Source of the DNA: a virus
Reading direction: 5' to 3' (one strand)
Length of the DNA stretch: 64,000 bases
Virus record (IMG/VR): IMGVR_UViG_3300017779_000001
Notes under the pieces: model-generated
Databases searched by the model: none
The model's input: only the letters and a program-made list of their open reading frames with translations
What the model was told of the DNA's origin: nothing
In this document: piece after piece, positions 1 to 64,000 of the stretch
How the letters are laid out: every line of letters starts with the position of its first letter
Position numbering within the stretch: position 1 is the stretch's first letter
Program-made: the position numbers and the translations under genes

Positions 1-83
1 GGTAAAATGTATGCAGAAATGTATGACCATCATCGAAACTAATAAAAAAAATACCGTAATAGTCTCTACGGGACGGTGAATTT

Positions 84-698
84 ATGATTTTATGGGTAAA
101 TGACATGGGGGAATTCGTTGAATCCGTCTATTGTCAGATACATGCACCCAAAACAGGTGGTACCTTTGTCCGTACATGGTTGTCAGAGAACACCACACTT
201 CGTCCTAGGGGATTGTTTGATGTAAATGAGTCACATGGTCACTGGACATGGAAAGATTACTCAGAGAGAGTCTCAGACTTTCCTAGAAGGTATGACAGTA
301 TGTCACAAAAAATCCGAATTAGTGGTTTGGTACGACATCCGTATGACAGATTTGTTTCTCAGTTCAGACATTTATTCACTCTACCCTATAAGTATGACAC
401 TGTGTATGACGTTTTATCAACCAGTGAGTATCTTTTAGGGTCTCAGTATGATTATTATTATCTTGACGGACAACAAATGGGATACTGGTATCATTTAAAC
501 ACAGGAGTCGACCTACCTATCACTCAAAGTATTGCAGTACCCACTAGTAACACTCAAGGATATCGACACAACCACAAGGATGTCAGTGACAAGTACGGTA
601 TGAAACCTATCGACACCTTCGACATACCTCAGTGGATGAAACATATGGTACAAGACTTATACTTAAAAGATTTCGAAACCTTTGGATTTAATAAATAA
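84..698 (+). CDS. Sulfotransferase family protein (Sulfotransfer_2-like); start may be 105
   Basis: HAPKTGGT (5'-PSB loop) and VRHPYDRFVSQF (3'-PB motif); C-terminal Y..DF..FG. Confidence 0.75.
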   Translation: MILWVNDMGEFVESVYCQIHAPKTGGTFVRTWLSENTTLRPRGLFDVNESHGHWTWKDYSERVSDFPRRYDSMSQKIRISGLVRHPYDRFVSQFRHLFTLPYKYDTVYDVLSTSEYLLGSQYDYYYLDGQQMGYWYHLNTGVDLPITQSIAVPTSNTQGYRHNHKDVSDKYGMKPIDTFDIPQWMKHMVQDLYLKDFETFGFNK

Positions 699-703
699 AC
701 CTA

Positions 704-733
704 TTGACAATAACCCCCCATATAAGGTATTAT
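704..733 (+). promoter_or_regulatory. Sigma70-type early promoter, probably yielding a leaderless mRNA
   Basis: TTGACA(704-709)-18 nt-TATTAT(728-733); ATG at 741 is 7 nt downstream, no SD. Confidence 0.7.
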
Positions 734-740
734 AGTAGTC

Positions 741-1079
741 ATGGGAATAATTAATCTTAATTCATCTATAAGGTACGGCCCTCACGGTAAGAAACGTAAG
801 ACGAAGGCCTTCTTGCAGAAGAAGAAACCACCTGTAGATTTTACACAGACGTTACAATATAAAGAAACTATTCGTAGACAAGAACAACAGTACAAGTCTT
901 TGATGGAAGAATATATGAGGTCGGGTGAGTATCACAAGATTAGTGGTGACTGTACCAAACAAGAGTCTCCTGTATACACTGGAACCCTTGTCAAAGGTAT
1001 TGCAACCATGCATAAGAGTAATGCAGTCCCTGTTATTTCTCAGAAGGAAGCAGAAGAGATATCTCAAATGAGTAGTTAA
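741..1079 (+). CDS. Conserved hypothetical phage protein
   Basis: ORF directly behind promoter; C-terminal KGIATMHKSNAVPV motif typical of T4-like phage hypotheticals. Confidence 0.7.
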   Translation: MGIINLNSSIRYGPHGKKRKTKAFLQKKKPPVDFTQTLQYKETIRRQEQQYKSLMEEYMRSGEYHKISGDCTKQESPVYTGTLVKGIATMHKSNAVPVISQKEAEEISQMSS

Positions 1080-1123
1080 ATGATATATATACATTTTAAA
1101 TTAAACATGAAAGGAATTAAATA

Positions 1124-1519
1124 ATGGCATCCCCTATTTTAGAAGCAATGACTCGTAAGGCAAACCTTGCAATGGGTATTATCGAGTATGAAATAGATAA
1201 ATTTAAAGAAGAAGGATATAAGTCTTCTTTTAATATGGAGAAATATTTAAATCAAATTGATTTTAAACCTAAGGTCGTACAAATAATAATCGATGATTAT
1301 GAAAGTATGGTCAATGAATTAAAATCTAATGACAAAGATATGGTTGAAGCTTACTCTTATATGACTACTGCAGAGAAACAAAAGTTTACTGCATTTATTG
1401 AGAAGATAATTAAAGGTGCAAATACCTATCTTAATAAAAATAAAGTTAAATGGGAAAAAGAAAGTGCAAAACGTAAGATGAATAAAACTTTACGTGCATT
1501 AAATAAAAAATACAAATAA
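1124..1519 (+). CDS. Hypothetical protein
   Basis: 131-aa ORF with AAGGA SD, fills gap on coding strand. Confidence 0.7.
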   Translation: MASPILEAMTRKANLAMGIIEYEIDKFKEEGYKSSFNMEKYLNQIDFKPKVVQIIIDDYESMVNELKSNDKDMVEAYSYMTTAEKQKFTAFIEKIIKGANTYLNKNKVKWEKESAKRKMNKTLRALNKKYK

Positions 1520-1545
1520 CCCACAGGGTTGTTGAGGATAATATT

Positions 1546-2388
1546 ATGATACTAATTGATTTTACTCAGACTATGATAGCAGGTCTGATGGCACAACTTA
1601 AATATAATGAGGGAGAAATAAATGAACAACTCCTTCGTCATATGATTCTTAATACACTAAAGACATATATCCGTAACCATGGTGAGAACCTAGGTGAGGT
1701 CGTCCTGTGTGCCGATGAGAAGAATAATTGGAGAAAGAAGTACTATCCCTACTATAAGATAAACCGTAAACGTACACGAGATAAGAGTGGACTAGACTGG
1801 GGTTTATTTTTTGATGCACTCCATAAGGTACGTGAGGAAATAAAAGAAAACTTCCCATGGAAAATGATGCAAGTAGATGCATGTGAAGCTGATGATATTA
1901 TTGCAGTACTTACTAAACATCATGCACCCGATGAAGATGTATTAATTATTAGTGGTGACAAGGACTTCCAACAACTACAGAAGTATCCTAGTGTTACCCA
2001 GTGGTCTCCAAACCTAAACAAATATATTAAACCCGAAGACCCAAAATTATTTTTAAAAGAACATATACTCAGAGGAGATAAGTCAGATGGAGTTCCAAAC
2101 TTCCTATCACGTGACGATGTCATCTCTGAAAATGTAAGACAGACACCTTTAAGAAAACAAGTTGTCGAAACATATCTTAAAATAGAGATAGATAAAGAAG
2201 ATAAATACTATCGTAACTATTTAAGAAATCAAACATTAATTGATTTAGAATGTATTCCACAGGATATTGAAGTGAACATCTTAAAAGAATTTGCTGACAT
2301 TACTGTCCCTAGTGGTAAGGTATATGACTACCTTAGGAAACATCAACTGAATGAGTTAATGACTAACGTTAAGGACATTAGATTATGA
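1546..2388 (+). CDS. rnh: T4-like RNase H (5'-3' exonuclease, FEN family)
   Basis: MILIDF..., WRKKYYPYYK.NR, EADDIIA, IISGDKDFQQLQ, GDKSDGVPN motifs. Confidence 0.95.
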   Translation: MILIDFTQTMIAGLMAQLKYNEGEINEQLLRHMILNTLKTYIRNHGENLGEVVLCADEKNNWRKKYYPYYKINRKRTRDKSGLDWGLFFDALHKVREEIKENFPWKMMQVDACEADDIIAVLTKHHAPDEDVLIISGDKDFQQLQKYPSVTQWSPNLNKYIKPEDPKLFLKEHILRGDKSDGVPNFLSRDDVISENVRQTPLRKQVVETYLKIEIDKEDKYYRNYLRNQTLIDLECIPQDIEVNILKEFADITVPSGKVYDYLRKHQLNELMTNVKDIRL

Positions 2389-2894
2389 CAGAGAAAAAAG
2401 GAAGAGGTAGACCAAAAGGTTCTACCAATAAACCACTAATGAAGTTAGCTACTGAAAGAGTTAGACTTCCAAACGATGCAAGTGTATTTGCAATTCTAGA
2501 ACAATGCAATCTTGTCGAGAATGATGAGAAAGCTGCACATGGATTGAAACACTATGCAGAAAGAAACGGTGCAGTATTACCTGTACTACAATGGATATTC
2601 GATAAGAATATTGAATCACGTTTACCCGAAGGTAAAACACCTTACACTCCAAATCCAGCACCTGCTGATGATTTAACAGAGAGTTCATTAAGGTTTGAGT
2701 TTAAGAAATTTAAATATTTCGTAAACGATGAGTTGCAAGAATTAAAACGTGAAGCTATGTGGATTGAATTATTGGAATCTATTCCAACGAAAGAAGCAGA
2801 GATGATTGATTTGGTTAAGGATAAAAAGAATCCTTTTAAAAGAATTACAAAAGATTTCGTAGATATTGCTTTTCCCGAAGTGATTAGTGACTAA
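2385..2894 (+). CDS. Conserved hypothetical protein downstream of rnh, with N-terminal AT-hook
   Basis: LPEG.TPY..N, L..E.KKF.YF, KRE.MWI.LLE motifs; KKGRGRPKGS AT-hook. Confidence 0.7.
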   Translation: MTEKKGRGRPKGSTNKPLMKLATERVRLPNDASVFAILEQCNLVENDEKAAHGLKHYAERNGAVLPVLQWIFDKNIESRLPEGKTPYTPNPAPADDLTESSLRFEFKKFKYFVNDELQELKREAMWIELLESIPTKEAEMIDLVKDKKNPFKRITKDFVDIAFPEVISD

Positions 2895-2897
2895 ATA
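2890..2897 (+). promoter_or_regulatory. T4-type late promoter variant (ACTAAATA)
   Basis: TATAAATA-like box exactly 5 nt before ATG 2903. Confidence 0.5.
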
Positions 2898-2902
2898 ATC
2901 GT

Positions 2903-3199
2903 ATGGTAGTTAATAAATTAAATTTGAATGCAAAAGACAGACAATGTTTCTACAGACGTGGAGACATTGAATGCATTGGTGAGGTTAGACAGTTCGACCC
3001 TATCACTGGTTTCATTCTTATCTATGATTACTTCAGAGAAGAAACTATAGAAATGATTTATGATTACGATACAAATAAATATCGTGGTACTGGTGACACT
3101 CGTAAGTGGACATGTGAATGGAATGTGAACAGTGACGAAGTACCAACCACAAACAGAACTGAAATTAAAGTGACGGCTAGTACTACTAGTCGTTTATAA
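2903..3199 (+). CDS. Hypothetical protein
   Basis: 98-aa ORF on coding strand. Confidence 0.65.
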   Translation: MVVNKLNLNAKDRQCFYRRGDIECIGEVRQFDPITGFILIYDYFREETIEMIYDYDTNKYRGTGDTRKWTCEWNVNSDEVPTTNRTEIKVTASTTSRL

Positions 3200-3214
3200 T
3201 TACTAAATATTTAA

Positions 3215-3300
3215 GGTCACACTAGAGACTATACATAAAAAAAAATATGGAAAGGATTATCACTTTCCGATATGTAAACCTTTCTAGTCGAGCTGTGACC
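3215..3300 (+). ncRNA. Candidate structured leader RNA (long interrupted hairpin)
   Basis: Nested stems GGTCACA/TGTGACC, CTAGA/TCTAG, TACATA/TATGTA, GGAAAG/CTTTCC; starts 5 nt after ACTAAATA (3202-3209). Confidence 0.5.
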
Positions 3301-3323
3301 ACCTATAGGATGGAAATTAAATA

Positions 3324-4511
3324 ATGGATACAAAATATATAACACCCGAGCATTTAAAGACGCTCATCACAGTAATTGATATGGTAACAGAGAGAGGTGC
3401 CCTCAAGGGTAACGAACTCATGACTGTATCAGAACTCAGAAACAATCTAACACTAGAACTAGAATTCTTCGTACAAGAACAACAGAGACTAGAACAAGAA
3501 CGTATGATTAGACTTCAAGCAGAAGAGTCAGCACGTAAACTCAAAGAGGAACAAGATGCATTCTTACTGAAGAAGAAGTTTGCAGACGAAAGACTCAAAC
3601 GAAGAGAACTAGAGAAAGAACTTGCAACAGTTAAACTAACACCACAACCAATAGTGGATGAGCAAGAGATTGCAGAACTAAACACACTTACCCAAGCTAG
3701 AAGTGTAGAGGATGTAAAATCATCTGATACAGGACAAGTTATGGAATTCAAATTTATTGAAAATGAATTAGAACAAGAGAAAGTCAAAGTACAACAACCT
3801 CAACTGGAAACCCAACAAGTAGAATCACAACCTAGTGATTTTTCTATTCCAACTGAAGAGACCGTACAGAAACCTAGAAGTAAAGCACGTGAGATGGCAA
3901 ACTTAGTCAGTGGTAGGGTCACTGGTAGTGAACCATCAGTCACATCATCTAACATCCCACAAGAAGAGAGTCCCGTCTCTGAAGTGGAAGATGACAAGTT
4001 TGACTTCAACGAAGTAGGTGGAGACTGGGTTGGTGAACATGTCAAAGAAGAGAACGTAGGTCTACAAGATAAAGAACACGATGAGTGGTTAGAGAAACAT
4101 GGTACAGATGATGTTAACGAAGCTTTATCTAACATTGCAGACGAACTAGAAAAAGAAGACACACTATCAGAAGTAGACGATACAACTGAAGTAGTGAACG
4201 ACCCCCTATTAAGTCTTGCACAAGATTTAGAAGTTAACACATATGAATCAGTAGAAGAACTAGAACAAAAGATTGCAGACAAGAATGCAAGTGCAGAAGA
4301 AGAGTATGAAGAGTTTGAAGAAATAGTAATTCCCGATGCAGACGATTTGCAAGGAATGACTAAAGCACAGATTCAAAAATCTGCAGATGAACTAGGATTT
4401 GAAGTTGATTCTAAAAAGACCAAACAAATTATGATGGTCGATTTCCAAAGACAAGCAGATAGTCTCATTGCCGAACTCACAGAGCAAGGTGCAGAGATAT
4501 CAACTGAGTAG
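3324..4511 (+). CDS. Acidic, coiled-coil/disordered hypothetical protein with C-terminal helix-extension-helix (Rho-N/SAP-like) motif
   Basis: N-terminal ID..T.RGA..G.EL..V motif; very E/D-rich middle; MTKAQIQKSADELGFEVDSKKTKQIM near the C-terminus. Confidence 0.65.
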   Translation: MDTKYITPEHLKTLITVIDMVTERGALKGNELMTVSELRNNLTLELEFFVQEQQRLEQERMIRLQAEESARKLKEEQDAFLLKKKFADERLKRRELEKELATVKLTPQPIVDEQEIAELNTLTQARSVEDVKSSDTGQVMEFKFIENELEQEKVKVQQPQLETQQVESQPSDFSIPTEETVQKPRSKAREMANLVSGRVTGSEPSVTSSNIPQEESPVSEVEDDKFDFNEVGGDWVGEHVKEENVGLQDKEHDEWLEKHGTDDVNEALSNIADELEKEDTLSEVDDTTEVVNDPLLSLAQDLEVNTYESVEELEQKIADKNASAEEEYEEFEEIVIPDADDLQGMTKAQIQKSADELGFEVDSKKTKQIMMVDFQRQADSLIAELTEQGAEISTE

Positions 4512-5467
4512 TGAAGAACACGGAGAAGATTCCTGTAGTAGACCAATACGATTTCTTAGAACATCGTAGACAACAGGAAAAGAACCATTGGGAAAAACAA
4601 AACGATGAGGACTTAAGTCCTCTATCGTCCATCCTAACAGTAGAAGTTAATACAACAGAGTTGTGTAACAGAACCTGTGTATTTTGTCCTAGACATGACC
4701 CCAAGGTTTTTCCCAACAGGAATCTTCACCTTACCGTAAAAGGTGCAAACATCATTGCAGAAGAATTGAGTGCAAATGATTACAAAGGTAAAATTAGTTT
4801 TAGTGGGTTTGGTGAGAATTTACTGAACCCCGTTTTCCCCGACATCGTTCATGCATTCAGACAACACTTACCCAATGCAACACTAGAGTGTAATACCAAT
4901 GGAGATAAGTTAACTGTAGAATATGCAAGAAGTCTAATACACGAAAAGGGATTGGACTTACTCTACATCAATCTATATGATGGTGATTTTCAAATGGATA
5001 CATTCAATCCTATGATGGAAGAAGCAGGTATCCCTCTTGACCGTTACAAATATAGAATGCATTGGAGTGAAGCTGTAAAAGAACACGGACTAATACTTAA
5101 TAATAGAAGTGGTGTTGTAGATTGGGTTGGAATAGAAGAAACTAACATTACATCTCTCAAGGGTAAACCGTGTCACTATCCGTTCTACAAAATGTTTGTA
5201 GATTGGAACGGAGATGTTCTATTCTGTTCAAACGATTGGGGTAGAGAACACGTAGTAGGTAATTTACTTTCACAGTCATTGTATGATGTGTGGTTCTCTA
5301 AACCTATGACAAGAATTAGAAAGAAACTTATAAAGGGAGATAGAAGTATGTCTCCTTGTAATAAGTGTAGTGTAGATGGTTCACTATTTGGAAAACCATC
5401 ATTTGATATTGTGACAAAACATTATGATGACCTTCAACAAGCCAGACGTTCAAATAAGACAACTTAG
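4511..5467 (+). CDS. Radical SAM protein with SPASM/Twitch domain (GTG start)
   Basis: CNRTCVFC (CxxxCxxC), SGFGE, TNG; C-terminal CHYPF...G.V..C..DW...GN...C.KC. Confidence 0.9.
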   Translation: MKNTEKIPVVDQYDFLEHRRQQEKNHWEKQNDEDLSPLSSILTVEVNTTELCNRTCVFCPRHDPKVFPNRNLHLTVKGANIIAEELSANDYKGKISFSGFGENLLNPVFPDIVHAFRQHLPNATLECNTNGDKLTVEYARSLIHEKGLDLLYINLYDGDFQMDTFNPMMEEAGIPLDRYKYRMHWSEAVKEHGLILNNRSGVVDWVGIEETNITSLKGKPCHYPFYKMFVDWNGDVLFCSNDWGREHVVGNLLSQSLYDVWFSKPMTRIRKKLIKGDRSMSPCNKCSVDGSLFGKPSFDIVTKHYDDLQQARRSNKTT

Positions 5468-6284
5468 TATCGAAGAGATACAAGAAGTATACAATGGTTT
5501 TAATTTTGAAAAGAAAATAAAAGACCCCGATTGGGAAAACTTTTTTCCGTGGGGAATCGAAGAACGTATCGAAACAGAAACAGGTGTAAAGATTCTCTTT
5601 GCATATCCTAAGGACATGTTGAACCATTTGGTTCGTGGACGTAGTCAATCTATATACAAGAAAGAACCATGGACTACTCTATGGTTACAAAACGTTATTG
5701 AGAAGGATAGTGTCTTCTATGACATAGGTGCAAACTGTGGTCAGTATAGTTTGTATGCATCTCAGTTAGGTTGTGACAGTATCTATGCATTTGAACCTCA
5801 TGTAAGAAACTTTGGTTTCCTTGTAGACAACATTGTGATGAATGATTGCAGTAATGTAATTTTTCCAATGAACGTACCAGTGTCAGATGAAGTGTCGTAT
5901 AAGATATGGAATCAAGGTATGAGAGGTGGAGAAGGTGTATCCAGTGAGATAACTTCTAAAAATAAATCAGTCAAGACAAGACTAGTACAAGAGACACTAG
6001 ATAATTTAGTTTACAAACACGGACTACAATCACCCACTATTTTAAAGATAGATGTAGACGGAACAAATGATACGTCAATTATTGACGGTGGATGGAAGTG
6101 TATAGGTGCAAGTGTAAAACACATCATGATTGAAGTGTTTAAAGATAATCCTAGATTCGAAGTTGCAAAAGAATTGTTAACTGGTATGGGATTTAAAATT
6201 AACCACGAAATGACAGACTCTGTTTATGAGTATAGACAGAACTCAAATAGAGGTGGTCAAACGGAGATATTTTTCGAAAGATGA
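5424..6284 (+). CDS. FkbM-family SAM-dependent methyltransferase
   Basis: FYDIGANCGQYSLYA, YAFEP, TLD, LKIDVDG motifs. Confidence 0.9.
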   Translation: MMTFNKPDVQIRQLSIEEIQEVYNGFNFEKKIKDPDWENFFPWGIEERIETETGVKILFAYPKDMLNHLVRGRSQSIYKKEPWTTLWLQNVIEKDSVFYDIGANCGQYSLYASQLGCDSIYAFEPHVRNFGFLVDNIVMNDCSNVIFPMNVPVSDEVSYKIWNQGMRGGEGVSSEITSKNKSVKTRLVQETLDNLVYKHGLQSPTILKIDVDGTNDTSIIDGGWKCIGASVKHIMIEVFKDNPRFEVAKELLTGMGFKINHEMTDSVYEYRQNSNRGGQTEIFFER

Positions 6285-6889
6285 TAGTAGGAATAACAGG
6301 TAAAGAAGACAGAGGATTATCAAGTATAATCGGTAAGACACTTATGGAAACACCCCACAAGGGTGAGACCATTACAGTGAAGTATATGCACACTGATGAT
6401 ATTATTATGAACGGAGTAGGGGCATGGGTGTTTGACGAAAGTAACCCAAACCACTTAGACGTACTAATTAATAATGCACATCAAGATTTTGACCAAACAA
6501 ATATTGTAGATATTGTATACAATTCAAGTTGGAGACATGACCCTAGTAAATACTTAATCAACATTGGTAGTCGTGCATCACAACCAAACATATCTAAGGG
6601 ATACCTCTATGCGGCACAGAAAGCCTCTCTAACACATTTTTGTAATAACTTGACATACAACTCAGATAAAAAGTTTAAGATGTCTACAGTCAATCTAGGA
6701 CTCCTGAATCACAATGATTTACCTAGTCTTAGACAACAAGACATTGCTGGTATGATTTACCATTTAGTTACATCATATCCATCAATAGAGATACCCGAAA
6801 TTACAATACAAGCACATGCAAACTATAGTGATGTGCAAAGTGATAAAGCAATGTTATTAGACTTGGAAAGGAATGGACTTCTTAAATAA
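6281..6889 (+). CDS. Short-chain dehydrogenase/reductase-like protein
   Basis: IVGITG, DVLINNA, INIGS, catalytic YAAQK (YxxxK). Confidence 0.75.
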   Translation: MIVGITGKEDRGLSSIIGKTLMETPHKGETITVKYMHTDDIIMNGVGAWVFDESNPNHLDVLINNAHQDFDQTNIVDIVYNSSWRHDPSKYLINIGSRASQPNISKGYLYAAQKASLTHFCNNLTYNSDKKFKMSTVNLGLLNHNDLPSLRQQDIAGMIYHLVTSYPSIEIPEITIQAHANYSDVQSDKAMLLDLERNGLLK

Positions 6890-7292
6890 AAAATATACAC
6901 ACACCCGACAAGCTAGCAATGAAGACGAATGGTGTTGTAGGGTTCCGTGGAAAGAGACAAACCTGATGGGTATGAGAGAATCACCAAGTGTGTTGTTTTC
7001 CTTTATCATAAACAATGATGACCACTTATGTGTCTTCACACATGACGAATGGTATATTCATGAAGATTTATTTAACCCTAGAGAAAACTGGAAAATGACT
7101 TTTGGTCTTTGGGATAACACTAAACAGATGTTTAGTATAGATAATTTTCATGCAGAACCGATGGGATTATATGTACCCAAGAAACCCTTACGAAATTTAG
7201 GTTATGTAGTAGGTGATAGTCTTAATATGACTTATCATACTGATACTATAAATAATGAGAGAAATCTCAAGATATGGAGAAAAGAAATATGA
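6873..7292 (+). CDS. Hypothetical protein
   Basis: 139-aa ORF overlapping both neighbours. Confidence 0.6.
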   Translation: MDFLNKKYTHTRQASNEDEWCCRVPWKETNLMGMRESPSVLFSFIINNDDHLCVFTHDEWYIHEDLFNPRENWKMTFGLWDNTKQMFSIDNFHAEPMGLYVPKKPLRNLGYVVGDSLNMTYHTDTINNERNLKIWRKEI

Positions 7293-7531
7293 TAGAAATA
7301 TACGGTAAACCAAGTTGTCCTTTCTGTGACAAAGCAAAGAGTCTTTGTGAGAGAGAAGGATATTCTTACGAATACAAATCGTTAGGACAAGACTATACAA
7401 CTGAACAGTTGTTTGAGGTATTTCCAACTGCAAGAACATTTCCACAAATACGTGTGGATGATATAAATATAGGTGGATACACAGAACTTGCCGCATGGCA
7501 TCAAGGACGTGTTGGAGCAATAGATGTATAA
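7289..7531 (+). CDS. nrdC: Glutaredoxin (NrdC-like)
   Basis: IYGKPSCPFCDKAK, RTFPQI, IGGY.EL; GGAGA SD before ATG 7289. Confidence 0.92.
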   Translation: MIEIYGKPSCPFCDKAKSLCEREGYSYEYKSLGQDYTTEQLFEVFPTARTFPQIRVDDINIGGYTELAAWHQGRVGAIDV

Positions 7532-7809
7532 TGGATGATTTTAATTACAACGATTTTGGTTTTACTGCAGTAGACAGTGATGACCTTATAAAGTTAGATG
7601 AGAAAGTTAGTAAGACAGCTGCATCTAGTGAAGAGAACCAAGAACTAGTAGATGTATTATCTACAAAGTTAACTAAACTGGATGAGTTTATTAGACCACT
7701 TCTTGAAAACCTTGCAAAGGATTCAGACAAGGATTATATATATTGGCCAAACAGAATCGACATAGTTCGTAAACAAATAGATTATCTAAATAGTATCATA
7801 GAGGGATAA
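7531..7809 (+). CDS. Conserved hypothetical phage protein
   Basis: DFGFTAVD..., PLLENL...KDYIYWPNR; TAATG overlap with the glutaredoxin gene. Confidence 0.7.
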   Translation: MDDFNYNDFGFTAVDSDDLIKLDEKVSKTAASSEENQELVDVLSTKLTKLDEFIRPLLENLAKDSDKDYIYWPNRIDIVRKQIDYLNSIIEG

Positions 7810-7812
7810 CAT

Positions 7813-8478
7813 ATGGCAATTACATTTACAGAAAAACTTTACCCGTTAGTCAACCAAAGCGTAGAAGGACTAAAGGTTAATATAGATAATGAAATCTTTA
7901 ATGATGATGGGAACATGAAATTCAACGATTGGAGTGTTCTTTCATTAAAACCAGGCTACTTTACTAATACAGTTATAAACAATAACTTAGTAAGTGTAAA
8001 TACTGTTCAAGAAGATGACCATGTAAAAATTAATCATGTCTTTGCAGACGGTGGTGAGTTTATGTTGAAACATTGTCTAATGACTGGTTGGCATAACCAA
8101 AATATGCCTGATGATGTCGAAATAGTAGATGTATCTTCAAACTACACATGGTTTGATTCAGAGCAATCTCTTAGTATTCAAATGTATAACATCGATGAAT
8201 CAGCAGGTGACCATGTCAGTGGAAACTCTCGTGGTATGGTTGAAATGGGTGAGTACATGCATACAAGAAGAAATATGCAAATTGAAGTTAGTGATGTAAA
8301 CAATGCACACTACCAAGAATGGTTAACTCATTACAAAGCTGCAATCACAGCAGGTAAGTGTTCTAAATCTCTCCTACACGAATCAGACCCCGACCATGCA
8401 AATGACGCTCCATGGGCATATGATGTAGACATTGCATCTTTGTTTGAAACGATGCGTGAAGAAGCACCAACAGAATAA
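7813..8478 (+). CDS. Hypothetical protein
   Basis: 221-aa ORF with GAGGGA SD; TCTAAATA late-like box at 7785-7792. Confidence 0.7.
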   Translation: MAITFTEKLYPLVNQSVEGLKVNIDNEIFNDDGNMKFNDWSVLSLKPGYFTNTVINNNLVSVNTVQEDDHVKINHVFADGGEFMLKHCLMTGWHNQNMPDDVEIVDVSSNYTWFDSEQSLSIQMYNIDESAGDHVSGNSRGMVEMGEYMHTRRNMQIEVSDVNNAHYQEWLTHYKAAITAGKCSKSLLHESDPDHANDAPWAYDVDIASLFETMREEAPTE

Positions 8479-8501
8479 TTTAATTTATTTTCAAAAACCC
8501 C

Positions 8502-8531
8502 TTTACAATAGACTGCATAATTTAGTATTAT
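8502..8531 (+). promoter_or_regulatory. Sigma70-type early promoter (leaderless)
   Basis: TTTACA(8502-8507)-18 nt-TATTAT(8526-8531); ATG 8539 is 7 nt downstream; AT-rich upstream tract. Confidence 0.65.
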
Positions 8532-8538
8532 ACAATCT

Positions 8539-8787
8539 ATGAAAACAAAATATATAATTAAACTCGGTCAAGATATGATTGACCAACTAGAATATCACGG
8601 ACTCTTCTCTGAGGACGATACTAAATGGAATGATTCAGTCGTACTAGGAAACAAACTTGTTTCTATTGGTATGCCGTGGGGTCTCCAAAGTATAAATGAT
8701 TTAACCCAAAATGAAAAAGACATAGTCATGGAGTATCTTGAGATGAGACGTATCGAACGTCAAATCAATGAAGAATTATCACTCTGA
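8539..8787 (+). CDS. Hypothetical early protein
   Basis: 82-aa ORF directly behind promoter. Confidence 0.65.
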   Translation: MKTKYIIKLGQDMIDQLEYHGLFSEDDTKWNDSVVLGNKLVSIGMPWGLQSINDLTQNEKDIVMEYLEMRRIERQINEELSL

Positions 8788-8826
8788 GACTTGACAATGG
8801 GTCTCACTTTTTAGTATACTATAAGA
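8787..8826 (+). promoter_or_regulatory. Early promoter repeat, copy 1
   Basis: AGACTTGACAATGGGTCTCACTTTTTAGTATACTATAAGA: TTGACA-18-TATACT; 39/40 identical to 9148-9187. Confidence 0.85.
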
Positions 8827-8925
8827 ATGATAGATATATTAAAAAAGAACGGTCTACTAGATTCTGATTTCATTCAGCCTTTAGTGGTTTTATTAGTGTT
8901 AATAATTATAGGAGAAGTGATATGA
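8827..8925 (+). CDS. Unannotated 32-aa small membrane protein (leaderless)
   Basis: MIDILKKNGLLDSDFIQPLVVLLVLIIIGEVI*; ATG 6 nt after TATACT; stop overlaps next start (ATGA at 8922-8925). Confidence 0.55.
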   Translation: MIDILKKNGLLDSDFIQPLVVLLVLIIIGEVI

Positions 8926-9149
8926 TAAATGGTATCATGGGTGAACACATAGCATCATCCCAACCAATAGAAATTCCTCTAAACAGTAAAGAAATGCAAC
9001 TTGCACTATACAATGGTGATGGTAACATCATGAATTGGTGTTGGGAACAGATGTGTGAGTCTGTTATGCATAGAGAAGGTATACAGATTATAGGTGCAAT
9101 TGATATCGACTTCATTGTTATCAATGGTGAGAAAAAAAGATTCCATTAG
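8922..9149 (+). CDS. Hypothetical early protein
   Basis: 75-aa ORF with AGGAG SD. Confidence 0.65.
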   Translation: MINGIMGEHIASSQPIEIPLNSKEMQLALYNGDGNIMNWCWEQMCESVMHREGIQIIGAIDIDFIVINGEKKRFH

Positions 9150-9187
9150 ACTTGACAATGGGTATCACTTTTTAGTATACTATAAGA
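9148..9187 (+). promoter_or_regulatory. Early promoter repeat, copy 2
   Basis: TTGACA(9152-9157)-18-TATACT(9176-9181); one mismatch to copy 1. Confidence 0.85.
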
Positions 9188-9209
9188 GTAATAGATTAAA
9201 GGAGAAATT

Positions 9210-9602
9210 ATGACATATTTAAATCACATCAAGAACGGGACTTCAAGAACTTATGTTGTCACTACTCAGAATTTAGAAGAGTATGGTGAGAACTTTCATA
9301 AGTTCAAGGGTGGTTCAGTCTACTCTGTACACTTCAGTGTAGAGAAACTCATCTTTGAAGAAGATGCATATGGTGAGGGTCAACACTCTTATTACGAGAA
9401 CCCTAGTTTGACTGAGGCAAGTGTGGCTGCATTGGTTATGAAACATGTGAACAGGTTCAATGGAATGAATGGTTCATTTGACTACATTACCAATATCGAG
9501 GTTGTGGAGAGTCCGTTTGATACTCCCGACCATCCCGAATGGAACGGTCATGCAGACCAACTTATTTCAGAGATTGCAGAATCTCAGTTGGAGGTTGCAT
9601 AA
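9210..9602 (+). CDS. Hypothetical early protein
   Basis: AAAGGAG SD; 130 aa. Confidence 0.75.
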   Translation: MTYLNHIKNGTSRTYVVTTQNLEEYGENFHKFKGGSVYSVHFSVEKLIFEEDAYGEGQHSYYENPSLTEASVAALVMKHVNRFNGMNGSFDYITNIEVVESPFDTPDHPEWNGHADQLISEIAESQLEVA

Positions 9603-9991
9603 TGATTATTAAAGATTACGAAGTGTGTTCTCCCGATATGACATCGGGTGGAACTTCCCTACAGGGATACAAAACAACAACCTATGATAGGTTGATTGAG
9701 GTTCTTGGCCCACCTACATTCACAAGTGCAGACCCAAATGATAAGGTCAATTGTGAGTGGGTCATCGATGCAAAGTATTACGATGCAGACACCATCGATG
9801 GAATCGACAAAGACGACTGGGAATATGAAACAGTCACAATTTATAATTGGAAGGATGGAAGAGTTCCTTTAGAAGAATATGATTGGCACGTTGGTGGTAA
9901 ATCAATATGGGCAACTGATGTAGTTGACTTGATTCTAGACAGTTATAACAAAAATGGATATAATTACAATGGAGAAAGATATGTCGCTTAA
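9602..9991 (+). CDS. Conserved hypothetical phage protein
   Basis: GGAGG SD, TAATG overlap; GTSLQGY...LG.P...KV..EW...TIYNWK...WHVGG motif. Confidence 0.75.
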   Translation: MIIKDYEVCSPDMTSGGTSLQGYKTTTYDRLIEVLGPPTFTSADPNDKVNCEWVIDAKYYDADTIDGIDKDDWEYETVTIYNWKDGRVPLEEYDWHVGGKSIWATDVVDLILDSYNKNGYNYNGERYVA

Positions 9992-10193
9992 TTATGAAAG
10001 TGCAAAATTAATTGCACAATGTACAGACGGTAAGTTATCAGCAGATGACGTTTTTAATCTTGCAACTTATGGAACAACTAATGCACAGGACATGAATCCT
10101 AATCAAGGTGAACTTGACTTAGAGAAAAACTCATGTGTCTGTGGAGAAGAAGATTGTCCCGATGAGTATGCACATACAACGAGTGGGTATTAA
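9981..10193 (+). CDS. Hypothetical protein with C-terminal Cys/His cluster
   Basis: GGAGA SD before 9981; CVCGEEDCPDEYAHTTSGY. Confidence 0.65.
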   Translation: MSLNYESAKLIAQCTDGKLSADDVFNLATYGTTNAQDMNPNQGELDLEKNSCVCGEEDCPDEYAHTTSGY

Positions 10194-10194
10194 T

Positions 10195-10338
10195 ATGGAA
10201 CAGGAAGTAGTACAGATTAGTGCAATTGGTGGGTTTTTATTATGTGTGATTATGATATCATTAACCTTCGCAGGTTTACATATCAACAAACCCTTTCCAT
10301 GGGAAAAACGAAAAGATGGAGATGATGTTGAAAAGTAA
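10195..10338 (+). CDS. Small membrane protein
   Basis: Hydrophobic stretch ISAIGGFLLCVIMISLTFAGL. Confidence 0.55.
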   Translation: MEQEVVQISAIGGFLLCVIMISLTFAGLHINKPFPWEKRKDGDDVEK

Positions 10339-10888
10339 GTGGGGTGATGCTATTGACAGTCAAATGAAATACAATGGTAAGAATATGTTTAAGTCATTCT
10401 TAACTGGTATGATGTTTGGTGCAATGCTCATGTCACTATTACTGTTTCCACAAACGGTAAAAGCATATGATGCTAACGGAGAAGTTTTTTGCATGGCAAA
10501 GAACATATACTTTGAAGCTGGTAACCAACCTGTAGCAGGTAAGGTTGCAGTTTCACTTGTTGTATTAAACAGGGTTGAACATAACTCTTATCCCGACAAT
10601 GTGTGTGATGTTATCTATCAGGCACTATGGAAGGAAAACTGGAAAGGTAATCTTACACCAGTTAGACATAAGTGTCAGTTCAGTTGGTTCTGTGATGGTA
10701 AATCAGACGACCCTGTTGATAGTGCAACGTGGATGTTTTCACTTGCAACTGCATCAAGAGTTTTAAATGGAGACTTTGCAGACTTCACTGAAGGTGCAAC
10801 ACACTATCATGCAGATACGGTATATCCATATTGGGCAGACTCATTGAATGAGACTGTAATTATTAACAACCACATATTTTATAAATGA
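10316..10888 (+). CDS. Cell wall hydrolase, SleB/Hydrolase_2 family
   Basis: N-terminal TM/signal; CMAKNIYFEA, AV..VVLNRV, CQFSW.CDG, GATHYHA, HIFYK. Confidence 0.9.
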   Translation: MEMMLKSKWGDAIDSQMKYNGKNMFKSFLTGMMFGAMLMSLLLFPQTVKAYDANGEVFCMAKNIYFEAGNQPVAGKVAVSLVVLNRVEHNSYPDNVCDVIYQALWKENWKGNLTPVRHKCQFSWFCDGKSDDPVDSATWMFSLATASRVLNGDFADFTEGATHYHADTVYPYWADSLNETVIINNHIFYK

Positions 10889-11157
10889 TGTATGATACAG
10901 TAGAAAAATTTAGAGAGTTCCTTTCAGATACGGACTATATTAATAATGGTGTTCAACATAAGTATGCATTTCCAAATGGTTATGGTGCAAGTGTAGTAAA
11001 ACACGATTTCAGTTATGGTGGTAAGAATGGATTATGGGAACTTGCAGTTCTCAACGAAGGTGAGTTGGATTTCTCAACCGTTATAACACATGATGTTATT
11101 GGACACCTCTCATGGAAAGAAGTAGAAAAAGTTTTAGAAAATATAAAAAACCTCTAG
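10885..11157 (+). CDS. Conserved hypothetical phage protein
   Basis: FPNGYGASVV...SYGG..GLWELAV motif. Confidence 0.75.
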   Translation: MMYDTVEKFREFLSDTDYINNGVQHKYAFPNGYGASVVKHDFSYGGKNGLWELAVLNEGELDFSTVITHDVIGHLSWKEVEKVLENIKNL

Positions 11158-11188
11158 ACAATCTTAGAGTTTTATATTATACTAAATA
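11155..11188 (+). promoter_or_regulatory. Overlapping sigma70-type and late-type promoter
   Basis: TAGACA(11155-11160)-17-TATACT(11178-11183) overlapping ACTAAATA(11181-11188); leader hairpin GAGGA/TCCTC follows. Confidence 0.5.
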
Positions 11189-11244
11189 TATTATAGTAAA
11201 TCAGAGGAAGGCAAACACCGTCCTCACCAAAAACAGGAGAATTT

Positions 11245-12390
11245 ATGATTGACTTAATCGTCCCCTTGGACAAATCAAACCCGTTCACTGAAGAACACTT
11301 AAAACTTCACGTTGAACATTTTCAAAAAACAAGATACCCAATCCTTTCTAAGGAATTCGATTCTATCGAACTATCGGGTAACTCACCACGTATTCTATCT
11401 AGAAGTATTGTCAATAACCAATTAGGTGATGATACCTTTGGACAGGAATCAAGAGCAGGTGGAGCTCACACTAAACAAGAAGAGAATGACCTCTACTCTA
11501 GTTTCGATGATGGGTTCGACTTACTAGAACCACTTTCATGTGTGTTTCAACCCGACCCTAGTGTAGAGTATTATGAATACATTACAGGTCACGGTAGAGA
11601 TAGAGTCTTCGATAAAAAGTTTATTGATGACATCATGGCATACGTGTTTGTACCTAAGGTAGGTGCATCCGATTCTAGAATCAAAGATAACTTATCAGTA
11701 GCAGGTCAGTTGTCACAAGATAAGAAAAGAACTTACACTCCAATCAAGACTCAAGATATCAAGACTGAGTGTCTTAGAGCAGTCAAGAATGGATGGATAT
11801 CATTCAAAGGTAAGAATGAGAGACAAGCATTCGACACTGTAATGAGTAGGATAGATGAGATGTGTGAGAGACGACCATTCAGTAATAGAGATGCAACACT
11901 GGTTGCACTATCAGTAATGATGCAATCAGAAAGTTATGAAGGATTGAGAGCAATACCTTTTGATAACAACCAAGCAAAAGGATGGTGTAAGGAAAACAAC
12001 TATGTTCCTGTATATGAAAAAGGTATAGACATAACAGATGATACAAAGATTATCTACTTCCCTACATCTTATGACCTTGCACACAAACACTTACTTGCAT
12101 CTTGTAAGATAGCAGTCGACAATGATGTTGAAGTAAGGATGGTTTTTCACGCAGGGGTATTGACATCAGACCCCGAAGAACAGTATAATAAAAGAACACT
12201 AAAATGTCACATCGATGTTAAGGAATCAATTGAGAATGTACGTTCATGTTTCAACGAAGGTGGAAAGTTGAAGAGAGGTAAAGTTAAGATGTATGGTATG
12301 ATACCAGCAATCGAGAAACTTCACAACTTAGATAAACTAAACATCTTTGATAGAACTTCAAATGACGGTACATTCAAGGTATTTAAATAA
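11245..12390 (+). CDS. Hypothetical protein, possible ParB/Srx-like N-terminal domain
   Basis: AGGAG SD; YEYITGHGR resembles the ParB/Srx GxxR motif (weak). Confidence 0.6.
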   Translation: MIDLIVPLDKSNPFTEEHLKLHVEHFQKTRYPILSKEFDSIELSGNSPRILSRSIVNNQLGDDTFGQESRAGGAHTKQEENDLYSSFDDGFDLLEPLSCVFQPDPSVEYYEYITGHGRDRVFDKKFIDDIMAYVFVPKVGASDSRIKDNLSVAGQLSQDKKRTYTPIKTQDIKTECLRAVKNGWISFKGKNERQAFDTVMSRIDEMCERRPFSNRDATLVALSVMMQSESYEGLRAIPFDNNQAKGWCKENNYVPVYEKGIDITDDTKIIYFPTSYDLAHKHLLASCKIAVDNDVEVRMVFHAGVLTSDPEEQYNKRTLKCHIDVKESIENVRSCFNEGGKLKRGKVKMYGMIPAIEKLHNLDKLNIFDRTSNDGTFKVFK

Positions 12391-12392
12391 TT

Positions 12393-12932
12393 ATGAATAT
12401 ATTTTATCTGAACGAAGACCCTGTAGTCTCATCACACTTACACTGTGACAAACATGTAGTCAAGATGGTTATCGAGTATGCACAAATGTTATCGACTGCA
12501 CATCGTATACTAGACGGTGAGGAGTACCTAGACAAGACTGCAAATGGTAGAAACATTAAACGTTATCGTTTGCAAGACAGAAAAATGCAGAGTGTATTAT
12601 ACAAAGCTTCACACATCAAACACCCAAGTGCAATATGGGTTCGTGAAAATGCAATCCAGTATCAATACATGTACGATATGTTTATTGCACTATGTGATGA
12701 GTATACTTACCGTTATGGTAGAGTACATGAAACAGATAGAAAACTTAGAGTGTTACTCGACCAACTACCCATGAATATTGAATTGGGTAGTTGGAGAGAA
12801 CCTCCACAGTGTATGCCCGATGATGTTAAGACTGATAAGTCTATTGATGCATACCATAAATACTATCAGGTCTACAAGAAAGATTTTGCAAAGTGGACTG
12901 ATAGACCAATACCTAATTTTATGAGCAAGTGA
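12393..12932 (+). CDS. Pyrimidine-dimer DNA glycosylase (DenV/endonuclease V)-like family protein
   Basis: MNIFYL..DP...HCDKHVVKM..EYAQMLSTAHR, H.KHPS..W, EYTYRYG..H, PQCMPD motifs. Confidence 0.75.
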   Translation: MNIFYLNEDPVVSSHLHCDKHVVKMVIEYAQMLSTAHRILDGEEYLDKTANGRNIKRYRLQDRKMQSVLYKASHIKHPSAIWVRENAIQYQYMYDMFIALCDEYTYRYGRVHETDRKLRVLLDQLPMNIELGSWREPPQCMPDDVKTDKSIDAYHKYYQVYKKDFAKWTDRPIPNFMSK

Positions 12933-13240
12933 TGCCCCTATACGATTTTTTAAATAATGAAACAAGTGAGATTGAAGAACATTCAATGTCATATACTAAA
13001 CTTGACCAGTTCAAGTTAGACAACCCACACCTTAAACAAGTAATACTTGGAACACCTTCCATCGTAGGTGGTCATGGTGACAGAGTAAAAGCAGACGATG
13101 GTTTCAAAGAAGTGTTAAGTAAAGTTGCAGATGCAAACAAAGGTTCTAACCTAGACCAGTATCGTAAACGTAGTGCAAAAGAAATAAAGAGTAAGGAAAT
13201 TATTCAAAAACATATTGACTTACAGTCGAGGAAGAAGTAA
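12929..13240 (+). CDS. FmdB-like conserved T4-like phage protein
   Basis: MPLYDF.N..T..E...M, DNPHL.Q, GFKEVLSK motifs; Cys absent. Confidence 0.65.
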   Translation: MMPLYDFLNNETSEIEEHSMSYTKLDQFKLDNPHLKQVILGTPSIVGGHGDRVKADDGFKEVLSKVADANKGSNLDQYRKRSAKEIKSKEIIQKHIDLQSRKK

Positions 13241-13241
13241 A

Positions 13242-13925
13242 ATGATAGAACCAATGAGATATTATTACGACATACATGACCTAGAACATATCGAAAATGT
13301 TTATTCGGAACAAACCGATGGTGGTCAAAGAATGTATAATACACCCGATGGTAACAAGTACCCAAGTGTTACTACTGTAATCGGATTAGAAACAAGAGAA
13401 CACATCAAGTTGTGGAGACAACGTATTGGTGAAGAGAAAGCAAACAGGATTACAGCAGGTGCATCGAGACGTGGTACTAAGATGCATAATATCTTTGAAA
13501 ATTACTTACGTGCAGAGACAGATGATATCGGTATCGAAAATCCCTTACAACTAGAAATGTTTAATGCAGTGCAACCAGTGTTGGATGAGATTCAACCTAT
13601 TGCACTTGAAGCACCTCTATGGTCTGATGAGTTACGTATGGCAGGTCGTGTAGACTGTATCGGTGTGTTCCAAGATGAACTATGTATCATTGACTTCAAG
13701 ACAAGTGCAAAACACAAAGATGAGAAATACATCAAATCATACTTTATGCAAGAGACAGCTTATGCATGTATGGTAAACGAATTGACGGGTGAACAACCAA
13801 CTAATCTTGTGACTATCGTTGCAATCGAAGGTGGGTATTCACAAATGTTTATGACAGAACCTTACGGATACATTAACGACTTAGTTAAGTTACGTGGGAG
13901 ATATGAATCTTTATACGGAGTATAG
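13242..13925 (+). CDS. PD-(D/E)XK exonuclease
   Basis: YPSVTTV, WRQRIGEE.AN, RGT.MH...E, AGRVDC, IIDFKTS, Q..AY. Confidence 0.85.
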   Translation: MIEPMRYYYDIHDLEHIENVYSEQTDGGQRMYNTPDGNKYPSVTTVIGLETREHIKLWRQRIGEEKANRITAGASRRGTKMHNIFENYLRAETDDIGIENPLQLEMFNAVQPVLDEIQPIALEAPLWSDELRMAGRVDCIGVFQDELCIIDFKTSAKHKDEKYIKSYFMQETAYACMVNELTGEQPTNLVTIVAIEGGYSQMFMTEPYGYINDLVKLRGRYESLYGV

Positions 13926-13926
13926 T

Positions 13927-14160
13927 ATGATAACAAAAAAAGAATTCTCAAATGAGGTCGAAGAAATCCTAGGTAGGAGTAGAGATGCAAGTAAAGATGT
14001 GATGGGTGCAATTATTAAAGTATGTGAAACCAATAACATTGAACCCGAAAGTGCAAAGAGACTTTTAACCCCGACACTAAAAGAACGGTTAGAGGCAGAA
14101 GCAAACAAACTTAGATTAATTAATCGAGGAACATCCAGTCAAGGTGTTCTTCCAGTATAG
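13927..14160 (+). CDS. gp33: Late-promoter transcription coactivator gp33
   Basis: F...VE...AI..CE.N.IEPES..RL...LKE.LE.EA..L; gp33-gp59-gp32 synteny. Confidence 0.85.
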   Translation: MITKKEFSNEVEEILGRSRDASKDVMGAIIKVCETNNIEPESAKRLLTPTLKERLEAEANKLRLINRGTSSQGVLPV

Positions 14161-14169
14161 GAGTATATT

Positions 14170-14466
14170 ATGGATAAAGGTGACATCGTCACAATAGTGA
14201 CAACAAGTGGAGAGTATGTAGGTAAGTTAAATGCATTGAACGAAGATGGTTCTGTGCAAATTACAGACCCACGTATGATTCTATCGAATCCCGAAACAGG
14301 TCAGATGGGATTTGCAAAAGGTATTGCAGTAACAGGAGAAGAGAATCCTAACGATGTAGTATTTTCTTCGATAGTGTTTATGACCCCAACTAATGAAAAA
14401 GTTGCAGACGCTTTCAAAGAATCAACAGGACAAATTCAAGTACCAAAATCTAAGATTATATCCTAG
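14170..14466 (+). CDS. Hypothetical protein, probable Sm-like beta fold
   Basis: GDIVTIVTTSGEYVGKL...I.DP pattern; AGGAG SD. Confidence 0.65.
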   Translation: MDKGDIVTIVTTSGEYVGKLNALNEDGSVQITDPRMILSNPETGQMGFAKGIAVTGEENPNDVVFSSIVFMTPTNEKVADAFKESTGQIQVPKSKIIS

Positions 14467-15060
14467 ATGACAAGTCGTGAAGGATATGATGCATATCAAC
14501 TTTATCTTGGAATAAAGTTACACTTCTATTCAGACTACGACTTTGTAAAGTATAATGGTAAAGTAAGAGGAGACATCAATGCATTTCTTAAAAGAAAAGA
14601 TAAGTATCATTTTGGAAAACTGTTCAAACTATATGGGCAAAACTTACAGGACTTTTATGTTGCAAATCTTTGTCTTAAAGATTCGTATGCAGTCGACTTG
14701 GTTAATGACGAAACATCAATCAAAGTTTATAAGGACTGGAAGAAACGTAATCAAAAGTTGTCGTACTTATTTGAACAAGAAATATCAGACCTTCTACTTA
14801 AGTTTAAAATCCAAACACAACTCAAAGTAGTTGATGGACAACACCCTAGGTTACTAAGGTCTTACTTAGCAGGTGATGTTTCTATTGAGACAATGTGTAT
14901 ACTGGATGATGTTACACACTACAGTGATGACTGGTTAAAACTAATAAACGAAAACATAGTGTATCCCGATGTACATAGAAGGATACAAAAATATAAAACA
15001 TTCATGTCATACAACATCAACACTATGAAACAAAAACTTTTAGAATTATGCTCACAATAG
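14467..15060 (+). CDS. gp59: Helicase loader gp59
   Basis: AYQLYLGIKLHF..YDF.KYNGK, F.KRKDKY.F.KL, SIET..ILD. Confidence 0.9.
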   Translation: MTSREGYDAYQLYLGIKLHFYSDYDFVKYNGKVRGDINAFLKRKDKYHFGKLFKLYGQNLQDFYVANLCLKDSYAVDLVNDETSIKVYKDWKKRNQKLSYLFEQEISDLLLKFKIQTQLKVVDGQHPRLLRSYLAGDVSIETMCILDDVTHYSDDWLKLINENIVYPDVHRRIQKYKTFMSYNINTMKQKLLELCSQ

Positions 15061-15848
15061 TAGGAAACGGTAAGAGTAGAATCATCCCCGAATCCAATTG
15101 GTGGGGATGTAATGCAATCTATAGAGATGGTTATACACCCGACCTACTATTCAGTATCGACATAACTATGCATAGAGAGATAGTTCATAATGGATACTAT
15201 AAAGAGAACAAGTTCGTTGTAGGTGATATGAGTTTCATACCCATGCAACATGTCGACATGTTACGACTAGGACATGAAGGACAAGAAGTCATTGAAGAGA
15301 TACATGACGATGATGATTTACTAGTCATACAGGGTGACTTAGAGATAGACAAGTATGTGTCTTTTCTAGGTGTCAACTCTAAACACGTAGACAACATTGT
15401 TATCTACAATAACGACATAATGAAGAACTTAATGTCGGGGCCTTCTGCAATTGCATATGCATTTCAGAATGGTCATGATGAGATAACACTAACAGGTTTC
15501 GATGCATTGTTTACCGATGATGTGTCAAATGTATATGAAGGTTCAGTAAATTACAAACCTAAATATGAGGAGTGGATGGGTGTCAAAGACATTCAGAGAG
15601 CTCAGTTCCTTGCACTATGTGAGGAATATAAAGATAAGAAGATTTATTTCAAAAAGTCTATTGACGAAATGGAAGAAATCGATTATACTAAACTCTCTTA
15701 TTATGAAAGTAGTGAGAGATGGATATTAGGAGAGGGTTACTTACCACATCTTTTGAAGTGGACTAAAGGAACCCCCGACTATGACCGTTATGATAAAATG
15801 ACTAATACAATTGTTAATAAAATAGGAGAATACAATGCCAAACGATAG
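15048..15848 (+). CDS. Hypothetical protein, sialyltransferase/MAF-like Rossmann fold
   Basis: IVGNGKSR, GCNAIYRD..PD.L..ID, SG..A...A...G..EI.L.GFD motifs. Confidence 0.6.
   Translation: MLTIVGNGKSRIIPESNWWGCNAIYRDGYTPDLLFSIDITMHREIVHNGYYKENKFVVGDMSFIPMQHVDMLRLGHEGQEVIEEIHDDDDLLVIQGDLEIDKYVSFLGVNSKHVDNIVIYNNDIMKNLMSGPSAIAYAFQNGHDEITLTGFDALFTDDVSNVYEGSVNYKPKYEEWMGVKDIQRAQFLALCEEYKDKKIYFKKSIDEMEEIDYTKLSYYESSERWILGEGYLPHLLKWTKGTPDYDRYDKMTNTIVNKIGEYNAKR
15661..15689 (+). promoter_or_regulatory. Internal sigma70-type promoter for gp32
   Basis: TTGACG-17-TATACT about 145 nt upstream of the gp32 start. Confidence 0.55.
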
Positions 15849-16731
15849 TCTAGATAAATTAAGAGCAGCAATGAACGCTGCATCTACATCACCTAAAAGT
15901 GATAATCTTAAAAACGAAACCGAAAACTACTGGAAACCTGAACTCGACAAGAGTGGAAATGGTTATGCAGTAATTAGGTTTCTTCCTACACCCGATGGTG
16001 AAGAGATGCCATGGGTATCTTACTTTGACCATGGGTTCCAAGGGCCAGGTGGATGGTATATTGAGAAATCATTAACCACCATTGGTAAACAAGACCCTGT
16101 GTCTGAATACAACACTCAGTTATGGAACACTGGGATTGAAGCAAACAAAGAAATTGCACGTAAACAAAAAAGACGTTTACACTATGTGTCCAATATCCAT
16201 GTTATTTCAGACCCAAAAAATCCACACAACGAAGGTAAAGTGTTCAAATACAGATATGGCAAAAAAATCTTTGAGATGTTGAAAGAAGCAATTTCTCCAG
16301 CATTCGAAGATGAAAAAGCAATCAATCCTTTCGACTTGAGAGATGAAGGTGCAAACTTCAAAATCAAAATAAGAAAAGTTGACGGTTATTGGAACTATGA
16401 TAAATCAGAATTTGATTCACTTTCTGCATTATCAACAGATGAGAATGAACTAAATAGTATCTACGAGTCTGTGTTCCCTTTACAAGAAATTGTAGCACCT
16501 GAAAACTTCAAATCTTATGAAGAGTTGAAAGAAAGACTCGATAGAACACTAGGACTTACTGGTAATGTTGCAACATCAACTGCAGAGACAATCTCAGAAG
16601 ATACAGTAACAGCACCATGGGAAGGTGTCAATAACAATGTCACTGAAGAACCTGCTATCCCTACTGCAGACACTTCAGTAGATGAAGATGATGCAATGAG
16701 TTACTTTAAGAAACTCGCTGCAGACTCCTAA
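15835..16731 (+). CDS. gp32: Single-stranded DNA-binding protein gp32
   Basis: WKPELDKSGNGYAVIRFLP, HGFQGPGGWYIE.SLTT, GKKIF, NYDKSEF, acidic C-terminus. Confidence 0.97.
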   Translation: MPNDSLDKLRAAMNAASTSPKSDNLKNETENYWKPELDKSGNGYAVIRFLPTPDGEEMPWVSYFDHGFQGPGGWYIEKSLTTIGKQDPVSEYNTQLWNTGIEANKEIARKQKRRLHYVSNIHVISDPKNPHNEGKVFKYRYGKKIFEMLKEAISPAFEDEKAINPFDLRDEGANFKIKIRKVDGYWNYDKSEFDSLSALSTDENELNSIYESVFPLQEIVAPENFKSYEELKERLDRTLGLTGNVATSTAETISEDTVTAPWEGVNNNVTEEPAIPTADTSVDEDDAMSYFKKLAADS

Positions 16732-16745
16732 TCGAGTTTTGAGGG

Positions 16746-16944
16746 GTTGATACTTCTAAGTATATGATGAAACATGTGAAGGTATCAACGAACTATGGAC
16801 GAGGTTGCGACGTGGATGCGATTGTCTTGGGGTCACATAGTAAGGGAAAAACAAACTGGTAACATTAGTATTGTTGGGTTACTAAAATTACGCGGAGTTT
16901 GTTGGTATAGAGCGGGAATGCTGTAAAAGACGGGGCGACTATAC
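16746..16944 (+). ncRNA. Candidate structured RNA (four tandem stem-loops) between gp32 and rpsU
   Basis: Closing stems GTTGATAC/GTATCAAC, ACTATG/CATAGT, AACAAACT/AGTTTGTT, GTATAG/CTATAC; G-rich with G-U pairs on the + strand. Confidence 0.55.
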
Positions 16945-16964
16945 ATTTTAATAGAAACTAATAT

Positions 16965-17210
16965 ATGAAAAATACAAAAAGAGATTTCAGAAAAGATTTC
17001 AATAAGAAACAAGAACGTAGACCTGAAACCTTTGATATGATATTCCGTAAGTTCAAGAAGAAAGCTGAACGAGATGGAACTGTGAAAGAAGTTCGTGATA
17101 GAAGATACTACATTAAACCTAATGAAGAAAGAAACATCATTAACAATCAGTTGAAACGTAGAAAGAAACTAAACAAACTACAAGCAAAGAATACATACAG
17201 AAGAAAGTAA
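16965..17210 (+). CDS. rpsU: Phage-encoded ribosomal protein bS21
   Basis: ETFD..FRKFKKK.E..G...EVR.RRYY.KP...R matches the bS21 signature; highly basic, 81 aa. Confidence 0.85.
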   Translation: MKNTKRDFRKDFNKKQERRPETFDMIFRKFKKKAERDGTVKEVRDRRYYIKPNEERNIINNQLKRRKKLNKLQAKNTYRRK

Positions 17211-17419
17211 TGTCTAAACAATGGCACGGTGGAAAAGGTTCCAAGAGACGGAACTCAGACGAACAATCTTATGCAGATAATTGGGAGAAAATCTTTGGTA
17301 AGAAAGAACCCGAAATAAAAGTCAGAAAAGTAACACCAAAAGGTGCCTCATCAAAAGTCCATTCGGACAAAACCAAAATCATACCTAGAAAAACAAAGTA
17401 CTACGATAAGATAGATTAA
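17210..17419 (+). CDS. Small basic conserved hypothetical protein
   Basis: WHGGKGSKRR...Y.DNWEKIF; TAATG overlap with rpsU. Confidence 0.65.
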   Translation: MSKQWHGGKGSKRRNSDEQSYADNWEKIFGKKEPEIKVRKVTPKGASSKVHSDKTKIIPRKTKYYDKID

Positions 17420-19761
17420 GTGTATGCAGCTCCTTGAGCTCTATCTATATCATTATCGTATTGTCTTGGATTTGCACTAGTAATCGTAGTACTATTATTG
17501 ATAACACTATTATCAGTTGTTACCATAGCTGGAGGTTGTATGTTCTTCAACATGTTCTCACCTAACACTTCAAAGTCGTAATACTTACCTAACTCTTCAA
17601 GTGTAACTCTTTCACCTGTCTCTGATTGCATGTCTTCTAATTGTTTCTGTGCAGCTGTTTGTGCATCTCTGAGTTCTTGGTCTAATTGTTTTCTATCTTC
17701 TTTTGATAAATCATCACCAATCAAATCATCTGCAGCCATTAACTGGTCTAAACGTAGAAGTGCATCATCTTGATTAAGTTTGTCAAAGTATATTTCTGAT
17801 GACCCCTGTAAGAGATTACCTACAGTATCAAAAAAACCTTGACCACCCTCGTAGGTGTTATCATCGATGATACTCTTTGCAGTGATTTTTTGCATACCGA
17901 GGAAGTTGGTTTCATCACCTTGTAACTCAGTTCTCTTTAGGTCTAATTCTTCTTTCTTTCTTTTTGCATAATCAGTATCACCTTCACCTTTGTCTTCATC
18001 TGTATTAGCAATGTTACTGTCACGTTTCTCTATTCCAAGGATACCCGCCCCTGCGACTACAAGACCTACTAGAGTTGCAATACCACCAGCACCACCAAGA
18101 AATCCTGTTACTGCAGTACGTAAACCTGTTAAGAGACCACCACCAGCTCTTACTGCAGTACCCTTAGGTGTAGTGGTTCCTTTTGGTTGTTTTGGTGGAA
18201 TATTTGAGGGTTTTTGACCACCAAAGTCACCCGACTTACCTATCTTTTTTTGAATAGCTTGACTACCAGCACCAAAACCAGCACCCTGTACAACTGAATC
18301 AAATAAACTACGTCCACCATCTTTAAGTGCATCTTGAAAACCACCCATAGGAGATTTAAAATCTTCTGATGATATAGGATTACCATCTTTATCAACTATA
18401 CTACCTGTTTTCTTTTGACCACCAAATAATTTATCTTTTTGGTCTTCATCCATATCAAGTTGGTCTTGTAGAACTGCAAGGATAGGAGGAAGATTCGAAA
18501 GGAAATCCATCATTGTCTGAGTTTGTTCATCGTCTACATTCTCAGACTTGAAATTTTGTTGTTGTTGCAGTTCTTGTTGTAAGTTTTCTTGTTGCACTGG
18601 AGTATCGAAACTCCTAGAAAAAGTATTTCTTAACACTTCAACACTTTCTACAGTATTACTTGATATTGCATCAACAGCTTTCTGAGCATCACCATAAGAA
18701 TCTATGAAGTCATCTGTAATACCAAAAGTTTGTAACAATGTTTTCTTTGATTCATCTGAGAGGTCTTTAAATTGTTTTTTTTCATCATTTAATTCTTCTC
18801 CAGCTTTGTCATTTAATCCTTCTAGAATACCCTTAGGGTTTTCTGCAAACTCACCCCCATCCATTAATCTAAAACCACCAAAGTTCGGATTCAATGCATC
18901 TTCTACTAATTGTCCATCAGGATTCAAATCTACAGACCTTAGTTCATATGCAAGTCTACTTGAGTTTTCTAAAAAGTCTTTCAAGGTGTCCTCAAAACCT
19001 GAGGTTTCAAGCATCTCTGCCATATCTTCTGTGATACCAAGAGACTCTTTTAAATTTGCATATGCCTCATCTTTAATTGCTTTTCTCTGTTGTTTATCTT
19101 GAGAAAGATTACCCTCATCATCAAAAGAGAGTGCTTTACCTTCTGCAAAATTCTTAATTGCACCACCCAAGTCCTTCGTTAAGATTGCATCAAGTTCTTC
19201 ACTAGTAGCACTAGTGACTATCGATAAATCTTCTTTTATTTTTTCAACATTGATGGGTTGTTCTTTCTGTATCCTTGATGCAACTTCAGACTTTCTTTCT
19301 TTCTCACCAAGTCTATTTTGTTTATCAATAGACTTTTTTAATTGTTCAGTTACACTAAGTTCTTGTTTAGCTATGTCAACTGCTTTAAATTCTGCAAAAG
19401 CTCCAGTTCCTTCTGCAATACCTTGAAATTTTAATAATTTACCAAACCCTTTGAAGATGTTACCAAGGTCACCTACTTTATCTTTGAGGTCACTAAACTT
19501 ACCACCAATGTCAACACCAGTAAGACCCTTGAGACCTTTGTTAATCATTTCACCACCTTCTTTGAAGTTAGAAGACCCTTGGTTTGATATCTTTGCAAAC
19601 TCATCTTTAGTTTTCTTTTGGGTGTCTATACTCTCATCATGTTGTTCTTTTTGACGTTCTTCCATATCCTCGAGTTTTTTATCGAGTTCAGGTGTCATTA
19701 TCTGAACATTAACAGTGTTGTTACTGATTACTTTTTTGATTAGGTCTTCTGCTGATGGCAT
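17416..19761 (-). CDS. Probable tape-measure / gp29-like baseplate hub protein
   Basis: 781 aa, helical, Gly-rich hydrophobic segment, C-terminal ...DNSVINNSTT motif; lies downstream of gp26/gp51. Confidence 0.55.
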   Translation of the reverse strand: MPSAEDLIKKVISNNTVNVQIMTPELDKKLEDMEERQKEQHDESIDTQKKTKDEFAKISNQGSSNFKEGGEMINKGLKGLTGVDIGGKFSDLKDKVGDLGNIFKGFGKLLKFQGIAEGTGAFAEFKAVDIAKQELSVTEQLKKSIDKQNRLGEKERKSEVASRIQKEQPINVEKIKEDLSIVTSATSEELDAILTKDLGGAIKNFAEGKALSFDDEGNLSQDKQQRKAIKDEAYANLKESLGITEDMAEMLETSGFEDTLKDFLENSSRLAYELRSVDLNPDGQLVEDALNPNFGGFRLMDGGEFAENPKGILEGLNDKAGEELNDEKKQFKDLSDESKKTLLQTFGITDDFIDSYGDAQKAVDAISSNTVESVEVLRNTFSRSFDTPVQQENLQQELQQQQNFKSENVDDEQTQTMMDFLSNLPPILAVLQDQLDMDEDQKDKLFGGQKKTGSIVDKDGNPISSEDFKSPMGGFQDALKDGGRSLFDSVVQGAGFGAGSQAIQKKIGKSGDFGGQKPSNIPPKQPKGTTTPKGTAVRAGGGLLTGLRTAVTGFLGGAGGIATLVGLVVAGAGILGIEKRDSNIANTDEDKGEGDTDYAKRKKEELDLKRTELQGDETNFLGMQKITAKSIIDDNTYEGGQGFFDTVGNLLQGSSEIYFDKLNQDDALLRLDQLMAADDLIGDDLSKEDRKQLDQELRDAQTAAQKQLEDMQSETGERVTLEELGKYYDFEVLGENMLKNIQPPAMVTTDNSVINNSTTITSANPRQYDNDIDRAQGAAYT

Positions 19762-19764
19762 GAT

Positions 19765-20154
19765 TTATTTCCCGAATGCTTTTCCTGCTTCTGATATTCC
19801 AAATGCACCCAATGTAATAACTACAAAGGAAGTGTAGATAGTGTCAGAGATGAGTAAGTCCATACCCCAAAATGCAGTGATTAGGTCACATAATCCAAAC
19901 ACTACCATGATTCCAAATGATGTAAAACCAATGATAGATTTCTCATTGATATCATTCTCATCACGGAACAATGCACCAAATGAAAATCTCTCGACTGGTT
20001 TTGCAGCTGCAGTTGCAATCTTGAGTTCCTTGGACATCTTTTCCATTTCTCTAATTTTGTCTTGTGCTTCATCCACCTTTAATACAAGTTCAGTATACTT
20101 CTCAAGGTTTACCTTGACTTCTCCACTTCCTTGTTTGACTGTATCGTCTGCCAT
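19765..20154 (-). CDS. Membrane protein (coiled coil plus 2 TM helices)
   Basis: SIIGFTSFGIMVVFGL and IYTSFVVITLGAFGI hydrophobic segments. Confidence 0.65.
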   Translation of the reverse strand: MADDTVKQGSGEVKVNLEKYTELVLKVDEAQDKIREMEKMSKELKIATAAAKPVERFSFGALFRDENDINEKSIIGFTSFGIMVVFGLCDLITAFWGMDLLISDTIYTSFVVITLGAFGISEAGKAFGK

Positions 20155-20156
20155 TT

Positions 20157-20345
20157 TTATCTCCTGTTTTGTCTTTGCTTCATCTTTTCGTTTTCGTCTT
20201 TAAGATGTTGTACTAAGAGACTCGTATAGATATCTCTTTCCCATGGTAACATATTTTCCAATTCTGATAATGAATACTTATGATGTTGCATTAATTGAAA
20301 GTTTGTTTGATAGTATGTGTTTATACTGTCATGAGAAAGAGCCAC
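20157..20345 (-). CDS. gp51: Baseplate hub assembly protein (gp51-type)
   Basis: YYQTNFQLMQHHKYSLSELENMLPWERDIY motif. Confidence 0.8.
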   Translation of the reverse strand: MALSHDSINTYYQTNFQLMQHHKYSLSELENMLPWERDIYTSLLVQHLKDENEKMKQRQNRR

Positions 20346-21055
20346 TAAAAAAAATTAGATAGACCCTTCAATTCTCTTTCACCTTTTGTCTTACACGTAG
20401 AACACTCATATTCTACTTTGTGTGAAACGAAAGGCATACCCATAAAGAATGATTGTATATCATTTGAGTTCTCTATGGTTAAACTCTCATAAAATGTTTT
20501 CATTTCATCTTCTTCTACATCAGATAAATCGTATACATTGTCTTCATCATAGATTGTGTCACCACATAATCTAATCATTTGAAATACCTGTTCTTGTGTA
20601 TCAGGTATTCCACTTACTTTTTGTAGTACTTCAATGTTAGGATACGTAAATGTAATTCCAACACCTTCACTTACTTTGATATCATTCGACTTTTCGTTTT
20701 CTCTACTAACAACAATTTCACTTAAGTCTATGTTAACGTCAGCAGAACCATTTTCACATTCCTCATTTTGACAGTAGAACCTCAGTTGAATAGTTTCACC
20801 AACTGATTTTGCTCTTACTTGAATAAACAAATATTCAATATCAAAACTTGGTAGTCTTCTAATATCAAGTTTTGTATAGACAACCGATTCCAAGAGTTGT
20901 CTTACAGTTTCCAAGATTGCAATCTCGGTCTCTCCTTCTTTCATCATTAAAAGAAGTTTCTGTTCTTTGACCAAGAAAGGTCGAAACTCTACTGTTTCTC
21001 CTGTACTTGGTAGTTCACATTGATACCTTGGTGTATCTAAAACGGGTAATCCCAT
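20345..21055 (-). CDS. gp26: Baseplate hub subunit gp26
   Basis: LPSTG..V.FRPFLVKEQKLLL, FDIEYLF...RAKSVGE, GL.NFF end. Confidence 0.9.
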   Translation of the reverse strand: MGLPVLDTPRYQCELPSTGETVEFRPFLVKEQKLLLMMKEGETEIAILETVRQLLESVVYTKLDIRRLPSFDIEYLFIQVRAKSVGETIQLRFYCQNEECENGSADVNIDLSEIVVSRENEKSNDIKVSEGVGITFTYPNIEVLQKVSGIPDTQEQVFQMIRLCGDTIYDEDNVYDLSDVEEDEMKTFYESLTIENSNDIQSFFMGMPFVSHKVEYECSTCKTKGERELKGLSNFF

Positions 21056-21080
21056 AATATAGTTCTCCTATTATATAATA

Positions 21081-21899
21081 TTAATCACCACCCAACAGGT
21101 TATTAATCCTGTCGATTGTTGATGTTCCACGGTTAACTTGTCCTTCGATTCTGTTAACTCTTCCAAGAATGTCTGCAGCTCTATCACTAAACGATGATGC
21201 ACCACTCAACAATTCTTTAAATCTGTCTAATGCAGAAGGTTCTGTTAATCTTCTTGCATTAATAATATCGTCTCTTGTTCTTTGTTTTGACACCATCTCG
21301 TTGTATATTTCTTCATACTTACTATCTCTTACTGTAATATTCATTGGTGTCTTTTTCTGATAAGTGAATGAGAAATCTACAGTTACTAGTAGAGGTGTAT
21401 CGACATTAGTTTGGTCTAATGCAACTGTTTGTATAGATACTGGGAAACACTCTTCTAACTCAGTCTTGTAAGTTATTTGTCCATTTCTAGTAAAAGTCAT
21501 TACTTCTATCTTACCGATGTAATCTTTTTTAAAATTAAAGATTGGTGCCTTTTCCGTGTCTCCTGTAAGAGGACTGTAAACTAGTTCTTGCCATAATTGT
21601 ATAAGTGATATATCTTCCCATGAATTATCTACCATGAAAGATAGTGTGGTTTGACCACCATTGTTATCTACACCACTAGGATATTTTCTTAACACTCCAT
21701 ATGTTGAGTGTTCAGATGTGGTAATCGTTGTTGCTGGTATCTCTGCAGTTACACACCGAATACCTTCGATACCGAATGAAGTTTCTAATCCATTTATTTT
21801 AGGGCCAAATAAGTTAACCACAAACAGATTAGGTTTTGCAACACCATACTGCATTGCAGATTTAATCTTGTTAGGGCCTCCCATTTCTACTTTTGCCAT
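21081..21899 (-). CDS. Tail tube initiator gp54 / gp19-like protein
   Basis: AKPNLF.V, C..AEIP, WQE, DY.G.I, L.ECFP.S, V.FSF tube-fold motifs. Confidence 0.7.
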   Translation of the reverse strand: MAKVEMGGPNKIKSAMQYGVAKPNLFVVNLFGPKINGLETSFGIEGIRCVTAEIPATTITTSEHSTYGVLRKYPSGVDNNGGQTTLSFMVDNSWEDISLIQLWQELVYSPLTGDTEKAPIFNFKKDYIGKIEVMTFTRNGQITYKTELEECFPVSIQTVALDQTNVDTPLLVTVDFSFTYQKKTPMNITVRDSKYEEIYNEMVSKQRTRDDIINARRLTEPSALDRFKELLSGASSFSDRAADILGRVNRIEGQVNRGTSTIDRINNLLGGD

Positions 21900-22489
21900 T
21901 ACATTGCCTCTATTGTTTTTCTACTATCTGAATAAACAGTGTTTGCATTTACTGTAAACATCTGTGATGGTAACATGGTAATAAGTTCCCACTTATCCAC
22001 GGGTACCTCTACTATCTTACTTTGCACTTGACTGTACAAGTATTGTTTAAAACAGGGTTTGAAGAATCTTAGTCGTCTTATACCCTCTAACAAATCGTAT
22101 TTTAATCTAAACTTAGTGTTCTCGTCCATATTTCTATCAGACATAAACTCATCTATTCTGTTTATAAACTCTACTCTCATTCTTGGTGGAAGATAGTGTA
22201 GATTCAATCCTGTAAAGTGAGTAGGTTTTCTATCTAAAGTTATAATTAATGGAAATCTATCGTAGTAGGGAAGTTTTTCTTTATGTTTTGCATCGTAGAA
22301 AAACATATGAATCTTTCCTTCTTCCATGTTTGCAACTTTTCTACCTTCAGTAAGTAAGTTTTTTCTACCTGTCTCAGTCAAACGAATTTGTCTAAGATTA
22401 TCCTTGAACCATTCTATACTTTCTCTAGTATGTTCTTCAATCTCTACAGGTTTAAGTGCTAAATATCTTGCTACTAAGTTTATTGCCAT
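21899..22489 (-). CDS. gp2: DNA end protector gp2
   Basis: FFYDAKHKEKLPYYDRFPL, GLNLHYLPP..R, PCFKQYL motifs. Confidence 0.92.
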   Translation of the reverse strand: MAINLVARYLALKPVEIEEHTRESIEWFKDNLRQIRLTETGRKNLLTEGRKVANMEEGKIHMFFYDAKHKEKLPYYDRFPLIITLDRKPTHFTGLNLHYLPPRMRVEFINRIDEFMSDRNMDENTKFRLKYDLLEGIRRLRFFKPCFKQYLYSQVQSKIVEVPVDKWELITMLPSQMFTVNANTVYSDSRKTIEAM

Positions 22490-22494
22490 AATAC

Positions 22495-22502
22495 TATTTA
22501 TG
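22495..22502 (-). promoter_or_regulatory. Late promoter (CATAAATA) for gp2, leaderless spacing
   Basis: Minus strand reads CATAAATA-GTATT-ATG(22489). Confidence 0.6.
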
Positions 22503-22935
22503 ACTTTACTAACTCATCTTCTGTAAGAATTCTAAAATTAAATTTCCTGTCTTTACACCACTCTTCTGCAGCTTTAAATTTTGCTTGGTTCACTGCATAG
22601 GTTTTGATTTCTGTAAGATATCGTTTAGTTCTACGTTTAGGTTTTTTGGGGGGTGATAGTTGACCTTTAGGTTTGACTTCTATAATCTCACGTATGATTT
22701 GACCTTTTGCATTTTGATATTTGATGTAGAAGTCAGGAAAGTATCTGTGGACTCTCTTATCTACAGGCGAACGGTATGGTATGATAACCTCTTCAGAGTT
22801 CCATTCTATAATTTTATCATTGTTATCCAAGTAGACCATGAATCGTCTTTCCCATAAAGAACGATAGATTATCTTCGTTGGGTCACCTTTATATTTTTTA
22901 TAGTTCTTTGGTTTGAACCTTCCACTGTATGACAT
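22498..22935 (-). CDS. gp4: Head completion nuclease gp4 (true start 22935, MSYSGRF)
   Basis: YKGDPT.IIYRSLWE, W.SEE..IPY.SP.D...HRYFPDF, EVKP, NQAK..AA. Confidence 0.93.
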   Translation of the reverse strand: MSYSGRFKPKNYKKYKGDPTKIIYRSLWERRFMVYLDNNDKIIEWNSEEVIIPYRSPVDKRVHRYFPDFYIKYQNAKGQIIREIIEVKPKGQLSPPKKPKRRTKRYLTEIKTYAVNQAKFKAAEEWCKDRKFNFRILTEDELVKS

Positions 22936-22963
22936 AAATAGATGTATAGTTAAGGTATTTATA
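22933..22963. promoter_or_regulatory. Face-to-face late promoters for divergent gp4 and gp48
   Basis: CATAAATA on + (22933-22940) and TATAAATA on - (22963-22956). Confidence 0.65.
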
Positions 22964-22964
22964 T

Positions 22965-24044
22965 ATGGCAAACGTAATAGACAAAATAATCAAGAAAGTC
23001 AATCAGGCAGAAGACATCATTGATACTATCAAAGGTATAGGTTCTTTATTTGAGGATAAAGACTTATCTAGAGACCCAGCTGCACAAACAGAAAATCGGG
23101 GTGAGGTAAATATTGATGCAATCCAACTGCAAGCTGCAAATACAACCAAGAAATTGGATGCAAGAAGGAAGAAAGTAGCTGCTGAAGCCTCTGCAAAGTA
23201 TGGGCCTATCATGGCACGTGTTAAAAACCCACCAAAGGGTAGAACATTATTTTTAACATACCCTTTAGAGAATTCATTTGAGACACCATCCTTCTTGAGG
23301 TTCAATTCTAATCATAAGAGTAGGGGTACATTAGCAGGAGATGCTACATCTGAAGTACAAGATTTAGATTATCCAACAATGGACAATTTTGATATTGATA
23401 TTGCATTGTATTTACCCGATAACTTTCAAAACTCTCAGACGGTTTCTTACAAACAGGAAAAGTTAAGTGGATTAGCTGCAAAATATGCTGATGGAAATAC
23501 AGACATGTTTTATGGTATGTATAAAAGTTTATTAGAATCTACTGATTTGGGTAAAGTGCAAAACAAAAAACTAGGGATTGCACTCAATCCATTAGAGGAA
23601 AAACTTTTTGATACTGTACAATTTAGAAACCACACATTTGATTTTGAATTCTATCCCGAATCAGAATCTGAGGCAAGAGAAGTAAACAGAATTATATACT
23701 GGTTTAAGATGGGTATGTTACCTAACTTTGGTACTGCACCAAGGTCTTCAGTCTTTAACACTCCAAACACTTGGGATATAACAGTTAATGGTATGTCTGA
23801 AAAAGTATTAGAAGGATTTGAAGAATCTGTACTTACTGGAGTGACAGTAAACTATGGTGGTGGGCAAAAGTTTGCAATATTCAATCAAGGCACACCAGTC
23901 AAAACCACACTTAACTTACAATTTTCAGAAACAAAGATTATCACTCAGGGTAATTATCATAAGAAAGTTGCATCACCAAGTATGAGAGCTCTTGCAGAAT
24001 CTGATACAAAACCAGTTAGAGATAGTAACAACGGAGCAGGATAA
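22965..24044 (+). CDS. gp48: Baseplate tail tube cap gp48
   Basis: IALYLP, NP..E.LF....FR..F.F.FYP.SE.EA..V..I, V.Y, P....L.L.F.E. Confidence 0.85.
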   Translation: MANVIDKIIKKVNQAEDIIDTIKGIGSLFEDKDLSRDPAAQTENRGEVNIDAIQLQAANTTKKLDARRKKVAAEASAKYGPIMARVKNPPKGRTLFLTYPLENSFETPSFLRFNSNHKSRGTLAGDATSEVQDLDYPTMDNFDIDIALYLPDNFQNSQTVSYKQEKLSGLAAKYADGNTDMFYGMYKSLLESTDLGKVQNKKLGIALNPLEEKLFDTVQFRNHTFDFEFYPESESEAREVNRIIYWFKMGMLPNFGTAPRSSVFNTPNTWDITVNGMSEKVLEGFEESVLTGVTVNYGGGQKFAIFNQGTPVKTTLNLQFSETKIITQGNYHKKVASPSMRALAESDTKPVRDSNNGAG

Positions 24045-24772
24045 TGAGTAATTATTTCGATAACTTCCCCGAATTAGTTTACACTTTTGATTCAGGTGTA
24101 ACAGTGTATGTTAAAGATATATTTAAGAAAGTAGGTATATCTCAGAAAAATTTCAACAACGTTATCTCATACGAAAAATACAATATCAAAGAAGGTGAAA
24201 GACCCGATGTAGTTGCATCTAAGTTATATAAAAATTCAGACCTATATTGGACGTTTTACCTTGTCAACGACTTTGATAACTTTGATGATTGGTTTAAAGA
24301 CACACAAGAGTTTGAAAAACATTTAGATAAAGTATATAAAGGTAAATGGTTGGTTGCATCATCTTCTTCAGATGTTGTATCATATAATTTTACAAGTAAT
24401 CCACCTAAATCAGAAAAGTTTGTATTGGGTGAAAAGGTTACAGTTGGGTCAAAGAGTGGAACTGTTCTTAAAGTAGACCCTACATATAATAGAATCTTAG
24501 TAGATACTGATTCAAAATTCAATGCATCTGAAACAATAACAGGTGCAGTCAGTTCCAAATCTTTCACCATGTCTAGTGTACAAGATGCAAGAGACGGTGT
24601 GTGTTATTATGAAAATGATAATGGTTTAAGAACCAATGTTCCTACATCAGGTTATACATCTGTAACTTTTTATGAGAAAGAGTTAAATGAAAACGAGGAA
24701 AAAAGGTCTATCAAAGTTATCAACCCATCTCTAATGGGTAGAGTGATTGATGAGTTTGAAAGACTAATCTAA
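24044..24772 (+). CDS. gp53: Baseplate wedge subunit gp53
   Basis: YF..FP...Y, Y.I.EGERPD.VA..LY....LYW, E...NEEKR.IK.I. Confidence 0.88.
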   Translation: MSNYFDNFPELVYTFDSGVTVYVKDIFKKVGISQKNFNNVISYEKYNIKEGERPDVVASKLYKNSDLYWTFYLVNDFDNFDDWFKDTQEFEKHLDKVYKGKWLVASSSSDVVSYNFTSNPPKSEKFVLGEKVTVGSKSGTVLKVDPTYNRILVDTDSKFNASETITGAVSSKSFTMSSVQDARDGVCYYENDNGLRTNVPTSGYTSVTFYEKELNENEEKRSIKVINPSLMGRVIDEFERLI

Positions 24773-24774
24773 TA

Positions 24775-26238
24775 ATGTCAGGTAATCAAAATATACAACC
24801 CAAAACTATTTCTATAGGTGGGGTAATTTTAGTAAATCAGTTTGGGGACTCGGTTGATTTATCAGAAGTGTTTACAACACTGTATCTTCAAGAAAGTATC
24901 CATTCCAAGTTTGTATCGGGACAGATACAAATTATGGATTCACTAAACTTACTCAGAAGTTTTAGAATGACAGGTCAGGAATACATCACTTTAGAAATTG
25001 CACAATTTGAAGGTAATGAAGAAGTATCGAAAGATAGTAAGATTACAAAAAACTTTAGAGTGTTCAAAGCTGTCAAAGAACAAAGAGTTGACCTTGCAAG
25101 TACAAGTTATACATTACACATATGTGACCCTATGTTGATGAGAGGATTGAAGAAACGAGTATCCAAAGTGTATAGAGGTTCCATGACAAGTATTCTTGCA
25201 AATCTTATGGTGGATGAATTAGATGCAAAACAAGATGAGTTAGATTTGTTTGTTGATTCAGAACCAAAGAATGTTCAGTTTATTAGTCCTAATTGGAATG
25301 TCAATAGTGTATTAGAGTTTTGTAAAGATAATGCAGATATCTCAGACAAACGAGTTGCATATAAAAATTCATTCTTTTTATTCTCTACACTCACGGGTGG
25401 GATAAGATTCATGCCCTTACATGAAATGATAAAGTTGAATGCACCTGTCAAATTTACATACAGAGATAGGTCTTCGATTGATAGTAGAGAGTTATCTAGA
25501 GAAGAACAACAGGTAGGTTTAAATACTCAAATAATCAAGTATCACCGACCCTCACATTTCAATACTTTAAGAGGGTTACAAAATGGTGGTTTTGCATCAA
25601 CACTAAAAACATTAAATCCTGTATCTAAGATTGTAAAGAGTAGTGTATTTGATATCGATAAACACTTTAGTGAAACAAGAAGAGACCACGTATCGGGTTA
25701 TCACATGATTAAGTCAGGGCCTGAGAAAATATTAAAAGGTAAAATGTTACAAGACCAAGATGTGTCACCCGAAGTTGTTTCACTTGGAGAAGAAGATGGT
25801 CTGAATGAATCACACAATTCAGTAGTTAAGTATGATTACTTAATGCCTCATGCATATGACAATAGAAAAAAGGTAGATGATAAGGAAGTGTTCGTATCAT
25901 TTAATGCAGACAACAATGAAAATAATTGTTTACAAAGACGAGCAATGTTGGAACAACTACAACAAAACACTGTTATAGTAGAAGTATCTGCAAGGTCAGA
26001 TATATCTGTGGGTACAGTTGTAGAATTAGACATTCCAGCAGCTGAGGTTGCACATGACGATGGTATGATGCCTAGAGATGAAAAAACAGATGATAGATAT
26101 TTGATTACTGATATGACACTAGAGATAGGAAACAAAGATTTTAGTAAGTTAATATTAGAGTGTGTGAAGGAATCATTTGCAAAACCTATAGAACAGGTGA
26201 AAGTAGATGATACACCAACGAGAGGTAGGAGAGCATGA
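24775..26238 (+). CDS. Baseplate hub protein (gp27-like)
   Basis: Position between gp53 and gp5; ESI....SG.I.I.DS, G.E.I, VG..V.L..P motifs. Confidence 0.65.
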   Translation: MSGNQNIQPKTISIGGVILVNQFGDSVDLSEVFTTLYLQESIHSKFVSGQIQIMDSLNLLRSFRMTGQEYITLEIAQFEGNEEVSKDSKITKNFRVFKAVKEQRVDLASTSYTLHICDPMLMRGLKKRVSKVYRGSMTSILANLMVDELDAKQDELDLFVDSEPKNVQFISPNWNVNSVLEFCKDNADISDKRVAYKNSFFLFSTLTGGIRFMPLHEMIKLNAPVKFTYRDRSSIDSRELSREEQQVGLNTQIIKYHRPSHFNTLRGLQNGGFASTLKTLNPVSKIVKSSVFDIDKHFSETRRDHVSGYHMIKSGPEKILKGKMLQDQDVSPEVVSLGEEDGLNESHNSVVKYDYLMPHAYDNRKKVDDKEVFVSFNADNNENNCLQRRAMLEQLQQNTVIVEVSARSDISVGTVVELDIPAAEVAHDDGMMPRDEKTDDRYLITDMTLEIGNKDFSKLILECVKESFAKPIEQVKVDDTPTRGRRA

Positions 26239-27254
26239 TAAATTTTTATGGAGTAGTTGAAGATAGACATGACCCTCTAAAGATAGGAAGGGTTCGTGTT
26301 CGTATTCATGGGTATCACACTCATGACAAACAAATGATATCAACACCCGACTTACCATGGTGTCAAGTAATTCTTCCAACTACATCTACAGGTCATTCAG
26401 GTTTTGGTACACAACATGGTTTGACTGAGGGTACAAACGTTGTAGGTTTCTTTAGAGATAAATCTATGCAAGACCCAGTCATAACAGGTGTGGTTGCTGG
26501 TATCTCACCCGAACATTCTAGAGAAGATGATAACCAAAAATACAGACCTAAAACATCTGAAGGATTCAATGACCCAAGACTTTTGTCGAAGGGAGAATAC
26601 AAAAATACACCCGATGGTGAGAATCCTAAACACTCATCACAAAGAGGATTTGGACTAGACGTATCAATCGAAGAGTCACCTAAGTTACCAAAGAAAGTTA
26701 AAATAGATTACGAAGGTGAGGGGTCAGAAGTAGACTATGATAAAGTAAGTAAATCTGATTTACCATATTATCCACTAGAAAGAGGTGAGAGTGATTTAGG
26801 TAAATACCATACAGGTGAAAAACCAAACTACAAAGATAGAGAGATACCTCTAGACAATTTTAAAGACAAAGATATTGGTGTAAAAAGAGAACCTAAGTAT
26901 CCTTACAATAAAACAACATTCACAGAATCAGGTCATTTACTAGAAGTAGATGATACACTTGAACATGAAAGAATTGCAGTTCAACACAGGTCAGGAACAT
27001 TCCATGAGATTCATCATGATGGTTCTGAGGTAACTAGGATTGTCAATGACAGATACACAGTTGTCTGTAAAGATGATGAGGTGTACATCGGTGGTAAAGT
27101 AAATGTCAAGATTTTAGGTGATGCAAAATTAGACGTGGGTGGTGATGCACAAATTGATGTGACAGGTGAAACAGATATCACATCTATCAAAGACTTAACA
27201 GTCACTGCACCCACTATCGGTCTTTACGCAAACGAAATTAAACTTAACTCATAA
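26235..27254 (+). CDS. gp5: Baseplate central spike gp5 (OB fold plus beta helix, no lysozyme domain)
   Basis: FYGVVEDR.DPLK.GRVRVR, LPW, V.GFF.D...Q.P, YPYN....ESGH..E.DDT...ER...H.SGTF.EI. Confidence 0.92.
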   Translation: MINFYGVVEDRHDPLKIGRVRVRIHGYHTHDKQMISTPDLPWCQVILPTTSTGHSGFGTQHGLTEGTNVVGFFRDKSMQDPVITGVVAGISPEHSREDDNQKYRPKTSEGFNDPRLLSKGEYKNTPDGENPKHSSQRGFGLDVSIEESPKLPKKVKIDYEGEGSEVDYDKVSKSDLPYYPLERGESDLGKYHTGEKPNYKDREIPLDNFKDKDIGVKREPKYPYNKTTFTESGHLLEVDDTLEHERIAVQHRSGTFHEIHHDGSEVTRIVNDRYTVVCKDDEVYIGGKVNVKILGDAKLDVGGDAQIDVTGETDITSIKDLTVTAPTIGLYANEIKLNS

Positions 27255-28744
27255 TGGCATTTACAGTACAAGTTCCAACATCTTTTGGATGTTCACCCGA
27301 TACGATATTTTCTTTACCAACTAAGGAAGACTTAGTCAATGCACTTAATCAGATTGCACAGATACCAAGTCAACTCAGAGTTGCACTTGTTACTATGGCA
27401 GATGAACTTACAGAAGACTTACGTAATGAGATAAAGGAACTTATAAAGACTATAGAAGATTTTATTGACAAGTTACAAAAACTTCTGAGTCCATATTGGG
27501 AGAAACTCAAGGTCAGGGATTGGCAGAAAGAAATTAATGATGCAATCACTGAACTGATTCAGGAGTTTCATATTTACATACCAAGAAAGATTGCAGAAAT
27601 TATATCAAAGTTAATACCAATAGAATTAGTATTTAAGTTTGCTGGTCTTGCAATAGATATCGTTAGAATTTTTGACCCCACATATCAATCAGAGATAAGA
27701 GCTCAGATACTTGCAAACATTGATAAGTTCTTTTCTGCAATACCCGAAAAGTTTAGGTCGTGGAGAGCTGAGTTTGGTGTATTGTGTGATGAGTGGAAAG
27801 CAAAGGTAACTTGGCAATATATTAAAACAGAGATACAGGGATTTCTAACTAATGGACTACATGGTGTCTTCGGTAAATTGATTGATAAATTTGATAAGAT
27901 ATGGGATGCATTAGGATTACCTTCACTGGTGAAATTATTCACAATGCCTGATATCGGTGCATTGATTGATAATGCAATTCAATCATTCATGGAAAGAAGA
28001 AAAGAGTTACTCAAAAAACTTCAAGACCTCAATCTTGCTGAAGAGGCAAAGAAAGCTATCAGGGAAGAACTAAAAAAAATTAGTGAAAAGATTGATGAAG
28101 TGTTAAACAATTTATCGGTGTTTGGATTTGACATACTATCAATCATCGGTGGTAAGATAAAAACAACTGTACAGTCATTAGAACAAAAGATTATGGAAAT
28201 CAAAATTGCATTTCAAGAATTTTGTCAGAACTGGCAGAAGAAATTGTTATTTGATTGGGTCAAGATTGTCAAGAAGTTTTTCAGTGCAATCGGATTAGGA
28301 AAGTTATTTGATTTATTAACAATTACATTTTGTGATTTCTTAAAACTAATAGGATTCCCACCAACAATTCCAACCATTGTTGGTATCAGTGGTGTAATAA
28401 GTGTACAACAAGTTACACCTAATAATGATAATTCAGATAGAATACAAAAGATTGATTCAGAAACACAAAGTCAATCATCAGATACCATTGTTGATGGAAA
28501 ATTAGTACAGAGATTCATAAGGTTTAATGATGCTGGAAGTGATGAGGGTGTTTCAAGTTTTACTGCAAACGGAGTGACAGATACCTTTGCTATACCATCA
28601 GGTGACGGTACCCTAATGGTCTTCATAGATGGAGAAGAACAAGTTGGACTTCCACTTGTAGGAACATATACAACCAGTTCAGGTAACGTTGTTTTCAATA
28701 GTACACCTGTTTTAGGAAGTAGTGTTTCAATTATCAAAGTTTAG
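27254..28744 (+). CDS. Hypothetical baseplate-associated protein (amphipathic helical repeats plus C-terminal beta domain)
   Basis: TAATG overlap with gp5; 496 aa; C-terminal F.ANG.T..F...VFIDG..Q domain. Confidence 0.65.
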   Translation: MAFTVQVPTSFGCSPDTIFSLPTKEDLVNALNQIAQIPSQLRVALVTMADELTEDLRNEIKELIKTIEDFIDKLQKLLSPYWEKLKVRDWQKEINDAITELIQEFHIYIPRKIAEIISKLIPIELVFKFAGLAIDIVRIFDPTYQSEIRAQILANIDKFFSAIPEKFRSWRAEFGVLCDEWKAKVTWQYIKTEIQGFLTNGLHGVFGKLIDKFDKIWDALGLPSLVKLFTMPDIGALIDNAIQSFMERRKELLKKLQDLNLAEEAKKAIREELKKISEKIDEVLNNLSVFGFDILSIIGGKIKTTVQSLEQKIMEIKIAFQEFCQNWQKKLLFDWVKIVKKFFSAIGLGKLFDLLTITFCDFLKLIGFPPTIPTIVGISGVISVQQVTPNNDNSDRIQKIDSETQSQSSDTIVDGKLVQRFIRFNDAGSDEGVSSFTANGVTDTFAIPSGDGTLMVFIDGEEQVGLPLVGTYTTSSGNVVFNSTPVLGSSVSIIKV

Positions 28745-28746
28745 TG

Positions 28747-28754
28747 TATAAATA
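28747..28754 (+). promoter_or_regulatory. Late promoter TATAAATA (leaderless spacing) for gp25
   Basis: TATAAATA-GTATT-ATG(28760). Confidence 0.8.
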
Positions 28755-28759
28755 GTATT

Positions 28760-29185
28760 ATGGCATATGAAAAAATCAAATCAAGTGGTAAAACAGTAGC
28801 AGAAAAAGTCTATGCAGACTTGGATTTGTTTTTCAGACCACATCCTATTACAGGTGATATATCATTGAAATATGATACCGATGCAATCAAGAGAGCTGTA
28901 CGTAATATTATGATGACTAACTATTATGAGAGACCGTTCAAGCCAGGATTTGGTAGTAATATAAGGGAGATGTTATTTGAATTAGATAACCCTAGATTTC
29001 ATTACAAGTATGCAGAAGATATTAAAAAAACTATTTTAGATTTTGAACCAAGAGTTACAGGAGTAGAAGTAAATTTCGGAGAAGTAACAAGTAGAGGAGA
29101 AGTGGACGTGAAAATATCTTACAAAATTAGACAAACGAATTTAGATAAACAACAATTAACAGTTACTTTAAGTAGGGTAAGATAA
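28760..29185 (+). CDS. gp25: Baseplate wedge subunit gp25
   Basis: Y.DLDL.F..HP.T.D, AIKR.VRN...T...ERPF.P.FGS, FEPRV. Confidence 0.93.
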   Translation: MAYEKIKSSGKTVAEKVYADLDLFFRPHPITGDISLKYDTDAIKRAVRNIMMTNYYERPFKPGFGSNIREMLFELDNPRFHYKYAEDIKKTILDFEPRVTGVEVNFGEVTSRGEVDVKISYKIRQTNLDKQQLTVTLSRVR

Positions 29186-31056
29186 TGGCAAAAGTAAAAA
29201 GTTCAACACTCAACGTTACAGACATAGGTTTCGATGACATATCCGATAACCTCAAAAACTTCCTAAAAGGACAAGATGCATTTAAGGATTATAACTTCGA
29301 AGGTTCTAACCTTGCAACACTGATTGACCTTCTTGCATATTCATCTCATATTTCTGCATTCAATACTAACCTTGCAGCTAGTGAGATGTTTTTAGATTCT
29401 GCACAAATCAGAAAGAATGTAGTATCACGTGCAAAAGATTTAGGTTTCACACCTTCAAGTGTATCAAGTGCAACATCAGTTTTTGATATAGAGTTGGTAG
29501 GAGTCAGGAATGCAGATTCAACCATTCCATCGTCTGCAGCTATGACAATACCTAGAGGACAAAGATTCTCAACTGTTTACAACGGAACAACATACGAGTT
29601 TGTGTGTACTGCATCTGTAACCCCTACTCAGAATGGTACTACTTTCTCGTACCCTAGTATTAATGTAAAACAAGGTGTGTATGTAACTGATACATTTGTT
29701 TATGATTCAACAGAACAGAATCCAAAGTTTGTATTGTCTAATCTTAGAGCAGATGTTATAACACTAGGTGTAAAATTAATCAGTGATGGAAAACCATCAA
29801 ACTATACTAAGGCAGATAATGTATCATCCATCACTACCACTGCAAAGGTTTACTTCACTCAGGAAAACGAAGATGGTTACACAGAATTTTATTTTGGAGA
29901 TGATACACTAGGTGCAAAACCTTTCGATGGTGATATCATTCAGGTCACATATCTTGTAACAGATGTGATACATGCAAACGGTGCTTTAAACTTTGCACTA
30001 GTAGATAACATCAATGGGTTTTCAGATGCATCAATACAAAATGTTACACCTGCTTACGGTGGTGCAGAAAAAGAATCTATCGAATCAATTAAATTTAAAG
30101 CATCTAAATCATATGCATCACAGAACAGATTAGTAACACTTGATGACTACAAATCTAAAGTGTCAGAGTTCTATCCGAATGCAGATGCAATTGCAATATG
30201 GGGTGGTGAAGATAATAACCCACCCGAATATGGTAAGATATTCTTATCATTAAAACCAGTTAACAGTAATTACCTCTCAGAAGCTGAGAAGGCAAATGTA
30301 GTTTCAAAATTGAGAGACCTCAATATGTTAACTGTAAGACCAGTCATCGTAGATGCAAAAGTAATTGACATCGTACTTGATGTTGTTTTCAAATACAATC
30401 CAAGAGAAGCAACAGTTAGTTTGGGTGAACTGGAAAGTGCAGTAGAAACTGCAGTAGAAAATTATGATAGTAACTTCCTAAATGGATTTGATTCTATCTT
30501 TAGGTATTCTAAGTTTTCTAATGCAATAGATATTGCAAACTCATCTATACTATCAAGTATATCAAGAGTCAAATTAAAATACGAACAAATTATTACCAAG
30601 AATAAATCATTAGGTTATACTATTAATTTTGGTAATGGATTATATCATCCTCATGATGGACACAATTCAATGGGTGGTGGTATATTACAAACAACAGGTT
30701 TTAAAATTTCAGGAGATAGTGTAAATACACAGTTCTTTGATGATGATGGTAAAGGTAATTTAAGACGTTACTATCAGTCAGGTGCAAACAGAGTTTATGT
30801 AGACTCTGAGGCAGGAACTGTTAACTATGGTACTGGAGAAATAAAGATTGATGGAATTAACATAACTGATACAAGTAATGCTGATTCTACCATAGCCTTC
30901 ACTATAACACCAGTCAGTAATGACATCGTTTCATCTAGAGGTCAATTAATTGACATCAAGTTGAGTAACACAACGGTTAAAGGTGAGGCAGACACCATCG
31001 CAAGTGGTGAATCGAGTGCTGGAGTTGGATTTAGTTCAACCCCAACATACTCATAA
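29185..31056 (+). CDS. gp6: Baseplate wedge subunit gp6
   Basis: F.DYNFEGS.L..L.DLLAY, E.FLDSA..R..VVS.AK.LG, FGD...G, Q.RLVT..DY, WGGE.N.PP.YG. Confidence 0.95.
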   Translation: MAKVKSSTLNVTDIGFDDISDNLKNFLKGQDAFKDYNFEGSNLATLIDLLAYSSHISAFNTNLAASEMFLDSAQIRKNVVSRAKDLGFTPSSVSSATSVFDIELVGVRNADSTIPSSAAMTIPRGQRFSTVYNGTTYEFVCTASVTPTQNGTTFSYPSINVKQGVYVTDTFVYDSTEQNPKFVLSNLRADVITLGVKLISDGKPSNYTKADNVSSITTTAKVYFTQENEDGYTEFYFGDDTLGAKPFDGDIIQVTYLVTDVIHANGALNFALVDNINGFSDASIQNVTPAYGGAEKESIESIKFKASKSYASQNRLVTLDDYKSKVSEFYPNADAIAIWGGEDNNPPEYGKIFLSLKPVNSNYLSEAEKANVVSKLRDLNMLTVRPVIVDAKVIDIVLDVVFKYNPREATVSLGELESAVETAVENYDSNFLNGFDSIFRYSKFSNAIDIANSSILSSISRVKLKYEQIITKNKSLGYTINFGNGLYHPHDGHNSMGGGILQTTGFKISGDSVNTQFFDDDGKGNLRRYYQSGANRVYVDSEAGTVNYGTGEIKIDGINITDTSNADSTIAFTITPVSNDIVSSRGQLIDIKLSNTTVKGEADTIASGESSAGVGFSSTPTYS

Positions 31057-31127
31057 TGATGAAAAACGTGACGCGAGTCCCGCGAGTAGTTTCCCGTTAA
31101 CTCGGATTATATTTTTAGGAGAAAAAA

Positions 31128-31613
31128 ATGGCAGATAAAAAAATAACAGCATTGTCACCAATTGCTTCAACAGAAGTTCAATCGGATGACCTATTGCACA
31201 TCGTAGATAACCCCGGCGGTACACCAGTAAACAAAAAAATGTCACTGGCAACTTTGTTCCAAAACATCCCAAGTACTATAGCTTGTGATTCAATTGAAAC
31301 AGAAACAACTGCACAAACTAATTTGGGTAGTAATGACACATTAGTAACTAAGATTGATATCTCAGGTTCTAACACAGACATTGCATACACATTGGATAAT
31401 GGTAACCATGTCGGACAGTTAAAAATTATTATCATGACAACAGACCCAGGCGATGCAGCTGCAGACGCAAACATCACAGTAACTAGTTGGGGTTCATCCT
31501 CAGCATCTTCAAACCAAATCATCTTAGATGGTAAAGGTGAGTCAGTTATTTGTTTATGGGATGGTTCTGCATGGTATTCAATTGCTGAATCTGGCGGTGC
31601 GACAGTAGCTTAG
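31128..31613 (+). CDS. Virion structural protein
   Basis: MADKKITAL...DDLLHIVD...NKK N-terminal motif; L.NG...GQ.K.I...WDGS.W C-terminal domain; AGGAG SD. Confidence 0.7.
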   Translation: MADKKITALSPIASTEVQSDDLLHIVDNPGGTPVNKKMSLATLFQNIPSTIACDSIETETTAQTNLGSNDTLVTKIDISGSNTDIAYTLDNGNHVGQLKIIIMTTDPGDAAADANITVTSWGSSSASSNQIILDGKGESVICLWDGSAWYSIAESGGATVA

Positions 31614-31626
31614 TAGGTAACTATTA

Positions 31627-34600
31627 ATGAAAACATATAAGACGGTACACAATTTATCGGATAGATTAGTAAATCTCTTACCCGATTACGTAAGGGACGA
31701 ATCACCCGAATTTGTTGCTTTCTTAGATGCATATTTTGATTTTCTAGAGTCGGACATTCTGACTCTAGAATCTCAAGGTGAACTTCAAACCTTAGGGTTA
31801 GAAGATGGTGGTGGAAGTATCATTCAAGAAACTGAAACTGCTAAACCAACCCCTATGGTGGACAATAAGTTCACTGTATGGGACGGTGCTAATCTCGACT
31901 TATCTAATACTCAACCTTTTGAAGTCGGTGAGTATCTTGTTGGTAAGACATCGGGTGCATTAGCAAAGATAAAAGTAATCAATGATAAGGTCATGTATCT
32001 AGACATGATTACTGATTACAATTTTAGAGAGGGTGAACAAGTCCTCGGAAGAACCAGTAATCAAACTGGTAAAGTAAAAACACATAGACAGAATTCTATA
32101 CTTGCAAATAACAAGTTATTAGATTATTCTGATATCGACAGAACAACAGAAGAGTTTCTTGCATATTTCCAAAAAGACTTCATGCCTTCGATTGATTTCT
32201 TGATTGAGGCAGACAAGAAACTTATTATAAAACATATTAAAGATTTATACAAGACTAAGGGTACAAAAGAATCCCTAGAGTTCTTGTTCAGAATTCTTTA
32301 CAAAGAGAATGCAGAAGTTGTGTATCCTATTGATAACACACTGCATGTATCAGACTCAGGTTGGAAACAAAAGAACTTTATACAAGTTAGAATGGATGAA
32401 CCTAGATTTCAACCACCATCACATGGTAAAATTGTACAAAAGGATTCACTAGGTAATAAGGTTGCAGAAGCTGTAATCGAAGGTGTATTCTTTGACCCCA
32501 ACTCTGAGATTAATTACAAAGTACAAATATCAGATTTTCACTTTGGTGAGTTTACAGTAGATGGTTTGATAGAAGTTGAAAACCGTAAAACTAAAGAAAT
32601 ACAAACAGGAATACTTAGAGGTGTAATATCAGGTACAACTACAGATGTAGGTTATTCTAATACATTTATACTTGAAGATAACTCAGGGGATTTGTTATTA
32701 GAAGATGGAACAGGGTTCATTAATGAAGATGACACTCCAACACTTGGTTCACTTTATACATTAACTGATAATGTAATTTTTGAATCAGGTAAAGGTGATG
32801 ACGCAACTGATGCTACAGGTCAAGTGGATGGTTTGACATCAGGGTCTGTTACAGAAGTTTATGTATCCGAACAGGGTAGTGGATTTAAGGATGGTGACTT
32901 AGTTATATTTGATAACTCAGGAACTGGTGGTTCAGGTGCATTAGGTAGAATCGAAGCTGTAGGTGACATTATGTTATCTGAATCAGGTGTACACTTTGGA
33001 CACTTCGAATATACTGCAACGTCAGGACAAACAGTGGTATCAGGATTAGATGATAACAATCTATTCATGGCATTCGATGAAAACACTGTAAGAATTGATG
33101 TTAATGGTATAACCAAAACAACAGGGTTCACCATAAATGACAATCTTGATACAATAACATTTACCACTGCATTGAATGGTGGAGATTTTGTAGAAGTATT
33201 TGGACAGTTTAATAGTATACTTGCTGAAGACGGAACACCACTAACATATGATAGTGTAGACGGACTATCTGCACCCACAGGAATTAGAAAAGTAACTATA
33301 CTCAATCAGGGTGCTGGGTACAACTCATTACCAATCGCTGCACCTGGCGGTTACATTTATATGAGTGCAACACACTTATCAGGATTCCAAGTAGGTGAAA
33401 CAATTACAGGAGCAGGTGGTGGAACTAGTAAAATCGTCTACATTGATAATGACAGGAATAGATTAGAAGTTCAAAGAAGACCTGAGGATTCAGGGTCATT
33501 TAACACCAACGAAACAATCACAGGTTTACAGTCTACTGCAACAGGTACAATAACACAACACAATGTACCATCAGGAACTAATGCAAAAATTCTTACTTAC
33601 TCAACAACTATAGGTGGGGTTGGTTCACTTCGAATGACAGAAGTGGGTAATAAGTATAACACACATGGTACAATAAAGTCAAGTAGTACTTTCCCAATGT
33701 TAATTACAGTACCATCAAATGTACTTGCACGTGGAACTACCATTACAGGTAATACAACAGGTGCAACAGGTATTGTTATAGATTACAATACAACAACAAG
33801 TGTTTTAAAATTTAAAGACCTCACAGGTTATTTCAAAGAAGGAGAACAACTAAACTATAGTGGTGGAACTTCTAAGGTTGCAAAGTTCAATCCTATTAGA
33901 GCAATGGGTAACTTTGTCGGTGAGGCAATAGAAGATGGAAACTTTGCAAATGACTACGGTTACCTAGATGCATCTGCAATGAACATCTTTGATAGTAAGT
34001 ATTATCAAACACATTCATATGTAATCAAGGTTGGTGAATCTATCAACAAATGGAGGTCTATTGTTAAGAACCTCATTCACCCAGCAGGACATATATTCTT
34101 TGGTGAGGTTGCAATTAGAACAAACGTTAATGCAACTGCAGATGTATATAACAGGACATTCGATAGTACTGAAACAACAAGAGCATTTATACCTACACTT
34201 ATTATTGGTTCAAAAGTAGATTCAATAGATTTACTATGGGAAGATGAAACATGGAATACAGAAGATGACAATGCAGTTAATAATTATTATCCTGTAGAAC
34301 TTGAAGATTCATTAGACGGTAAACTAAAAGCTGAAAGGTATATCAACGGTGTTGTTTATGACAGTGAAAATGATACAAATGTAACAGGTATCATTGACCA
34401 AATAACAGGTCAAGGATATGTCATAGGTACAGAGATTTCTGAAAGTGATGATAGTTTTGTTTCTAGGGTATTAGAAGTAGAAGCTAAGATTAACTCAACA
34501 CACAAAGTGTTTGTCATCATGGAGACTAGAGAAGACGAACTCAATGATGATGTAATAGTATTAAGAGAAGCAGGTATACCGAGTGCAACTACAGACCCAA

Positions 34601-35496
34601 GAACAGGTAGTGCAATCAAACCAACAACTTATGATATTGTAAGTGTATCAAACCCAGCAGGTGCAAAATCAGGTGCATTTACTGAGGTTGGTGATAGTTC
34701 ACATAGAGCAAGACACTTAAACTTGTTTGTCATCAATTCATTTGCATCATCGTTTACACAAGTAGGATTGAGACAAGAGGGTGGTATATCGGGTGACATT
34801 GCAAAGACATCATTATCACTTGATTTCAATAACAATGAATATCAAACAAGAGAAGACTTAATCACAGGTGGTAGTTTTAGACCATCAGACAAGGGTAAGG
34901 TTATTCAGTTTGATTCATATGCAGAAGAGTTTTTAATAATGGAAGATGGTTTTAAACTGATTCAAGAACCTGTAGATAACTTCTTGGTACAAGAACCACC
35001 ATCAAATGAATTCCAACAAGACCATGTAGACGATGAACAATCATATCCTAATCAATCACATGACCAACATGATGGTGATGGATTACTATTTGAAACTGCA
35101 ACAATCAATACCGATGGAGTTAATATCGGTAATGATAAATGGATATTAGAAGATGCAACACTAACAGTCAGGGATGATTACTTTATCACTGAAAGAAGTT
35201 TAGGTGTATCATCTACAGTTTCAAGTGCAAGATTAGGCCCTACTTTACGAAGTATAAATATAATATCAAATCAAAGAGCATTTGACATAGCATATTATAT
35301 CCATCATTACGGAGATGACGATGGAATATTATTAGAAAATGAAGGTGGAAAGGTTATGGATGAGAGAAGTAATCTCGAAGGACTTAGAGTCCGAGACTTA
35401 AATGATTACTATTCTTCCTTCTTAGTACCCGATTTTGAGCAAAAAGCAAACAGAAAATCAAATATTACACTTTCTTCCTATGTTAGCTCAGGTTGA
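31627..35496 (+). CDS. gp7: Baseplate wedge initiator gp7-like protein
   Basis: FV.FL.AY..FLE, IK.IK.LY..KGT..S..FLFRIL, DS.YYQ..SYVIK, W...VK...HPAG..FGE; lies between gp6 and gp8. Confidence 0.8.
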   Translation: MKTYKTVHNLSDRLVNLLPDYVRDESPEFVAFLDAYFDFLESDILTLESQGELQTLGLEDGGGSIIQETETAKPTPMVDNKFTVWDGANLDLSNTQPFEVGEYLVGKTSGALAKIKVINDKVMYLDMITDYNFREGEQVLGRTSNQTGKVKTHRQNSILANNKLLDYSDIDRTTEEFLAYFQKDFMPSIDFLIEADKKLIIKHIKDLYKTKGTKESLEFLFRILYKENAEVVYPIDNTLHVSDSGWKQKNFIQVRMDEPRFQPPSHGKIVQKDSLGNKVAEAVIEGVFFDPNSEINYKVQISDFHFGEFTVDGLIEVENRKTKEIQTGILRGVISGTTTDVGYSNTFILEDNSGDLLLEDGTGFINEDDTPTLGSLYTLTDNVIFESGKGDDATDATGQVDGLTSGSVTEVYVSEQGSGFKDGDLVIFDNSGTGGSGALGRIEAVGDIMLSESGVHFGHFEYTATSGQTVVSGLDDNNLFMAFDENTVRIDVNGITKTTGFTINDNLDTITFTTALNGGDFVEVFGQFNSILAEDGTPLTYDSVDGLSAPTGIRKVTILNQGAGYNSLPIAAPGGYIYMSATHLSGFQVGETITGAGGGTSKIVYIDNDRNRLEVQRRPEDSGSFNTNETITGLQSTATGTITQHNVPSGTNAKILTYSTTIGGVGSLRMTEVGNKYNTHGTIKSSSTFPMLITVPSNVLARGTTITGNTTGATGIVIDYNTTTSVLKFKDLTGYFKEGEQLNYSGGTSKVAKFNPIRAMGNFVGEAIEDGNFANDYGYLDASAMNIFDSKYYQTHSYVIKVGESINKWRSIVKNLIHPAGHIFFGEVAIRTNVNATADVYNRTFDSTETTRAFIPTLIIGSKVDSIDLLWEDETWNTEDDNAVNNYYPVELEDSLDGKLKAERYINGVVYDSENDTNVTGIIDQITGQGYVIGTEISESDDSFVSRVLEVEAKINSTHKVFVIMETREDELNDDVIVLREAGIPSATTDPRTGSAIKPTTYDIVSVSNPAGAKSGAFTEVGDSSHRARHLNLFVINSFASSFTQVGLRQEGGISGDIAKTSLSLDFNNNEYQTREDLITGGSFRPSDKGKVIQFDSYAEEFLIMEDGFKLIQEPVDNFLVQEPPSNEFQQDHVDDEQSYPNQSHDQHDGDGLLFETATINTDGVNIGNDKWILEDATLTVRDDYFITERSLGVSSTVSSARLGPTLRSINIISNQRAFDIAYYIHHYGDDDGILLENEGGKVMDERSNLEGLRVRDLNDYYSSFLVPDFEQKANRKSNITLSSYVSSG

Positions 35497-35499
35497 TTG

Positions 35500-35507
35500 T
35501 ATAAATA
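35500..35507 (+). promoter_or_regulatory. Late promoter TATAAATA for gp8
   Basis: Exact T4 late consensus in the intergenic gap. Confidence 0.8.
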
Positions 35508-35534
35508 GTTTATATCAATTGGAGATTTTAAAAA

Positions 35535-36989
35535 ATGGCAGCTATAATTACAGAAAAGTTTAGGATTAATAATGCTAAACAATTTAAAGAAGATTTTGGG
35601 GAAGCAGGTTCCTCAACATACCTCTTTATAGGACGACCTTATCTTTGGGGAACAGATGATACTGTAGAAACCCCAATCAATGCGATTGGAGATGAGATTG
35701 ATGCTTATGAAGATATGGTTTCACTTAAAAAAGTGAACACTGCAGACGTATCACACGGTCTTGCAAGAAGAGATTGGACATCAGGTACAATCTATGACGA
35801 ATATGCACACGATTATTCATCATCAAACACAGCTCCTTCAGGTGCAACAGGTTTGTATGATTCAAAATTCTATGTTATCACAGATGAATACAATGTATAC
35901 AAGTGTATTAGAACTGGAAGAAACACTTCAGGTACTGCAGTTGCATCAACTGTAAAACCAACAGGTGTTGACCCCGACAACCTAGTAGCAACAACAGATA
36001 CTGGTGCTGGTTCAGGTAGAGGATACCTTTGGAAATACATATACACTGTAAGTGCATCAGATGTTATCAAATTCGTAACAAACGATTTTATCCCAGTTAA
36101 AACATTGGGAGCTCAAACAGAAGTAAACGGAGAGACAGGACTCGGTTCAGCTGCCGGTGACGATGGTTCTGCTCAATGGGATGTTGAAAACAACGCAGAC
36201 GATGGTGAAGTACTACACGTCAGAGTCACTAATGGTGGTTCAGGTTACACTAATGGTACATACACAAGTGTTCCTATCAAAGGAGATGGTTCAAGTGGTA
36301 CATGTACAGTTGTTGTAGCTTCAAATGCAATCAAATACGTCACAATAACAAACGAAGGAAGTGGTTACAGAAGAGCATCAATTAATATCGGTGATATCTC
36401 AGGTATCGGTTCAGGTTCAGGTGGTTCATTAACACCAATCATATCTCCAATTTATGGTCATGGTGCAGACCCAGTTTCTGAACTAGGTGGAAACTATGTA
36501 ATCGTCAACTCTAGATTAGAGTTTGCAGAAGGTGAGGGAGATTTCCCAACAGACAACGATTTTAGAAGAATCGGATTAGTTAAAGACCCATTCGAAGATG
36601 GAACAACAACAGTTGCAACTGCACCTACACTAGCTGCATACGATAAGATAACACTATCGAGTGTATCAGGTCTTGCAATTGACGACATCATTAGAAATGC
36701 ATCATCAGATGGTGCTGGTGTTGCAAACGGAAGAGTCGTATCAATCGACACAACAAATAAAATAGTATCTTACTTGAAAGTTGCAAATAATGATAATACA
36801 TATCATGCATTCTCAAGTACAAATACAGTGTTTGTCGGTTCAGGTACAATTGGTACAGTATCGGCAGTTGATGAAAACTATCCCGAAGTTGAAAGACATT
36901 CAGGTAATGTTACCTACATTGAAAACAGGGGTGCAGTATCAAGAGCTGCAGACCAAATAGAAGACATTAAACTCATTATTGAGATGTAA
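35535..36989 (+). CDS. gp8: Baseplate wedge subunit gp8
   Basis: MAAIITEKFR..NA..F, YLFIGRP..W, R.DW.SG..YD, YNVYKC, WKY.Y, FRRIGL..DP, Q.EDIK. Confidence 0.92.
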   Translation: MAAIITEKFRINNAKQFKEDFGEAGSSTYLFIGRPYLWGTDDTVETPINAIGDEIDAYEDMVSLKKVNTADVSHGLARRDWTSGTIYDEYAHDYSSSNTAPSGATGLYDSKFYVITDEYNVYKCIRTGRNTSGTAVASTVKPTGVDPDNLVATTDTGAGSGRGYLWKYIYTVSASDVIKFVTNDFIPVKTLGAQTEVNGETGLGSAAGDDGSAQWDVENNADDGEVLHVRVTNGGSGYTNGTYTSVPIKGDGSSGTCTVVVASNAIKYVTITNEGSGYRRASINIGDISGIGSGSGGSLTPIISPIYGHGADPVSELGGNYVIVNSRLEFAEGEGDFPTDNDFRRIGLVKDPFEDGTTTVATAPTLAAYDKITLSSVSGLAIDDIIRNASSDGAGVANGRVVSIDTTNKIVSYLKVANNDNTYHAFSSTNTVFVGSGTIGTVSAVDENYPEVERHSGNVTYIENRGAVSRAADQIEDIKLIIEM

Positions 36990-37031
36990 TCAAGTTCTTA
37001 GAACTTTAAACTAAAATATTGGTAGAAATTT

Positions 37032-40000
37032 ATGACAGAGAAGACAGACCTTAATGTAACCCCGTATCACGATGATTTTTCTGAAGACAAGAAGTTTCAT
37101 AAAGTATTATTCCGTGCTGGGAGACCATTACAAGCTAGAGAATTAACTCAGTCTCAATCTATATTACAGAATCAAGTCGAAAGATTTGCTGGACATATAT
37201 TTGAGGAAGGGTCTCTTGTGGATGGAGCTCAAACAGACGTAGTGTATGATTACGGTTATGTAAAGGTTGATAATGTCAATCCGAACAGTGTTGGTGGTTC
37301 AGTTTCTACATACTTAGATTCATTTAAAGACAAATACATTCAGGGTAAAACTTCAGGTGCAGTTGCAAGAGTATACTTAACAGTTGCAGAAACATCTGAT
37401 GACCCAACAACTCTTGTTGTAAAATACTTAGCAGGTGGAACAGATTCATCAAACTCTTTTTACTTTGATGCAAATGAAGAATTAGAAGAAGTAAATGTTG
37501 ATGAGAATGGTAACCCAACATCTGCAAGTAATAATAATGAATTCAAAGTGCAAACAATTGATAAAAGTCCAGTTGGTCGTTCATCCGTTGCAAGTATCAC
37601 AGAAGGTGTAGTATATCTTAGAGGTTTCTTTGTAAAGGTTGACGCTGCACAATTAATTTTAGAAAAGTATTCAGGACAACCATCATATAGAGTTGGTTTA
37701 GATATCTCAGAACAATTAATATCTTCTGCAGATGACGACTCATTATTAGACAATGCACAGGGAACAACAAACGAAAACGCACCTGGCGCAGACAGATTTA
37801 AGATTCAAACAACTTTTGTTAAGAAGTTATTGGATACAACAGATGATACTAATTTCATCGAATTATACAGAGTAGTAAATGGTACCACAGAACTAAAAGT
37901 ATCTTCTGCAAATTATAGTAATTTTGAAAATTCACTTGCAAGAAGAACATACGACCAATCAGGTGACTTTACAGTTAGACAGTTCATTCCAACTCTCAGA
38001 GAACACTTACAAGAAAATGACAACCTAGGATATTACACTGCATCACAAGGTGGAGATGTTGGTAAGTTCGTATTACAAGTTTCGCCAGGCAAGGCATATG
38101 TCAGAGGACATGAAATTGATAAGATAGGTACAACACCTATATCATTACCTAAAGCAAGAACAGTTGCAGAGTTATCAGGAACATCTACTTCTGCAAGACT
38201 TGGTAACTATTTAAAAGTAACTAACATTCATTCAGTCCCCGAGTTTGGTAATGAGGGTGGAGAAGATTCACTAAAACCAAATCACTTAATTAAATTATAT
38301 GATAGTACAGTTTCATTAGGGACTGAACCATCAAGTGGTCAAATCGGTTTTGCAAGAGTACGAAACTTTGATGAACTAGAGAGTGTTGATGTAGATAACA
38401 ATAAAGTACTAGACCCTACATCTAAACATGCATTATACCTATTCGACATTAAGATGTTTACCAAGATTGGTATTACTGCATTATCTAATGCAAGTCCAAT
38501 AAATGTTGGTGATAGAGTAGATGACACAGTAACAGGAGCTCATGGTATAGTAGCAGACGTTGACTATTCTAATGACTTTATTTTAGTTCATGACGTACAG
38601 GGTACATTTGTAGTTGGTAATACTATTCAAAGTACAGGGTCTACTAACACAACATATAACAATGCTATTGCATCTGTTAGAAATTATAACATCGATAGAG
38701 TGAGAGGTGTATCACAAACACCTAGTAATGCAAGTAGAGAAAAATTTACTGGTAATGTAATAGTCGATGGTGTAAAGGTTTTATCAGGAACAGTATCACT
38801 TACAGCAGGTAGTGATACTGTAGTTGGTTTTGGAACAAGATTCCAAGACGAATTGAAAGAGGGTGATGTTATAGTCAACCCTATTGATGGTGGAGAACAC
38901 ATTGTACAAACAGTTGGTGGTGCAACATCCGTTACCCTTACAGCTAATGTCGGTAGTGGTAAAACTTTCCAAGGTAATGTTACACGAAGACGAGTTAAGT
39001 TATACGACCAAAACCAAACTGCAAATATTTTTGCATTCAGTAGAGATTTTATAAAATCATTTACACCCGATAGTTGTCAAGTTAGAAGACAGACAACAGT
39101 CGAAGTAGCTAGTCAGGCATTCACTATATCAGCAGGTTCAGGAAATACGTTCCCAGCTATTACTGCATCAAATGTAAATCAATTTGTTGAGATGGCAGTT
39201 ATCGAACAATCATCAGGTTCACCAACATACTTAAATGGTGACGTATTAGACCCAAGAGATTTCTTCACTAGTTTATCAGGAGATAGTAGTACACTATCAT
39301 TTGGTAGTCTTGCAACTGCAAATAACGGTGCAATTTTAAAAGTATCATATACAGTTAACATCGGTTCACCTGTTCAAAGAGATAAAACATTAAGAGAAGG
39401 TAAGATGTTAAAAGTCGGTTCTCCTTCTTCACAAAATAGTTTTTACGGAACTGGTTATGACGACAAAGAAATTTCATTAGGTCTTGCCGATGTATTTAAA
39501 ATCAGAGGAATATATGAGGCAGAGGATGGAAGTAATCCTTTACCCCCTAGTGCAACTATTGACCAATTAAATGCTGGAATACCTTTTGTAGATAAAGAGA
39601 TTATTAAAGGTCAGACAACAGGTGCAAGAGCAAAAATCATTAACTACGCAGGTGATGATAATACAACATACTTCTACTATTTGTCAAGTACACAATTCAA
39701 TTCATCAGAATCTGTAGTTGGAGAGACATCTACTGCAACAGGAACATTATCGAATGTGTCATCAGGTAGTAAAGAAATTAAGAACAGATACTTCTTTGAT
39801 GATGGTCAAAGAGATGGTTTCTATGACTATGCAAAATTACAATTGAAGCCTGGTGAACCAGCTCCAAACAATTCAATACTAATTGTATTTGATTACTTTA
39901 CACATGGTGCTGGTAACTTCTTTGATGTGTCATCATATGACAACCAAGTTTCTTATCAAGAGATTCCAAAGTATATACCAAACAAAGTAGACCTAGGTGG

Positions 40001-43000
40001 TTTAGAACCCGATGGTCAATTTGAGTTATCAGATGCAGTTGACTTTAGACCAGTAGCAGACCAGTTAATTGGTCTCTCAGGTTTTCCAACACAAGACATA
40101 GACCCAACAGATTCAAATCTAGTAGACATTAGTGATAGTTCTACAGGTATTACTGCAGCTCCATTTAAATATGAGAGTACAGGATTTACTGCATCTGCAT
40201 TAGATGTACCAGTAACGAATAGTGCAATTCAAGGTGACATTACTTTCTATGTACCTAGAATCGATAAAGTATTCTTACATAAAGCTGGTAACTTCCAAGT
40301 AAATAGTGGTGTACCATCTTTATCACCAACTAAACCAAAGGTCATGGATGATGCAATTGAAATGTTTGAATTGTTCATTCCACCGTTTACTGCAAACCTA
40401 AAGAAAATTAAGATTAAGAGTATCGACCATAGAAGATATACCATGAAGGATATCGGTAGGATACAAAACAGAGTTGCAAACCTAGAAAGACTTACAACAC
40501 TATCTCTCTTAGAAAGAGATACACAAAACATGCAAATCCAAGATGCAGACGGATTCGATAGATTCAAATCAGGATTTGTTGTTGATTCATTTAAGGGTCA
40601 TGGTATCGGTGATGTTTCTCATCCTGATTATGGTGTTGCAATTGATACTAAACTAGGTACACTTAGACCACAAGTTTACACTTCATTCTTTGACTTAGGT
40701 CTAAATGAAGCTTCATCATCTAGTTATCAGAAGACTGGTGATTTACTAACACTACCATATTCAGAAAAGACATATGTAAATCAAGATAAAGCATCTAGAA
40801 CAATTAATGTCAACCCATATAACGTATTTGCATTTATCGGTAACCTTAAGTTATCTCCAAATTCAGATGTATGGAATGATTCAGAAAGATTACCCGAAGT
40901 TAGAATTAACAGAGAAGGTAACTATGATGCAGTATTAGCTGAGAATACAAACTCACTAGGTACTGTATGGAATGCATGGCAAACAACATGGGTCGGTGAA
41001 CCTAATGTTGTAAATGAAGAAGTTGTTTCATCAAGGCCTGGTTCATGGTCAGGAGACCCAGCACAAGGTGGTGAATGGATACCTGGCGAAGATGTTACAA
41101 GAGTTATTACAGAAACACCCGAGACACAAACAAGAAATGGTGTTAAGACTACAGTAGTCGAAGATTTTGTAGAAGACAGAAGAGACAGGATTGTAAGTGT
41201 AAGTATTATACCTTTCATCCGTTCTAGAAGAGTAGAACTAGATGCACAAAACTTACAACCGAATAGAAAACACTATGTGTTCTTTGATGGTATTAACGTC
41301 AATGCACATGTTACACCTTTCAGTTCAACATTCGGAGACGGTGGTGCAACTGCAAAAGGAACTGTAATTAAATCAAACAGAAATGGAAGACTTCGTGCAT
41401 ATTTTGATATACCAAATAACAATGCACAAAGATTCCCAACAGGTCAAAGAGAAGTCAAGATAACTGCAAGTGAAAGTAATCTTTCTAATCCACCTTCTTA
41501 TGCAAGTAATGTATATCAGGCACAAGGATTATTGCAGTCATCACAAACAGAAATTATATCTACAAAGAATGGTAGAGTTATTAGAGAAAATCTAACAGCA
41601 GGTAGAAGTATTGAAAGGTCAGGAGAGTTCTTTAACAGAACTGCAACCGATTTGGATGCACCTCCATTACCACCAGTACCACCAGCTGAAGACCCACCAT
41701 TACCACCTCCACCACCTCCGCCGCCTGACCCACCACCACCAATCGTGACACCACCAGTGGATGAGGCACCAATTATTCCAAATAATATATTTGATGTCCC
41801 CGATGTATGGGAGTTCAGAGGATGGCAAGACCCATTAGCAGAATCTTTCTTAGTAGAGAGTCGTGGTGGTATGTTTATAACATCTATAGATTTATACTTT
41901 AATACTAAAGATGAAAGTTTACCAGTAACAGTTGAAATTAGAAACATGGTAAATGGTTACCCTGGCCAGATAGTACTTCCGTATTCAGAAGTAACTAAAA
42001 ATCCTAATCTGATAAACATCTCAGAGGATGGTTCAGTTGCAACTACATTTACATTTGATTCACCAGTATATGTTGAAGAAGGACAAGAATATTGTTTCGT
42101 AGTATTATCAAACTCTAACAAGTATGAAACATTCATTTCAACTATGGGTGAAGAAGACATTAAAACTGGTCAATTGATATCAGGACAACCGTACGCAGGT
42201 TCATTATTCAAATCACAAAATGCATCAACATGGACTGCAGAACAAACACAAGACCTTAAGTTCCATATGAAAACTGCAAAGTTTGATACAACAAAAATTG
42301 CAAACATTATATTTGAGAATGGTGATTTAGAAAATGATACACTACAAGTTAACCCTATTCAAACAACATCAGGTTCAAGTAATGTTAAGGTTTATCATTA
42401 TACACATGGTATGTATGATGCAACATCAAATGTAACTTTATCAGGTATACAAGGTGATAGAGAAAACGGTGTAACAAATATAGGTGAAGGAAGTGCAACA
42501 TTATTATCAGGGGCATTACCTTCAAATAGTACTTACAATGATATTGCAACTACATCTAGTGGAAGTGGAACTGGGTGTAAACTCAAGTTCGTAGTAGCTG
42601 GTGGTGCAATATCAGATATAGAAATTCAAGATTGTGGTAGTAATTATAGTGTCTCAGATACTTTAACTGTAACAAACTTGGGTAGTACAACTAATAGTAT
42701 ACAGATTAATATTGATGCTGTAACAGATACTATCGGTGGAGTACCAATTAATCTATTAAATAAAACACATACTGCAATTGCAAATCCAAAACTAGACAGT
42801 TACGAAGTTGTTGTAGATTGGGATTCAACAGATATTGACGGTGCATCTGCACCATCTGTGTCATCATCTGTGGGTGGAGGAACATCAGTAATAGGTACAA
42901 GAAACTATTACTTTGATTCAATCCACACAATGATTCCATCATTGACATTGAGAGATACAAGATTAACATGTAACTTACAATTGTGTGCAATGAATTCACC

Positions 43001-43658
43001 CGAAAGTTATGTGAAAGGAACACCGTATGCAATGAGAAACTCTTCTCAATATGTTACACTTAATGACAATGTATTCTTAGACGCACCAAGTATTGTTGCA
43101 TCAAGAATTAATGAAGTAAATCAATCATCATTATCAGGTACAAGGTCATTTAAAACACAAGTATCATACATCACTTTGAATGAAAACGTATCACCAGTAA
43201 TTGATATGTCTTCAATGGGTGTTATCTGTAATGCAAACAGAGTAAATGGTATGAGTTCAACTAATGAGCAAACAATCACCCCAACAGAAAATGCAGAAGG
43301 TGAGATGAATGCAATGACATATGTAACTAAGAGAGTTAACTTAAAAGAACCAGCATCTTCAATTAAGGTTATGTTAGATGGATTTAGTCCATTAAGTACA
43401 GACCTAAAAGTTATGTACAAGGTTCTATTGAATGACGAATCTACTCCTTTTGATGATGTAGGATACAACTTCTTTAACACCGATGGTTCACCTGATATTA
43501 TCGTAGATAAAGATGGTAAGAATTTTAAAGAGTACGAATATAGTATAGAAGACTTACCCGAGTTTACATCTTTTGCAATTAAGATTGTAGGACAAGCACA
43601 TAATACTTCTGTAGTTCCATTAGTGTCTAACCTTAGAGCAATAGCGTTAGCAACGTAA
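37032..43658 (+). CDS. Large virion structural protein (DUF4815/VrlC-like)
   Basis: N.TPY.DDF...K.F..VLF..G..LQARELTQ.QS.LQ.Q, APGADR, LARRTYD.SG.F.V, RRYTMKDIG, DRFKSGF.VD.F, DPLA.SF. Confidence 0.85.
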   Translation: MTEKTDLNVTPYHDDFSEDKKFHKVLFRAGRPLQARELTQSQSILQNQVERFAGHIFEEGSLVDGAQTDVVYDYGYVKVDNVNPNSVGGSVSTYLDSFKDKYIQGKTSGAVARVYLTVAETSDDPTTLVVKYLAGGTDSSNSFYFDANEELEEVNVDENGNPTSASNNNEFKVQTIDKSPVGRSSVASITEGVVYLRGFFVKVDAAQLILEKYSGQPSYRVGLDISEQLISSADDDSLLDNAQGTTNENAPGADRFKIQTTFVKKLLDTTDDTNFIELYRVVNGTTELKVSSANYSNFENSLARRTYDQSGDFTVRQFIPTLREHLQENDNLGYYTASQGGDVGKFVLQVSPGKAYVRGHEIDKIGTTPISLPKARTVAELSGTSTSARLGNYLKVTNIHSVPEFGNEGGEDSLKPNHLIKLYDSTVSLGTEPSSGQIGFARVRNFDELESVDVDNNKVLDPTSKHALYLFDIKMFTKIGITALSNASPINVGDRVDDTVTGAHGIVADVDYSNDFILVHDVQGTFVVGNTIQSTGSTNTTYNNAIASVRNYNIDRVRGVSQTPSNASREKFTGNVIVDGVKVLSGTVSLTAGSDTVVGFGTRFQDELKEGDVIVNPIDGGEHIVQTVGGATSVTLTANVGSGKTFQGNVTRRRVKLYDQNQTANIFAFSRDFIKSFTPDSCQVRRQTTVEVASQAFTISAGSGNTFPAITASNVNQFVEMAVIEQSSGSPTYLNGDVLDPRDFFTSLSGDSSTLSFGSLATANNGAILKVSYTVNIGSPVQRDKTLREGKMLKVGSPSSQNSFYGTGYDDKEISLGLADVFKIRGIYEAEDGSNPLPPSATIDQLNAGIPFVDKEIIKGQTTGARAKIINYAGDDNTTYFYYLSSTQFNSSESVVGETSTATGTLSNVSSGSKEIKNRYFFDDGQRDGFYDYAKLQLKPGEPAPNNSILIVFDYFTHGAGNFFDVSSYDNQVSYQEIPKYIPNKVDLGGLEPDGQFELSDAVDFRPVADQLIGLSGFPTQDIDPTDSNLVDISDSSTGITAAPFKYESTGFTASALDVPVTNSAIQGDITFYVPRIDKVFLHKAGNFQVNSGVPSLSPTKPKVMDDAIEMFELFIPPFTANLKKIKIKSIDHRRYTMKDIGRIQNRVANLERLTTLSLLERDTQNMQIQDADGFDRFKSGFVVDSFKGHGIGDVSHPDYGVAIDTKLGTLRPQVYTSFFDLGLNEASSSSYQKTGDLLTLPYSEKTYVNQDKASRTINVNPYNVFAFIGNLKLSPNSDVWNDSERLPEVRINREGNYDAVLAENTNSLGTVWNAWQTTWVGEPNVVNEEVVSSRPGSWSGDPAQGGEWIPGEDVTRVITETPETQTRNGVKTTVVEDFVEDRRDRIVSVSIIPFIRSRRVELDAQNLQPNRKHYVFFDGINVNAHVTPFSSTFGDGGATAKGTVIKSNRNGRLRAYFDIPNNNAQRFPTGQREVKITASESNLSNPPSYASNVYQAQGLLQSSQTEIISTKNGRVIRENLTAGRSIERSGEFFNRTATDLDAPPLPPVPPAEDPPLPPPPPPPPDPPPPIVTPPVDEAPIIPNNIFDVPDVWEFRGWQDPLAESFLVESRGGMFITSIDLYFNTKDESLPVTVEIRNMVNGYPGQIVLPYSEVTKNPNLINISEDGSVATTFTFDSPVYVEEGQEYCFVVLSNSNKYETFISTMGEEDIKTGQLISGQPYAGSLFKSQNASTWTAEQTQDLKFHMKTAKFDTTKIANIIFENGDLENDTLQVNPIQTTSGSSNVKVYHYTHGMYDATSNVTLSGIQGDRENGVTNIGEGSATLLSGALPSNSTYNDIATTSSGSGTGCKLKFVVAGGAISDIEIQDCGSNYSVSDTLTVTNLGSTTNSIQINIDAVTDTIGGVPINLLNKTHTAIANPKLDSYEVVVDWDSTDIDGASAPSVSSSVGGGTSVIGTRNYYFDSIHTMIPSLTLRDTRLTCNLQLCAMNSPESYVKGTPYAMRNSSQYVTLNDNVFLDAPSIVASRINEVNQSSLSGTRSFKTQVSYITLNENVSPVIDMSSMGVICNANRVNGMSSTNEQTITPTENAEGEMNAMTYVTKRVNLKEPASSIKVMLDGFSPLSTDLKVMYKVLLNDESTPFDDVGYNFFNTDGSPDIIVDKDGKNFKEYEYSIEDLPEFTSFAIKIVGQAHNTSVVPLVSNLRAIALAT
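41658..41780 (+). repeat. Polyproline low-complexity tract within the DUF4815-like protein
   Basis: APPLPPVPPAEDPPLPPPPPPPPDPPPPIVTPPVDEAPIIP. Confidence 0.9.
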
Positions 43659-43879
43659 TGAGTACAATGAAAGAACTAGCAAGAGTACAAGGAGAACAAC
43701 ATCTTTTTAGAGATGAAGAATCAGGTGCTATAATAAGTAATGATAGTCAAACACTTGCAATTTATAAGAAAAGAAAAACAGTGTTTCAAAATCAAATAAA
43801 TGAAATAAATACTCTTAGAGAAGAGATAAATGAAATTAAAGAATTTTTGAGGAATATAACAAATGGCCAAAACAGTTAG
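43658..43879 (+). CDS. Small conserved coiled-coil protein
   Basis: V.G...L.RD..SGAII...EIN.L..EI.EIK..L. Confidence 0.75.
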   Translation: MSTMKELARVQGEQHLFRDEESGAIISNDSQTLAIYKKRKTVFQNQINEINTLREEINEIKEFLRNITNGQNS

Positions 43880-46616
43880 TCAACATAGTACACTCGAAGA
43901 GTGGAGACAGTCGTATAACGAACTAGCATCAGATGTTGGGGATATTGGTGGTTTACGTACTCAAGATAAAACTACACTTGTTGATGCAGTAAACGATTTA
44001 AGAGATAGAGAATTCTTTTTCCAAGGATTTATTTACACTGCAACTGGTGGTCAAACAGTATTCGAAGGTGCAGACAGTTCATCCGACCAAAATGAATTAG
44101 AGTTTAGAGACCATAGATTCCTCGTATTCAAAAACGGTGAATTACAACAACTCTCAACAGATTTCACAATATCAAATGTAAATGCAAACGGTAATCACAC
44201 TAGAGTTACACTTACATCGGGTGCAACTAATAATGATATTATCAGAGTGGTTGCATTTACAGGTTCATTCCTTGATGTCGCAGGTCAAGCTGCAGTACAA
44301 ACGTTTTGGACTGAAACATTAGAGAACACAATTTACAATAACAACGATAGTGGTGTTATTATTAATGGTGACATCGGTTCAGTTGTCACAGAATTACAAT
44401 CAGGTTACGTAGTTCAGATAGAAGGTAAAACATTCATCAATGGTGATGTAGACCTTGATACAGGTCATACCCTATCTGCACCTACACTTACAGACAACAC
44501 ACTATCAATTAATCAAGGAAACGTCACAGGGGGTGTCACAGGAGACTTCAGTGGTGATTTCAACGTAGGTAATTTAGATGTCGGTGGTGGTTTCAATTCA
44601 ACAGGAGTATCGATTACATCTACTGGTAACATCAATGCAAACGGTAGTGCAGAGATTGATGGAAACCTAAACGTAGATGGTTTAACAACATTAGATGGAA
44701 CAACAATTGATGGTAATCTAGACCTTAATGGTAATCTAGATGCATCAGGAACAGGACACATCGGTGGTAACTTTGATGTCAATACTGATAAGTTTACAGT
44801 TGCATCAGCAACAGGTAACACTGCAGTAGCAGGAAGATTAGATGTAACTGGTAATCTAGATGTTGATGGTGCAACAACTACAGATGGAATACACAACGTA
44901 GGTTCTTTAAATCAAGATGGAAGTGTGGACATTTCAACTACACTAGAGGTACATGGAGCTGTAGATTTTAACTCTACTCTAACTGTAGATGGTCAATCTA
45001 ATCTCAATGGTCATGTAAACTTGGGTAATGCATCTACTGATACAGTTACATTCAATGGTGTACTTGATAGTGACATCGTTCCCGATGGAGATAGTTCAAG
45101 AGACTTAGGTACAAACAGTGTTAGATTTTCAAATGCATATATCGATACTACAACAGGTAACCTAGTCGGTAATGCAAGTACAGCTACAACTTTAGAAACT
45201 GCAAGAGATATAGGTGGTGTATCCTTTGACGGAAGTGCAAGTATCAATTTGCCTGGCGTCAACCAATCAGGTAATCAGGACACATCAGGAAACGCTGCAA
45301 GTGCAACTGTATTAGAGACTGCAAGAAATATATCAGGTGTATCTTTTGATGGAAGTGCAGACATAGAATTAAATACTTCTCACATTGATGAAAACGTTGC
45401 AAACCTTTATTTTACAAATGCAAGAGCAGATGCAAGAATAACAAATGCTATTGATACAGACAATACTTTTGCAGATGCATCAAACACTTTAGTTCCTTCA
45501 CAGTTAGCAGTCAAATCATACGTTGATTCACAATTAGATTTACAAGACGAACTAAGTGAGATGAGTGGAGACTCAAGTGATATTACAGAACACGCAACAA
45601 CAAATTTATTCTTTACAAATGCAAGAGCAGATGCAAGGATAACAGCTGCAAGTGTTGGAGATTTAAGTGATGTGGACATTACAGGTGTTGCAGCTGGTCA
45701 AGCACTTACATGGAGTGCAAGTAATAATAGGTTCGAACCCACAACACTTGGTAGTTCTACCGACAGTTTTGCAGAAGGGTCATCAAACCTTTACTTCACA
45801 AATGAAAGAGCAAGAGATGCTGTTGCAAGTTTAATAGTAAATTCAAACAGTGTTAGCAATGGTCTTAATGCAACATATAACGATAATGATAATGCTGAAG
45901 GTACATTAGAACTCGATGTTGACCCCGAATATATCAGAGACACAACTGCATCATTCATCACTGGTGGAACACATAGTGGTATCTCATTTACTCACGATGA
46001 TAATAATGATAAATTAAATGCATCTATATCAATAAGTGGTTTTGACACAAATGATTTAAGCGAAGGTGAAACTAATCTTTACTTTACAAATGCAAGAGCA
46101 GATGCTAGAATCGCAGCTGCTAATACAAGTGACTTGTCAGAAGACCCCGATGCAACTGGTTCAAGTGGTACAATGTACTTCACAGACGAAAGAGCTCGTG
46201 ACGCTGCAGCAGCCATGATTACTAGTGGTACACACAGTAACATTACAGTCAATTATAATGACACTGCAAATACACTTTCGTTCTCTGCAGCTGCACAATA
46301 CGCAGACTCAGATGCAAGAGGAGCTTTATCAGGTGGGCCAGGTATTGATTACAATACATCAACTGGTAAAATTTCTGCAGACCTAAATGCAAGTGGTGGA
46401 TTAGAGTTCCATGCAGCTGGTGATGGTGGTGAGATAAGATTGAAATCTTCAGTGGCAGGTAATGGTCTTGCACATAGTAGTGGTGTTCTCTCTATAAATA
46501 CAAGGAAAGGTGTAAAAATAGATTCAGATTTTGTTGAATCAGATTATGAAGTAGTTTCAACAGCACCCTCAAGTGTCAGTGGTACAAACGATGGACATTT
46601 GTGGTATGTGGTGTAA
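43863..46616 (+). CDS. Fibre protein 1 (fibritin-position/tail fibre-like)
   Basis: T.EEWR..N N-terminus; G.L.V.G beta repeats; NA..AT.LETAR.I.GV.FDG repeats; NLYFT..RA repeats; ends APSS...DGHLWYVV. Confidence 0.75.
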   Translation: MAKTVSQHSTLEEWRQSYNELASDVGDIGGLRTQDKTTLVDAVNDLRDREFFFQGFIYTATGGQTVFEGADSSSDQNELEFRDHRFLVFKNGELQQLSTDFTISNVNANGNHTRVTLTSGATNNDIIRVVAFTGSFLDVAGQAAVQTFWTETLENTIYNNNDSGVIINGDIGSVVTELQSGYVVQIEGKTFINGDVDLDTGHTLSAPTLTDNTLSINQGNVTGGVTGDFSGDFNVGNLDVGGGFNSTGVSITSTGNINANGSAEIDGNLNVDGLTTLDGTTIDGNLDLNGNLDASGTGHIGGNFDVNTDKFTVASATGNTAVAGRLDVTGNLDVDGATTTDGIHNVGSLNQDGSVDISTTLEVHGAVDFNSTLTVDGQSNLNGHVNLGNASTDTVTFNGVLDSDIVPDGDSSRDLGTNSVRFSNAYIDTTTGNLVGNASTATTLETARDIGGVSFDGSASINLPGVNQSGNQDTSGNAASATVLETARNISGVSFDGSADIELNTSHIDENVANLYFTNARADARITNAIDTDNTFADASNTLVPSQLAVKSYVDSQLDLQDELSEMSGDSSDITEHATTNLFFTNARADARITAASVGDLSDVDITGVAAGQALTWSASNNRFEPTTLGSSTDSFAEGSSNLYFTNERARDAVASLIVNSNSVSNGLNATYNDNDNAEGTLELDVDPEYIRDTTASFITGGTHSGISFTHDDNNDKLNASISISGFDTNDLSEGETNLYFTNARADARIAAANTSDLSEDPDATGSSGTMYFTDERARDAAAAMITSGTHSNITVNYNDTANTLSFSAAAQYADSDARGALSGGPGIDYNTSTGKISADLNASGGLEFHAAGDGGEIRLKSSVAGNGLAHSSGVLSINTRKGVKIDSDFVESDYEVVSTAPSSVSGTNDGHLWYVV
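46493..46500 (+). promoter_or_regulatory. Internal late promoter TATAAATA upstream of the short mirror-repeat gene
   Basis: Exact consensus about 140 nt before ATG 46640. Confidence 0.5.
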
Positions 46617-46639
46617 TGGGACACAGAGGTGAACATTAA

Positions 46640-48880
46640 ATGTCAAATGAAACATATATTAATACAGGGACTAGTTTTCAACAACCCTTCAATGATAGAA
46701 GACCTGTACAACAAAGTTACCAATATAACAATCAAGAAAATAGACAGAGACCTGTACAACAAAATTATCAGTACAACAACGTAGAGAATAGACAGAGACC
46801 TGCTAGACAATCGTATCAATACAATAACGTAGAGAACAGACAAAGACCAGCTAGACAGTCATATCAATACAATAACGTAGAGAGCAGACAGAGACCAACA
46901 AGACAGTCTTATCAGTACCATAATAGAGTACAACAAAATACTCAACAAGATTACACTTATCATAATAGGACACAACAACCTAATCAGCAGAACTATACCT
47001 ATCATAATAGAGTAGATAGACAACGTCCTGTACAACAAAATTATCAGTATCATAATAGAGTAAATAGACAAAGACCTGCTCGACAACCTTACACTTATCA
47101 CAACCGTGTTCAACAAGATACTCAGCAAACTTATCAGTATCATAATAGGATTCCAACCACTACTCAACAAGAATACACTTATCACAATCGTGTTCAACAA
47201 AATACTCAACAAACGTATGTGTACCATAATAGAATACAAGAAAGCACTCAGCAAAATTATCAGTACAACAACGTAGAGTCAAAACAAAGACCTGTTAGGA
47301 ATCAAGCACACCAAAATTACATTCATTACATGCAAGTTTATGGGGGTTCAGGAGATACAGCTGCTATTAAGATGGAAACACCATATGGTCAGGTAACTAA
47401 TACGATACCATCTTTTGAGTTCATGGGGTTTCCAATGCAAGAACAACGTACCGTAAGTGGAAGTCAATATACGTTCCAAGCAAGACAAGCATCGGGTAAT
47501 GCACATGAAGGAGACTCATTTAGGGGTGCAATGTTCTTCAGAGGGCCACAGTATAGCTTACAAGGAACTCAGTCACCATACTATGAAGGTGCGGGGCCAC
47601 AGGGAAATCATACAAATTATACACAGTGGGAGATGCAAGGATTTTCTTTTGAGGGACAGTTCCAAAGACAATGGACAGGACGTTTAAGATACACAGGAAA
47701 GAATACTAAGTTTGCAGCTCACATGGAAGCTACTGATACTGTGCAAAACCAAACCGTCCCCAATCCTCAAAGACAAGGACATCCTCAGGGACAGGGGAAT
47801 CAAGGACTTGAATTTCTTTCTCAACATCCAAATAATTCTCAATATGGAATTACAATTACCAGTGGTCAGTATACAAGATTGGGGTGGGAACATGAGGGGT
47901 CATTTAATTCTCAGGTTCAATCACCAGTTAACCCCCGAAATATTCCTCAAACAGCGTTGAGAAATAAAGGAACCTTTGTAAGAGTGAGACCCCGTGGTTA
48001 TGCAAGACAAGAACAATTTACTACAGGTGTTGCTTTAGATTTTGCATCAGTAGCTGCACAAGGTCTTGATTATCAGGTACCTACTGCAAATCTTAATGAT
48101 AAACAACAACCTGCTCAACAAACTTATTCATACCATAATCAATTACCTAGAAGAAGACCCGTTAGAACTCAACGAAACGAAGATTCAGATAGACAAAGAC
48201 CAGTAAGAGTACAAACACTTTCATCTGAAACAAAACGTAGACCAACTACAGTACAACAATTACAACGTGTATCTAGACGAAGACCAGTTAGAAATCAAGT
48301 CAATCAGGCTAATGAACAACAAAGAAATATACAACAAACATATCAGTATAATAATATTGTAACTAAACAACGTCCTGTACAACAAACTTATCCATATAAT
48401 AATGTTGAGACTAGACAAAGACCTGTTAGAAATCAAGTTAATGAAGATGTGACTAGACAAAGACCTGCTAGGGTTGCAGTATTACAAAGAGTTTCTAGAC
48501 AAAAGAATTTGCAACAAACATATTCTTATCACAATCAGGTTCCTAGAAGAAAATCTGTACAACAGACTTATAGTTATCATAACAGAGTAACAAGACAAAA
48601 GAATTTACAACAGACTTATAGTTATCATAATCAGGTTCCAAGACGTAGACCAGTACAACAGACTTATAATTATCATAATCAGGTTCCAAGACGTAGACCA
48701 GTGAGACAACCATTCCCTTCAACAAGACCTATAGGGCCTCTTGCAAAGGTTAAACAAATTTGGATTAATGAAGGTGGAGTGTTAAGAAAAATGGATGAAG
48801 TGTACTTAAATGATAGTGGAACATTGAAAAAGACTCATCAAAGTGTACCAACTTCTCAATTAACAGACCCGAACACTTAA
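46640..48880 (+). CDS. Mirror-repeat (hairpin) fibre-tip protein, short paralogue
   Basis: 13 N-arm and 13 C-arm Q/R/Y-rich 14/16-aa units flank a ~273-aa domain homologous to that in 56074-60222; GAGGT SD. Confidence 0.8.
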   Translation: MSNETYINTGTSFQQPFNDRRPVQQSYQYNNQENRQRPVQQNYQYNNVENRQRPARQSYQYNNVENRQRPARQSYQYNNVESRQRPTRQSYQYHNRVQQNTQQDYTYHNRTQQPNQQNYTYHNRVDRQRPVQQNYQYHNRVNRQRPARQPYTYHNRVQQDTQQTYQYHNRIPTTTQQEYTYHNRVQQNTQQTYVYHNRIQESTQQNYQYNNVESKQRPVRNQAHQNYIHYMQVYGGSGDTAAIKMETPYGQVTNTIPSFEFMGFPMQEQRTVSGSQYTFQARQASGNAHEGDSFRGAMFFRGPQYSLQGTQSPYYEGAGPQGNHTNYTQWEMQGFSFEGQFQRQWTGRLRYTGKNTKFAAHMEATDTVQNQTVPNPQRQGHPQGQGNQGLEFLSQHPNNSQYGITITSGQYTRLGWEHEGSFNSQVQSPVNPRNIPQTALRNKGTFVRVRPRGYARQEQFTTGVALDFASVAAQGLDYQVPTANLNDKQQPAQQTYSYHNQLPRRRPVRTQRNEDSDRQRPVRVQTLSSETKRRPTTVQQLQRVSRRRPVRNQVNQANEQQRNIQQTYQYNNIVTKQRPVQQTYPYNNVETRQRPVRNQVNEDVTRQRPARVAVLQRVSRQKNLQQTYSYHNQVPRRKSVQQTYSYHNRVTRQKNLQQTYSYHNQVPRRRPVQQTYNYHNQVPRRRPVRQPFPSTRPIGPLAKVKQIWINEGGVLRKMDEVYLNDSGTLKKTHQSVPTSQLTDPNT
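46709..47296 (+). repeat. N-arm: 13 degenerate 42/48-nt units (196 aa)
   Basis: QQxYxY(H/N)N... units counted in the translation. Confidence 0.9.
48116..48703 (+). repeat. C-arm: 13 degenerate 42/48-nt units (196 aa)
   Basis: Same total length as the N-arm; unit types complementary in reverse order. Confidence 0.9.
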
Positions 48881-48885
48881 AGTTG

Positions 48886-48893
48886 TATAAATA
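48886..48893 (+). promoter_or_regulatory. Late promoter TATAAATA (leaderless spacing)
   Basis: TATAAATA-GTTAT-ATG(48899). Confidence 0.8.
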
Positions 48894-48898
48894 GTTAT

Positions 48899-49231
48899 AT
48901 GGCAATCATAGCAAACATATTTATAGACCAAGGTACCGATTTCGAAGTTACTATCGATGTCTCTGATACCAGTGACAATATCATAGACTTATCAGGGTAC
49001 ACTGCCTCTGCACAAATAAGAAAAACATATGGTTCTGAAACCATTGCAGAAACTTTTGGTACATCCATAACTGCATCAACTGGTAAGGTAACACTTACTC
49101 TTACGGATACTCAAACCACTGGTTTGAAAAGTGGTAGATATGTTTATGATTTAGTAATAACAGATGCCTCAGGAACAAAGACTAGAGTCATTGAGGGACA
49201 AGCAATAATAACACCCGGCGTAACAAGGTAG
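48899..49231 (+). CDS. Virion structural adaptor (BppU-N-like Ig fold)
   Basis: IDQGTDF...DL.GYT..AQIRK.Y...G.V.L.LT..QT..L..GRYVYD...RVIEG...TPGVT. Confidence 0.75.
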   Translation: MAIIANIFIDQGTDFEVTIDVSDTSDNIIDLSGYTASAQIRKTYGSETIAETFGTSITASTGKVTLTLTDTQTTGLKSGRYVYDLVITDASGTKTRVIEGQAIITPGVTR

Positions 49232-49241
49232 GGTTTATAAA

Positions 49242-49493
49242 ATGGCTATAAAAGCAAAGATATCAGGGAACGCAAGTAACGTGACATTAAAATCAAGACT
49301 ATTACAATCAACAGGCATTAAAGCAAAGCAAGTTGCAATCGGAGACTCTTCTACTGGAGGAGGTAGTAGTGTAAATTCGATAAGTGATATCGCAGACGTG
49401 AATGCAACAGAAACCGATAAAGGTTTACTAAACTATAATGCTGAAACAGATAGATGGGAAACCACTACAGTTATTGATGGTGGAACATTCTAG
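49242..49493 (+). CDS. Small fibre adaptor ending in IDGGTF
   Basis: I.D..DV...G.L.YN....W fibre motif; C-terminal DGGTF. Confidence 0.7.
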   Translation: MAIKAKISGNASNVTLKSRLLQSTGIKAKQVAIGDSSTGGGSSVNSISDIADVNATETDKGLLNYNAETDRWETTTVIDGGTF

Positions 49494-49496
49494 TAT

Positions 49497-49504
49497 TATA
49501 AATA
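49497..49504 (+). promoter_or_regulatory. Late promoter TATAAATA followed by a structured ~130-nt leader
   Basis: Exact consensus; hairpins GTGTC/GACAC, CCAC/GTGG, AATTCTA/TAGAATT downstream. Confidence 0.75.
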
Positions 49505-49642
49505 CTTACACAAATCAAGGTGTCAGACAGTGAGACACGACCCACATTGTGAGTGGACTGCAATATAATGATAATCTAATTCTATACAAATAGAATTTAC
49601 GTAAATTTTAAAACAATATATTAATTTTTTCAGGAGAAAAAA

Positions 49643-51244
49643 ATGGCAACAGTAATTCAAATTAAAAGGTCTACTGGTAGTGCTAATCCCGCAATTTCTG
49701 ATTTAGCAGAAAGTGAATTAGCCTACGTTCAGGATAGGTCAGGAACTGGTGCGAACGCAACTCTCTTCATAGAATCACATGACGGTACAAGTGCAGTTAT
49801 TCACGAAATCGGTGGTAAGTACTATACAGACATGTTGGCTGGTTCAACACCAACACCTTCAGACTTCATAGTAGGTAACGGTGCAACAGCTGGTGCATCT
49901 ATTAAGTTGAGAGAAGATTCAGACAACGGAACAAATTTCGTTGCTCTAAAATCACCCGACACATTGGGTTCAAACCTCACATTAACATTACCATCTTCAG
50001 ATGGTTCAAACGGACAAGTACTTGGAACCGATGGTTCAGGAGCATTGTCTTTCGTATCAACAACTTCATCAATCGCAGGTGCATCTGATACAGATATTTC
50101 AGCACCAGCATCAGGACACATTCTTGTCCATGACGGTTCAGACTCATTTGATAACGTAGCAGTTTCAGGTGACGTAACACTTGCATCTAATGGTGCAATG
50201 ACAATCGGTTCAGGTGTAGTTGAAAATGGCATGATAGCTGCAGACGCAGTAACAGGTGCTAAAATCGCAGACGACGCTATTGATTCAGAACATCTTGCAG
50301 ATGGTTCAATCGATACAGCTCACATTGCAAATGGACAAGTAACATTTGGTAAACTTGCAGCTGCAGCGGTTGTAATCGAATCAGAAGGTATCGGTTCAAA
50401 CGATAACGACACAACAATTCCTACTTCAGCGGCAGTAAAAAACTATGTTGATACTAACGTAACAGCACAAGATGTAGACTTTGCTGGTGATTCAGGAACA
50501 GGTGCAGTCGATTTAGATTCACAATCACTTACAATTCAAGGTACAAATAACGAAATTGAAACAAGTGCAAGTGGACAAACTTTAACAGTTGGTCTACCTA
50601 ACGATGTAACTATTTCAAATAACTTAACAGTTTCAGGAAACTTAATATCAGACGATATTACAACTGCAACATTAACAACTTCAGGTAACCTTACAGTAAC
50701 AGGTAACTTAAGTGTTAACGGTACAACAACAACTGTTAATTCAACAACAGTATCAATTGCAGACCCAATTTTTGAAATTGGTGATGATAGTTCAGATGAT
50801 AATCTAGACAGAGGTATCAAATTTAAGTACAACTCAGGTGGTACTAAACTTGGGTTCTTTGGTATGGACGATACAGATGCTAAATTTAAGTTTATTGCAG
50901 ATGCAACAGACACAAGTTCAGTATTCTCAGGTTCACTAGGTAACGTTGCATTCGGTAATGCCGAAGTAGCAGCTTTATCATTAAGTGGTTCTATCTCATC
51001 ATACGCAGGGTCAGCTCCAACAGACGGTCAAATCTTAATTGGTGACACTTCAGGTGGAGTATTCGATGCAGCTACATTGACAGCTGGTGAAGCAATAACT
51101 ATTACTAATGGTGCTGGTGCAATTACACTAGCTGCTGAAGACGCAACTACATCTAATAAAGGTGTTGCATCTTTCTCAAGTAATAACTTCACTGTTTCAA
51201 GTGGTGCTGTAACCGTTACTGCAATTGACGGTGGTACATTTTAA
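49643..51244 (+). CDS. Tail fibre segment protein
   Basis: MATVIQIKRS...P...L...ELA N-terminus; LP..DG..GQVL.TDG.G.L; VT..KIA repeats; G.L.V.GTTTTVNST; ends IDGGTF. Confidence 0.8.
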   Translation: MATVIQIKRSTGSANPAISDLAESELAYVQDRSGTGANATLFIESHDGTSAVIHEIGGKYYTDMLAGSTPTPSDFIVGNGATAGASIKLREDSDNGTNFVALKSPDTLGSNLTLTLPSSDGSNGQVLGTDGSGALSFVSTTSSIAGASDTDISAPASGHILVHDGSDSFDNVAVSGDVTLASNGAMTIGSGVVENGMIAADAVTGAKIADDAIDSEHLADGSIDTAHIANGQVTFGKLAAAAVVIESEGIGSNDNDTTIPTSAAVKNYVDTNVTAQDVDFAGDSGTGAVDLDSQSLTIQGTNNEIETSASGQTLTVGLPNDVTISNNLTVSGNLISDDITTATLTTSGNLTVTGNLSVNGTTTTVNSTTVSIADPIFEIGDDSSDDNLDRGIKFKYNSGGTKLGFFGMDDTDAKFKFIADATDTSSVFSGSLGNVAFGNAEVAALSLSGSISSYAGSAPTDGQILIGDTSGGVFDAATLTAGEAITITNGAGAITLAAEDATTSNKGVASFSSNNFTVSSGAVTVTAIDGGTF

Positions 51245-51269
51245 TTAGTAGTTATAACTTGGAGGAAGC

Positions 51270-52094
51270 ATGGCAACAGTAATTCAGTTTAAACGTTCAG
51301 CTACTCAGAACGCTGTTCCTAATACTGGTGATTTATCACTAGGGGAATTAGCTGTAAACACTTATCACGGTAGGTTTTACACTGAGAAGAATGACGGTTC
51401 TGCATCTGTAGTCGAATTAGGTTCAAACCCAACGAGTTTGACACTCAATGATGCTTACTCTTTTCCAACCAGTGATGGTTCGGCAAACCAAGTACTTAAA
51501 ACCGATGGAAGTGGTACATTAACATTTGCTAACGCAGGTAATGTGTATTCCACGTTCACATATAGTGTAACAGGAAACCAAACAGTATTTACTGGAAATG
51601 ATGACAATGGTAATTCATTATCATATACATCAGGTGGTGAAAACGTATACTTAAACGGTGTTAAGTTGATTGGGGGTGGTACAGATTATACAACTACTAA
51701 CTCAACCACTATCACTTTAACAGAAAACGCAGTAAGTGGAGATACATTAGTAATTAATAATATCTCTAACACTAGTGATTTAGTTGAAGGTAACCATACA
51801 GAATCATCGTTCACTGCAACGACAGCTGACCAACTTTTACAGTCAGTTTCAACATCAATTAAGAGTATAAGATTTTTTGTGACAGCAACACACGCTTCAG
51901 CAGGAACTCACTCTTGTGATGTTATCATTGCAAATGATGGTACTAATGCATATTATTCACAGTTTGGTGATGTCCATACTGGTAACTCTTTGTTTACATT
52001 GAGTGTAGATGTTAATTCAGGAAATATGAGATTACTCGTAACTCCTGCTAACACTAATACCACAATAGACACGTTCCAAATTAGACATTCATAA
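51270..52094 (+). CDS. Tail fibre connector protein
   Basis: MATVIQFKRS...GELAVN N-terminus; QT.F.G.D.N domain; C-terminal domain shared with 52108 and 52619. Confidence 0.75.
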   Translation: MATVIQFKRSATQNAVPNTGDLSLGELAVNTYHGRFYTEKNDGSASVVELGSNPTSLTLNDAYSFPTSDGSANQVLKTDGSGTLTFANAGNVYSTFTYSVTGNQTVFTGNDDNGNSLSYTSGGENVYLNGVKLIGGGTDYTTTNSTTITLTENAVSGDTLVINNISNTSDLVEGNHTESSFTATTADQLLQSVSTSIKSIRFFVTATHASAGTHSCDVIIANDGTNAYYSQFGDVHTGNSLFTLSVDVNSGNMRLLVTPANTNTTIDTFQIRHS

Positions 52095-52107
52095 GGAGGA
52101 TTAGAAC

Positions 52108-52518
52108 ATGGCAAAATCAAATGCATTTAAATTAGCTGAACTAATCCGTGGGATTCAATTCGATGTTGACAATGATAAAATTGTTACAGCGAAAAAAGTT
52201 GAAACCAAAAATACTAAGAGAGAGTCATCTACGACAACATCGACAGATGCATTCTCATTAGATACCTTTGCAAAAGCAACCTACAGGGCTGCAAGATATA
52301 TTGTAGTAATGTCTAAAGGTACGGATTACCATTCTACAGAAGTTATGTTAGTACATGATGGTACTACAGTTACTTTAACTCAGTACGGTACATTGAAGTC
52401 AACACCGTTAGCTACATTTGACGCAGATATTTCGGGAGATGACGTAAGATTACGTGTGACCCCAGCATCAAATGCTAGTACAACGTTCAAATTTGACAGA
52501 ACAGTAGTAGACGCGTAA
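52108..52518 (+). CDS. Virion structural protein (shared beta-sandwich domain)
   Basis: DTF....YRAARY.V...YH.TE..VHDG...TQYG...F.AD...VRLRVTP. Confidence 0.75.
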   Translation: MAKSNAFKLAELIRGIQFDVDNDKIVTAKKVETKNTKRESSTTTSTDAFSLDTFAKATYRAARYIVVMSKGTDYHSTEVMLVHDGTTVTLTQYGTLKSTPLATFDADISGDDVRLRVTPASNASTTFKFDRTVVDA

Positions 52519-52536
52519 CAGTTCAGAGAACTAATT

Positions 52537-52565
52537 AAGGGGGAACTTAGGTTCCCCTTTTTTTT
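52537..52565 (+). terminator. Rho-independent terminator
   Basis: GGGGAAC-TTAG-GTTCCCC followed by T8. Confidence 0.9.
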
Positions 52566-52579
52566 GCCCTTACAAAATG

Positions 52580-52587
52580 CATAAATA
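52580..52587 (+). promoter_or_regulatory. Late promoter (CATAAATA) restarting transcription after the terminator
   Basis: One mismatch to TATAAATA, directly after the terminator. Confidence 0.65.
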
Positions 52588-52618
52588 GTATTAGATTCAA
52601 CATTATGGATTATATTAA

Positions 52619-53365
52619 ATGGGAATAAAGAAGAAATTTTTAGCAGACTACGGTGAAGAAATACATGGTGACTTAGATGTTACTGGAGATGTTTCTGTGT
52701 CAGGTGGTTTGACAATATTAGGAACAACGACTACTATAGATTCGGTTACCAAATCGGTTGATACATCTATGTTTGAACTTGCTAATGCAAATACATCCCA
52801 AGACTTGATTGACTTTGGTATATACGGTAACTATAATGACGGTCTATCAGATGGAGGTGCAAGTGAGTTTTCAGGTTTGTTTAGAGATGCAACTGATTCC
52901 ACATGGAAATTATTTGATGGACTAGAAATAGAACCGACAACAACAGTAGACACTGAAGGAACTGGATGGTCTTTTGCAGACCTAAAGGTAGGTGATTTAG
53001 AATCGACAGGAACATTAACTGCAGTAGGGCCACTCAACTTACAGAATTTAAGAATGGATGCAAACAATACATTGACTACTACTGCAACAGATGAGGTAGA
53101 ACTAGATAGTTTTCCATTGTTATCATATAGAAGTGGAAAATATCATGTACAAGCTTCACAAGGAACAAATTTTCATGCATGTGAAATTATGGTAATACAT
53201 GATTCATCAAGTGCATCACACCAAGTGTATGGAAGTGTAACCACAAATGGAGAGTTGTTTACAACATCAGTAGATACAAATTCAGGAGATGTCAGAGTCA
53301 AAGTTACACCATCATCATCGAGTTCAACAGTATTCAAAATAAGTAGAAATTTATTAACAGTATGA
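52619..53365 (+). CDS. Tail fibre connector protein
   Basis: F.ADYG N-terminus; G.L.V.G.TTT.DS; GLFRDA.D..WKLF; C-terminal YRSGKY...HD...VYG...VRVKVTP domain. Confidence 0.75.
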   Translation: MGIKKKFLADYGEEIHGDLDVTGDVSVSGGLTILGTTTTIDSVTKSVDTSMFELANANTSQDLIDFGIYGNYNDGLSDGGASEFSGLFRDATDSTWKLFDGLEIEPTTTVDTEGTGWSFADLKVGDLESTGTLTAVGPLNLQNLRMDANNTLTTTATDEVELDSFPLLSYRSGKYHVQASQGTNFHACEIMVIHDSSSASHQVYGSVTTNGELFTTSVDTNSGDVRVKVTPSSSSSTVFKISRNLLTV

Positions 53366-53420
53366 TAACCTTTAGGGGATTGGTTCTCCTAAATACATTC
53401 ATACAAACAGGGGATTTTTA

Positions 53421-53756
53421 ATGGCAACAGCAAACTTTACAATCGATTATGGTTTGACAGTTGGTTCATCTGAAGTAATCACATCTAGTGGTAAAGTAGT
53501 GGCAGCTGCAGTATCAACTTTGACAACTGATAATTTAACACAGGGGTCGACAAATCTGTATTTTACAGGTTCACAGTTTAATACATCTTTTGCTTCTAAA
53601 GACACAGACGATTTATCAGAAGGGTCATCAAACCTTTACTTCACAGATACTAGAGCGAGAGGTTCTATATCTTTAGCATCAGGTGAAACCAATTTATCTT
53701 ATAACAGCACAAGTGGTGAACTATCATTACCAACAGTTGATGGAGGTACATTCTAA
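53421..53756 (+). CDS. Small fibre adaptor (FTIDYGL...DGGTF)
   Basis: Two TD.L..GS.NLYFT repeats; C-terminal VDGGTF. Confidence 0.72.
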   Translation: MATANFTIDYGLTVGSSEVITSSGKVVAAAVSTLTTDNLTQGSTNLYFTGSQFNTSFASKDTDDLSEGSSNLYFTDTRARGSISLASGETNLSYNSTSGELSLPTVDGGTF

Positions 53757-56059
53757 TGGCAGGTGAAAAGAATTTTAACGTCAAGAATGGTCTATCGGTT
53801 GCTGGAACAGAAGTCATTCAAACAGATGGAACTTATGTAGGTTCCATTTCTGCAACTGCACTTAACGAAAGTGTAGACGATAGAGTTGCAAACCTCTTAC
53901 AAGCAGGAGCTGGTATTGGATTATCATACGATGATGCAAATAACCAATTAACAATCACAGGTAATGTTGGTGATATCACTGGTGTTAACGCAGGTGCTGG
54001 TTTAACAGGTACTGCAACTTCAGGTGATGCAACATTAAACATTGGTGCTGGTACAGGTATTACTGTAAATGCAGATGACATTGCAATCAACTTTAAAGAC
54101 GAAGACAACATGTCTTCAAACAGTGCAATACACGCTGCAACACAACAATCAATTAAAGCATATGTAGATTCCCAAGTATCAAGTAAAGACAACACAGACG
54201 AAATTACAGAAGGAAGTTCAAACCTCTACTATACAAATGAAAGAGTAGATGACAGAGTAAGTTCATTACTTACCGAAGGAAGTGGTATATCATTAACATA
54301 TGATGATACAGCTAACACACTTACAGTTGCAAATACAAACTCTGCAGATATTACAGCAGTAACAGCAGGAAATGGTTTGACTGGTGGTGGAACTTCAGGT
54401 GCAGTGTCACTTGCAGTTCAAGTTGATGACAGTTCATTAGAACTTGCATCAGATACAGTTCAAGTAAAAGCAGGTGGTATCACTAATGATATGTTAGCAG
54501 GTTCTATTGTAAATGGAAAACTTGCAAACAATTCAATATCAGTTAACTCAACTTCCGTATCCCTTGGTGGTTCTGTTACTTTAGACACTGGTGATATTTC
54601 AGAAAATGGAAATCTATACCATACATCAGAAAGAGTTGACGATAGAGTCAATGCATTAATTACTGCTGGTACCAATATAACAACATCATATGATGATGCA
54701 GCTGGTACACTTACAATTAACTCTTCAGGTAAAACACAAGAACAAATAGAAGACATCGTAAATGGTTTAGTAGTTGGTGGAACAAACATCACTTCTACAT
54801 ACGATGATACAAATGGTACACTTACACTTGCTGGTTTATCAAATGGAGATATCAGAGGTTTATTATCTGCAACTGGAGATTTATCATACAACAGTACTAC
54901 AGGTGCATTCTCATTCACAGAAAGAACAAATGCAGAAGTAAGAGGTTTATTCTCAGCAGGTGGTGACTTAGCATACAACAGCACAACAGGTGCATTTAGT
55001 GTAACAAAATTCACAACTGCAAATGCAAGAAGTTCAATTTCAGCAGGTGGTGATTTAGCATACAATTCAAGTACTGGTGTTATCTCATACAGTGAACCTA
55101 CAATGTATGCAGACTCAGATGCAAGAGGAGCTATATCAGTAACAGACTCAGGTGGAGACGGTTCACTTGCATATAATTCTTCTACTGGTGTTATCACATA
55201 CACAGGCCCAAGTGCATCAGAAGTTCGAGCTCATCTAAGTGCTGGAACTGGTGTTGGATTCTCAGGTGGTGCATTTAGTATCGGTCAGGCAGTCGCAACA
55301 AACAGTAATGTAACATTTGCAGATGTAAATGCAAGTGGTGATTTAGTAGTCACAGGTGACTTAACAGTTAATGGGTCAACAGTTACCAACAGTGCATCAA
55401 ATACAACAATCGAAGATGCATTGATTGAACTTGGTTCAGGTAACACAGGTTCAAACTCTAATGACTTAGGTCTTATCCTCGAAAGAGGTTCAACTGGTGA
55501 TAATGTATTCATGGGTTGGGACGAAAGTTCAGATAGAGTTAGATTTGCAACTACAACAGCAACAGGTTCATCCAGTGGTGCATTAACACTTACTAATGCA
55601 AACATACAAGCAGGAAGACTTTACGGTGCTGTTACAGGTAACGTAACTGGTAATGCAGACACAGCTTCTGCATGGGCAGATGCAAGAACTATCTCTTTAG
55701 GTGGTGACCTTACAGGTTCCGTATCTATAGATGGTAGTGCAAACGCAACACTTAATGCAACAGTTGGTTCAAATGCAGTTGCATTAGGTTCAAACACAAC
55801 AGGAAATTACGTATCAGGAATATCAGGAACCTCAAATGAGATTACAATCTCAGGTTCAGGTAGTGAAAATGCAACAGTAACAATAGGTCTACCCGATGAT
55901 GTAACTATCGGTGATGCATTATCAGTTACTGGTAAAGGTACTACAGATTTTACAACAATCGGTAGTTCAGACGGAGCATTTAGAAATACTTTCATACATT
56001 CAGCAGGCCCATCAGGAAGTGATGGACAAGTCGGTGATGTATGGATAACTTACTCATAA
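53756..56059 (+). CDS. Fibre protein 2
   Basis: KNFNVKNGLSV N-terminus; ERVDDRV..L..G..I...YDD and GDL.YNS.TG repeats; ends GPSGSDGQVGDVWITYS. Confidence 0.8.
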   Translation: MAGEKNFNVKNGLSVAGTEVIQTDGTYVGSISATALNESVDDRVANLLQAGAGIGLSYDDANNQLTITGNVGDITGVNAGAGLTGTATSGDATLNIGAGTGITVNADDIAINFKDEDNMSSNSAIHAATQQSIKAYVDSQVSSKDNTDEITEGSSNLYYTNERVDDRVSSLLTEGSGISLTYDDTANTLTVANTNSADITAVTAGNGLTGGGTSGAVSLAVQVDDSSLELASDTVQVKAGGITNDMLAGSIVNGKLANNSISVNSTSVSLGGSVTLDTGDISENGNLYHTSERVDDRVNALITAGTNITTSYDDAAGTLTINSSGKTQEQIEDIVNGLVVGGTNITSTYDDTNGTLTLAGLSNGDIRGLLSATGDLSYNSTTGAFSFTERTNAEVRGLFSAGGDLAYNSTTGAFSVTKFTTANARSSISAGGDLAYNSSTGVISYSEPTMYADSDARGAISVTDSGGDGSLAYNSSTGVITYTGPSASEVRAHLSAGTGVGFSGGAFSIGQAVATNSNVTFADVNASGDLVVTGDLTVNGSTVTNSASNTTIEDALIELGSGNTGSNSNDLGLILERGSTGDNVFMGWDESSDRVRFATTTATGSSSGALTLTNANIQAGRLYGAVTGNVTGNADTASAWADARTISLGGDLTGSVSIDGSANATLNATVGSNAVALGSNTTGNYVSGISGTSNEITISGSGSENATVTIGLPDDVTIGDALSVTGKGTTDFTTIGSSDGAFRNTFIHSAGPSGSDGQVGDVWITYS

Positions 56060-56073
56060 GAGTTTAATATAAT

Positions 56074-59000
56074 ATGGCGCAACGAATAAAGAACCCTACG
56101 GGGTGGGTAAACACAACAGGAAGCTGGGTAAAAACATCTCCAACTGAATGGTCGGCAGTAGATTCTATCTATTCAAAGACACCTACTGGGTGGGTAAAGT
56201 CATCAGGACAAATGCCAGCTCAAGTAGTTGCAACAAGACCAGCAGTTGGGACAAGACCTTACAACTTCCAACAATCTTATCAATTCACTGTGCAACAGTC
56301 GTATCAGTATCATAATAGGGTACAGGCATCTACACAACAGTCATATCAGTATCATAACAGGGTTCAAACAAGTGTTCAACAAGATTACACTTATCACAAC
56401 CGTGTTCAACAAAATACTCAACAGACATATACCTATCATAATAGAGTACAAAGAAGAAGACCAGTACAACAAGCATATACCTATCATAATAGAGTACCTA
56501 GACGTAGACCAGTACAACAGACTTATAGTTATCACAATCAGGTACCAAGACGTAGACCAGTACAACAGACGTACGTCTATCATAATCAGGTACCAAGACG
56601 TAGACCTACACAACAATCATATCAATACCATAATAGAGTTGGTAGACAACGTGTAGTACAACAGGGTTATACTTATCACAATAGAGGACAAGCTTCTACC
56701 CAACAGACTTACCAGTATCATAACAGAGTTCAAACAAGTACTCAACAACCTTACACTTATCATAATAGGGTACCTAGAAGAAGACCTGTACAACAGTCGT
56801 ATCAGTACCATAATAGAGTACAAAGAAGAAGACCTGTTCAACAGACGTATACCTATCATCATAGAATACCAAGACGTAGACCAGTACAACAGGCATACAC
56901 TTATCACAATAGGATACAAACAAGTACTCAACAGGCATACACTTATCACAATAGGGTACCTAGAAGAAGACCAGTCCAACAGGCATACCAGTACCACAAT
57001 AGGGTGCAGAGAAGAAGACCTGTTCAACAGTCGTATCAGTACCATAATAGAGTACCTAGAAGAAGACCAGTACAACAAGGGTATACTTATCATAATAGAG
57101 GACAAGCATCAACTCAACAGACTTATCAATATCATAACAGAGTTCAAGCTTCTACTCAACAGAGTTACCAGTATCATAATAGGGTTCAGACTAGTGTACA
57201 ACAATCATACCAATACCATAATAGAGTACAGGTAAGTACACAACAGAATTACCAGTACAACAATACTGAATCAAGAAGAAGACCTGTACAACAAAGTTAC
57301 CAGTACAACAATCAAGAGTCTAGAAGAAGACCAGTACAACAGGTATACCAGTATCATAATCAGGTACCTAGAAGAAGACCTGTACAACAGACGTATACCT
57401 ATCATAATCAGGTACCAAGACGTAGACCTGTACAACAAAGTTACCAGTACAATAATCAAGAGACAAGACGTAGACCAGCACAACAGTCTTATACGTATCA
57501 TAATAGACTTCAAGCTAGGTATAGTTACCAACAACCTTATAGTTATCACAATCAGGTACCAAGACGTAGACCTGTGCAACAAGCATACACTTATCATAAT
57601 CAGGTTCCAAGACGTAGACCAGTTCAACAGTCTTATCAGTACAATAATCAAGAGTCAAGACGTAGACCAGTTCAACAGTCTTATCAGTACAATAATCAAG
57701 AGCCAAGACGTAGACCAACACAACAGTCTTATCAGTTTAACCAACCTACACCTAGAAGAAGACCTGTACAACAAACATACCAGTTTAACCAACCTACATC
57801 TAGGACAAGACAGACTACAGTAAGGAATAGCGCACACACAGCTTACATCCATTATGGAAATATCTATGGTGGTGGTGGTGATACATCTGTTATTAAGGTA
57901 GAAACTCCATACGGACAAAGAACTTCCTATATACCATCTTTTGAGTTCTCGGGTTTCCCAATGAATGCTCAGAATACAGGTACTGCAAGTCCATTTGGTT
58001 TTGCAGGAAGACCTGATGGAAAAGGACATGAAAGAGATTCCTTTAGAGGAAACATGATGTTCAGAGGGCCTTCGTTACAAATGTCAGGTACGCAATCACC
58101 ATTCTTTACTGGTAGTGGCCCACAAAACCAATCAACATCACCGAAGAGTTGGCACTATAGAAGTTACTTTGGTGGACAAAGACAGTGGCAGGGTGTGTTA
58201 AGATTTGTTGGTGCGAACATGGAATTTGGTGCTGATTTCGTTGCAGGGCCAGCTGCTCAATCTGTTCAAAGTATACCTAACCCACAGAGACAAGGTTCAA
58301 TACCTATTACAGGACAAGCACCAACTAATTCTCAATATGGTGCAAAAATAACGAGTGGACAGACTGCAACATTTAAATGGTCACAAGATGGTCAGATGCA
58401 GTCACAATCACCCGGCGGTGGAGGTGGAGGATTCCCACTATTTGTCAGAAACAAAGGTGATGTATTCGTTAGAAGTAGAGATTTGTCTCATGTTCACCAA
58501 GTAACTTTCAGTAATAGTGCTGGTGTGACATGGCCTCAAGGTCAGATGAACGAGATGCAACAGCCTGGTCAACAGAACCAACCGTACACTTATCATAATA
58601 GGGTACAAAGACGTAGACCAACACAACAACCGTACACTTATCATAATAGGGTACCTAGAAGAAGACCAGTACAACAGGCATACACTTATCATAATCAGGT
58701 ACCTAGAAGAAGACCTGTGCAACAAGCGTACACTTATCATAATCAGGTACCAAGACGTAGACCTGTACAACAAAGTTACCAGTACAACAATCAAGAGTCT
58801 AGAAGAAGACCAGTACAACAAAGTTACCAGTACAATAATACTGAGACTAGGAGAAGACCTGCTAGGTCAGACTATCGAGTCAACCAACCTACTCCTAGAA
58901 GAAGACCAGTACAACAGACGTATACCTATCATAATAGAATACCGAGACGTAGACCAGTGCAACAATCTTATCAGTACAATAATACTGAGACTAGAAGAAG

Positions 59001-60222
59001 ACCAGTGCAATCGTCTTATCAGTACAATAATACTGAATCTAGAAGAAGACCAGTTCAACAGACGTATACTTATCATAATAGAATACCAAGACGTAGACCT
59101 GTACAACAAAGTTATCAGTATCATAATCAGGTACCTAGAAGAAGACCAACTAGAGTACAAACATTACAGAGGGTGTCAAGACAGAGACCAGCAAGAGTAC
59201 AAGCTTTACAACGTGTATCAAGACGTAGACCAACAAGAGTACAACAGTTGCAACGTGTCTCTAGACAAAGACCAGCAAGAGTACAGGTTAACATTCAAGA
59301 AACAAGAAGAAGACCTGTACAACAAAGTTACCAGTACAATAATATTGTAACTAGACAACGTCCTGTACAACAAGGTTATCAATATAATAATATTGAGTCT
59401 AGAAGAAGACCAGTGCAACAGGGTTATCAATATAATAATACTGAGACTAGAAGAAGACCAACTAGAGTACAGGTGAACCAACCTTCTCCTAGAAGAAGAC
59501 CTGTTCAACAGAGTTATCAGTATAATAGTACTGAGAACAGACAGAGACCAGTACAACAAGGTTATCAGTATAATAATATTGAGACTAGACAACGTCCTGT
59601 ACAACAAGGTTACCAGTATAATAATGTTGAGACTAGAAGAAGACCAGCAAGAGTACAACAGTTGCAACGTGTTTCTAGACAAAGACCTGCTAGAGTTCAG
59701 GTAAATATACAAGAAACTAGAAGAAGACCAGCACAGCAAACTTATCAGTACAATAATATTGTAACTAGACAACGTCCAACACAACAGAATTATCAATATA
59801 ATAATACTGAAAATAGACAGAGACCAGTGCAACAAGGTTACCAGTATAATAATACTGAAAACAGACAAAGACCAGTGCAACAGGGTTATCAATATAATAA
59901 TATTGAGTCTAGAAGAAGACCAGTGCAACAGGGTTATCAATATAATAATATTGAGTCTAGACAAAGACCAGCAAGAGTTCAGGTTCTACAGAATGTAACT
60001 AGACAAAGACCTGCTAGAACACAGGTATTGCAGAGAGTTTCAAGACAGAGACCTACTAGGGTACAGGTATTGCAAAGAGTTTCAAGACAGAGACCAGCAC
60101 AGTCATCCCGTCAGAAGGTTACAGTTGGTATACAACCATATGCATATCAACAACCGTATAGAAATACAGTTCAGAAATGGGATGGTACAACGTCTTGGCC
60201 TGCACAACCAATATCCTCTTAA
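56074..60222 (+). CDS. Mirror-repeat (hairpin) fibre-tip protein, long paralogue
   Basis: Trp-rich N-terminus; 33 N-arm and 33 C-arm units flank a ~250-aa domain homologous to that of 46640-48880. Confidence 0.8.
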   Translation: MAQRIKNPTGWVNTTGSWVKTSPTEWSAVDSIYSKTPTGWVKSSGQMPAQVVATRPAVGTRPYNFQQSYQFTVQQSYQYHNRVQASTQQSYQYHNRVQTSVQQDYTYHNRVQQNTQQTYTYHNRVQRRRPVQQAYTYHNRVPRRRPVQQTYSYHNQVPRRRPVQQTYVYHNQVPRRRPTQQSYQYHNRVGRQRVVQQGYTYHNRGQASTQQTYQYHNRVQTSTQQPYTYHNRVPRRRPVQQSYQYHNRVQRRRPVQQTYTYHHRIPRRRPVQQAYTYHNRIQTSTQQAYTYHNRVPRRRPVQQAYQYHNRVQRRRPVQQSYQYHNRVPRRRPVQQGYTYHNRGQASTQQTYQYHNRVQASTQQSYQYHNRVQTSVQQSYQYHNRVQVSTQQNYQYNNTESRRRPVQQSYQYNNQESRRRPVQQVYQYHNQVPRRRPVQQTYTYHNQVPRRRPVQQSYQYNNQETRRRPAQQSYTYHNRLQARYSYQQPYSYHNQVPRRRPVQQAYTYHNQVPRRRPVQQSYQYNNQESRRRPVQQSYQYNNQEPRRRPTQQSYQFNQPTPRRRPVQQTYQFNQPTSRTRQTTVRNSAHTAYIHYGNIYGGGGDTSVIKVETPYGQRTSYIPSFEFSGFPMNAQNTGTASPFGFAGRPDGKGHERDSFRGNMMFRGPSLQMSGTQSPFFTGSGPQNQSTSPKSWHYRSYFGGQRQWQGVLRFVGANMEFGADFVAGPAAQSVQSIPNPQRQGSIPITGQAPTNSQYGAKITSGQTATFKWSQDGQMQSQSPGGGGGGFPLFVRNKGDVFVRSRDLSHVHQVTFSNSAGVTWPQGQMNEMQQPGQQNQPYTYHNRVQRRRPTQQPYTYHNRVPRRRPVQQAYTYHNQVPRRRPVQQAYTYHNQVPRRRPVQQSYQYNNQESRRRPVQQSYQYNNTETRRRPARSDYRVNQPTPRRRPVQQTYTYHNRIPRRRPVQQSYQYNNTETRRRPVQSSYQYNNTESRRRPVQQTYTYHNRIPRRRPVQQSYQYHNQVPRRRPTRVQTLQRVSRQRPARVQALQRVSRRRPTRVQQLQRVSRQRPARVQVNIQETRRRPVQQSYQYNNIVTRQRPVQQGYQYNNIESRRRPVQQGYQYNNTETRRRPTRVQVNQPSPRRRPVQQSYQYNSTENRQRPVQQGYQYNNIETRQRPVQQGYQYNNVETRRRPARVQQLQRVSRQRPARVQVNIQETRRRPAQQTYQYNNIVTRQRPTQQNYQYNNTENRQRPVQQGYQYNNTENRQRPVQQGYQYNNIESRRRPVQQGYQYNNIESRQRPARVQVLQNVTRQRPARTQVLQRVSRQRPTRVQVLQRVSRQRPAQSSRQKVTVGIQPYAYQQPYRNTVQKWDGTTSWPAQPISS
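56293..57822 (+). repeat. N-arm: 33 degenerate 42/48-nt units (510 aa)
   Basis: 10 14-mers, 22 16-mers and one 18-mer counted in the translation. Confidence 0.9.
58576..60099 (+). repeat. C-arm: 33 degenerate 42/48-nt units (508 aa)
   Basis: 10 14-mers and 23 16-mers, in mirror order to the N-arm. Confidence 0.9.
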
Positions 60223-60230
60223 ATAAAAGG

Positions 60231-60270
60231 ACTAAATATTATTGACTAAAACATGATTAGATGTTATAAT
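60231..60270 (+). promoter_or_regulatory. Tandem late-like (ACTAAATA) and sigma70 promoters
   Basis: ACTAAATA 60231-60238; TTGACT(60242-60247)-17-TATAAT(60265-60270) with TG extension. Confidence 0.7.
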
Positions 60271-60278
60271 GGAGTATT

Positions 60279-61733
60279 ATGAAGTATATTGATTTACCCG
60301 ACCCAGTGAGTGTGAAAAGTTCTTTCAACGACCATCTTGGTGGATTGAATAAAACAAAACCCAAGAAAGAAGTGATGATTAAAATCAAAGAAAAGTTTGA
60401 TGAAATCTCACGTATATACAAACCTAAAATAGTTTCACTTGGTGACTTGCACAAAAAGTATGGTGTAAGTTACCAAGAAGACTCCTCACATAAAATTAGG
60501 GATTTCTTTCGTGCATTACAAGTTGGAGAAGCAGCTGTTGATGCAGAAGACTTTGAAAGAATAAATGGTGATGAGAACTCTTCTCGTCTCTATCATGCAA
60601 CTAAATTACATTTCTTAATTCAAGATATCCGAGACAAAGGAATTGAATACGGCCCTCAAGGTGTATTGTATTGGCCTCCTACTGCAGATGCAGATGAGAT
60701 TAGATACTTTGTACATCCCGGCACTGGAAGATATTCTGCAATCAAATATTTACAAAAATGGGATACTGAGTGTTTGGTATGGGATGCATATGACGTATGT
60801 TATGACCATAAACCAATGTCTTACTCTGAATGGATAGTTCACACTTTTAAAAATAATCTATATCCCGATATGAATCATGTGTCTTATTGTTGGAATCAAG
60901 GTATCATAGAAGCACACCAAAATAGAGACATGAGAGGTGACTATACTGAAGCAAATGACTACTTACATTATACACTATTCAATGGTGAGATACCAACTAT
61001 ATACGTTGGATATGATGGTAGACATGGTGAAGTTTCAGATGTTTGTATAAAGAGTATACAACATTCTATTGAAAGATACAATAACAAAATGGGAGACTTA
61101 TCAAGTGTTCCGTGGAATGCATTCGTTAATATTAAAAAACTTGACGTTTCAAAGATTCCCGAGTATACTAGAGAGTATGCAAACCAATCAACAGAGTTTA
61201 CGTATAGTAGATTCATGATACCATACTTAGAGAAATATCAAGGTGTCAGTATGTTTGTGGATGATGACTTTATCTTCACAGAAGATATGTTACACTTATT
61301 TTATTCACTAGGACATACTGATTCCGTTGCATGTTTCCATCATGACTTTTCTGATAAAGGTATTACAGAAAAATTAGGTGGAGAAAAGAATGTATGGTAT
61401 CCTAAAAAACTATGGTCAAGTCTTATGATATTTAACAACGGTCATAAGGATTGTAGAAAACTAACACCCGAGGTGGTAAACACACAATCGGGTCAATATC
61501 TACATCAATTTAAATGGACAGATAATGTAGTCAAACTTCAAGACGATTGTTGTTGGACTGAAGGTTACTCTGATGAACCATATAACGTAAAGAAACATAG
61601 AATGATTCATTACACAAATGGGGGCCCATGGATTGAAAACTTCAATGATAGTGTTCAACAAATTGGTAGATATAATTATTATAAAAATCTCGTAGAGATT
61701 GACAACAAAAAGGTGAAAGAAAATGGCAAATAG
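60279..61733 (+). CDS. Glycosyltransferase (GT-A, GT8-like) fused to an uncharacterised N-terminal domain
   Basis: C-half IYVGYD.R, STEFTYSRF..PYL, FVDDDF (DxD), YP.K.WSS.M.FN, HYT.GGPW. Confidence 0.8.
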   Translation: MKYIDLPDPVSVKSSFNDHLGGLNKTKPKKEVMIKIKEKFDEISRIYKPKIVSLGDLHKKYGVSYQEDSSHKIRDFFRALQVGEAAVDAEDFERINGDENSSRLYHATKLHFLIQDIRDKGIEYGPQGVLYWPPTADADEIRYFVHPGTGRYSAIKYLQKWDTECLVWDAYDVCYDHKPMSYSEWIVHTFKNNLYPDMNHVSYCWNQGIIEAHQNRDMRGDYTEANDYLHYTLFNGEIPTIYVGYDGRHGEVSDVCIKSIQHSIERYNNKMGDLSSVPWNAFVNIKKLDVSKIPEYTREYANQSTEFTYSRFMIPYLEKYQGVSMFVDDDFIFTEDMLHLFYSLGHTDSVACFHHDFSDKGITEKLGGEKNVWYPKKLWSSLMIFNNGHKDCRKLTPEVVNTQSGQYLHQFKWTDNVVKLQDDCCWTEGYSDEPYNVKKHRMIHYTNGGPWIENFNDSVQQIGRYNYYKNLVEIDNKKVKENGK

Positions 61734-62289
61734 AGCTTTAATATATGATGCAACTAATACGTTAGTTATTATCAAAGAAACAGGGTTAAGAATTGTTTAT
61801 CAAAATGTAGACAAACCCGAATTAGGTTTCGAATACGAAGGACTCGTATACGACCAAGATGAATTCAAAATCTTAGAAGTAAATCCATCTAATTGGGATG
61901 CATCGGAAAAACTTCCGTTAACTGATTCAGACAGAGATAAGATTGAAAAATTTATCGATGATGCAGAAGCACCCGATGGTACAAACCTAAACAACCAATA
62001 CATCGATGATTTGTATGATGTTGTTTCAAAAAATGTATATCAATTATGTGTTGAAATGAGAATTGAAAATCTATATGAAGCTACATACATTGGTAGAGAA
62101 GATTCAAATCATCCTTTTAGGTCAGATGCACGAAGAGTGTTAGAATTTGCAGATAGTTCTTACAGTGTACTAGAACAAGTTTGTAGTTCTCTAAGTAGAA
62201 CCCGAGAAGACCAACTTAAAGACTTTGAAGATTATTGTGATGACTTGTTGCAGTTACCACCTGTACAACAATTCCAAGGTCAGCAGTAA
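61723..62289 (+). CDS. Hypothetical protein, possibly tail-fibre-assembly chaperone-like
   Basis: A.Y......PFR.DA......D..Y pattern weakly recalls DUF4376/Tfa; ORF itself is solid, function weak. Confidence 0.5.
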   Translation: MANRALIYDATNTLVIIKETGLRIVYQNVDKPELGFEYEGLVYDQDEFKILEVNPSNWDASEKLPLTDSDRDKIEKFIDDAEAPDGTNLNNQYIDDLYDVVSKNVYQLCVEMRIENLYEATYIGREDSNHPFRSDARRVLEFADSSYSVLEQVCSSLSRTREDQLKDFEDYCDDLLQLPPVQQFQGQQ

Positions 62290-62292
62290 TGT

Positions 62293-62982
62293 ATGGAAGT
62301 TGTATATCTAGATAAACCCTTTAAGATACAGAAATTCCCCTTAGATAAAATCTATGTCTTAGACGATTGGGTAACATACGAAATCATGTATAACATGAGG
62401 AGACTAACCTCAAGAACTATATGGGCTCAAAACAATCAGGTAAATAGAAACGGTAAGATACGTCATCTGTTTTGGGGTGCAACATTCTATGAGGGCAAAG
62501 ATAAAAAAATTAGAGACCATACTTATCATATGCAAGACACCTATCTTATCAGATATCTAGATTGGAAACTTCAATCAGAGTTTGGTTTTAGATGGGAAAA
62601 ATTTCAGTATGCTGGTATGAATGGTCAGACCACTGGTCTTCAAGGGACTATACACGAAGATAGTTCTCCTGAAAATACAACTAATATATCTTTCTTATGG
62701 TACAACACTGAGTATTGGGAAAAAGAATGGGGTGGCCCACTTAAATTTTATAACGAAGAAGCAAAACATATAGATGGTTATAAAGAAGAGTATTTAAAAC
62801 ATCAGATTGCACAGGTTGATTATAAACCAAATAGATTACTAATGTTTGATGGGAGTATACCACACAATGCAGATGCTCCAAATGATGCATGTGAATATGC
62901 ATGTAGACAGTCTCTAGTTATACGAGGTGATGCATGTCGACTAGAGAATGAATTAGATTATTATGCCAACGATAGAATTTAA
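62293..62982 (+). CDS. 2OG-Fe(II) oxygenase
   Basis: HED (HxD), W..EWGG.L.F, PNRL..FDG.IPH, RQS (RxS). Confidence 0.85.
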   Translation: MEVVYLDKPFKIQKFPLDKIYVLDDWVTYEIMYNMRRLTSRTIWAQNNQVNRNGKIRHLFWGATFYEGKDKKIRDHTYHMQDTYLIRYLDWKLQSEFGFRWEKFQYAGMNGQTTGLQGTIHEDSSPENTTNISFLWYNTEYWEKEWGGPLKFYNEEAKHIDGYKEEYLKHQIAQVDYKPNRLLMFDGSIPHNADAPNDACEYACRQSLVIRGDACRLENELDYYANDRI

Positions 62983-63838
62983 CACAACAAACGAAAAAGC
63001 ATTTAAAGAATATCGTCCTGTAGTTGCAAAACATATACATCCTAATTGGTGGAAAGAGATGAGTGTTTCAGCTAATGGACGAGACAATATTAAGATGTGT
63101 CCTTCAATGTTAGATGTGTTGGGTAGTGGTTACTACATTACATGTGTTGAAGATATTAAAATAGAATACCCTAAAAATGATTTAGATGGTTCACCCAAAT
63201 ATGAACTGGGACAATTTGCAAAGTGTCCACACAATCCTAATTATGAAACTACTGGTCACCCTAGAGAACAATTCCCTAACTTCGAGTATGCAAAGGCAGA
63301 TGTAGAAGAAAATCTAGAAAAAAATAATGCAGTCAAAATTAGAGTTCCATGGAGTGTAACAACACCATTGGGTTATTCTTGTTTATATCTAGACCCATTT
63401 CTATTTCAAAATAGATTCTTTCAGACTTGGCAGGGGGTTATGGACACCGATAAATATACAGGTGGAGACTTAAATGGTTTAATTATTCTGTATCCTAAGA
63501 CAAGAGAAGAGTTTGTTATTCCAGCAGGAACACCTATAGCACAGATAGTTCCATATAGAAGAGAGTCGTGGAAAGCTAGTATCGATTTGATTAGTACCGA
63601 ACAATATCAAAAAGACCATGATGCATTTCTATATCATAAGTTTGCAACAGATGATTCAACACCCTTTAAGAAAGGTGGTGGAATAGAAAAGAAATGGGTT
63701 CCAAAATCACCACTCTTTGAAAAGGATATTTTTGACCCATTCAATATTATTCCGACTGAAGAAGAACTTGAACAAGAAAGAAAAATATCAAAAGAAGTTA
63801 GGAATGCAAAATCTCTAAGAGAGAAAATTGAGGATTAA
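62963..63838 (+). CDS. Conserved phage protein (DUF6065-like)
   Basis: IK.CP...D....GY, PW...TP.GYS.L...PF, G..DTD.Y, IPAGTP.AQ..P..RE.W. Confidence 0.65.
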   Translation: MPTIEFNTTNEKAFKEYRPVVAKHIHPNWWKEMSVSANGRDNIKMCPSMLDVLGSGYYITCVEDIKIEYPKNDLDGSPKYELGQFAKCPHNPNYETTGHPREQFPNFEYAKADVEENLEKNNAVKIRVPWSVTTPLGYSCLYLDPFLFQNRFFQTWQGVMDTDKYTGGDLNGLIILYPKTREEFVIPAGTPIAQIVPYRRESWKASIDLISTEQYQKDHDAFLYHKFATDDSTPFKKGGGIEKKWVPKSPLFEKDIFDPFNIIPTEEELEQERKISKEVRNAKSLREKIED

Positions 63839-63841
63839 ATT

Positions 63842-64000
63842 ATGGCAGTAGAATTACTATTCCCAAACTATGTTTTTCATAGACAACTAACCGCTGAAAA
63901 CTTACACGACAGACAGGGTGTATCTTTTGACTATCTACAGTCGTTGAAAGATGAAATGGATGGAATGAGAGCTAGAGATGAAGGTAGGTCGGTATCTAAC
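63842..64000 (+). CDS. Partial gene, likely TIGR02466-type 2OG-Fe(II) oxygenase (runs off window)
   Basis: GAGGA SD; MAVELLFP...GRSVSN N-terminal pattern. Confidence 0.5.
   Translation, partial: MAVELLFPNYVFHRQLTAENLHDRQGVSFDYLQSLKDEMDGMRARDEGRSVSN

What the first reader, a model, noticed from the sequence alone, without database searches (positions are those of the whole stretch)
46640..48880. Second, shorter paralogue obeys the same mirror code with a different pattern (13/13 units, both arms exactly 196 aa)
SEEN: The N-arm is N16x4, H14x2, H16x2, H14x4, N16. The C-arm read backwards is H16x4, X14x2, N16x2, X14x4, H16. Both arms are 588 nt (46709-47296 and 48116-48703). The junctions co-vary as well: all four N-arm junctions reading RP(A/T)-RQ face the four Pro-less C-arm junctions (QRNI, QKNL, RKSV, QKNL). 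The flanks QQPF...RRP and RQPF...TRP close the stem. The unit order differs from the long paralogue, so this replicates the rule independently. INFERENCE: the virion shows two needles of different length (about 65 and 170 nm if extended) built on one grammar, which would be a length-programmable protein rod.
Basis: partly seen in the sequence, partly recalled or inferred. Interest (0 to 1): 0.9.

Follow-up and report, generated by a model that had tools for sequence, protein, structure and literature searches.

The report
Fold-back phage fibre with pairing code
A 746-residue protein in the tail-fibre gene block of an uncultured marine T4-like phage has two 196-residue repeat arms that match unit for unit in reverse order, and relatives change both arms together, so the arms almost certainly pair antiparallel into a stalk of coded length, a design I found in no paper or protein-family library.

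Summary
The ORF 46640-48880 encodes 13 N-arm units (aa 24-219) and 13 C-arm units (aa 493-688). With the C-arm read backwards they are complementary 13/13 (N16:H16, H14:X14), and each arm is 196 aa.

It is not chance and not a DNA effect:
- The long paralogue and its two orthologues obey the rule at 33/33 units.
- A short orthologue obeys it 13/13 with a different pattern.
- All 8 unit-type changes between orthologues are matched at the mirrored position.
- Arg at position 1 of a unit goes with a partner whose penultimate residue is not Pro (240 of 244 cases).
- The gene has no inverted DNA repeats.

Every Pro sits at an odd arm position and every Tyr at an even one over hundreds of residues, which suggests continuous beta strands.

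The C-terminal module places the protein in a superfamily of at least 75 IMG/VR loci. Most are split into two genes whose arms mirror each other.

Best reading: an antiparallel fold-back stalk with the central domain at the distal tip. Not tested: 3D structure (AlphaFold2 failed, the complex tool was unreachable), length, oligomer state and presence in the virion.

This scan has already noted the same kind of protein on DNA from at least 26 other genomes.

The parts
46640..48880 (+). Gene of the short fold-back fibre protein (746 aa plus stop)
   Evidence: ORF list; RBS GAGGTG upstream; reproduced in independent run assemblies
46640..46708 (+). N-terminal cap (aa 1-23), MSNETYINTGTSFQQPFNDRRPV; superfamily-wide N-terminal motif that includes the stem-closing flank QQPF..RRP
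   Evidence: Invariant in 5 homologues. The same motif heads the fused proteins, or protein A of the split pairs, in most of the roughly 47 distinct relatives examined
46709..47296 (+). N-arm, 13 units, 196 aa: N16x4, H14x2, H16x2, H14x4, N16
   Evidence: Segmentation; all Pro at odd and all Tyr at even arm positions
47297..48115 (+). Central domain (aa 220-492, 273 aa), beta-rich, no known family; putative distal tip
   Evidence: 48% identical to the centre of the long paralogue; only 7 representatives among 1.84 billion proteins, one of them spurious; no Pfam or Atlas match; AF2 pLDDT 33
48116..48703 (+). C-arm, 13 units, 196 aa: H16, X14x4, N16x2, X14x2, H16x4 (the mirror complement of the N-arm)
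   Evidence: Segmentation; statistics; residue coupling
48704..48877 (+). C-terminal module (aa 689-746): RQPFPSTRP flank plus IGPLAKVKQIWINEGG... domain; putative docking or oligomerisation module
   Evidence: phrog_13729, E 4e-7; found in 75 IMG/VR loci
56074..60222 (+). Long paralogue (1382 aa): N-arm nt 56293-57819, centre 57820-58569, C-arm 58570-60099; 33 mirrored unit pairs
   Evidence: Segmentation, 33/33 counting the odd innermost 17:18 pair; run-shuffle 0 hits in 200,000
48899..49231 (+). Neighbouring 110-aa gene, LtfC-like beta-sandwich (annotated elsewhere as L-shaped tail fibre assembly protein); possible assembly factor (inference only)
   Evidence: PF23926 E 1.1e-5, just below the cut-off; phrog_1084 and phrog_3304; same position in the syntenic contig L012
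43863..46616 (+). Upstream 917-aa tail-fibre protein that ends ...GHLWYVV; context showing that the gene lies in a fibre module
   Evidence: PHROG tail-fibre families; same neighbour in L003 and L012

Best explanation
The protein is a fibre component of an uncultured marine T4-like myophage, and its two repeat arms pair with each other antiparallel, unit against unit. Most likely the chain runs out along the N-arm, forms the 273-residue central domain at the far end, and returns along the C-arm. Both termini (the conserved N-cap and the C-terminal module) would then sit together at the virion-proximal end, and the central domain would be the distal, probably receptor-binding, tip. Each unit is a 'head' plus a 'tail'. 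The head is either the 8-residue QQxYxY(H/N)N or the 6-residue RVQx(L/N)Q. The tail is either an 8-residue Arg/Pro-rich stretch ending RRRPV or the 6-residue Pro-less RVQQNT. In the antiparallel pair a long head lies against a long tail and a short head against a short tail. This explains why 16 pairs only with 16 and 14 only with 14, and why the types are complementary rather than identical. The strict two-residue phase (Pro odd, Tyr even, all unit lengths even) suggests that both arms are continuous beta strands forming an amphipathic two-stranded ribbon with a Tyr/Val/Arg face. Several such ribbons, probably three, would bundle into the stalk. Stalk length is then set by the number of unit pairs: 13 here and 33 in the paralogue. 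Shown here: the mirror complementarity, its compensatory evolution, the residue coupling, the dyad phase, the superfamily and its split forms. Inferred: beta-ribbon geometry, intramolecular fold-back, trimer, tip function, virion location.
For: 1) 13/13 complementary units with equal 196-aa arms.
2) The same rule holds at 33/33 in the long paralogue and in two orthologues from other contigs, and at 13/13 in a short orthologue (L001) with a different pattern.
3) Between orthologues, 8 of 8 unit-type changes in one arm are matched at the mirrored position in the other arm. These include 16:16 to 14:14 changes and swaps that place X14 in the N-arm and H14 in the C-arm. The P0005 N-arm mirrors the C-arm of its close relative P0006 at 13/13 with yet another pattern.
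4) Residue-level coupling: Q at position 1 faces a partner with penultimate Pro 186 times. R or T at position 1 faces a partner without that Pro 54 times. There are only 4 exceptions.
5) The strongest mutual-information pairs lie near i+j = unit length, which is an antiparallel register.
6) In one register, 39 of 40 (short) and 105 of 108 (long) Tyr lie opposite Arg/Lys, with few Arg:Arg or Pro:Pro clashes (2 and 0 in the short protein, 7 and 3 in the long).
7) Pro is at odd positions 103/103 and Tyr at even positions 148/148 along the arms. Unit spacings across the superfamily are even in 1980 of 2119 cases.
8) There are no inverted DNA repeats in the gene.
9) Gene fission: in the syntenic relative L003 the arms lie on two adjacent genes (GGAGG RBS, TAATG overlap), and their 8/10-residue unit lengths mirror 27/27. 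Among 29 distinct relatives tested, 15 exceed all 2000 shuffles and 21 have p<0.05.
10) Context: the gene lies in a tail-fibre block downstream of gp6/gp8-like baseplate genes.
11) Precedent for a chain that goes out and returns: domain D10 of T4 gp37 is made of residues 811-881 plus 1010-1026, which flank the needle (PMC6957217).
Against: There is no structural evidence. AlphaFold2 gave pLDDT 28 (full length) and 33 (centre), and the multimer job could not be run. Four database homologues have 1, 2, 2 and 5 unpaired units. These may be assembly collapses of tandem repeats, but they could be real bulges, which would mean strict pairing is not obligatory. The exact register cannot be fixed: three neighbouring registers each have an argument. 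Two Pro per 16 residues is unusual for a regular beta sheet. Some fused superfamily members fail the crude boundary test, and one (L079) has 28- versus 29-residue repeats. Nothing shows that the protein is in the virion. No cultured phage carries the family.
Confidence: 0.7

Rival explanations
1. The arms pair antiparallel, but between chains: two or more chains lie head to tail, so the N-arm of one pairs with the C-arm of another. This gives a symmetric rod of double length with the central domains in the middle and a mixed N/C terminus at each end.
For: The mirror code, the compensatory changes and the residue coupling are satisfied equally well by inter-chain pairing. The common split forms show that the two arms can pair as separate polypeptides.
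Against: A fibre with two identical ends has no polarity for attaching to the virion at one end and the host at the other. In the split forms the tip domain is on protein A only and the conserved C-module on protein B only, which fits a polar A:B stalk with the cap and the module together at one end. This argument is an inference, not a test.
Confidence: 0.12
2. Each 14/16-residue unit is one rung of a compact stacked (beta-solenoid-like or cross-beta) structure. The two arms form two stacks packed side by side in opposite directions. The stalk would be only about 6 nm (13 rungs) or 16 nm (33 rungs) long rather than 65 or 170 nm.
For: Repeats of 14-16 residues are in the size range of known solenoid rungs (own knowledge). 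The Q/N/Y-rich heads resemble amyloid-forming segments (own knowledge). Mirrored order would also arise if the chain climbs one stack and descends the other.
Against: Side-by-side stacks do not require equal unit length rung by rung, or that every length variant in the superfamily be even (1980 of 2119 spacings). The coupled positions run along the whole unit on an antiparallel diagonal rather than at one edge. Heads lie opposite tails, with Tyr opposite Arg 105/108.
Confidence: 0.12
3. The mirror pattern has no structural meaning. It would be chance in a low-complexity repeat protein, a by-product of DNA-level events (inverted duplication, mRNA hairpin), or an assembly artefact.
For: Tandem repeats evolve in runs, which lowers the effective number of independent units. 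For the short protein alone the run-shuffle p is only about 0.008.
Against: There are no inverted DNA repeats. The arms are same-strand direct repeats of different unit types. The rule holds in every full-length pair examined, with 8 of 8 compensatory type changes, and in a different repeat grammar on two separate genes. The long paralogue gave 0 hits in 200,000 run shuffles. Independent assemblies give the same sequence.
Confidence: 0.01

Closest known systems
Needle (domains D10-D11) of the phage T4 long tail fibre tip, gp37 C-terminal region (described in PMC6957217; PDB 2XGF cited from my own knowledge)
   Same: A T4-type phage fibre in which each chain runs out to a distal receptor-binding tip and returns. 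Segments from before and after the tip therefore lie side by side (D10 = residues 811-881 plus 1010-1026) in an elongated beta structure.
   Different: The gp37 needle is about 130 residues long and is held by seven iron ions bound by His residues. It has no tandem repeat grammar. Here the arms are 196 and about 510 residues of 14/16-residue units with a complementary type code. There is no HxH motif (one His per H-unit), no sequence similarity and no solved structure. Related proteins exist as two-gene split forms.
Antiparallel coiled-coil arms of SMC/Rad50/MukB proteins
   Same: One chain folds back so that an N-terminal and a C-terminal arm pair antiparallel over tens of nanometres. Arm lengths and irregularities must match in mirror order, and the termini come together at one end.
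   Different: Those arms are alpha-helical heptad repeats. Here a Pro every 4-8 residues and a strict two-residue periodicity exclude helices and point to beta strands. The biology also differs (chromosome proteins versus a phage fibre).
Triple beta-spiral shafts of adenovirus fibre and reovirus sigma1 (own knowledge)
   Same: Viral fibre shafts built from tandem repeats of about 15 residues with Pro/Gly turns. Shaft length is set by repeat number.
   Different: Beta-spiral chains run parallel from base to knob and need no second, complementary arm. No Pfam shaft family was detected. The mirror complementarity is unexplained by that fold.

Membership tests
T4 gp37-type needle | His-x-His motifs that coordinate iron along the needle axis | tested here: not met
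   The arms contain YxYHN with a single His per H-unit and no HxH.
T4 gp37-type needle | Sequence homology to the gp37/gp12 collar or needle region | tested here: not met
   No Pfam family matched the whole protein, its centre or its C-module. The only PHROG hit is phrog_13729, of unknown function. tblastn against 50,697 phage records found nothing.
T4 gp37-type needle | Chain reversal at a distal tip, with outgoing and returning segments paired | tested here: inconclusive
   Antiparallel pairing of the arms is supported by covariation, but intramolecular fold-back is not distinguished from inter-chain pairing, and there is no usable 3D model.
T4 gp37-type needle | Homotrimer | not testable with these tools
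   The multimer prediction job was never accepted (tool unreachable).
Mirror-armed phage fibre superfamily (uncharacterised; defined here by shared termini) | N-terminal motif M-(S/A)-x-E-x-Y-(I/V)-N-x-G...FQQP | tested here: met
   The window protein starts MSNETYINTGTSFQQPF. The motif heads the fused proteins, or protein A of the split pairs, in most of the distinct relatives examined.
Mirror-armed phage fibre superfamily (uncharacterised; defined here by shared termini) | C-terminal module TRxIGPxAKVK...ND(S/G)GT..K.HQ.VP | tested here: met
   Alignment A4; 75 IMG/VR loci confirmed by tblastn.
Mirror-armed phage fibre superfamily (uncharacterised; defined here by shared termini) | Unit boundaries of the two arms coincide in mirror order | tested here: met
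   Window protein 13/13; L003 27/27; 15 of 29 relatives beyond all 2000 shuffles and 21 of 29 at p<0.05.
Triple beta-spiral fibre shaft (adenovirus/reovirus) | Parallel trimer of about 15-residue repeats with no returning arm; Pfam shaft repeat signature | tested here: not met
   No Pfam hit. The complementary second arm is not a feature of that fold. Oligomer state was not testable.
Pfam PF08017 Fibrinogen_BP (hit in the long paralogue only) | Score above the curated gathering threshold (50 bits) | tested here: not met
   38 bits against a cut-off of 50, over the Arg/Gln-rich repeats. I read this as a compositional match.

The most novel reading that the evidence does not exclude
These phages build fibres from a sequence-coded, self-pairing beta ribbon. 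A small alphabet of half-units (Tyr-rich long head against Arg/Pro long tail, short head against short Pro-less tail) sets the register of two antiparallel strands over tens to more than a hundred nanometres. Fibre length would then be programmed simply by adding or removing mirrored unit pairs, either within one chain (as here, 13 and 33 pairs with homologous tips) or between two separate proteins (the split relatives). It would be a protein analogue of a nucleic-acid stem-loop.
Probability: 0.5. Interest if true: 0.9.

Novelty: categorically new. Interest (0 to 1): 0.8.

Why it matters
If the arms pair as the covariation indicates, this is a previously undescribed way to build a long, thin protein rod. 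Its register and length would be written in a simple complementary repeat code, which evolution edits by paired insertions, deletions and swaps. That would interest three groups. Structural virologists would have a new fibre architecture in abundant, uncultured marine T4-like phages. Phage ecologists would have a lead on host recognition, because the same type of tip is carried on stalks of two lengths in one genome. Protein designers would have a natural, modular, length-programmable beta scaffold. The family is absent from Pfam and from 50,697 cultured-phage records but present in at least 75 IMG/VR contigs. It is testable at once by expressing one gene and looking at it by EM.

Tried and rejected
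- AlphaFold2 on the full protein with a 5-sequence alignment gave pLDDT 28. On the centre plus flanking units with 10 sequences it gave pLDDT 33. Neither model is usable, so no fold search was run.
No result of any kind.
- Pfam, PHROGs and the ESM Atlas gave nothing informative for the central domain and termini.
- The long paralogue's centre found no near-length homologue in the word-indexed search, although orthologues exist in IMG/VR.
- tblastn of the protein, of a fused relative and of the C-module against cultured phages gave no match.
- A DNA inverted repeat or mRNA hairpin as the origin of the mirror is rejected: 0 inverted repeats.
- The idea from another note, that the short protein's C-terminal module and the long protein's N-terminal domain are the same docking module, is not supported: no BLASTP alignment at E<=100 and no shared PHROG.
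- Metatranscriptome contigs cover only small parts of the gene at depth about 2, and one of those libraries is probably DNA. This is no evidence of expression.
- The joints in read laying had sides under 35 nt and come from repeat or paralogue cross-matches.
- The exact strand register could not be fixed.
- The literature searches found no description of such a protein. That covers the open-access library only.
Full report
**What is there**

The window is part of a 72.3-kb IMG/VR virus record that CheckV rates about 40% complete. Its gp6-like baseplate protein is closest to the OM43 phage Melnitz (41% identity) and to Pelagibacter myophages Mosig and HTVC008M (39-40%). A gp8 family gene and several PHROG tail-fibre families surround the finding. 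The ORF 46640..48880 (+) encodes 746 aa and has a GAGGTG ribosome-binding site upstream. No terminator-like site occurs in the fibre block around it.

The protein has five parts:
- a 23-residue N-cap;
- a 196-residue N-arm;
- a 273-residue central domain;
- a 196-residue C-arm;
- a 58-residue C-terminal module.

**Check of the observation**

I segmented each arm by dynamic programming into 14- or 16-residue units, scored on simple position features.
- The N-arm is N16x4, H14x2, H16x2, H14x4, N16.
- The C-arm read backwards is H16x4, X14x2, N16x2, X14x4, H16.

This gives 13 of 13 complementary pairs (N16:H16, H14:X14) and no pair of identical type. The co-varying junctions are also real. The four N-arm units that begin with R instead of Q face exactly the four C-arm units whose penultimate residue is not Pro.

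Chance is small. Only one of 36,036 orderings of the C-arm units gives the match. Shuffling whole runs gives p about 0.008. Reading the C-arm in parallel order gives only 5 of 13.

Logan contigs from seawater runs of 2017 and 2025 reproduce the sequence with no differences where they cover it, so this is not an assembly artefact.

**Replication and compensatory change**

The long paralogue (56074..60222, 1382 aa) has a central domain 48% identical to the short one. It obeys the same rule at 33 of 33 units, counting the odd innermost 17:18 pair. Its orthologues on two other IMG/VR contigs (L006, L007) do the same. Run shuffles never reach this score in 200,000 trials.

A short orthologue (L001; 70% identical by tblastn) is 13/13 with a different pattern and 194-aa arms.

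Between orthologues, every change of unit type in one arm is matched at the mirrored position of the other arm:
- 1 of 1 between the window's short protein and L001 (16:16 became 14:14);
- 7 of 7 between the window's long protein and L006, including swaps that put X14 in the N-arm and H14 in the C-arm.

The N-arm of P0005 mirrors the C-arm of its close relative P0006 at 13/13, with yet another pattern and again 196 aa.

Four database proteins from short-read assemblies (P0002-P0005) show no non-complementary pair, only 1, 2, 2 and 5 unpaired units. I cannot tell whether these are collapsed tandem repeats or real bulges.

**Residue-level evidence for contact**

Over 125 mirrored pairs from five proteins, the first residue of a unit depends on the partner's penultimate residue.
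- Q at position 1 faces a partner with penultimate Pro 186 times.
- R or T at position 1 faces a partner without that Pro 54 times.
- There are four exceptions.

The rule works in both directions. In L007 the Pro-less unit is in the N-arm and the R-starting unit in the C-arm.

The strongest mutual-information pairs point to an antiparallel alignment of each unit on its partner.
- For 16-mers they are 15x1, 13x3 and 3x13, so i+j = 16.
- For 14-mers they include 1x13, 5x9 and 3x11, so i+j = 14. The top-scoring pair (5x5) and two others lie off this diagonal.

X14 subtypes also co-vary with H14 subtypes. RVQxLQRVS goes with Y-Q-Y, and RVQVNxxET goes with Y-T-Y.

A scan of global registers shows that at i+j = L+2 almost every Tyr lies opposite Arg or Lys (39 of 40 in the short protein, 105 of 108 in the long). 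At i+j = L+1, His lies opposite Glu (7 and 20 times) and identical residues are at a minimum. The precise register therefore remains open, but heads clearly lie against tails.

**A simpler statement of the code (inference from the sequences)**

Each unit is a head plus a tail. The compositions are:
- H16 and N16: long Tyr head plus long Arg/Pro tail;
- H14: long head plus short Pro-less tail;
- X14: short head plus long tail.

Antiparallel pairing puts long head on long tail and short head on short tail. This reproduces the allowed pairs.

The orthologous change at unit 8 fits this. In the window, H16 (tail NRQRPA) pairs with N16 (head QQTYQYNN). In L001, H14 (tail PTSV) pairs with X14 (head RVQVNQ), and the rest of the partner (ITKQRPV) is kept. 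A two-residue loss in a tail is thus matched by a two-residue loss in the head that faces it.

**Evidence for continuous strands**

Along all four arms of the two window proteins:
- every Pro (103 of 103) is at an odd position;
- every Tyr (148 of 148) is at an even position;
- His is odd in 45 of 46 cases;
- Val is even in 119 of 129 cases.

All unit lengths are even. Across the wider superfamily, 1980 of 2119 unit spacings are even. A two-residue phase kept over hundreds of residues and through all length variants is what continuous beta strands require. It is not required by helices, which the Pro density excludes, or by stacked solenoid rungs.

If same-parity residues face each other, the ribbon has one Tyr/Val/Arg/Glu face and one Pro/His/Ser/Gln face. 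All Pro would then sit at positions whose backbone NH need not bond to the partner strand. This is inference.

**Not a DNA effect**

The gene has no inverted repeats. Both arms are same-strand direct repeats of different unit types. Inverted duplication or an mRNA stem therefore cannot produce the mirror. Selection at the protein level is needed.

**The wider family**

The central domain is rare. It has 7 representatives among 1.84 billion proteins, one of them spurious, and no Pfam, PHROG or Atlas relative.

The C-terminal module, by contrast, occurs in 75 IMG/VR loci. The corresponding proteins share the N-terminal motif M(S/A)xEIY(I/V)NxG..FQQP but use other repeat grammars, mostly 8- and 10-residue Q-x-P units, and other centres.

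About 30 distinct loci are split into two adjacent genes:
- protein A carries the N-cap, the N-arm and the tip;
- protein B carries the C-arm and the C-module.

About 14 loci are fused. In the syntenic relative L003 the split is genuine, with a GGAGG site and a TAATG overlap. The unit lengths of arm A equal those of arm B read backwards at 27 of 27, with complementary types and one swapped pair.

A crude grammar-free test counted coincidences of unit boundaries at x+y = K and compared them with 2000 shuffles. It is beyond all shuffles in 15 of 29 distinct relatives and has p<0.05 in 21. Several fused relatives with irregular units fail it. One relative (L079) has 28- versus 29-residue repeats. 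The rule is therefore general but perhaps not universal, or the test is too blunt.

No member was found in 50,697 cultured-phage records.

**Interpretation**

The arms pair antiparallel, unit for unit. I am confident of this (about 0.85). The next steps are less certain.

I favour an intramolecular fold-back with the central domain at the distal tip. Phage fibres are polar, and the conserved N-cap and C-module would then lie together at the base. T4 gp37 gives a precedent for a chain that goes to the tip and returns: D10 is made of residues 811-881 plus 1010-1026 (PMC6957217).

Head-to-tail pairing between chains fits the same covariation and is a live rival. So is a compact side-by-side stacking that would make the stalk ten times shorter.

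By analogy with the twisted gp37 needle they could be somewhat less. None of this has been measured.

Function as a receptor-binding fibre is inferred from gene context only. The two paralogues would present homologous tips at two distances.

**Comparison with what is known**

The closest known object is the gp37 needle. It shares the fold-back topology in a T4-type fibre. It lacks any repeat code and relies on His-bound iron, which is absent here. No sequence relation was found.

The SMC/Rad50 arms share the principle of mirrored antiparallel arms but are alpha-helical. Triple beta-spiral shafts share about 15-residue repeats and repeat-number-coded length but have no returning arm.

Four literature searches found no description of such a protein.

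Earlier notes of this scan report the same kind of mirror-armed fibre in at least 26 other genomes, with follow-up agents reaching the same reading. They also include the long paralogue of this genome. Those notes are not independent evidence. The tests reported here were done on this window and its relatives.

**Verdict**

The architecture appears to be undescribed, and I rate it as categorically new with interest 0.8. The main weakness is that there is no structural or experimental evidence of any kind.

Noticed in passing
L003:3001-5414 (IMGVR_UViG_3300009425_000104): A syntenic relative is split into two genes (468 aa and 335 aa; GGAGG RBS, TAATG stop/start overlap). Its repeats are 8/10 residues long, and their lengths mirror 27/27 between the two proteins. 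It has A-type (..IAN.) versus R-type (..TY.RQG) complementarity and one swapped pair at units 16-17.
   Followed up: yes
L079:644-2902 (IMGVR_UViG_3300007236_000025): A fused superfamily member (751 aa) has seven or eight 28-residue repeats in the N-arm and six or seven 29-residue repeats in the C-arm. The unit lengths are therefore unequal (28 against 29), and the 29-residue units are odd. This is a possible exception to the equal-length, even-length rule.
   Followed up: partly
P0002, P0003, P0004 (also L012:10001-12235), P0005: Four database homologues have 1-5 unpaired units but no non-complementary pair. The cause is either collapse of tandem repeats in short-read assemblies or tolerated bulges. 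P0004 lies on a 141.7-kb contig.
   Followed up: partly
window 49242-49493, 49643-51244, 53421-53756; 49643 and 51270: Three fibre-module genes end in DGGTF, and two begin MATVIQ(I/F)KRS. This suggests a repeated head-to-tail docking grammar among the neighbouring fibre proteins.
   Followed up: no
window 43863-46616 and 53756-56059: Each fold-back gene directly follows a large fibre gene. The two fibre genes end ...GHLWYVV and ...GDVWITYS. The equivalent gene before the split pair in L003 ends ...GHLWFVI.
   Followed up: no
window 37032-43658: A 2208-aa protein with a DUF4815 domain (E 1.5e-65) and phrog_358 lies between the gp8-like gene and the fibre block.
   Followed up: no
window 48214-48364 and 46505-46916: Short contigs from two libraries labelled metatranscriptomic match the gene exactly at depth about 2. 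One of those libraries is probably DNA, so this is not evidence of transcription.
   Followed up: partly
window 56074-56270 versus 48704-48877: The long paralogue's N-terminal domain (GW/W-rich) and the short paralogue's C-terminal module show no detectable similarity (BLASTP, PHROGs). The two paralogues therefore have different terminal modules.
   Followed up: yes

What the first reader, a model, noticed from the sequence alone, without database searches (positions are those of the whole stretch)
56074..60222. A 'protein palindrome': 33 N-arm repeat units pair one-to-one, in reverse order, with 33 C-arm units under a strict code
SEEN: Define H16 = QQxYxYHNxxxRRRPV, N16 = His-free 16-mer (mostly YNN), H14 = QQxYxYHNRxQxST and X14 = Tyr/His-free RVQxLQRVSRQRPA type. 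The N-arm, read outside to inside, is H14x3, H16x5, H14x2, H16x3, H14, H16x3, H14x4, N16x2, H16x2, N16, H16*, H16x2, then four His-free units. The C-arm read backwards is X14x3, N16x5, X14x2, N16x3, X14, N16x3, X14x4, H16x2, N16x2, H16, variant*, N16x2, H16x4. All 33 pairs match: H14 with X14 and H16 with N16. Lengths agree (only the innermost unit is 18 vs 16), and exactly one unit per pair carries His. Rare variants co-vary. The only YHH unit faces the only YNS unit. Both YHNRGQ units face the two RVQVNIQET units. The odd YHNRLQARYSY unit faces the odd RSDYRVNQPT unit. KNOWN: in the T4 gp37 needle each chain runs out and back as an antiparallel hairpin, with His-bound iron and a head domain at the turn. 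INFERENCE: this protein folds into a very long antiparallel beta-hairpin needle (about 510 residues per arm, roughly 170 nm if fully extended at ~3.3 A/residue). A receptor-binding domain would sit at the turn, and the register would be set by a base-pair-like unit code. I do not recognise this as a described family.
Basis: partly seen in the sequence, partly recalled or inferred. Interest (0 to 1): 0.96.

Follow-up and report, generated by a model that had tools for sequence, protein, structure and literature searches.

The report
Mirror-coded fold-back phage fibre
A tail-region protein of an uncultured marine T4-like phage has two 500-residue repeat arms that match unit for unit when one is read backwards, and relatives keep the match by changing both arms together, so the chain very probably folds back into one very long beta-hairpin fibre whose register is set by a peptide pairing code.

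Summary
Observation confirmed. In ORF 56074-60222 (1382 aa) the repeat classes of the two arms mirror each other: 32/32 scored pairs (exact chance 1 in 4.8e12), plus the innermost pair by eye. There is no DNA inverted repeat. A paralogue at 46640-48880 mirrors 13/13 in another order. Among relatives, 12 unit-class changes all hit both arms; none hit one arm alone. A third rule (unit starting with Arg faces a unit lacking the penultimate Pro, 12/12) fixes the register, and a low-confidence AlphaFold model's strand ends fit it. Six assemblies lack whole units in one arm; three testable ones sit on 29-41-nt repeats (collapse or real mutants, unresolved). The YHH/YNS pair is not conserved. The arms have no His-x-His iron motif and no similarity to T4 gp37, so trimer and metal are unproven. 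GenBank Phage C48C1 carries a 3347-aa protein with the same fold-back design in a different alphabet (1042-residue arm, five looped-out domains). The scan noted this design before in other phage genomes (unchecked notes). I found no paper, family or structure for it. Best reading: a very long, cationic, fold-back beta-ribbon adhesin docked on a fibre tip.

The parts
56074..56292 (+). Protein A N-terminal segment (residues 1-73), four Trp in short turn motifs; putative base/docking module
   Evidence: sequence; no family hit; docking role is inference
56293..57822 (+). Protein A outgoing arm, 33 units of 14 or 16 aa (residues 74-583)
57823..58575 (+). Protein A central head domain at the turn (residues 584-834), beta-rich, no known family
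   Evidence: 45% identical to paralogue head; no Pfam, PHROG, PDB or fold match; 8 relatives among 1.8 billion representatives
58576..60099 (+). Protein A returning arm, 33 units complementary to the outgoing arm in reverse order (residues 835-1342)
60100..60222 (+). Protein A C-terminal tail (1343-1382), would lie beside the N-terminal segment at the base
   Evidence: sequence; position at the base is inferred from the register
53756..56059 (+). 767-aa fibre gene directly upstream of A, ending in a G-D-x-W motif; candidate carrier
   Evidence: phrog_697 E 8.7e-35; end motif kept in L001 and L021
46640..48880 (+). Paralogue B (746 aa): arms 46709-47296 and 48116-48703 (13 mirror pairs, different order), head 47297-48115, C-terminal beta-hairpin module 48704-48880
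   Evidence: C-terminal module matches phrog_13729 E 4e-7 and weakly a gp38-adhesin cluster by structure, TM 0.52 over 52 residues
43863..46616 (+). 917-aa tail-fibre gene directly upstream of B, ending in a G-H-x-W motif; candidate carrier
   Evidence: PHROG tail fibre hits, best E 1.9e-31; end motif kept in L021

Best explanation
Protein A (and its paralogue B) is a virion appendage of a T4-like marine phage. The chain runs out as one extended beta strand of about 500 residues, turns through a ~250-aa head domain and runs back as an antiparallel partner strand, giving a ribbon of at most about 165 nm (B about 65 nm; 3.3 A per residue, upper bound). Register is set by unit complementarity: within a rung position i faces position 16-i (14-i in short units), so Tyr4/Tyr6 of one unit face Arg12/Arg14 of the other on one face (a Tyr-Arg ladder), no Arg faces Arg, Gln1 faces Pro15 or Arg1 faces Ser/Asn, and a 14-mer can only face a 14-mer. 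Both termini end up at the base, where a small Trp/beta-hairpin module docks on the tip of the fibre encoded just upstream, as gp38 adhesins do on gp37. The arms (net charge about +170) and the variable head reach out to and hold the host surface. Shown: mirror, compensation, register by covariation, genomic context. Inferred: beta structure, intrachain pairing, docking, host binding. Oligomeric state is open; I slightly favour a single-chain ribbon over a gp37-type trimer. The mirror is kept by selection on the protein while units are copied within and between arms.
For: 32/32 and 13/13 mirror with exact chance 1 in 4.8e12 and 1 in 3.6e4. Class changes between relatives: 7 (window A vs L001), 1 (B vs L004/L022) and 4 (P0015 N-arm with P0006 C-arm, heads 98% identical) all in both arms, 0 in one arm. 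Third rule: 12/12 Tyr-type units starting with Arg face a non-Pro penultimate residue, 172/175 starting with Gln face Pro (units are related, so the Fisher value 1.7e-16 is optimistic); it includes a new compensated change in L021. Top covariation signals sum to 16 or 14; pairing table; zero Arg-Arg pairs at this register. AlphaFold model of B162-550 gives strands 4-27, 31-57, 332-358, 362-385, whose ends all sum to 389, i.e. the same register. Locus lies between baseplate genes and gp13 among tail-fibre genes. Each mirror gene follows a fibre ending in G-D/H-x-W. Independent alphabet with same design in Phage C48C1. Single gp38 on trimeric gp37 via Trp residues is established (PMC6851490).
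Against: The models are poor (mean pLDDT 35.5 and 41), the second used the same alignment that carries the covariation, and I could not inspect its contacts. Six assemblies have whole units missing from one arm. The family is tiny, so independent events number about a dozen. The two putative docking modules show no sequence similarity to each other and the gp38 link is a weak structural lead only. No virion, expression or binding data.
Confidence: 0.6

Rival explanations
1. Same fold-back pairing, but three chains assemble into a six-stranded gp37-like needle with the one His per rung meeting at the axis to bind a metal.
For: Exactly one His per rung in all matched proteins; His and the equivalent Asn of the partner lie on the face opposite the Tyr-Arg ladder; gp37 uses a six-stranded antiparallel needle with His-bound iron (PMC9659904, PMC6957217); most phage fibres are trimers (established knowledge).
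Against: No His-x-His motif in any arm, so a trimer gives three His per level, not six; no similarity to gp37; the C48C1 N-arm has no His at all yet mirrors, so metal is not needed for the design; a trimer would pack about +500 charge.
Confidence: 0.22
2. The arms pair in the same antiparallel register but between chains (N-arm of one chain with C-arm of a neighbour in a dimer or trimer), not within one chain.
For: Covariation cannot tell intrachain from interchain contacts; intertwined chains are common in phage fibres (established knowledge).
Against: Head termini fall in the same register as the arms without a break (residue sum 1415 from the base to the head), which is simplest for a hairpin; the single-chain model places the arms symmetrically.
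Confidence: 0.1
3. The protein is not a fibre but a long polycation that binds nucleic acid or host polymers inside the cell or capsid.
For: 193 Arg against 22 acidic residues in the arms; Gln/Asn/Tyr/Arg-rich composition.
Against: Both paralogues sit in the tail-fibre cluster directly behind fibre genes in every relative with flanks; the head varies (45-75% identity) while neighbours are about 90% identical, as expected of a host-facing domain.
Confidence: 0.05
4. The mirror is a by-product of DNA-level copying or of assembly and has no structural meaning.
For: Units are direct repeats with exact 53-62-nt matches between arms; whole rungs reappear with arms swapped in L001.
Against: No inverted repeats; partner units are different sequences, not copies; synonymous similarity is not mirrored (rho 0.11, permutation p 0.34; block test 42/64 and 48/66 against background 0.66); identical protein in independent assemblies.
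Confidence: 0.03

Closest known systems
Needle domain of phage T4 long tail fibre gp37 (PMC9659904, PMC6957217)
   Same: Chain runs out and back antiparallel, with a receptor-binding head at the turn; His along the stalk; tail-fibre gene context.
   Different: The whole gp37 tip is about 215-230 residues and not built of complementary repeats; here each arm alone is about 500 residues of 14/16-aa units in mirror order; no His-x-His; no sequence or fold match; trimer not shown.
T-even gp38 adhesins, e.g. phage S16 (PMC6851490)
   Same: Separate gene directly behind a fibre gene; small terminal module with Trp (A) or a beta-hairpin (B) that could dock on a fibre tip; variable distal domain.
   Different: S16 gp38 docks through three helices and has a short beta-helix and polyglycine sandwich; no PF05268 hit here; here the stalk is a 65-165 nm fold-back ribbon.
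Phage C48C1 CDS0201 (OQ984149.1, WJE88074.1), annotated hypothetical
   Same: Same locus position in the nearest GenBank phage (terminase 56%); mirror-complementary arms around a small apical domain; Tyr-Arg diagonal pairs.
   Different: Different alphabet (4-residue Arg-type and Gly-Asn-type units), no His in the N-arm, five domains looped out of the return arm, no sequence similarity; itself undescribed.
SMC/Rad50 fold-back coiled coils; thrombospondin-type Trp/Arg ladders (both from my own knowledge, not tested)
   Same: Very long fold-back arms of matched length; aromatic-arginine stacking along antiparallel strands.
   Different: SMC arms are alpha-helical and not a unit code; thrombospondin repeats are small disulfide-bonded domains, and these proteins have no Cys.

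Membership tests
T4 gp37 needle family | Chain folds back antiparallel with head at the turn | tested here: met
   By covariation and compensation, not by structure; model low confidence
T4 gp37 needle family | His-x-His motifs binding iron along the needle | tested here: not met
   None in the arms of six full-length proteins; one unconserved instance in the head of A
T4 gp37 needle family | Sequence similarity to gp37 or its PHROG/Pfam families | tested here: not met
   No hit in Pfam, PHROGs or PDB sequences
T4 gp37 needle family | Structural match to the needle | tested here: inconclusive
   Model pLDDT 41; no Foldseek hit at E 0.001, best Z 4.2
T4 gp37 needle family | Homotrimer, six-stranded barrel | not testable with these tools
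gp38 adhesin (PF05268) | Gene directly downstream of a fibre gene | tested here: met
   Both paralogues, in window and relatives
gp38 adhesin (PF05268) | PF05268 / polyglycine sandwich | tested here: not met
   No Pfam hit; only one short Gly run in the A head
gp38 adhesin (PF05268) | Terminal attachment module that caps the fibre tip | tested here: inconclusive
   B residues 692-744 align to a gp38-domain cluster at TM 0.52 over 52 residues of a poor model; binding not tested

The most novel reading that the evidence does not exclude
Marine T4-like phages have a class of adhesin fibres, present in at least two unrelated sequence alphabets, built as single giant beta-hairpins whose length and register are written in a modular peptide pairing code that evolves like an RNA helix, by compensatory change and swapping of whole rungs, and which can carry domains at the turn or looped out of one arm.
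Probability: 0.6. Interest if true: 0.9.

Novelty: categorically new. Interest (0 to 1): 0.82.

Why it matters
Long isolated beta ribbons are normally unstable and hard to register, and no described protein family sets the register of 500-residue arms through complementary repeat units. If right, this is a natural code for programmable-length, single-gene nanofilaments with a cargo domain at the tip, directly testable by single versus paired unit deletions. It would also add an unrecognised class of host-capture appendage for marine phages, now filed as hypothetical low-complexity proteins, and a clean protein example of RNA-like compensatory evolution. The role itself (host attachment fibre) is of a known kind; the architecture is what is new.

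Tried and rejected
Single-sequence AlphaFold of B: pLDDT 35.5, uninformative for the arms. Fold searches with the alignment-based model: nothing significant in PDB, BFVD or the wide PDB search; this absence is not evidence of a new fold. Head search in GenBank phages, GTDB genomes and long proteins of the 5.8-billion set: no match. Pfam Fibrinogen_BP hit is below its cut-off and compositional: rejected. DNA palindrome as the cause: rejected. A coordinated DNA duplication route: no synonymous-site support, though weak power. S-RIM2 structural protein, hit by the C48C1 query: no mirror signal, rejected as compositional. YHH/YNS as a code element: rejected. Homology of the two putative docking modules, and of the two downstream glycosyltransferase-like genes: not detectable. 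Literature searches found no description; the library lacks most subscription papers.
Full report
Setting. The window is most of a 72,301-base virus record. Baseplate, hub, tape-measure and tail-fibre PHROG hits and the gp13-gp14-gp15-terminase-sheath-tube-portal run in matching contigs make it a T4-like myovirus; relatives come from seawater metagenomes where the record says so. The nearest GenBank phage by terminase is Phage C48C1 (55.8%), then cyanophages at about 44%. The host is unknown.

The observation. On the 32 regular rungs the reversed C-arm is the exact complement of the N-arm in length and His content; shuffles average 12.2 and never exceed 24, exact chance is 1 in 4.8e12, parallel order gives 12 and the best shifted mirror 20. 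Keeping runs intact gives one full match in 500,000. The gene has no inverted repeat, so the mirror exists only in the protein, and partners are different sequences rather than copies. Two other assemblies encode the identical protein.

Independent tests. A paralogue B at 46640-48880 shares the head (45% identity) and mirrors 13/13 in another order. The family is small: 8 representatives among 1.8 billion, a few viral and metagenome contigs, none in GTDB or GenBank phages. Full-length matched relatives all mirror perfectly: L001 A and L021/L002 A 32/32, L004 B and L022 B 13/13. In L001, seven inner rungs changed class, each in both arms, including His units moving from one arm to the other and 14-mers appearing on both sides; B relatives add one such change, and the N-arm of P0015 with the C-arm of P0006 (heads 98% identical) add four. 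No class change touches one arm only. This is the protein counterpart of compensatory base changes and is the strongest evidence for physical pairing.

Exceptions. Six assemblies lack whole units in one arm: L030 A (3 units), L022 A (4), L018 B (1), L017 B (2), L016 B (5), L019 B (2). The three with a near-identical full-length partner are deleted between exact repeats of 29, 37 and 41 nt, and two assemblies of one phage (L018/L021 and L022) lose units at different places, which is what assembly collapse produces. The YHH/YNS pair is not conserved.

The code and the register. Covariation between partner units peaks at position sums of 16 in long units and 14 in short ones. A third rule follows: a unit starting with Arg faces one whose penultimate residue is not Pro (12/12 among Tyr-type units), while 172/175 starting with Gln face Pro; L021 shows a fresh compensated instance. 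At this register Tyr4 faces Arg12, Tyr4 and Tyr6 lie diagonal to Arg14 and Arg12, Asn8 faces Asn8 and no Arg faces Arg. Even positions form a nearly invariant Tyr/Arg face; His7 lies on the other face. An AlphaFold model of B162-550 from an 11-row alignment is low confidence (pLDDT 41) but calls both arms as strands, 4-27 and 31-57 against 332-358 and 362-385, whose ends all sum to 389; that is residue sum 711 in B, the covariation register. It is supporting, not independent, evidence.

How the mirror is kept. Exact 53- and 62-nt matches link the two arms, and in L001 rungs 24 and 30 are closest to rungs 14 and 21 with arms swapped; 15 of 32 rungs have both nearest neighbours on one common rung against about 3 expected. 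Synonymous similarity, however, is not mirrored (rho 0.11, p 0.34). The simplest reading is unit-wise copying between direct repeats filtered by selection for complementary partners; a special coordinated recombination route is not required and not supported.

A second alphabet. In the same locus of Phage C48C1 lies a 3347-aa hypothetical protein. Residues 856-1295 pair with 1808-1369 at a constant sum of 2664 (mutual information z 6.5; Gly-Arg, Tyr-Tyr, Phe-Arg pairs). A pairing matrix learned on 870-1190 alone aligns the held-out region 262-849 to the reversed C-terminal part with score 238, against 43 forward and at most 174 for block shuffles. In total 1042 N-arm residues pair without a gap, with five domains of 127-315 residues looped out of the return arm. 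It shares no sequence with protein A and its N-arm has no His. Earlier notes of this scan report the same design in several other phage genomes; I did not check those and do not count them as support.

Mechanism. Most likely each protein is a fold-back beta ribbon, up to about 165 nm for A and 65 nm for B, with the head at the far end and both termini at the base. A single gp38 caps trimeric gp37 in phage S16 (PMC6851490). I therefore favour an adhesin docked on a fibre tip, with a strongly cationic stalk (net about +170) and a variable head engaging the host surface. Docking, oligomeric state, metal and host binding are inferred, not shown.

Comparison and verdict. It works like the gp37 needle (six-stranded antiparallel, His-x-His iron sites; PMC9659904, PMC6957217, PMC11705849) but is not a member: no His-x-His, no sequence match, repeats with a mirror code, arms several times longer. 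No Pfam, PHROG, PDB or fold match explains head or arms and no paper was found. The feature is real and strongly constrained; the architecture appears undescribed, while its job is probably the familiar one of host attachment. Interest 0.82.

Noticed in passing
L036:25012-35055 (Phage C48C1, OQ984149.1 CDS0201): 3347-aa hypothetical protein with a mirror-complementary 1042-residue arm, a 73-aa apical domain and five domains looped out of the return arm; a named, fully sequenced phage on which the design could be imaged.
   Followed up: yes
L036, CDS0201 residues about 2060-2130: A stretch at the end of the first looped-out domain appears twice in tandem; may be a real duplication or an assembly error in the record.
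   Followed up: no
window 60279-63838 and L026:12120-12872: Directly behind A: a 484-aa gene whose C-terminal half looks glycosyltransferase-like (Asp-rich motif; phrog_28018, no Pfam hit), a 188-aa unknown and 2OG-Fe(II) oxygenase genes (PF13640, PF13759). C48C1 has a glycosyltransferase-like gene (weak PF00535) near its mirror gene. They could modify the fibre; not shown.
   Followed up: partly
window 48899-56059: Cluster of small fibre-associated genes with shared terminal motifs (three end in the same five residues, two start alike; LtfC-like adaptor at 48899), conserved in order in all relatives.
   Followed up: no
L030:429-4433, L022:10013-13672, L018:10001-12235, L017, L016, L019: Whole-unit deletions in one arm only; collapse or real mutants unresolved.
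   Followed up: partly
window A head versus L001, L021, P0001; B heads: Heads diverge (about 75% among A orthologues, insertions up to 23 aa among B heads) while neighbouring genes are about 90% identical, as expected for a host-facing domain.
   Followed up: partly
window about 17400-23000: A block of minus-strand genes with inverted GC skew, including a 781-aa ORF (17416-19761) with no PHROG hit.
   Followed up: no
L011: Several genes split relative to the window (fibre and DUF4815 genes), suggesting indel errors in that assembly.
   Followed up: no
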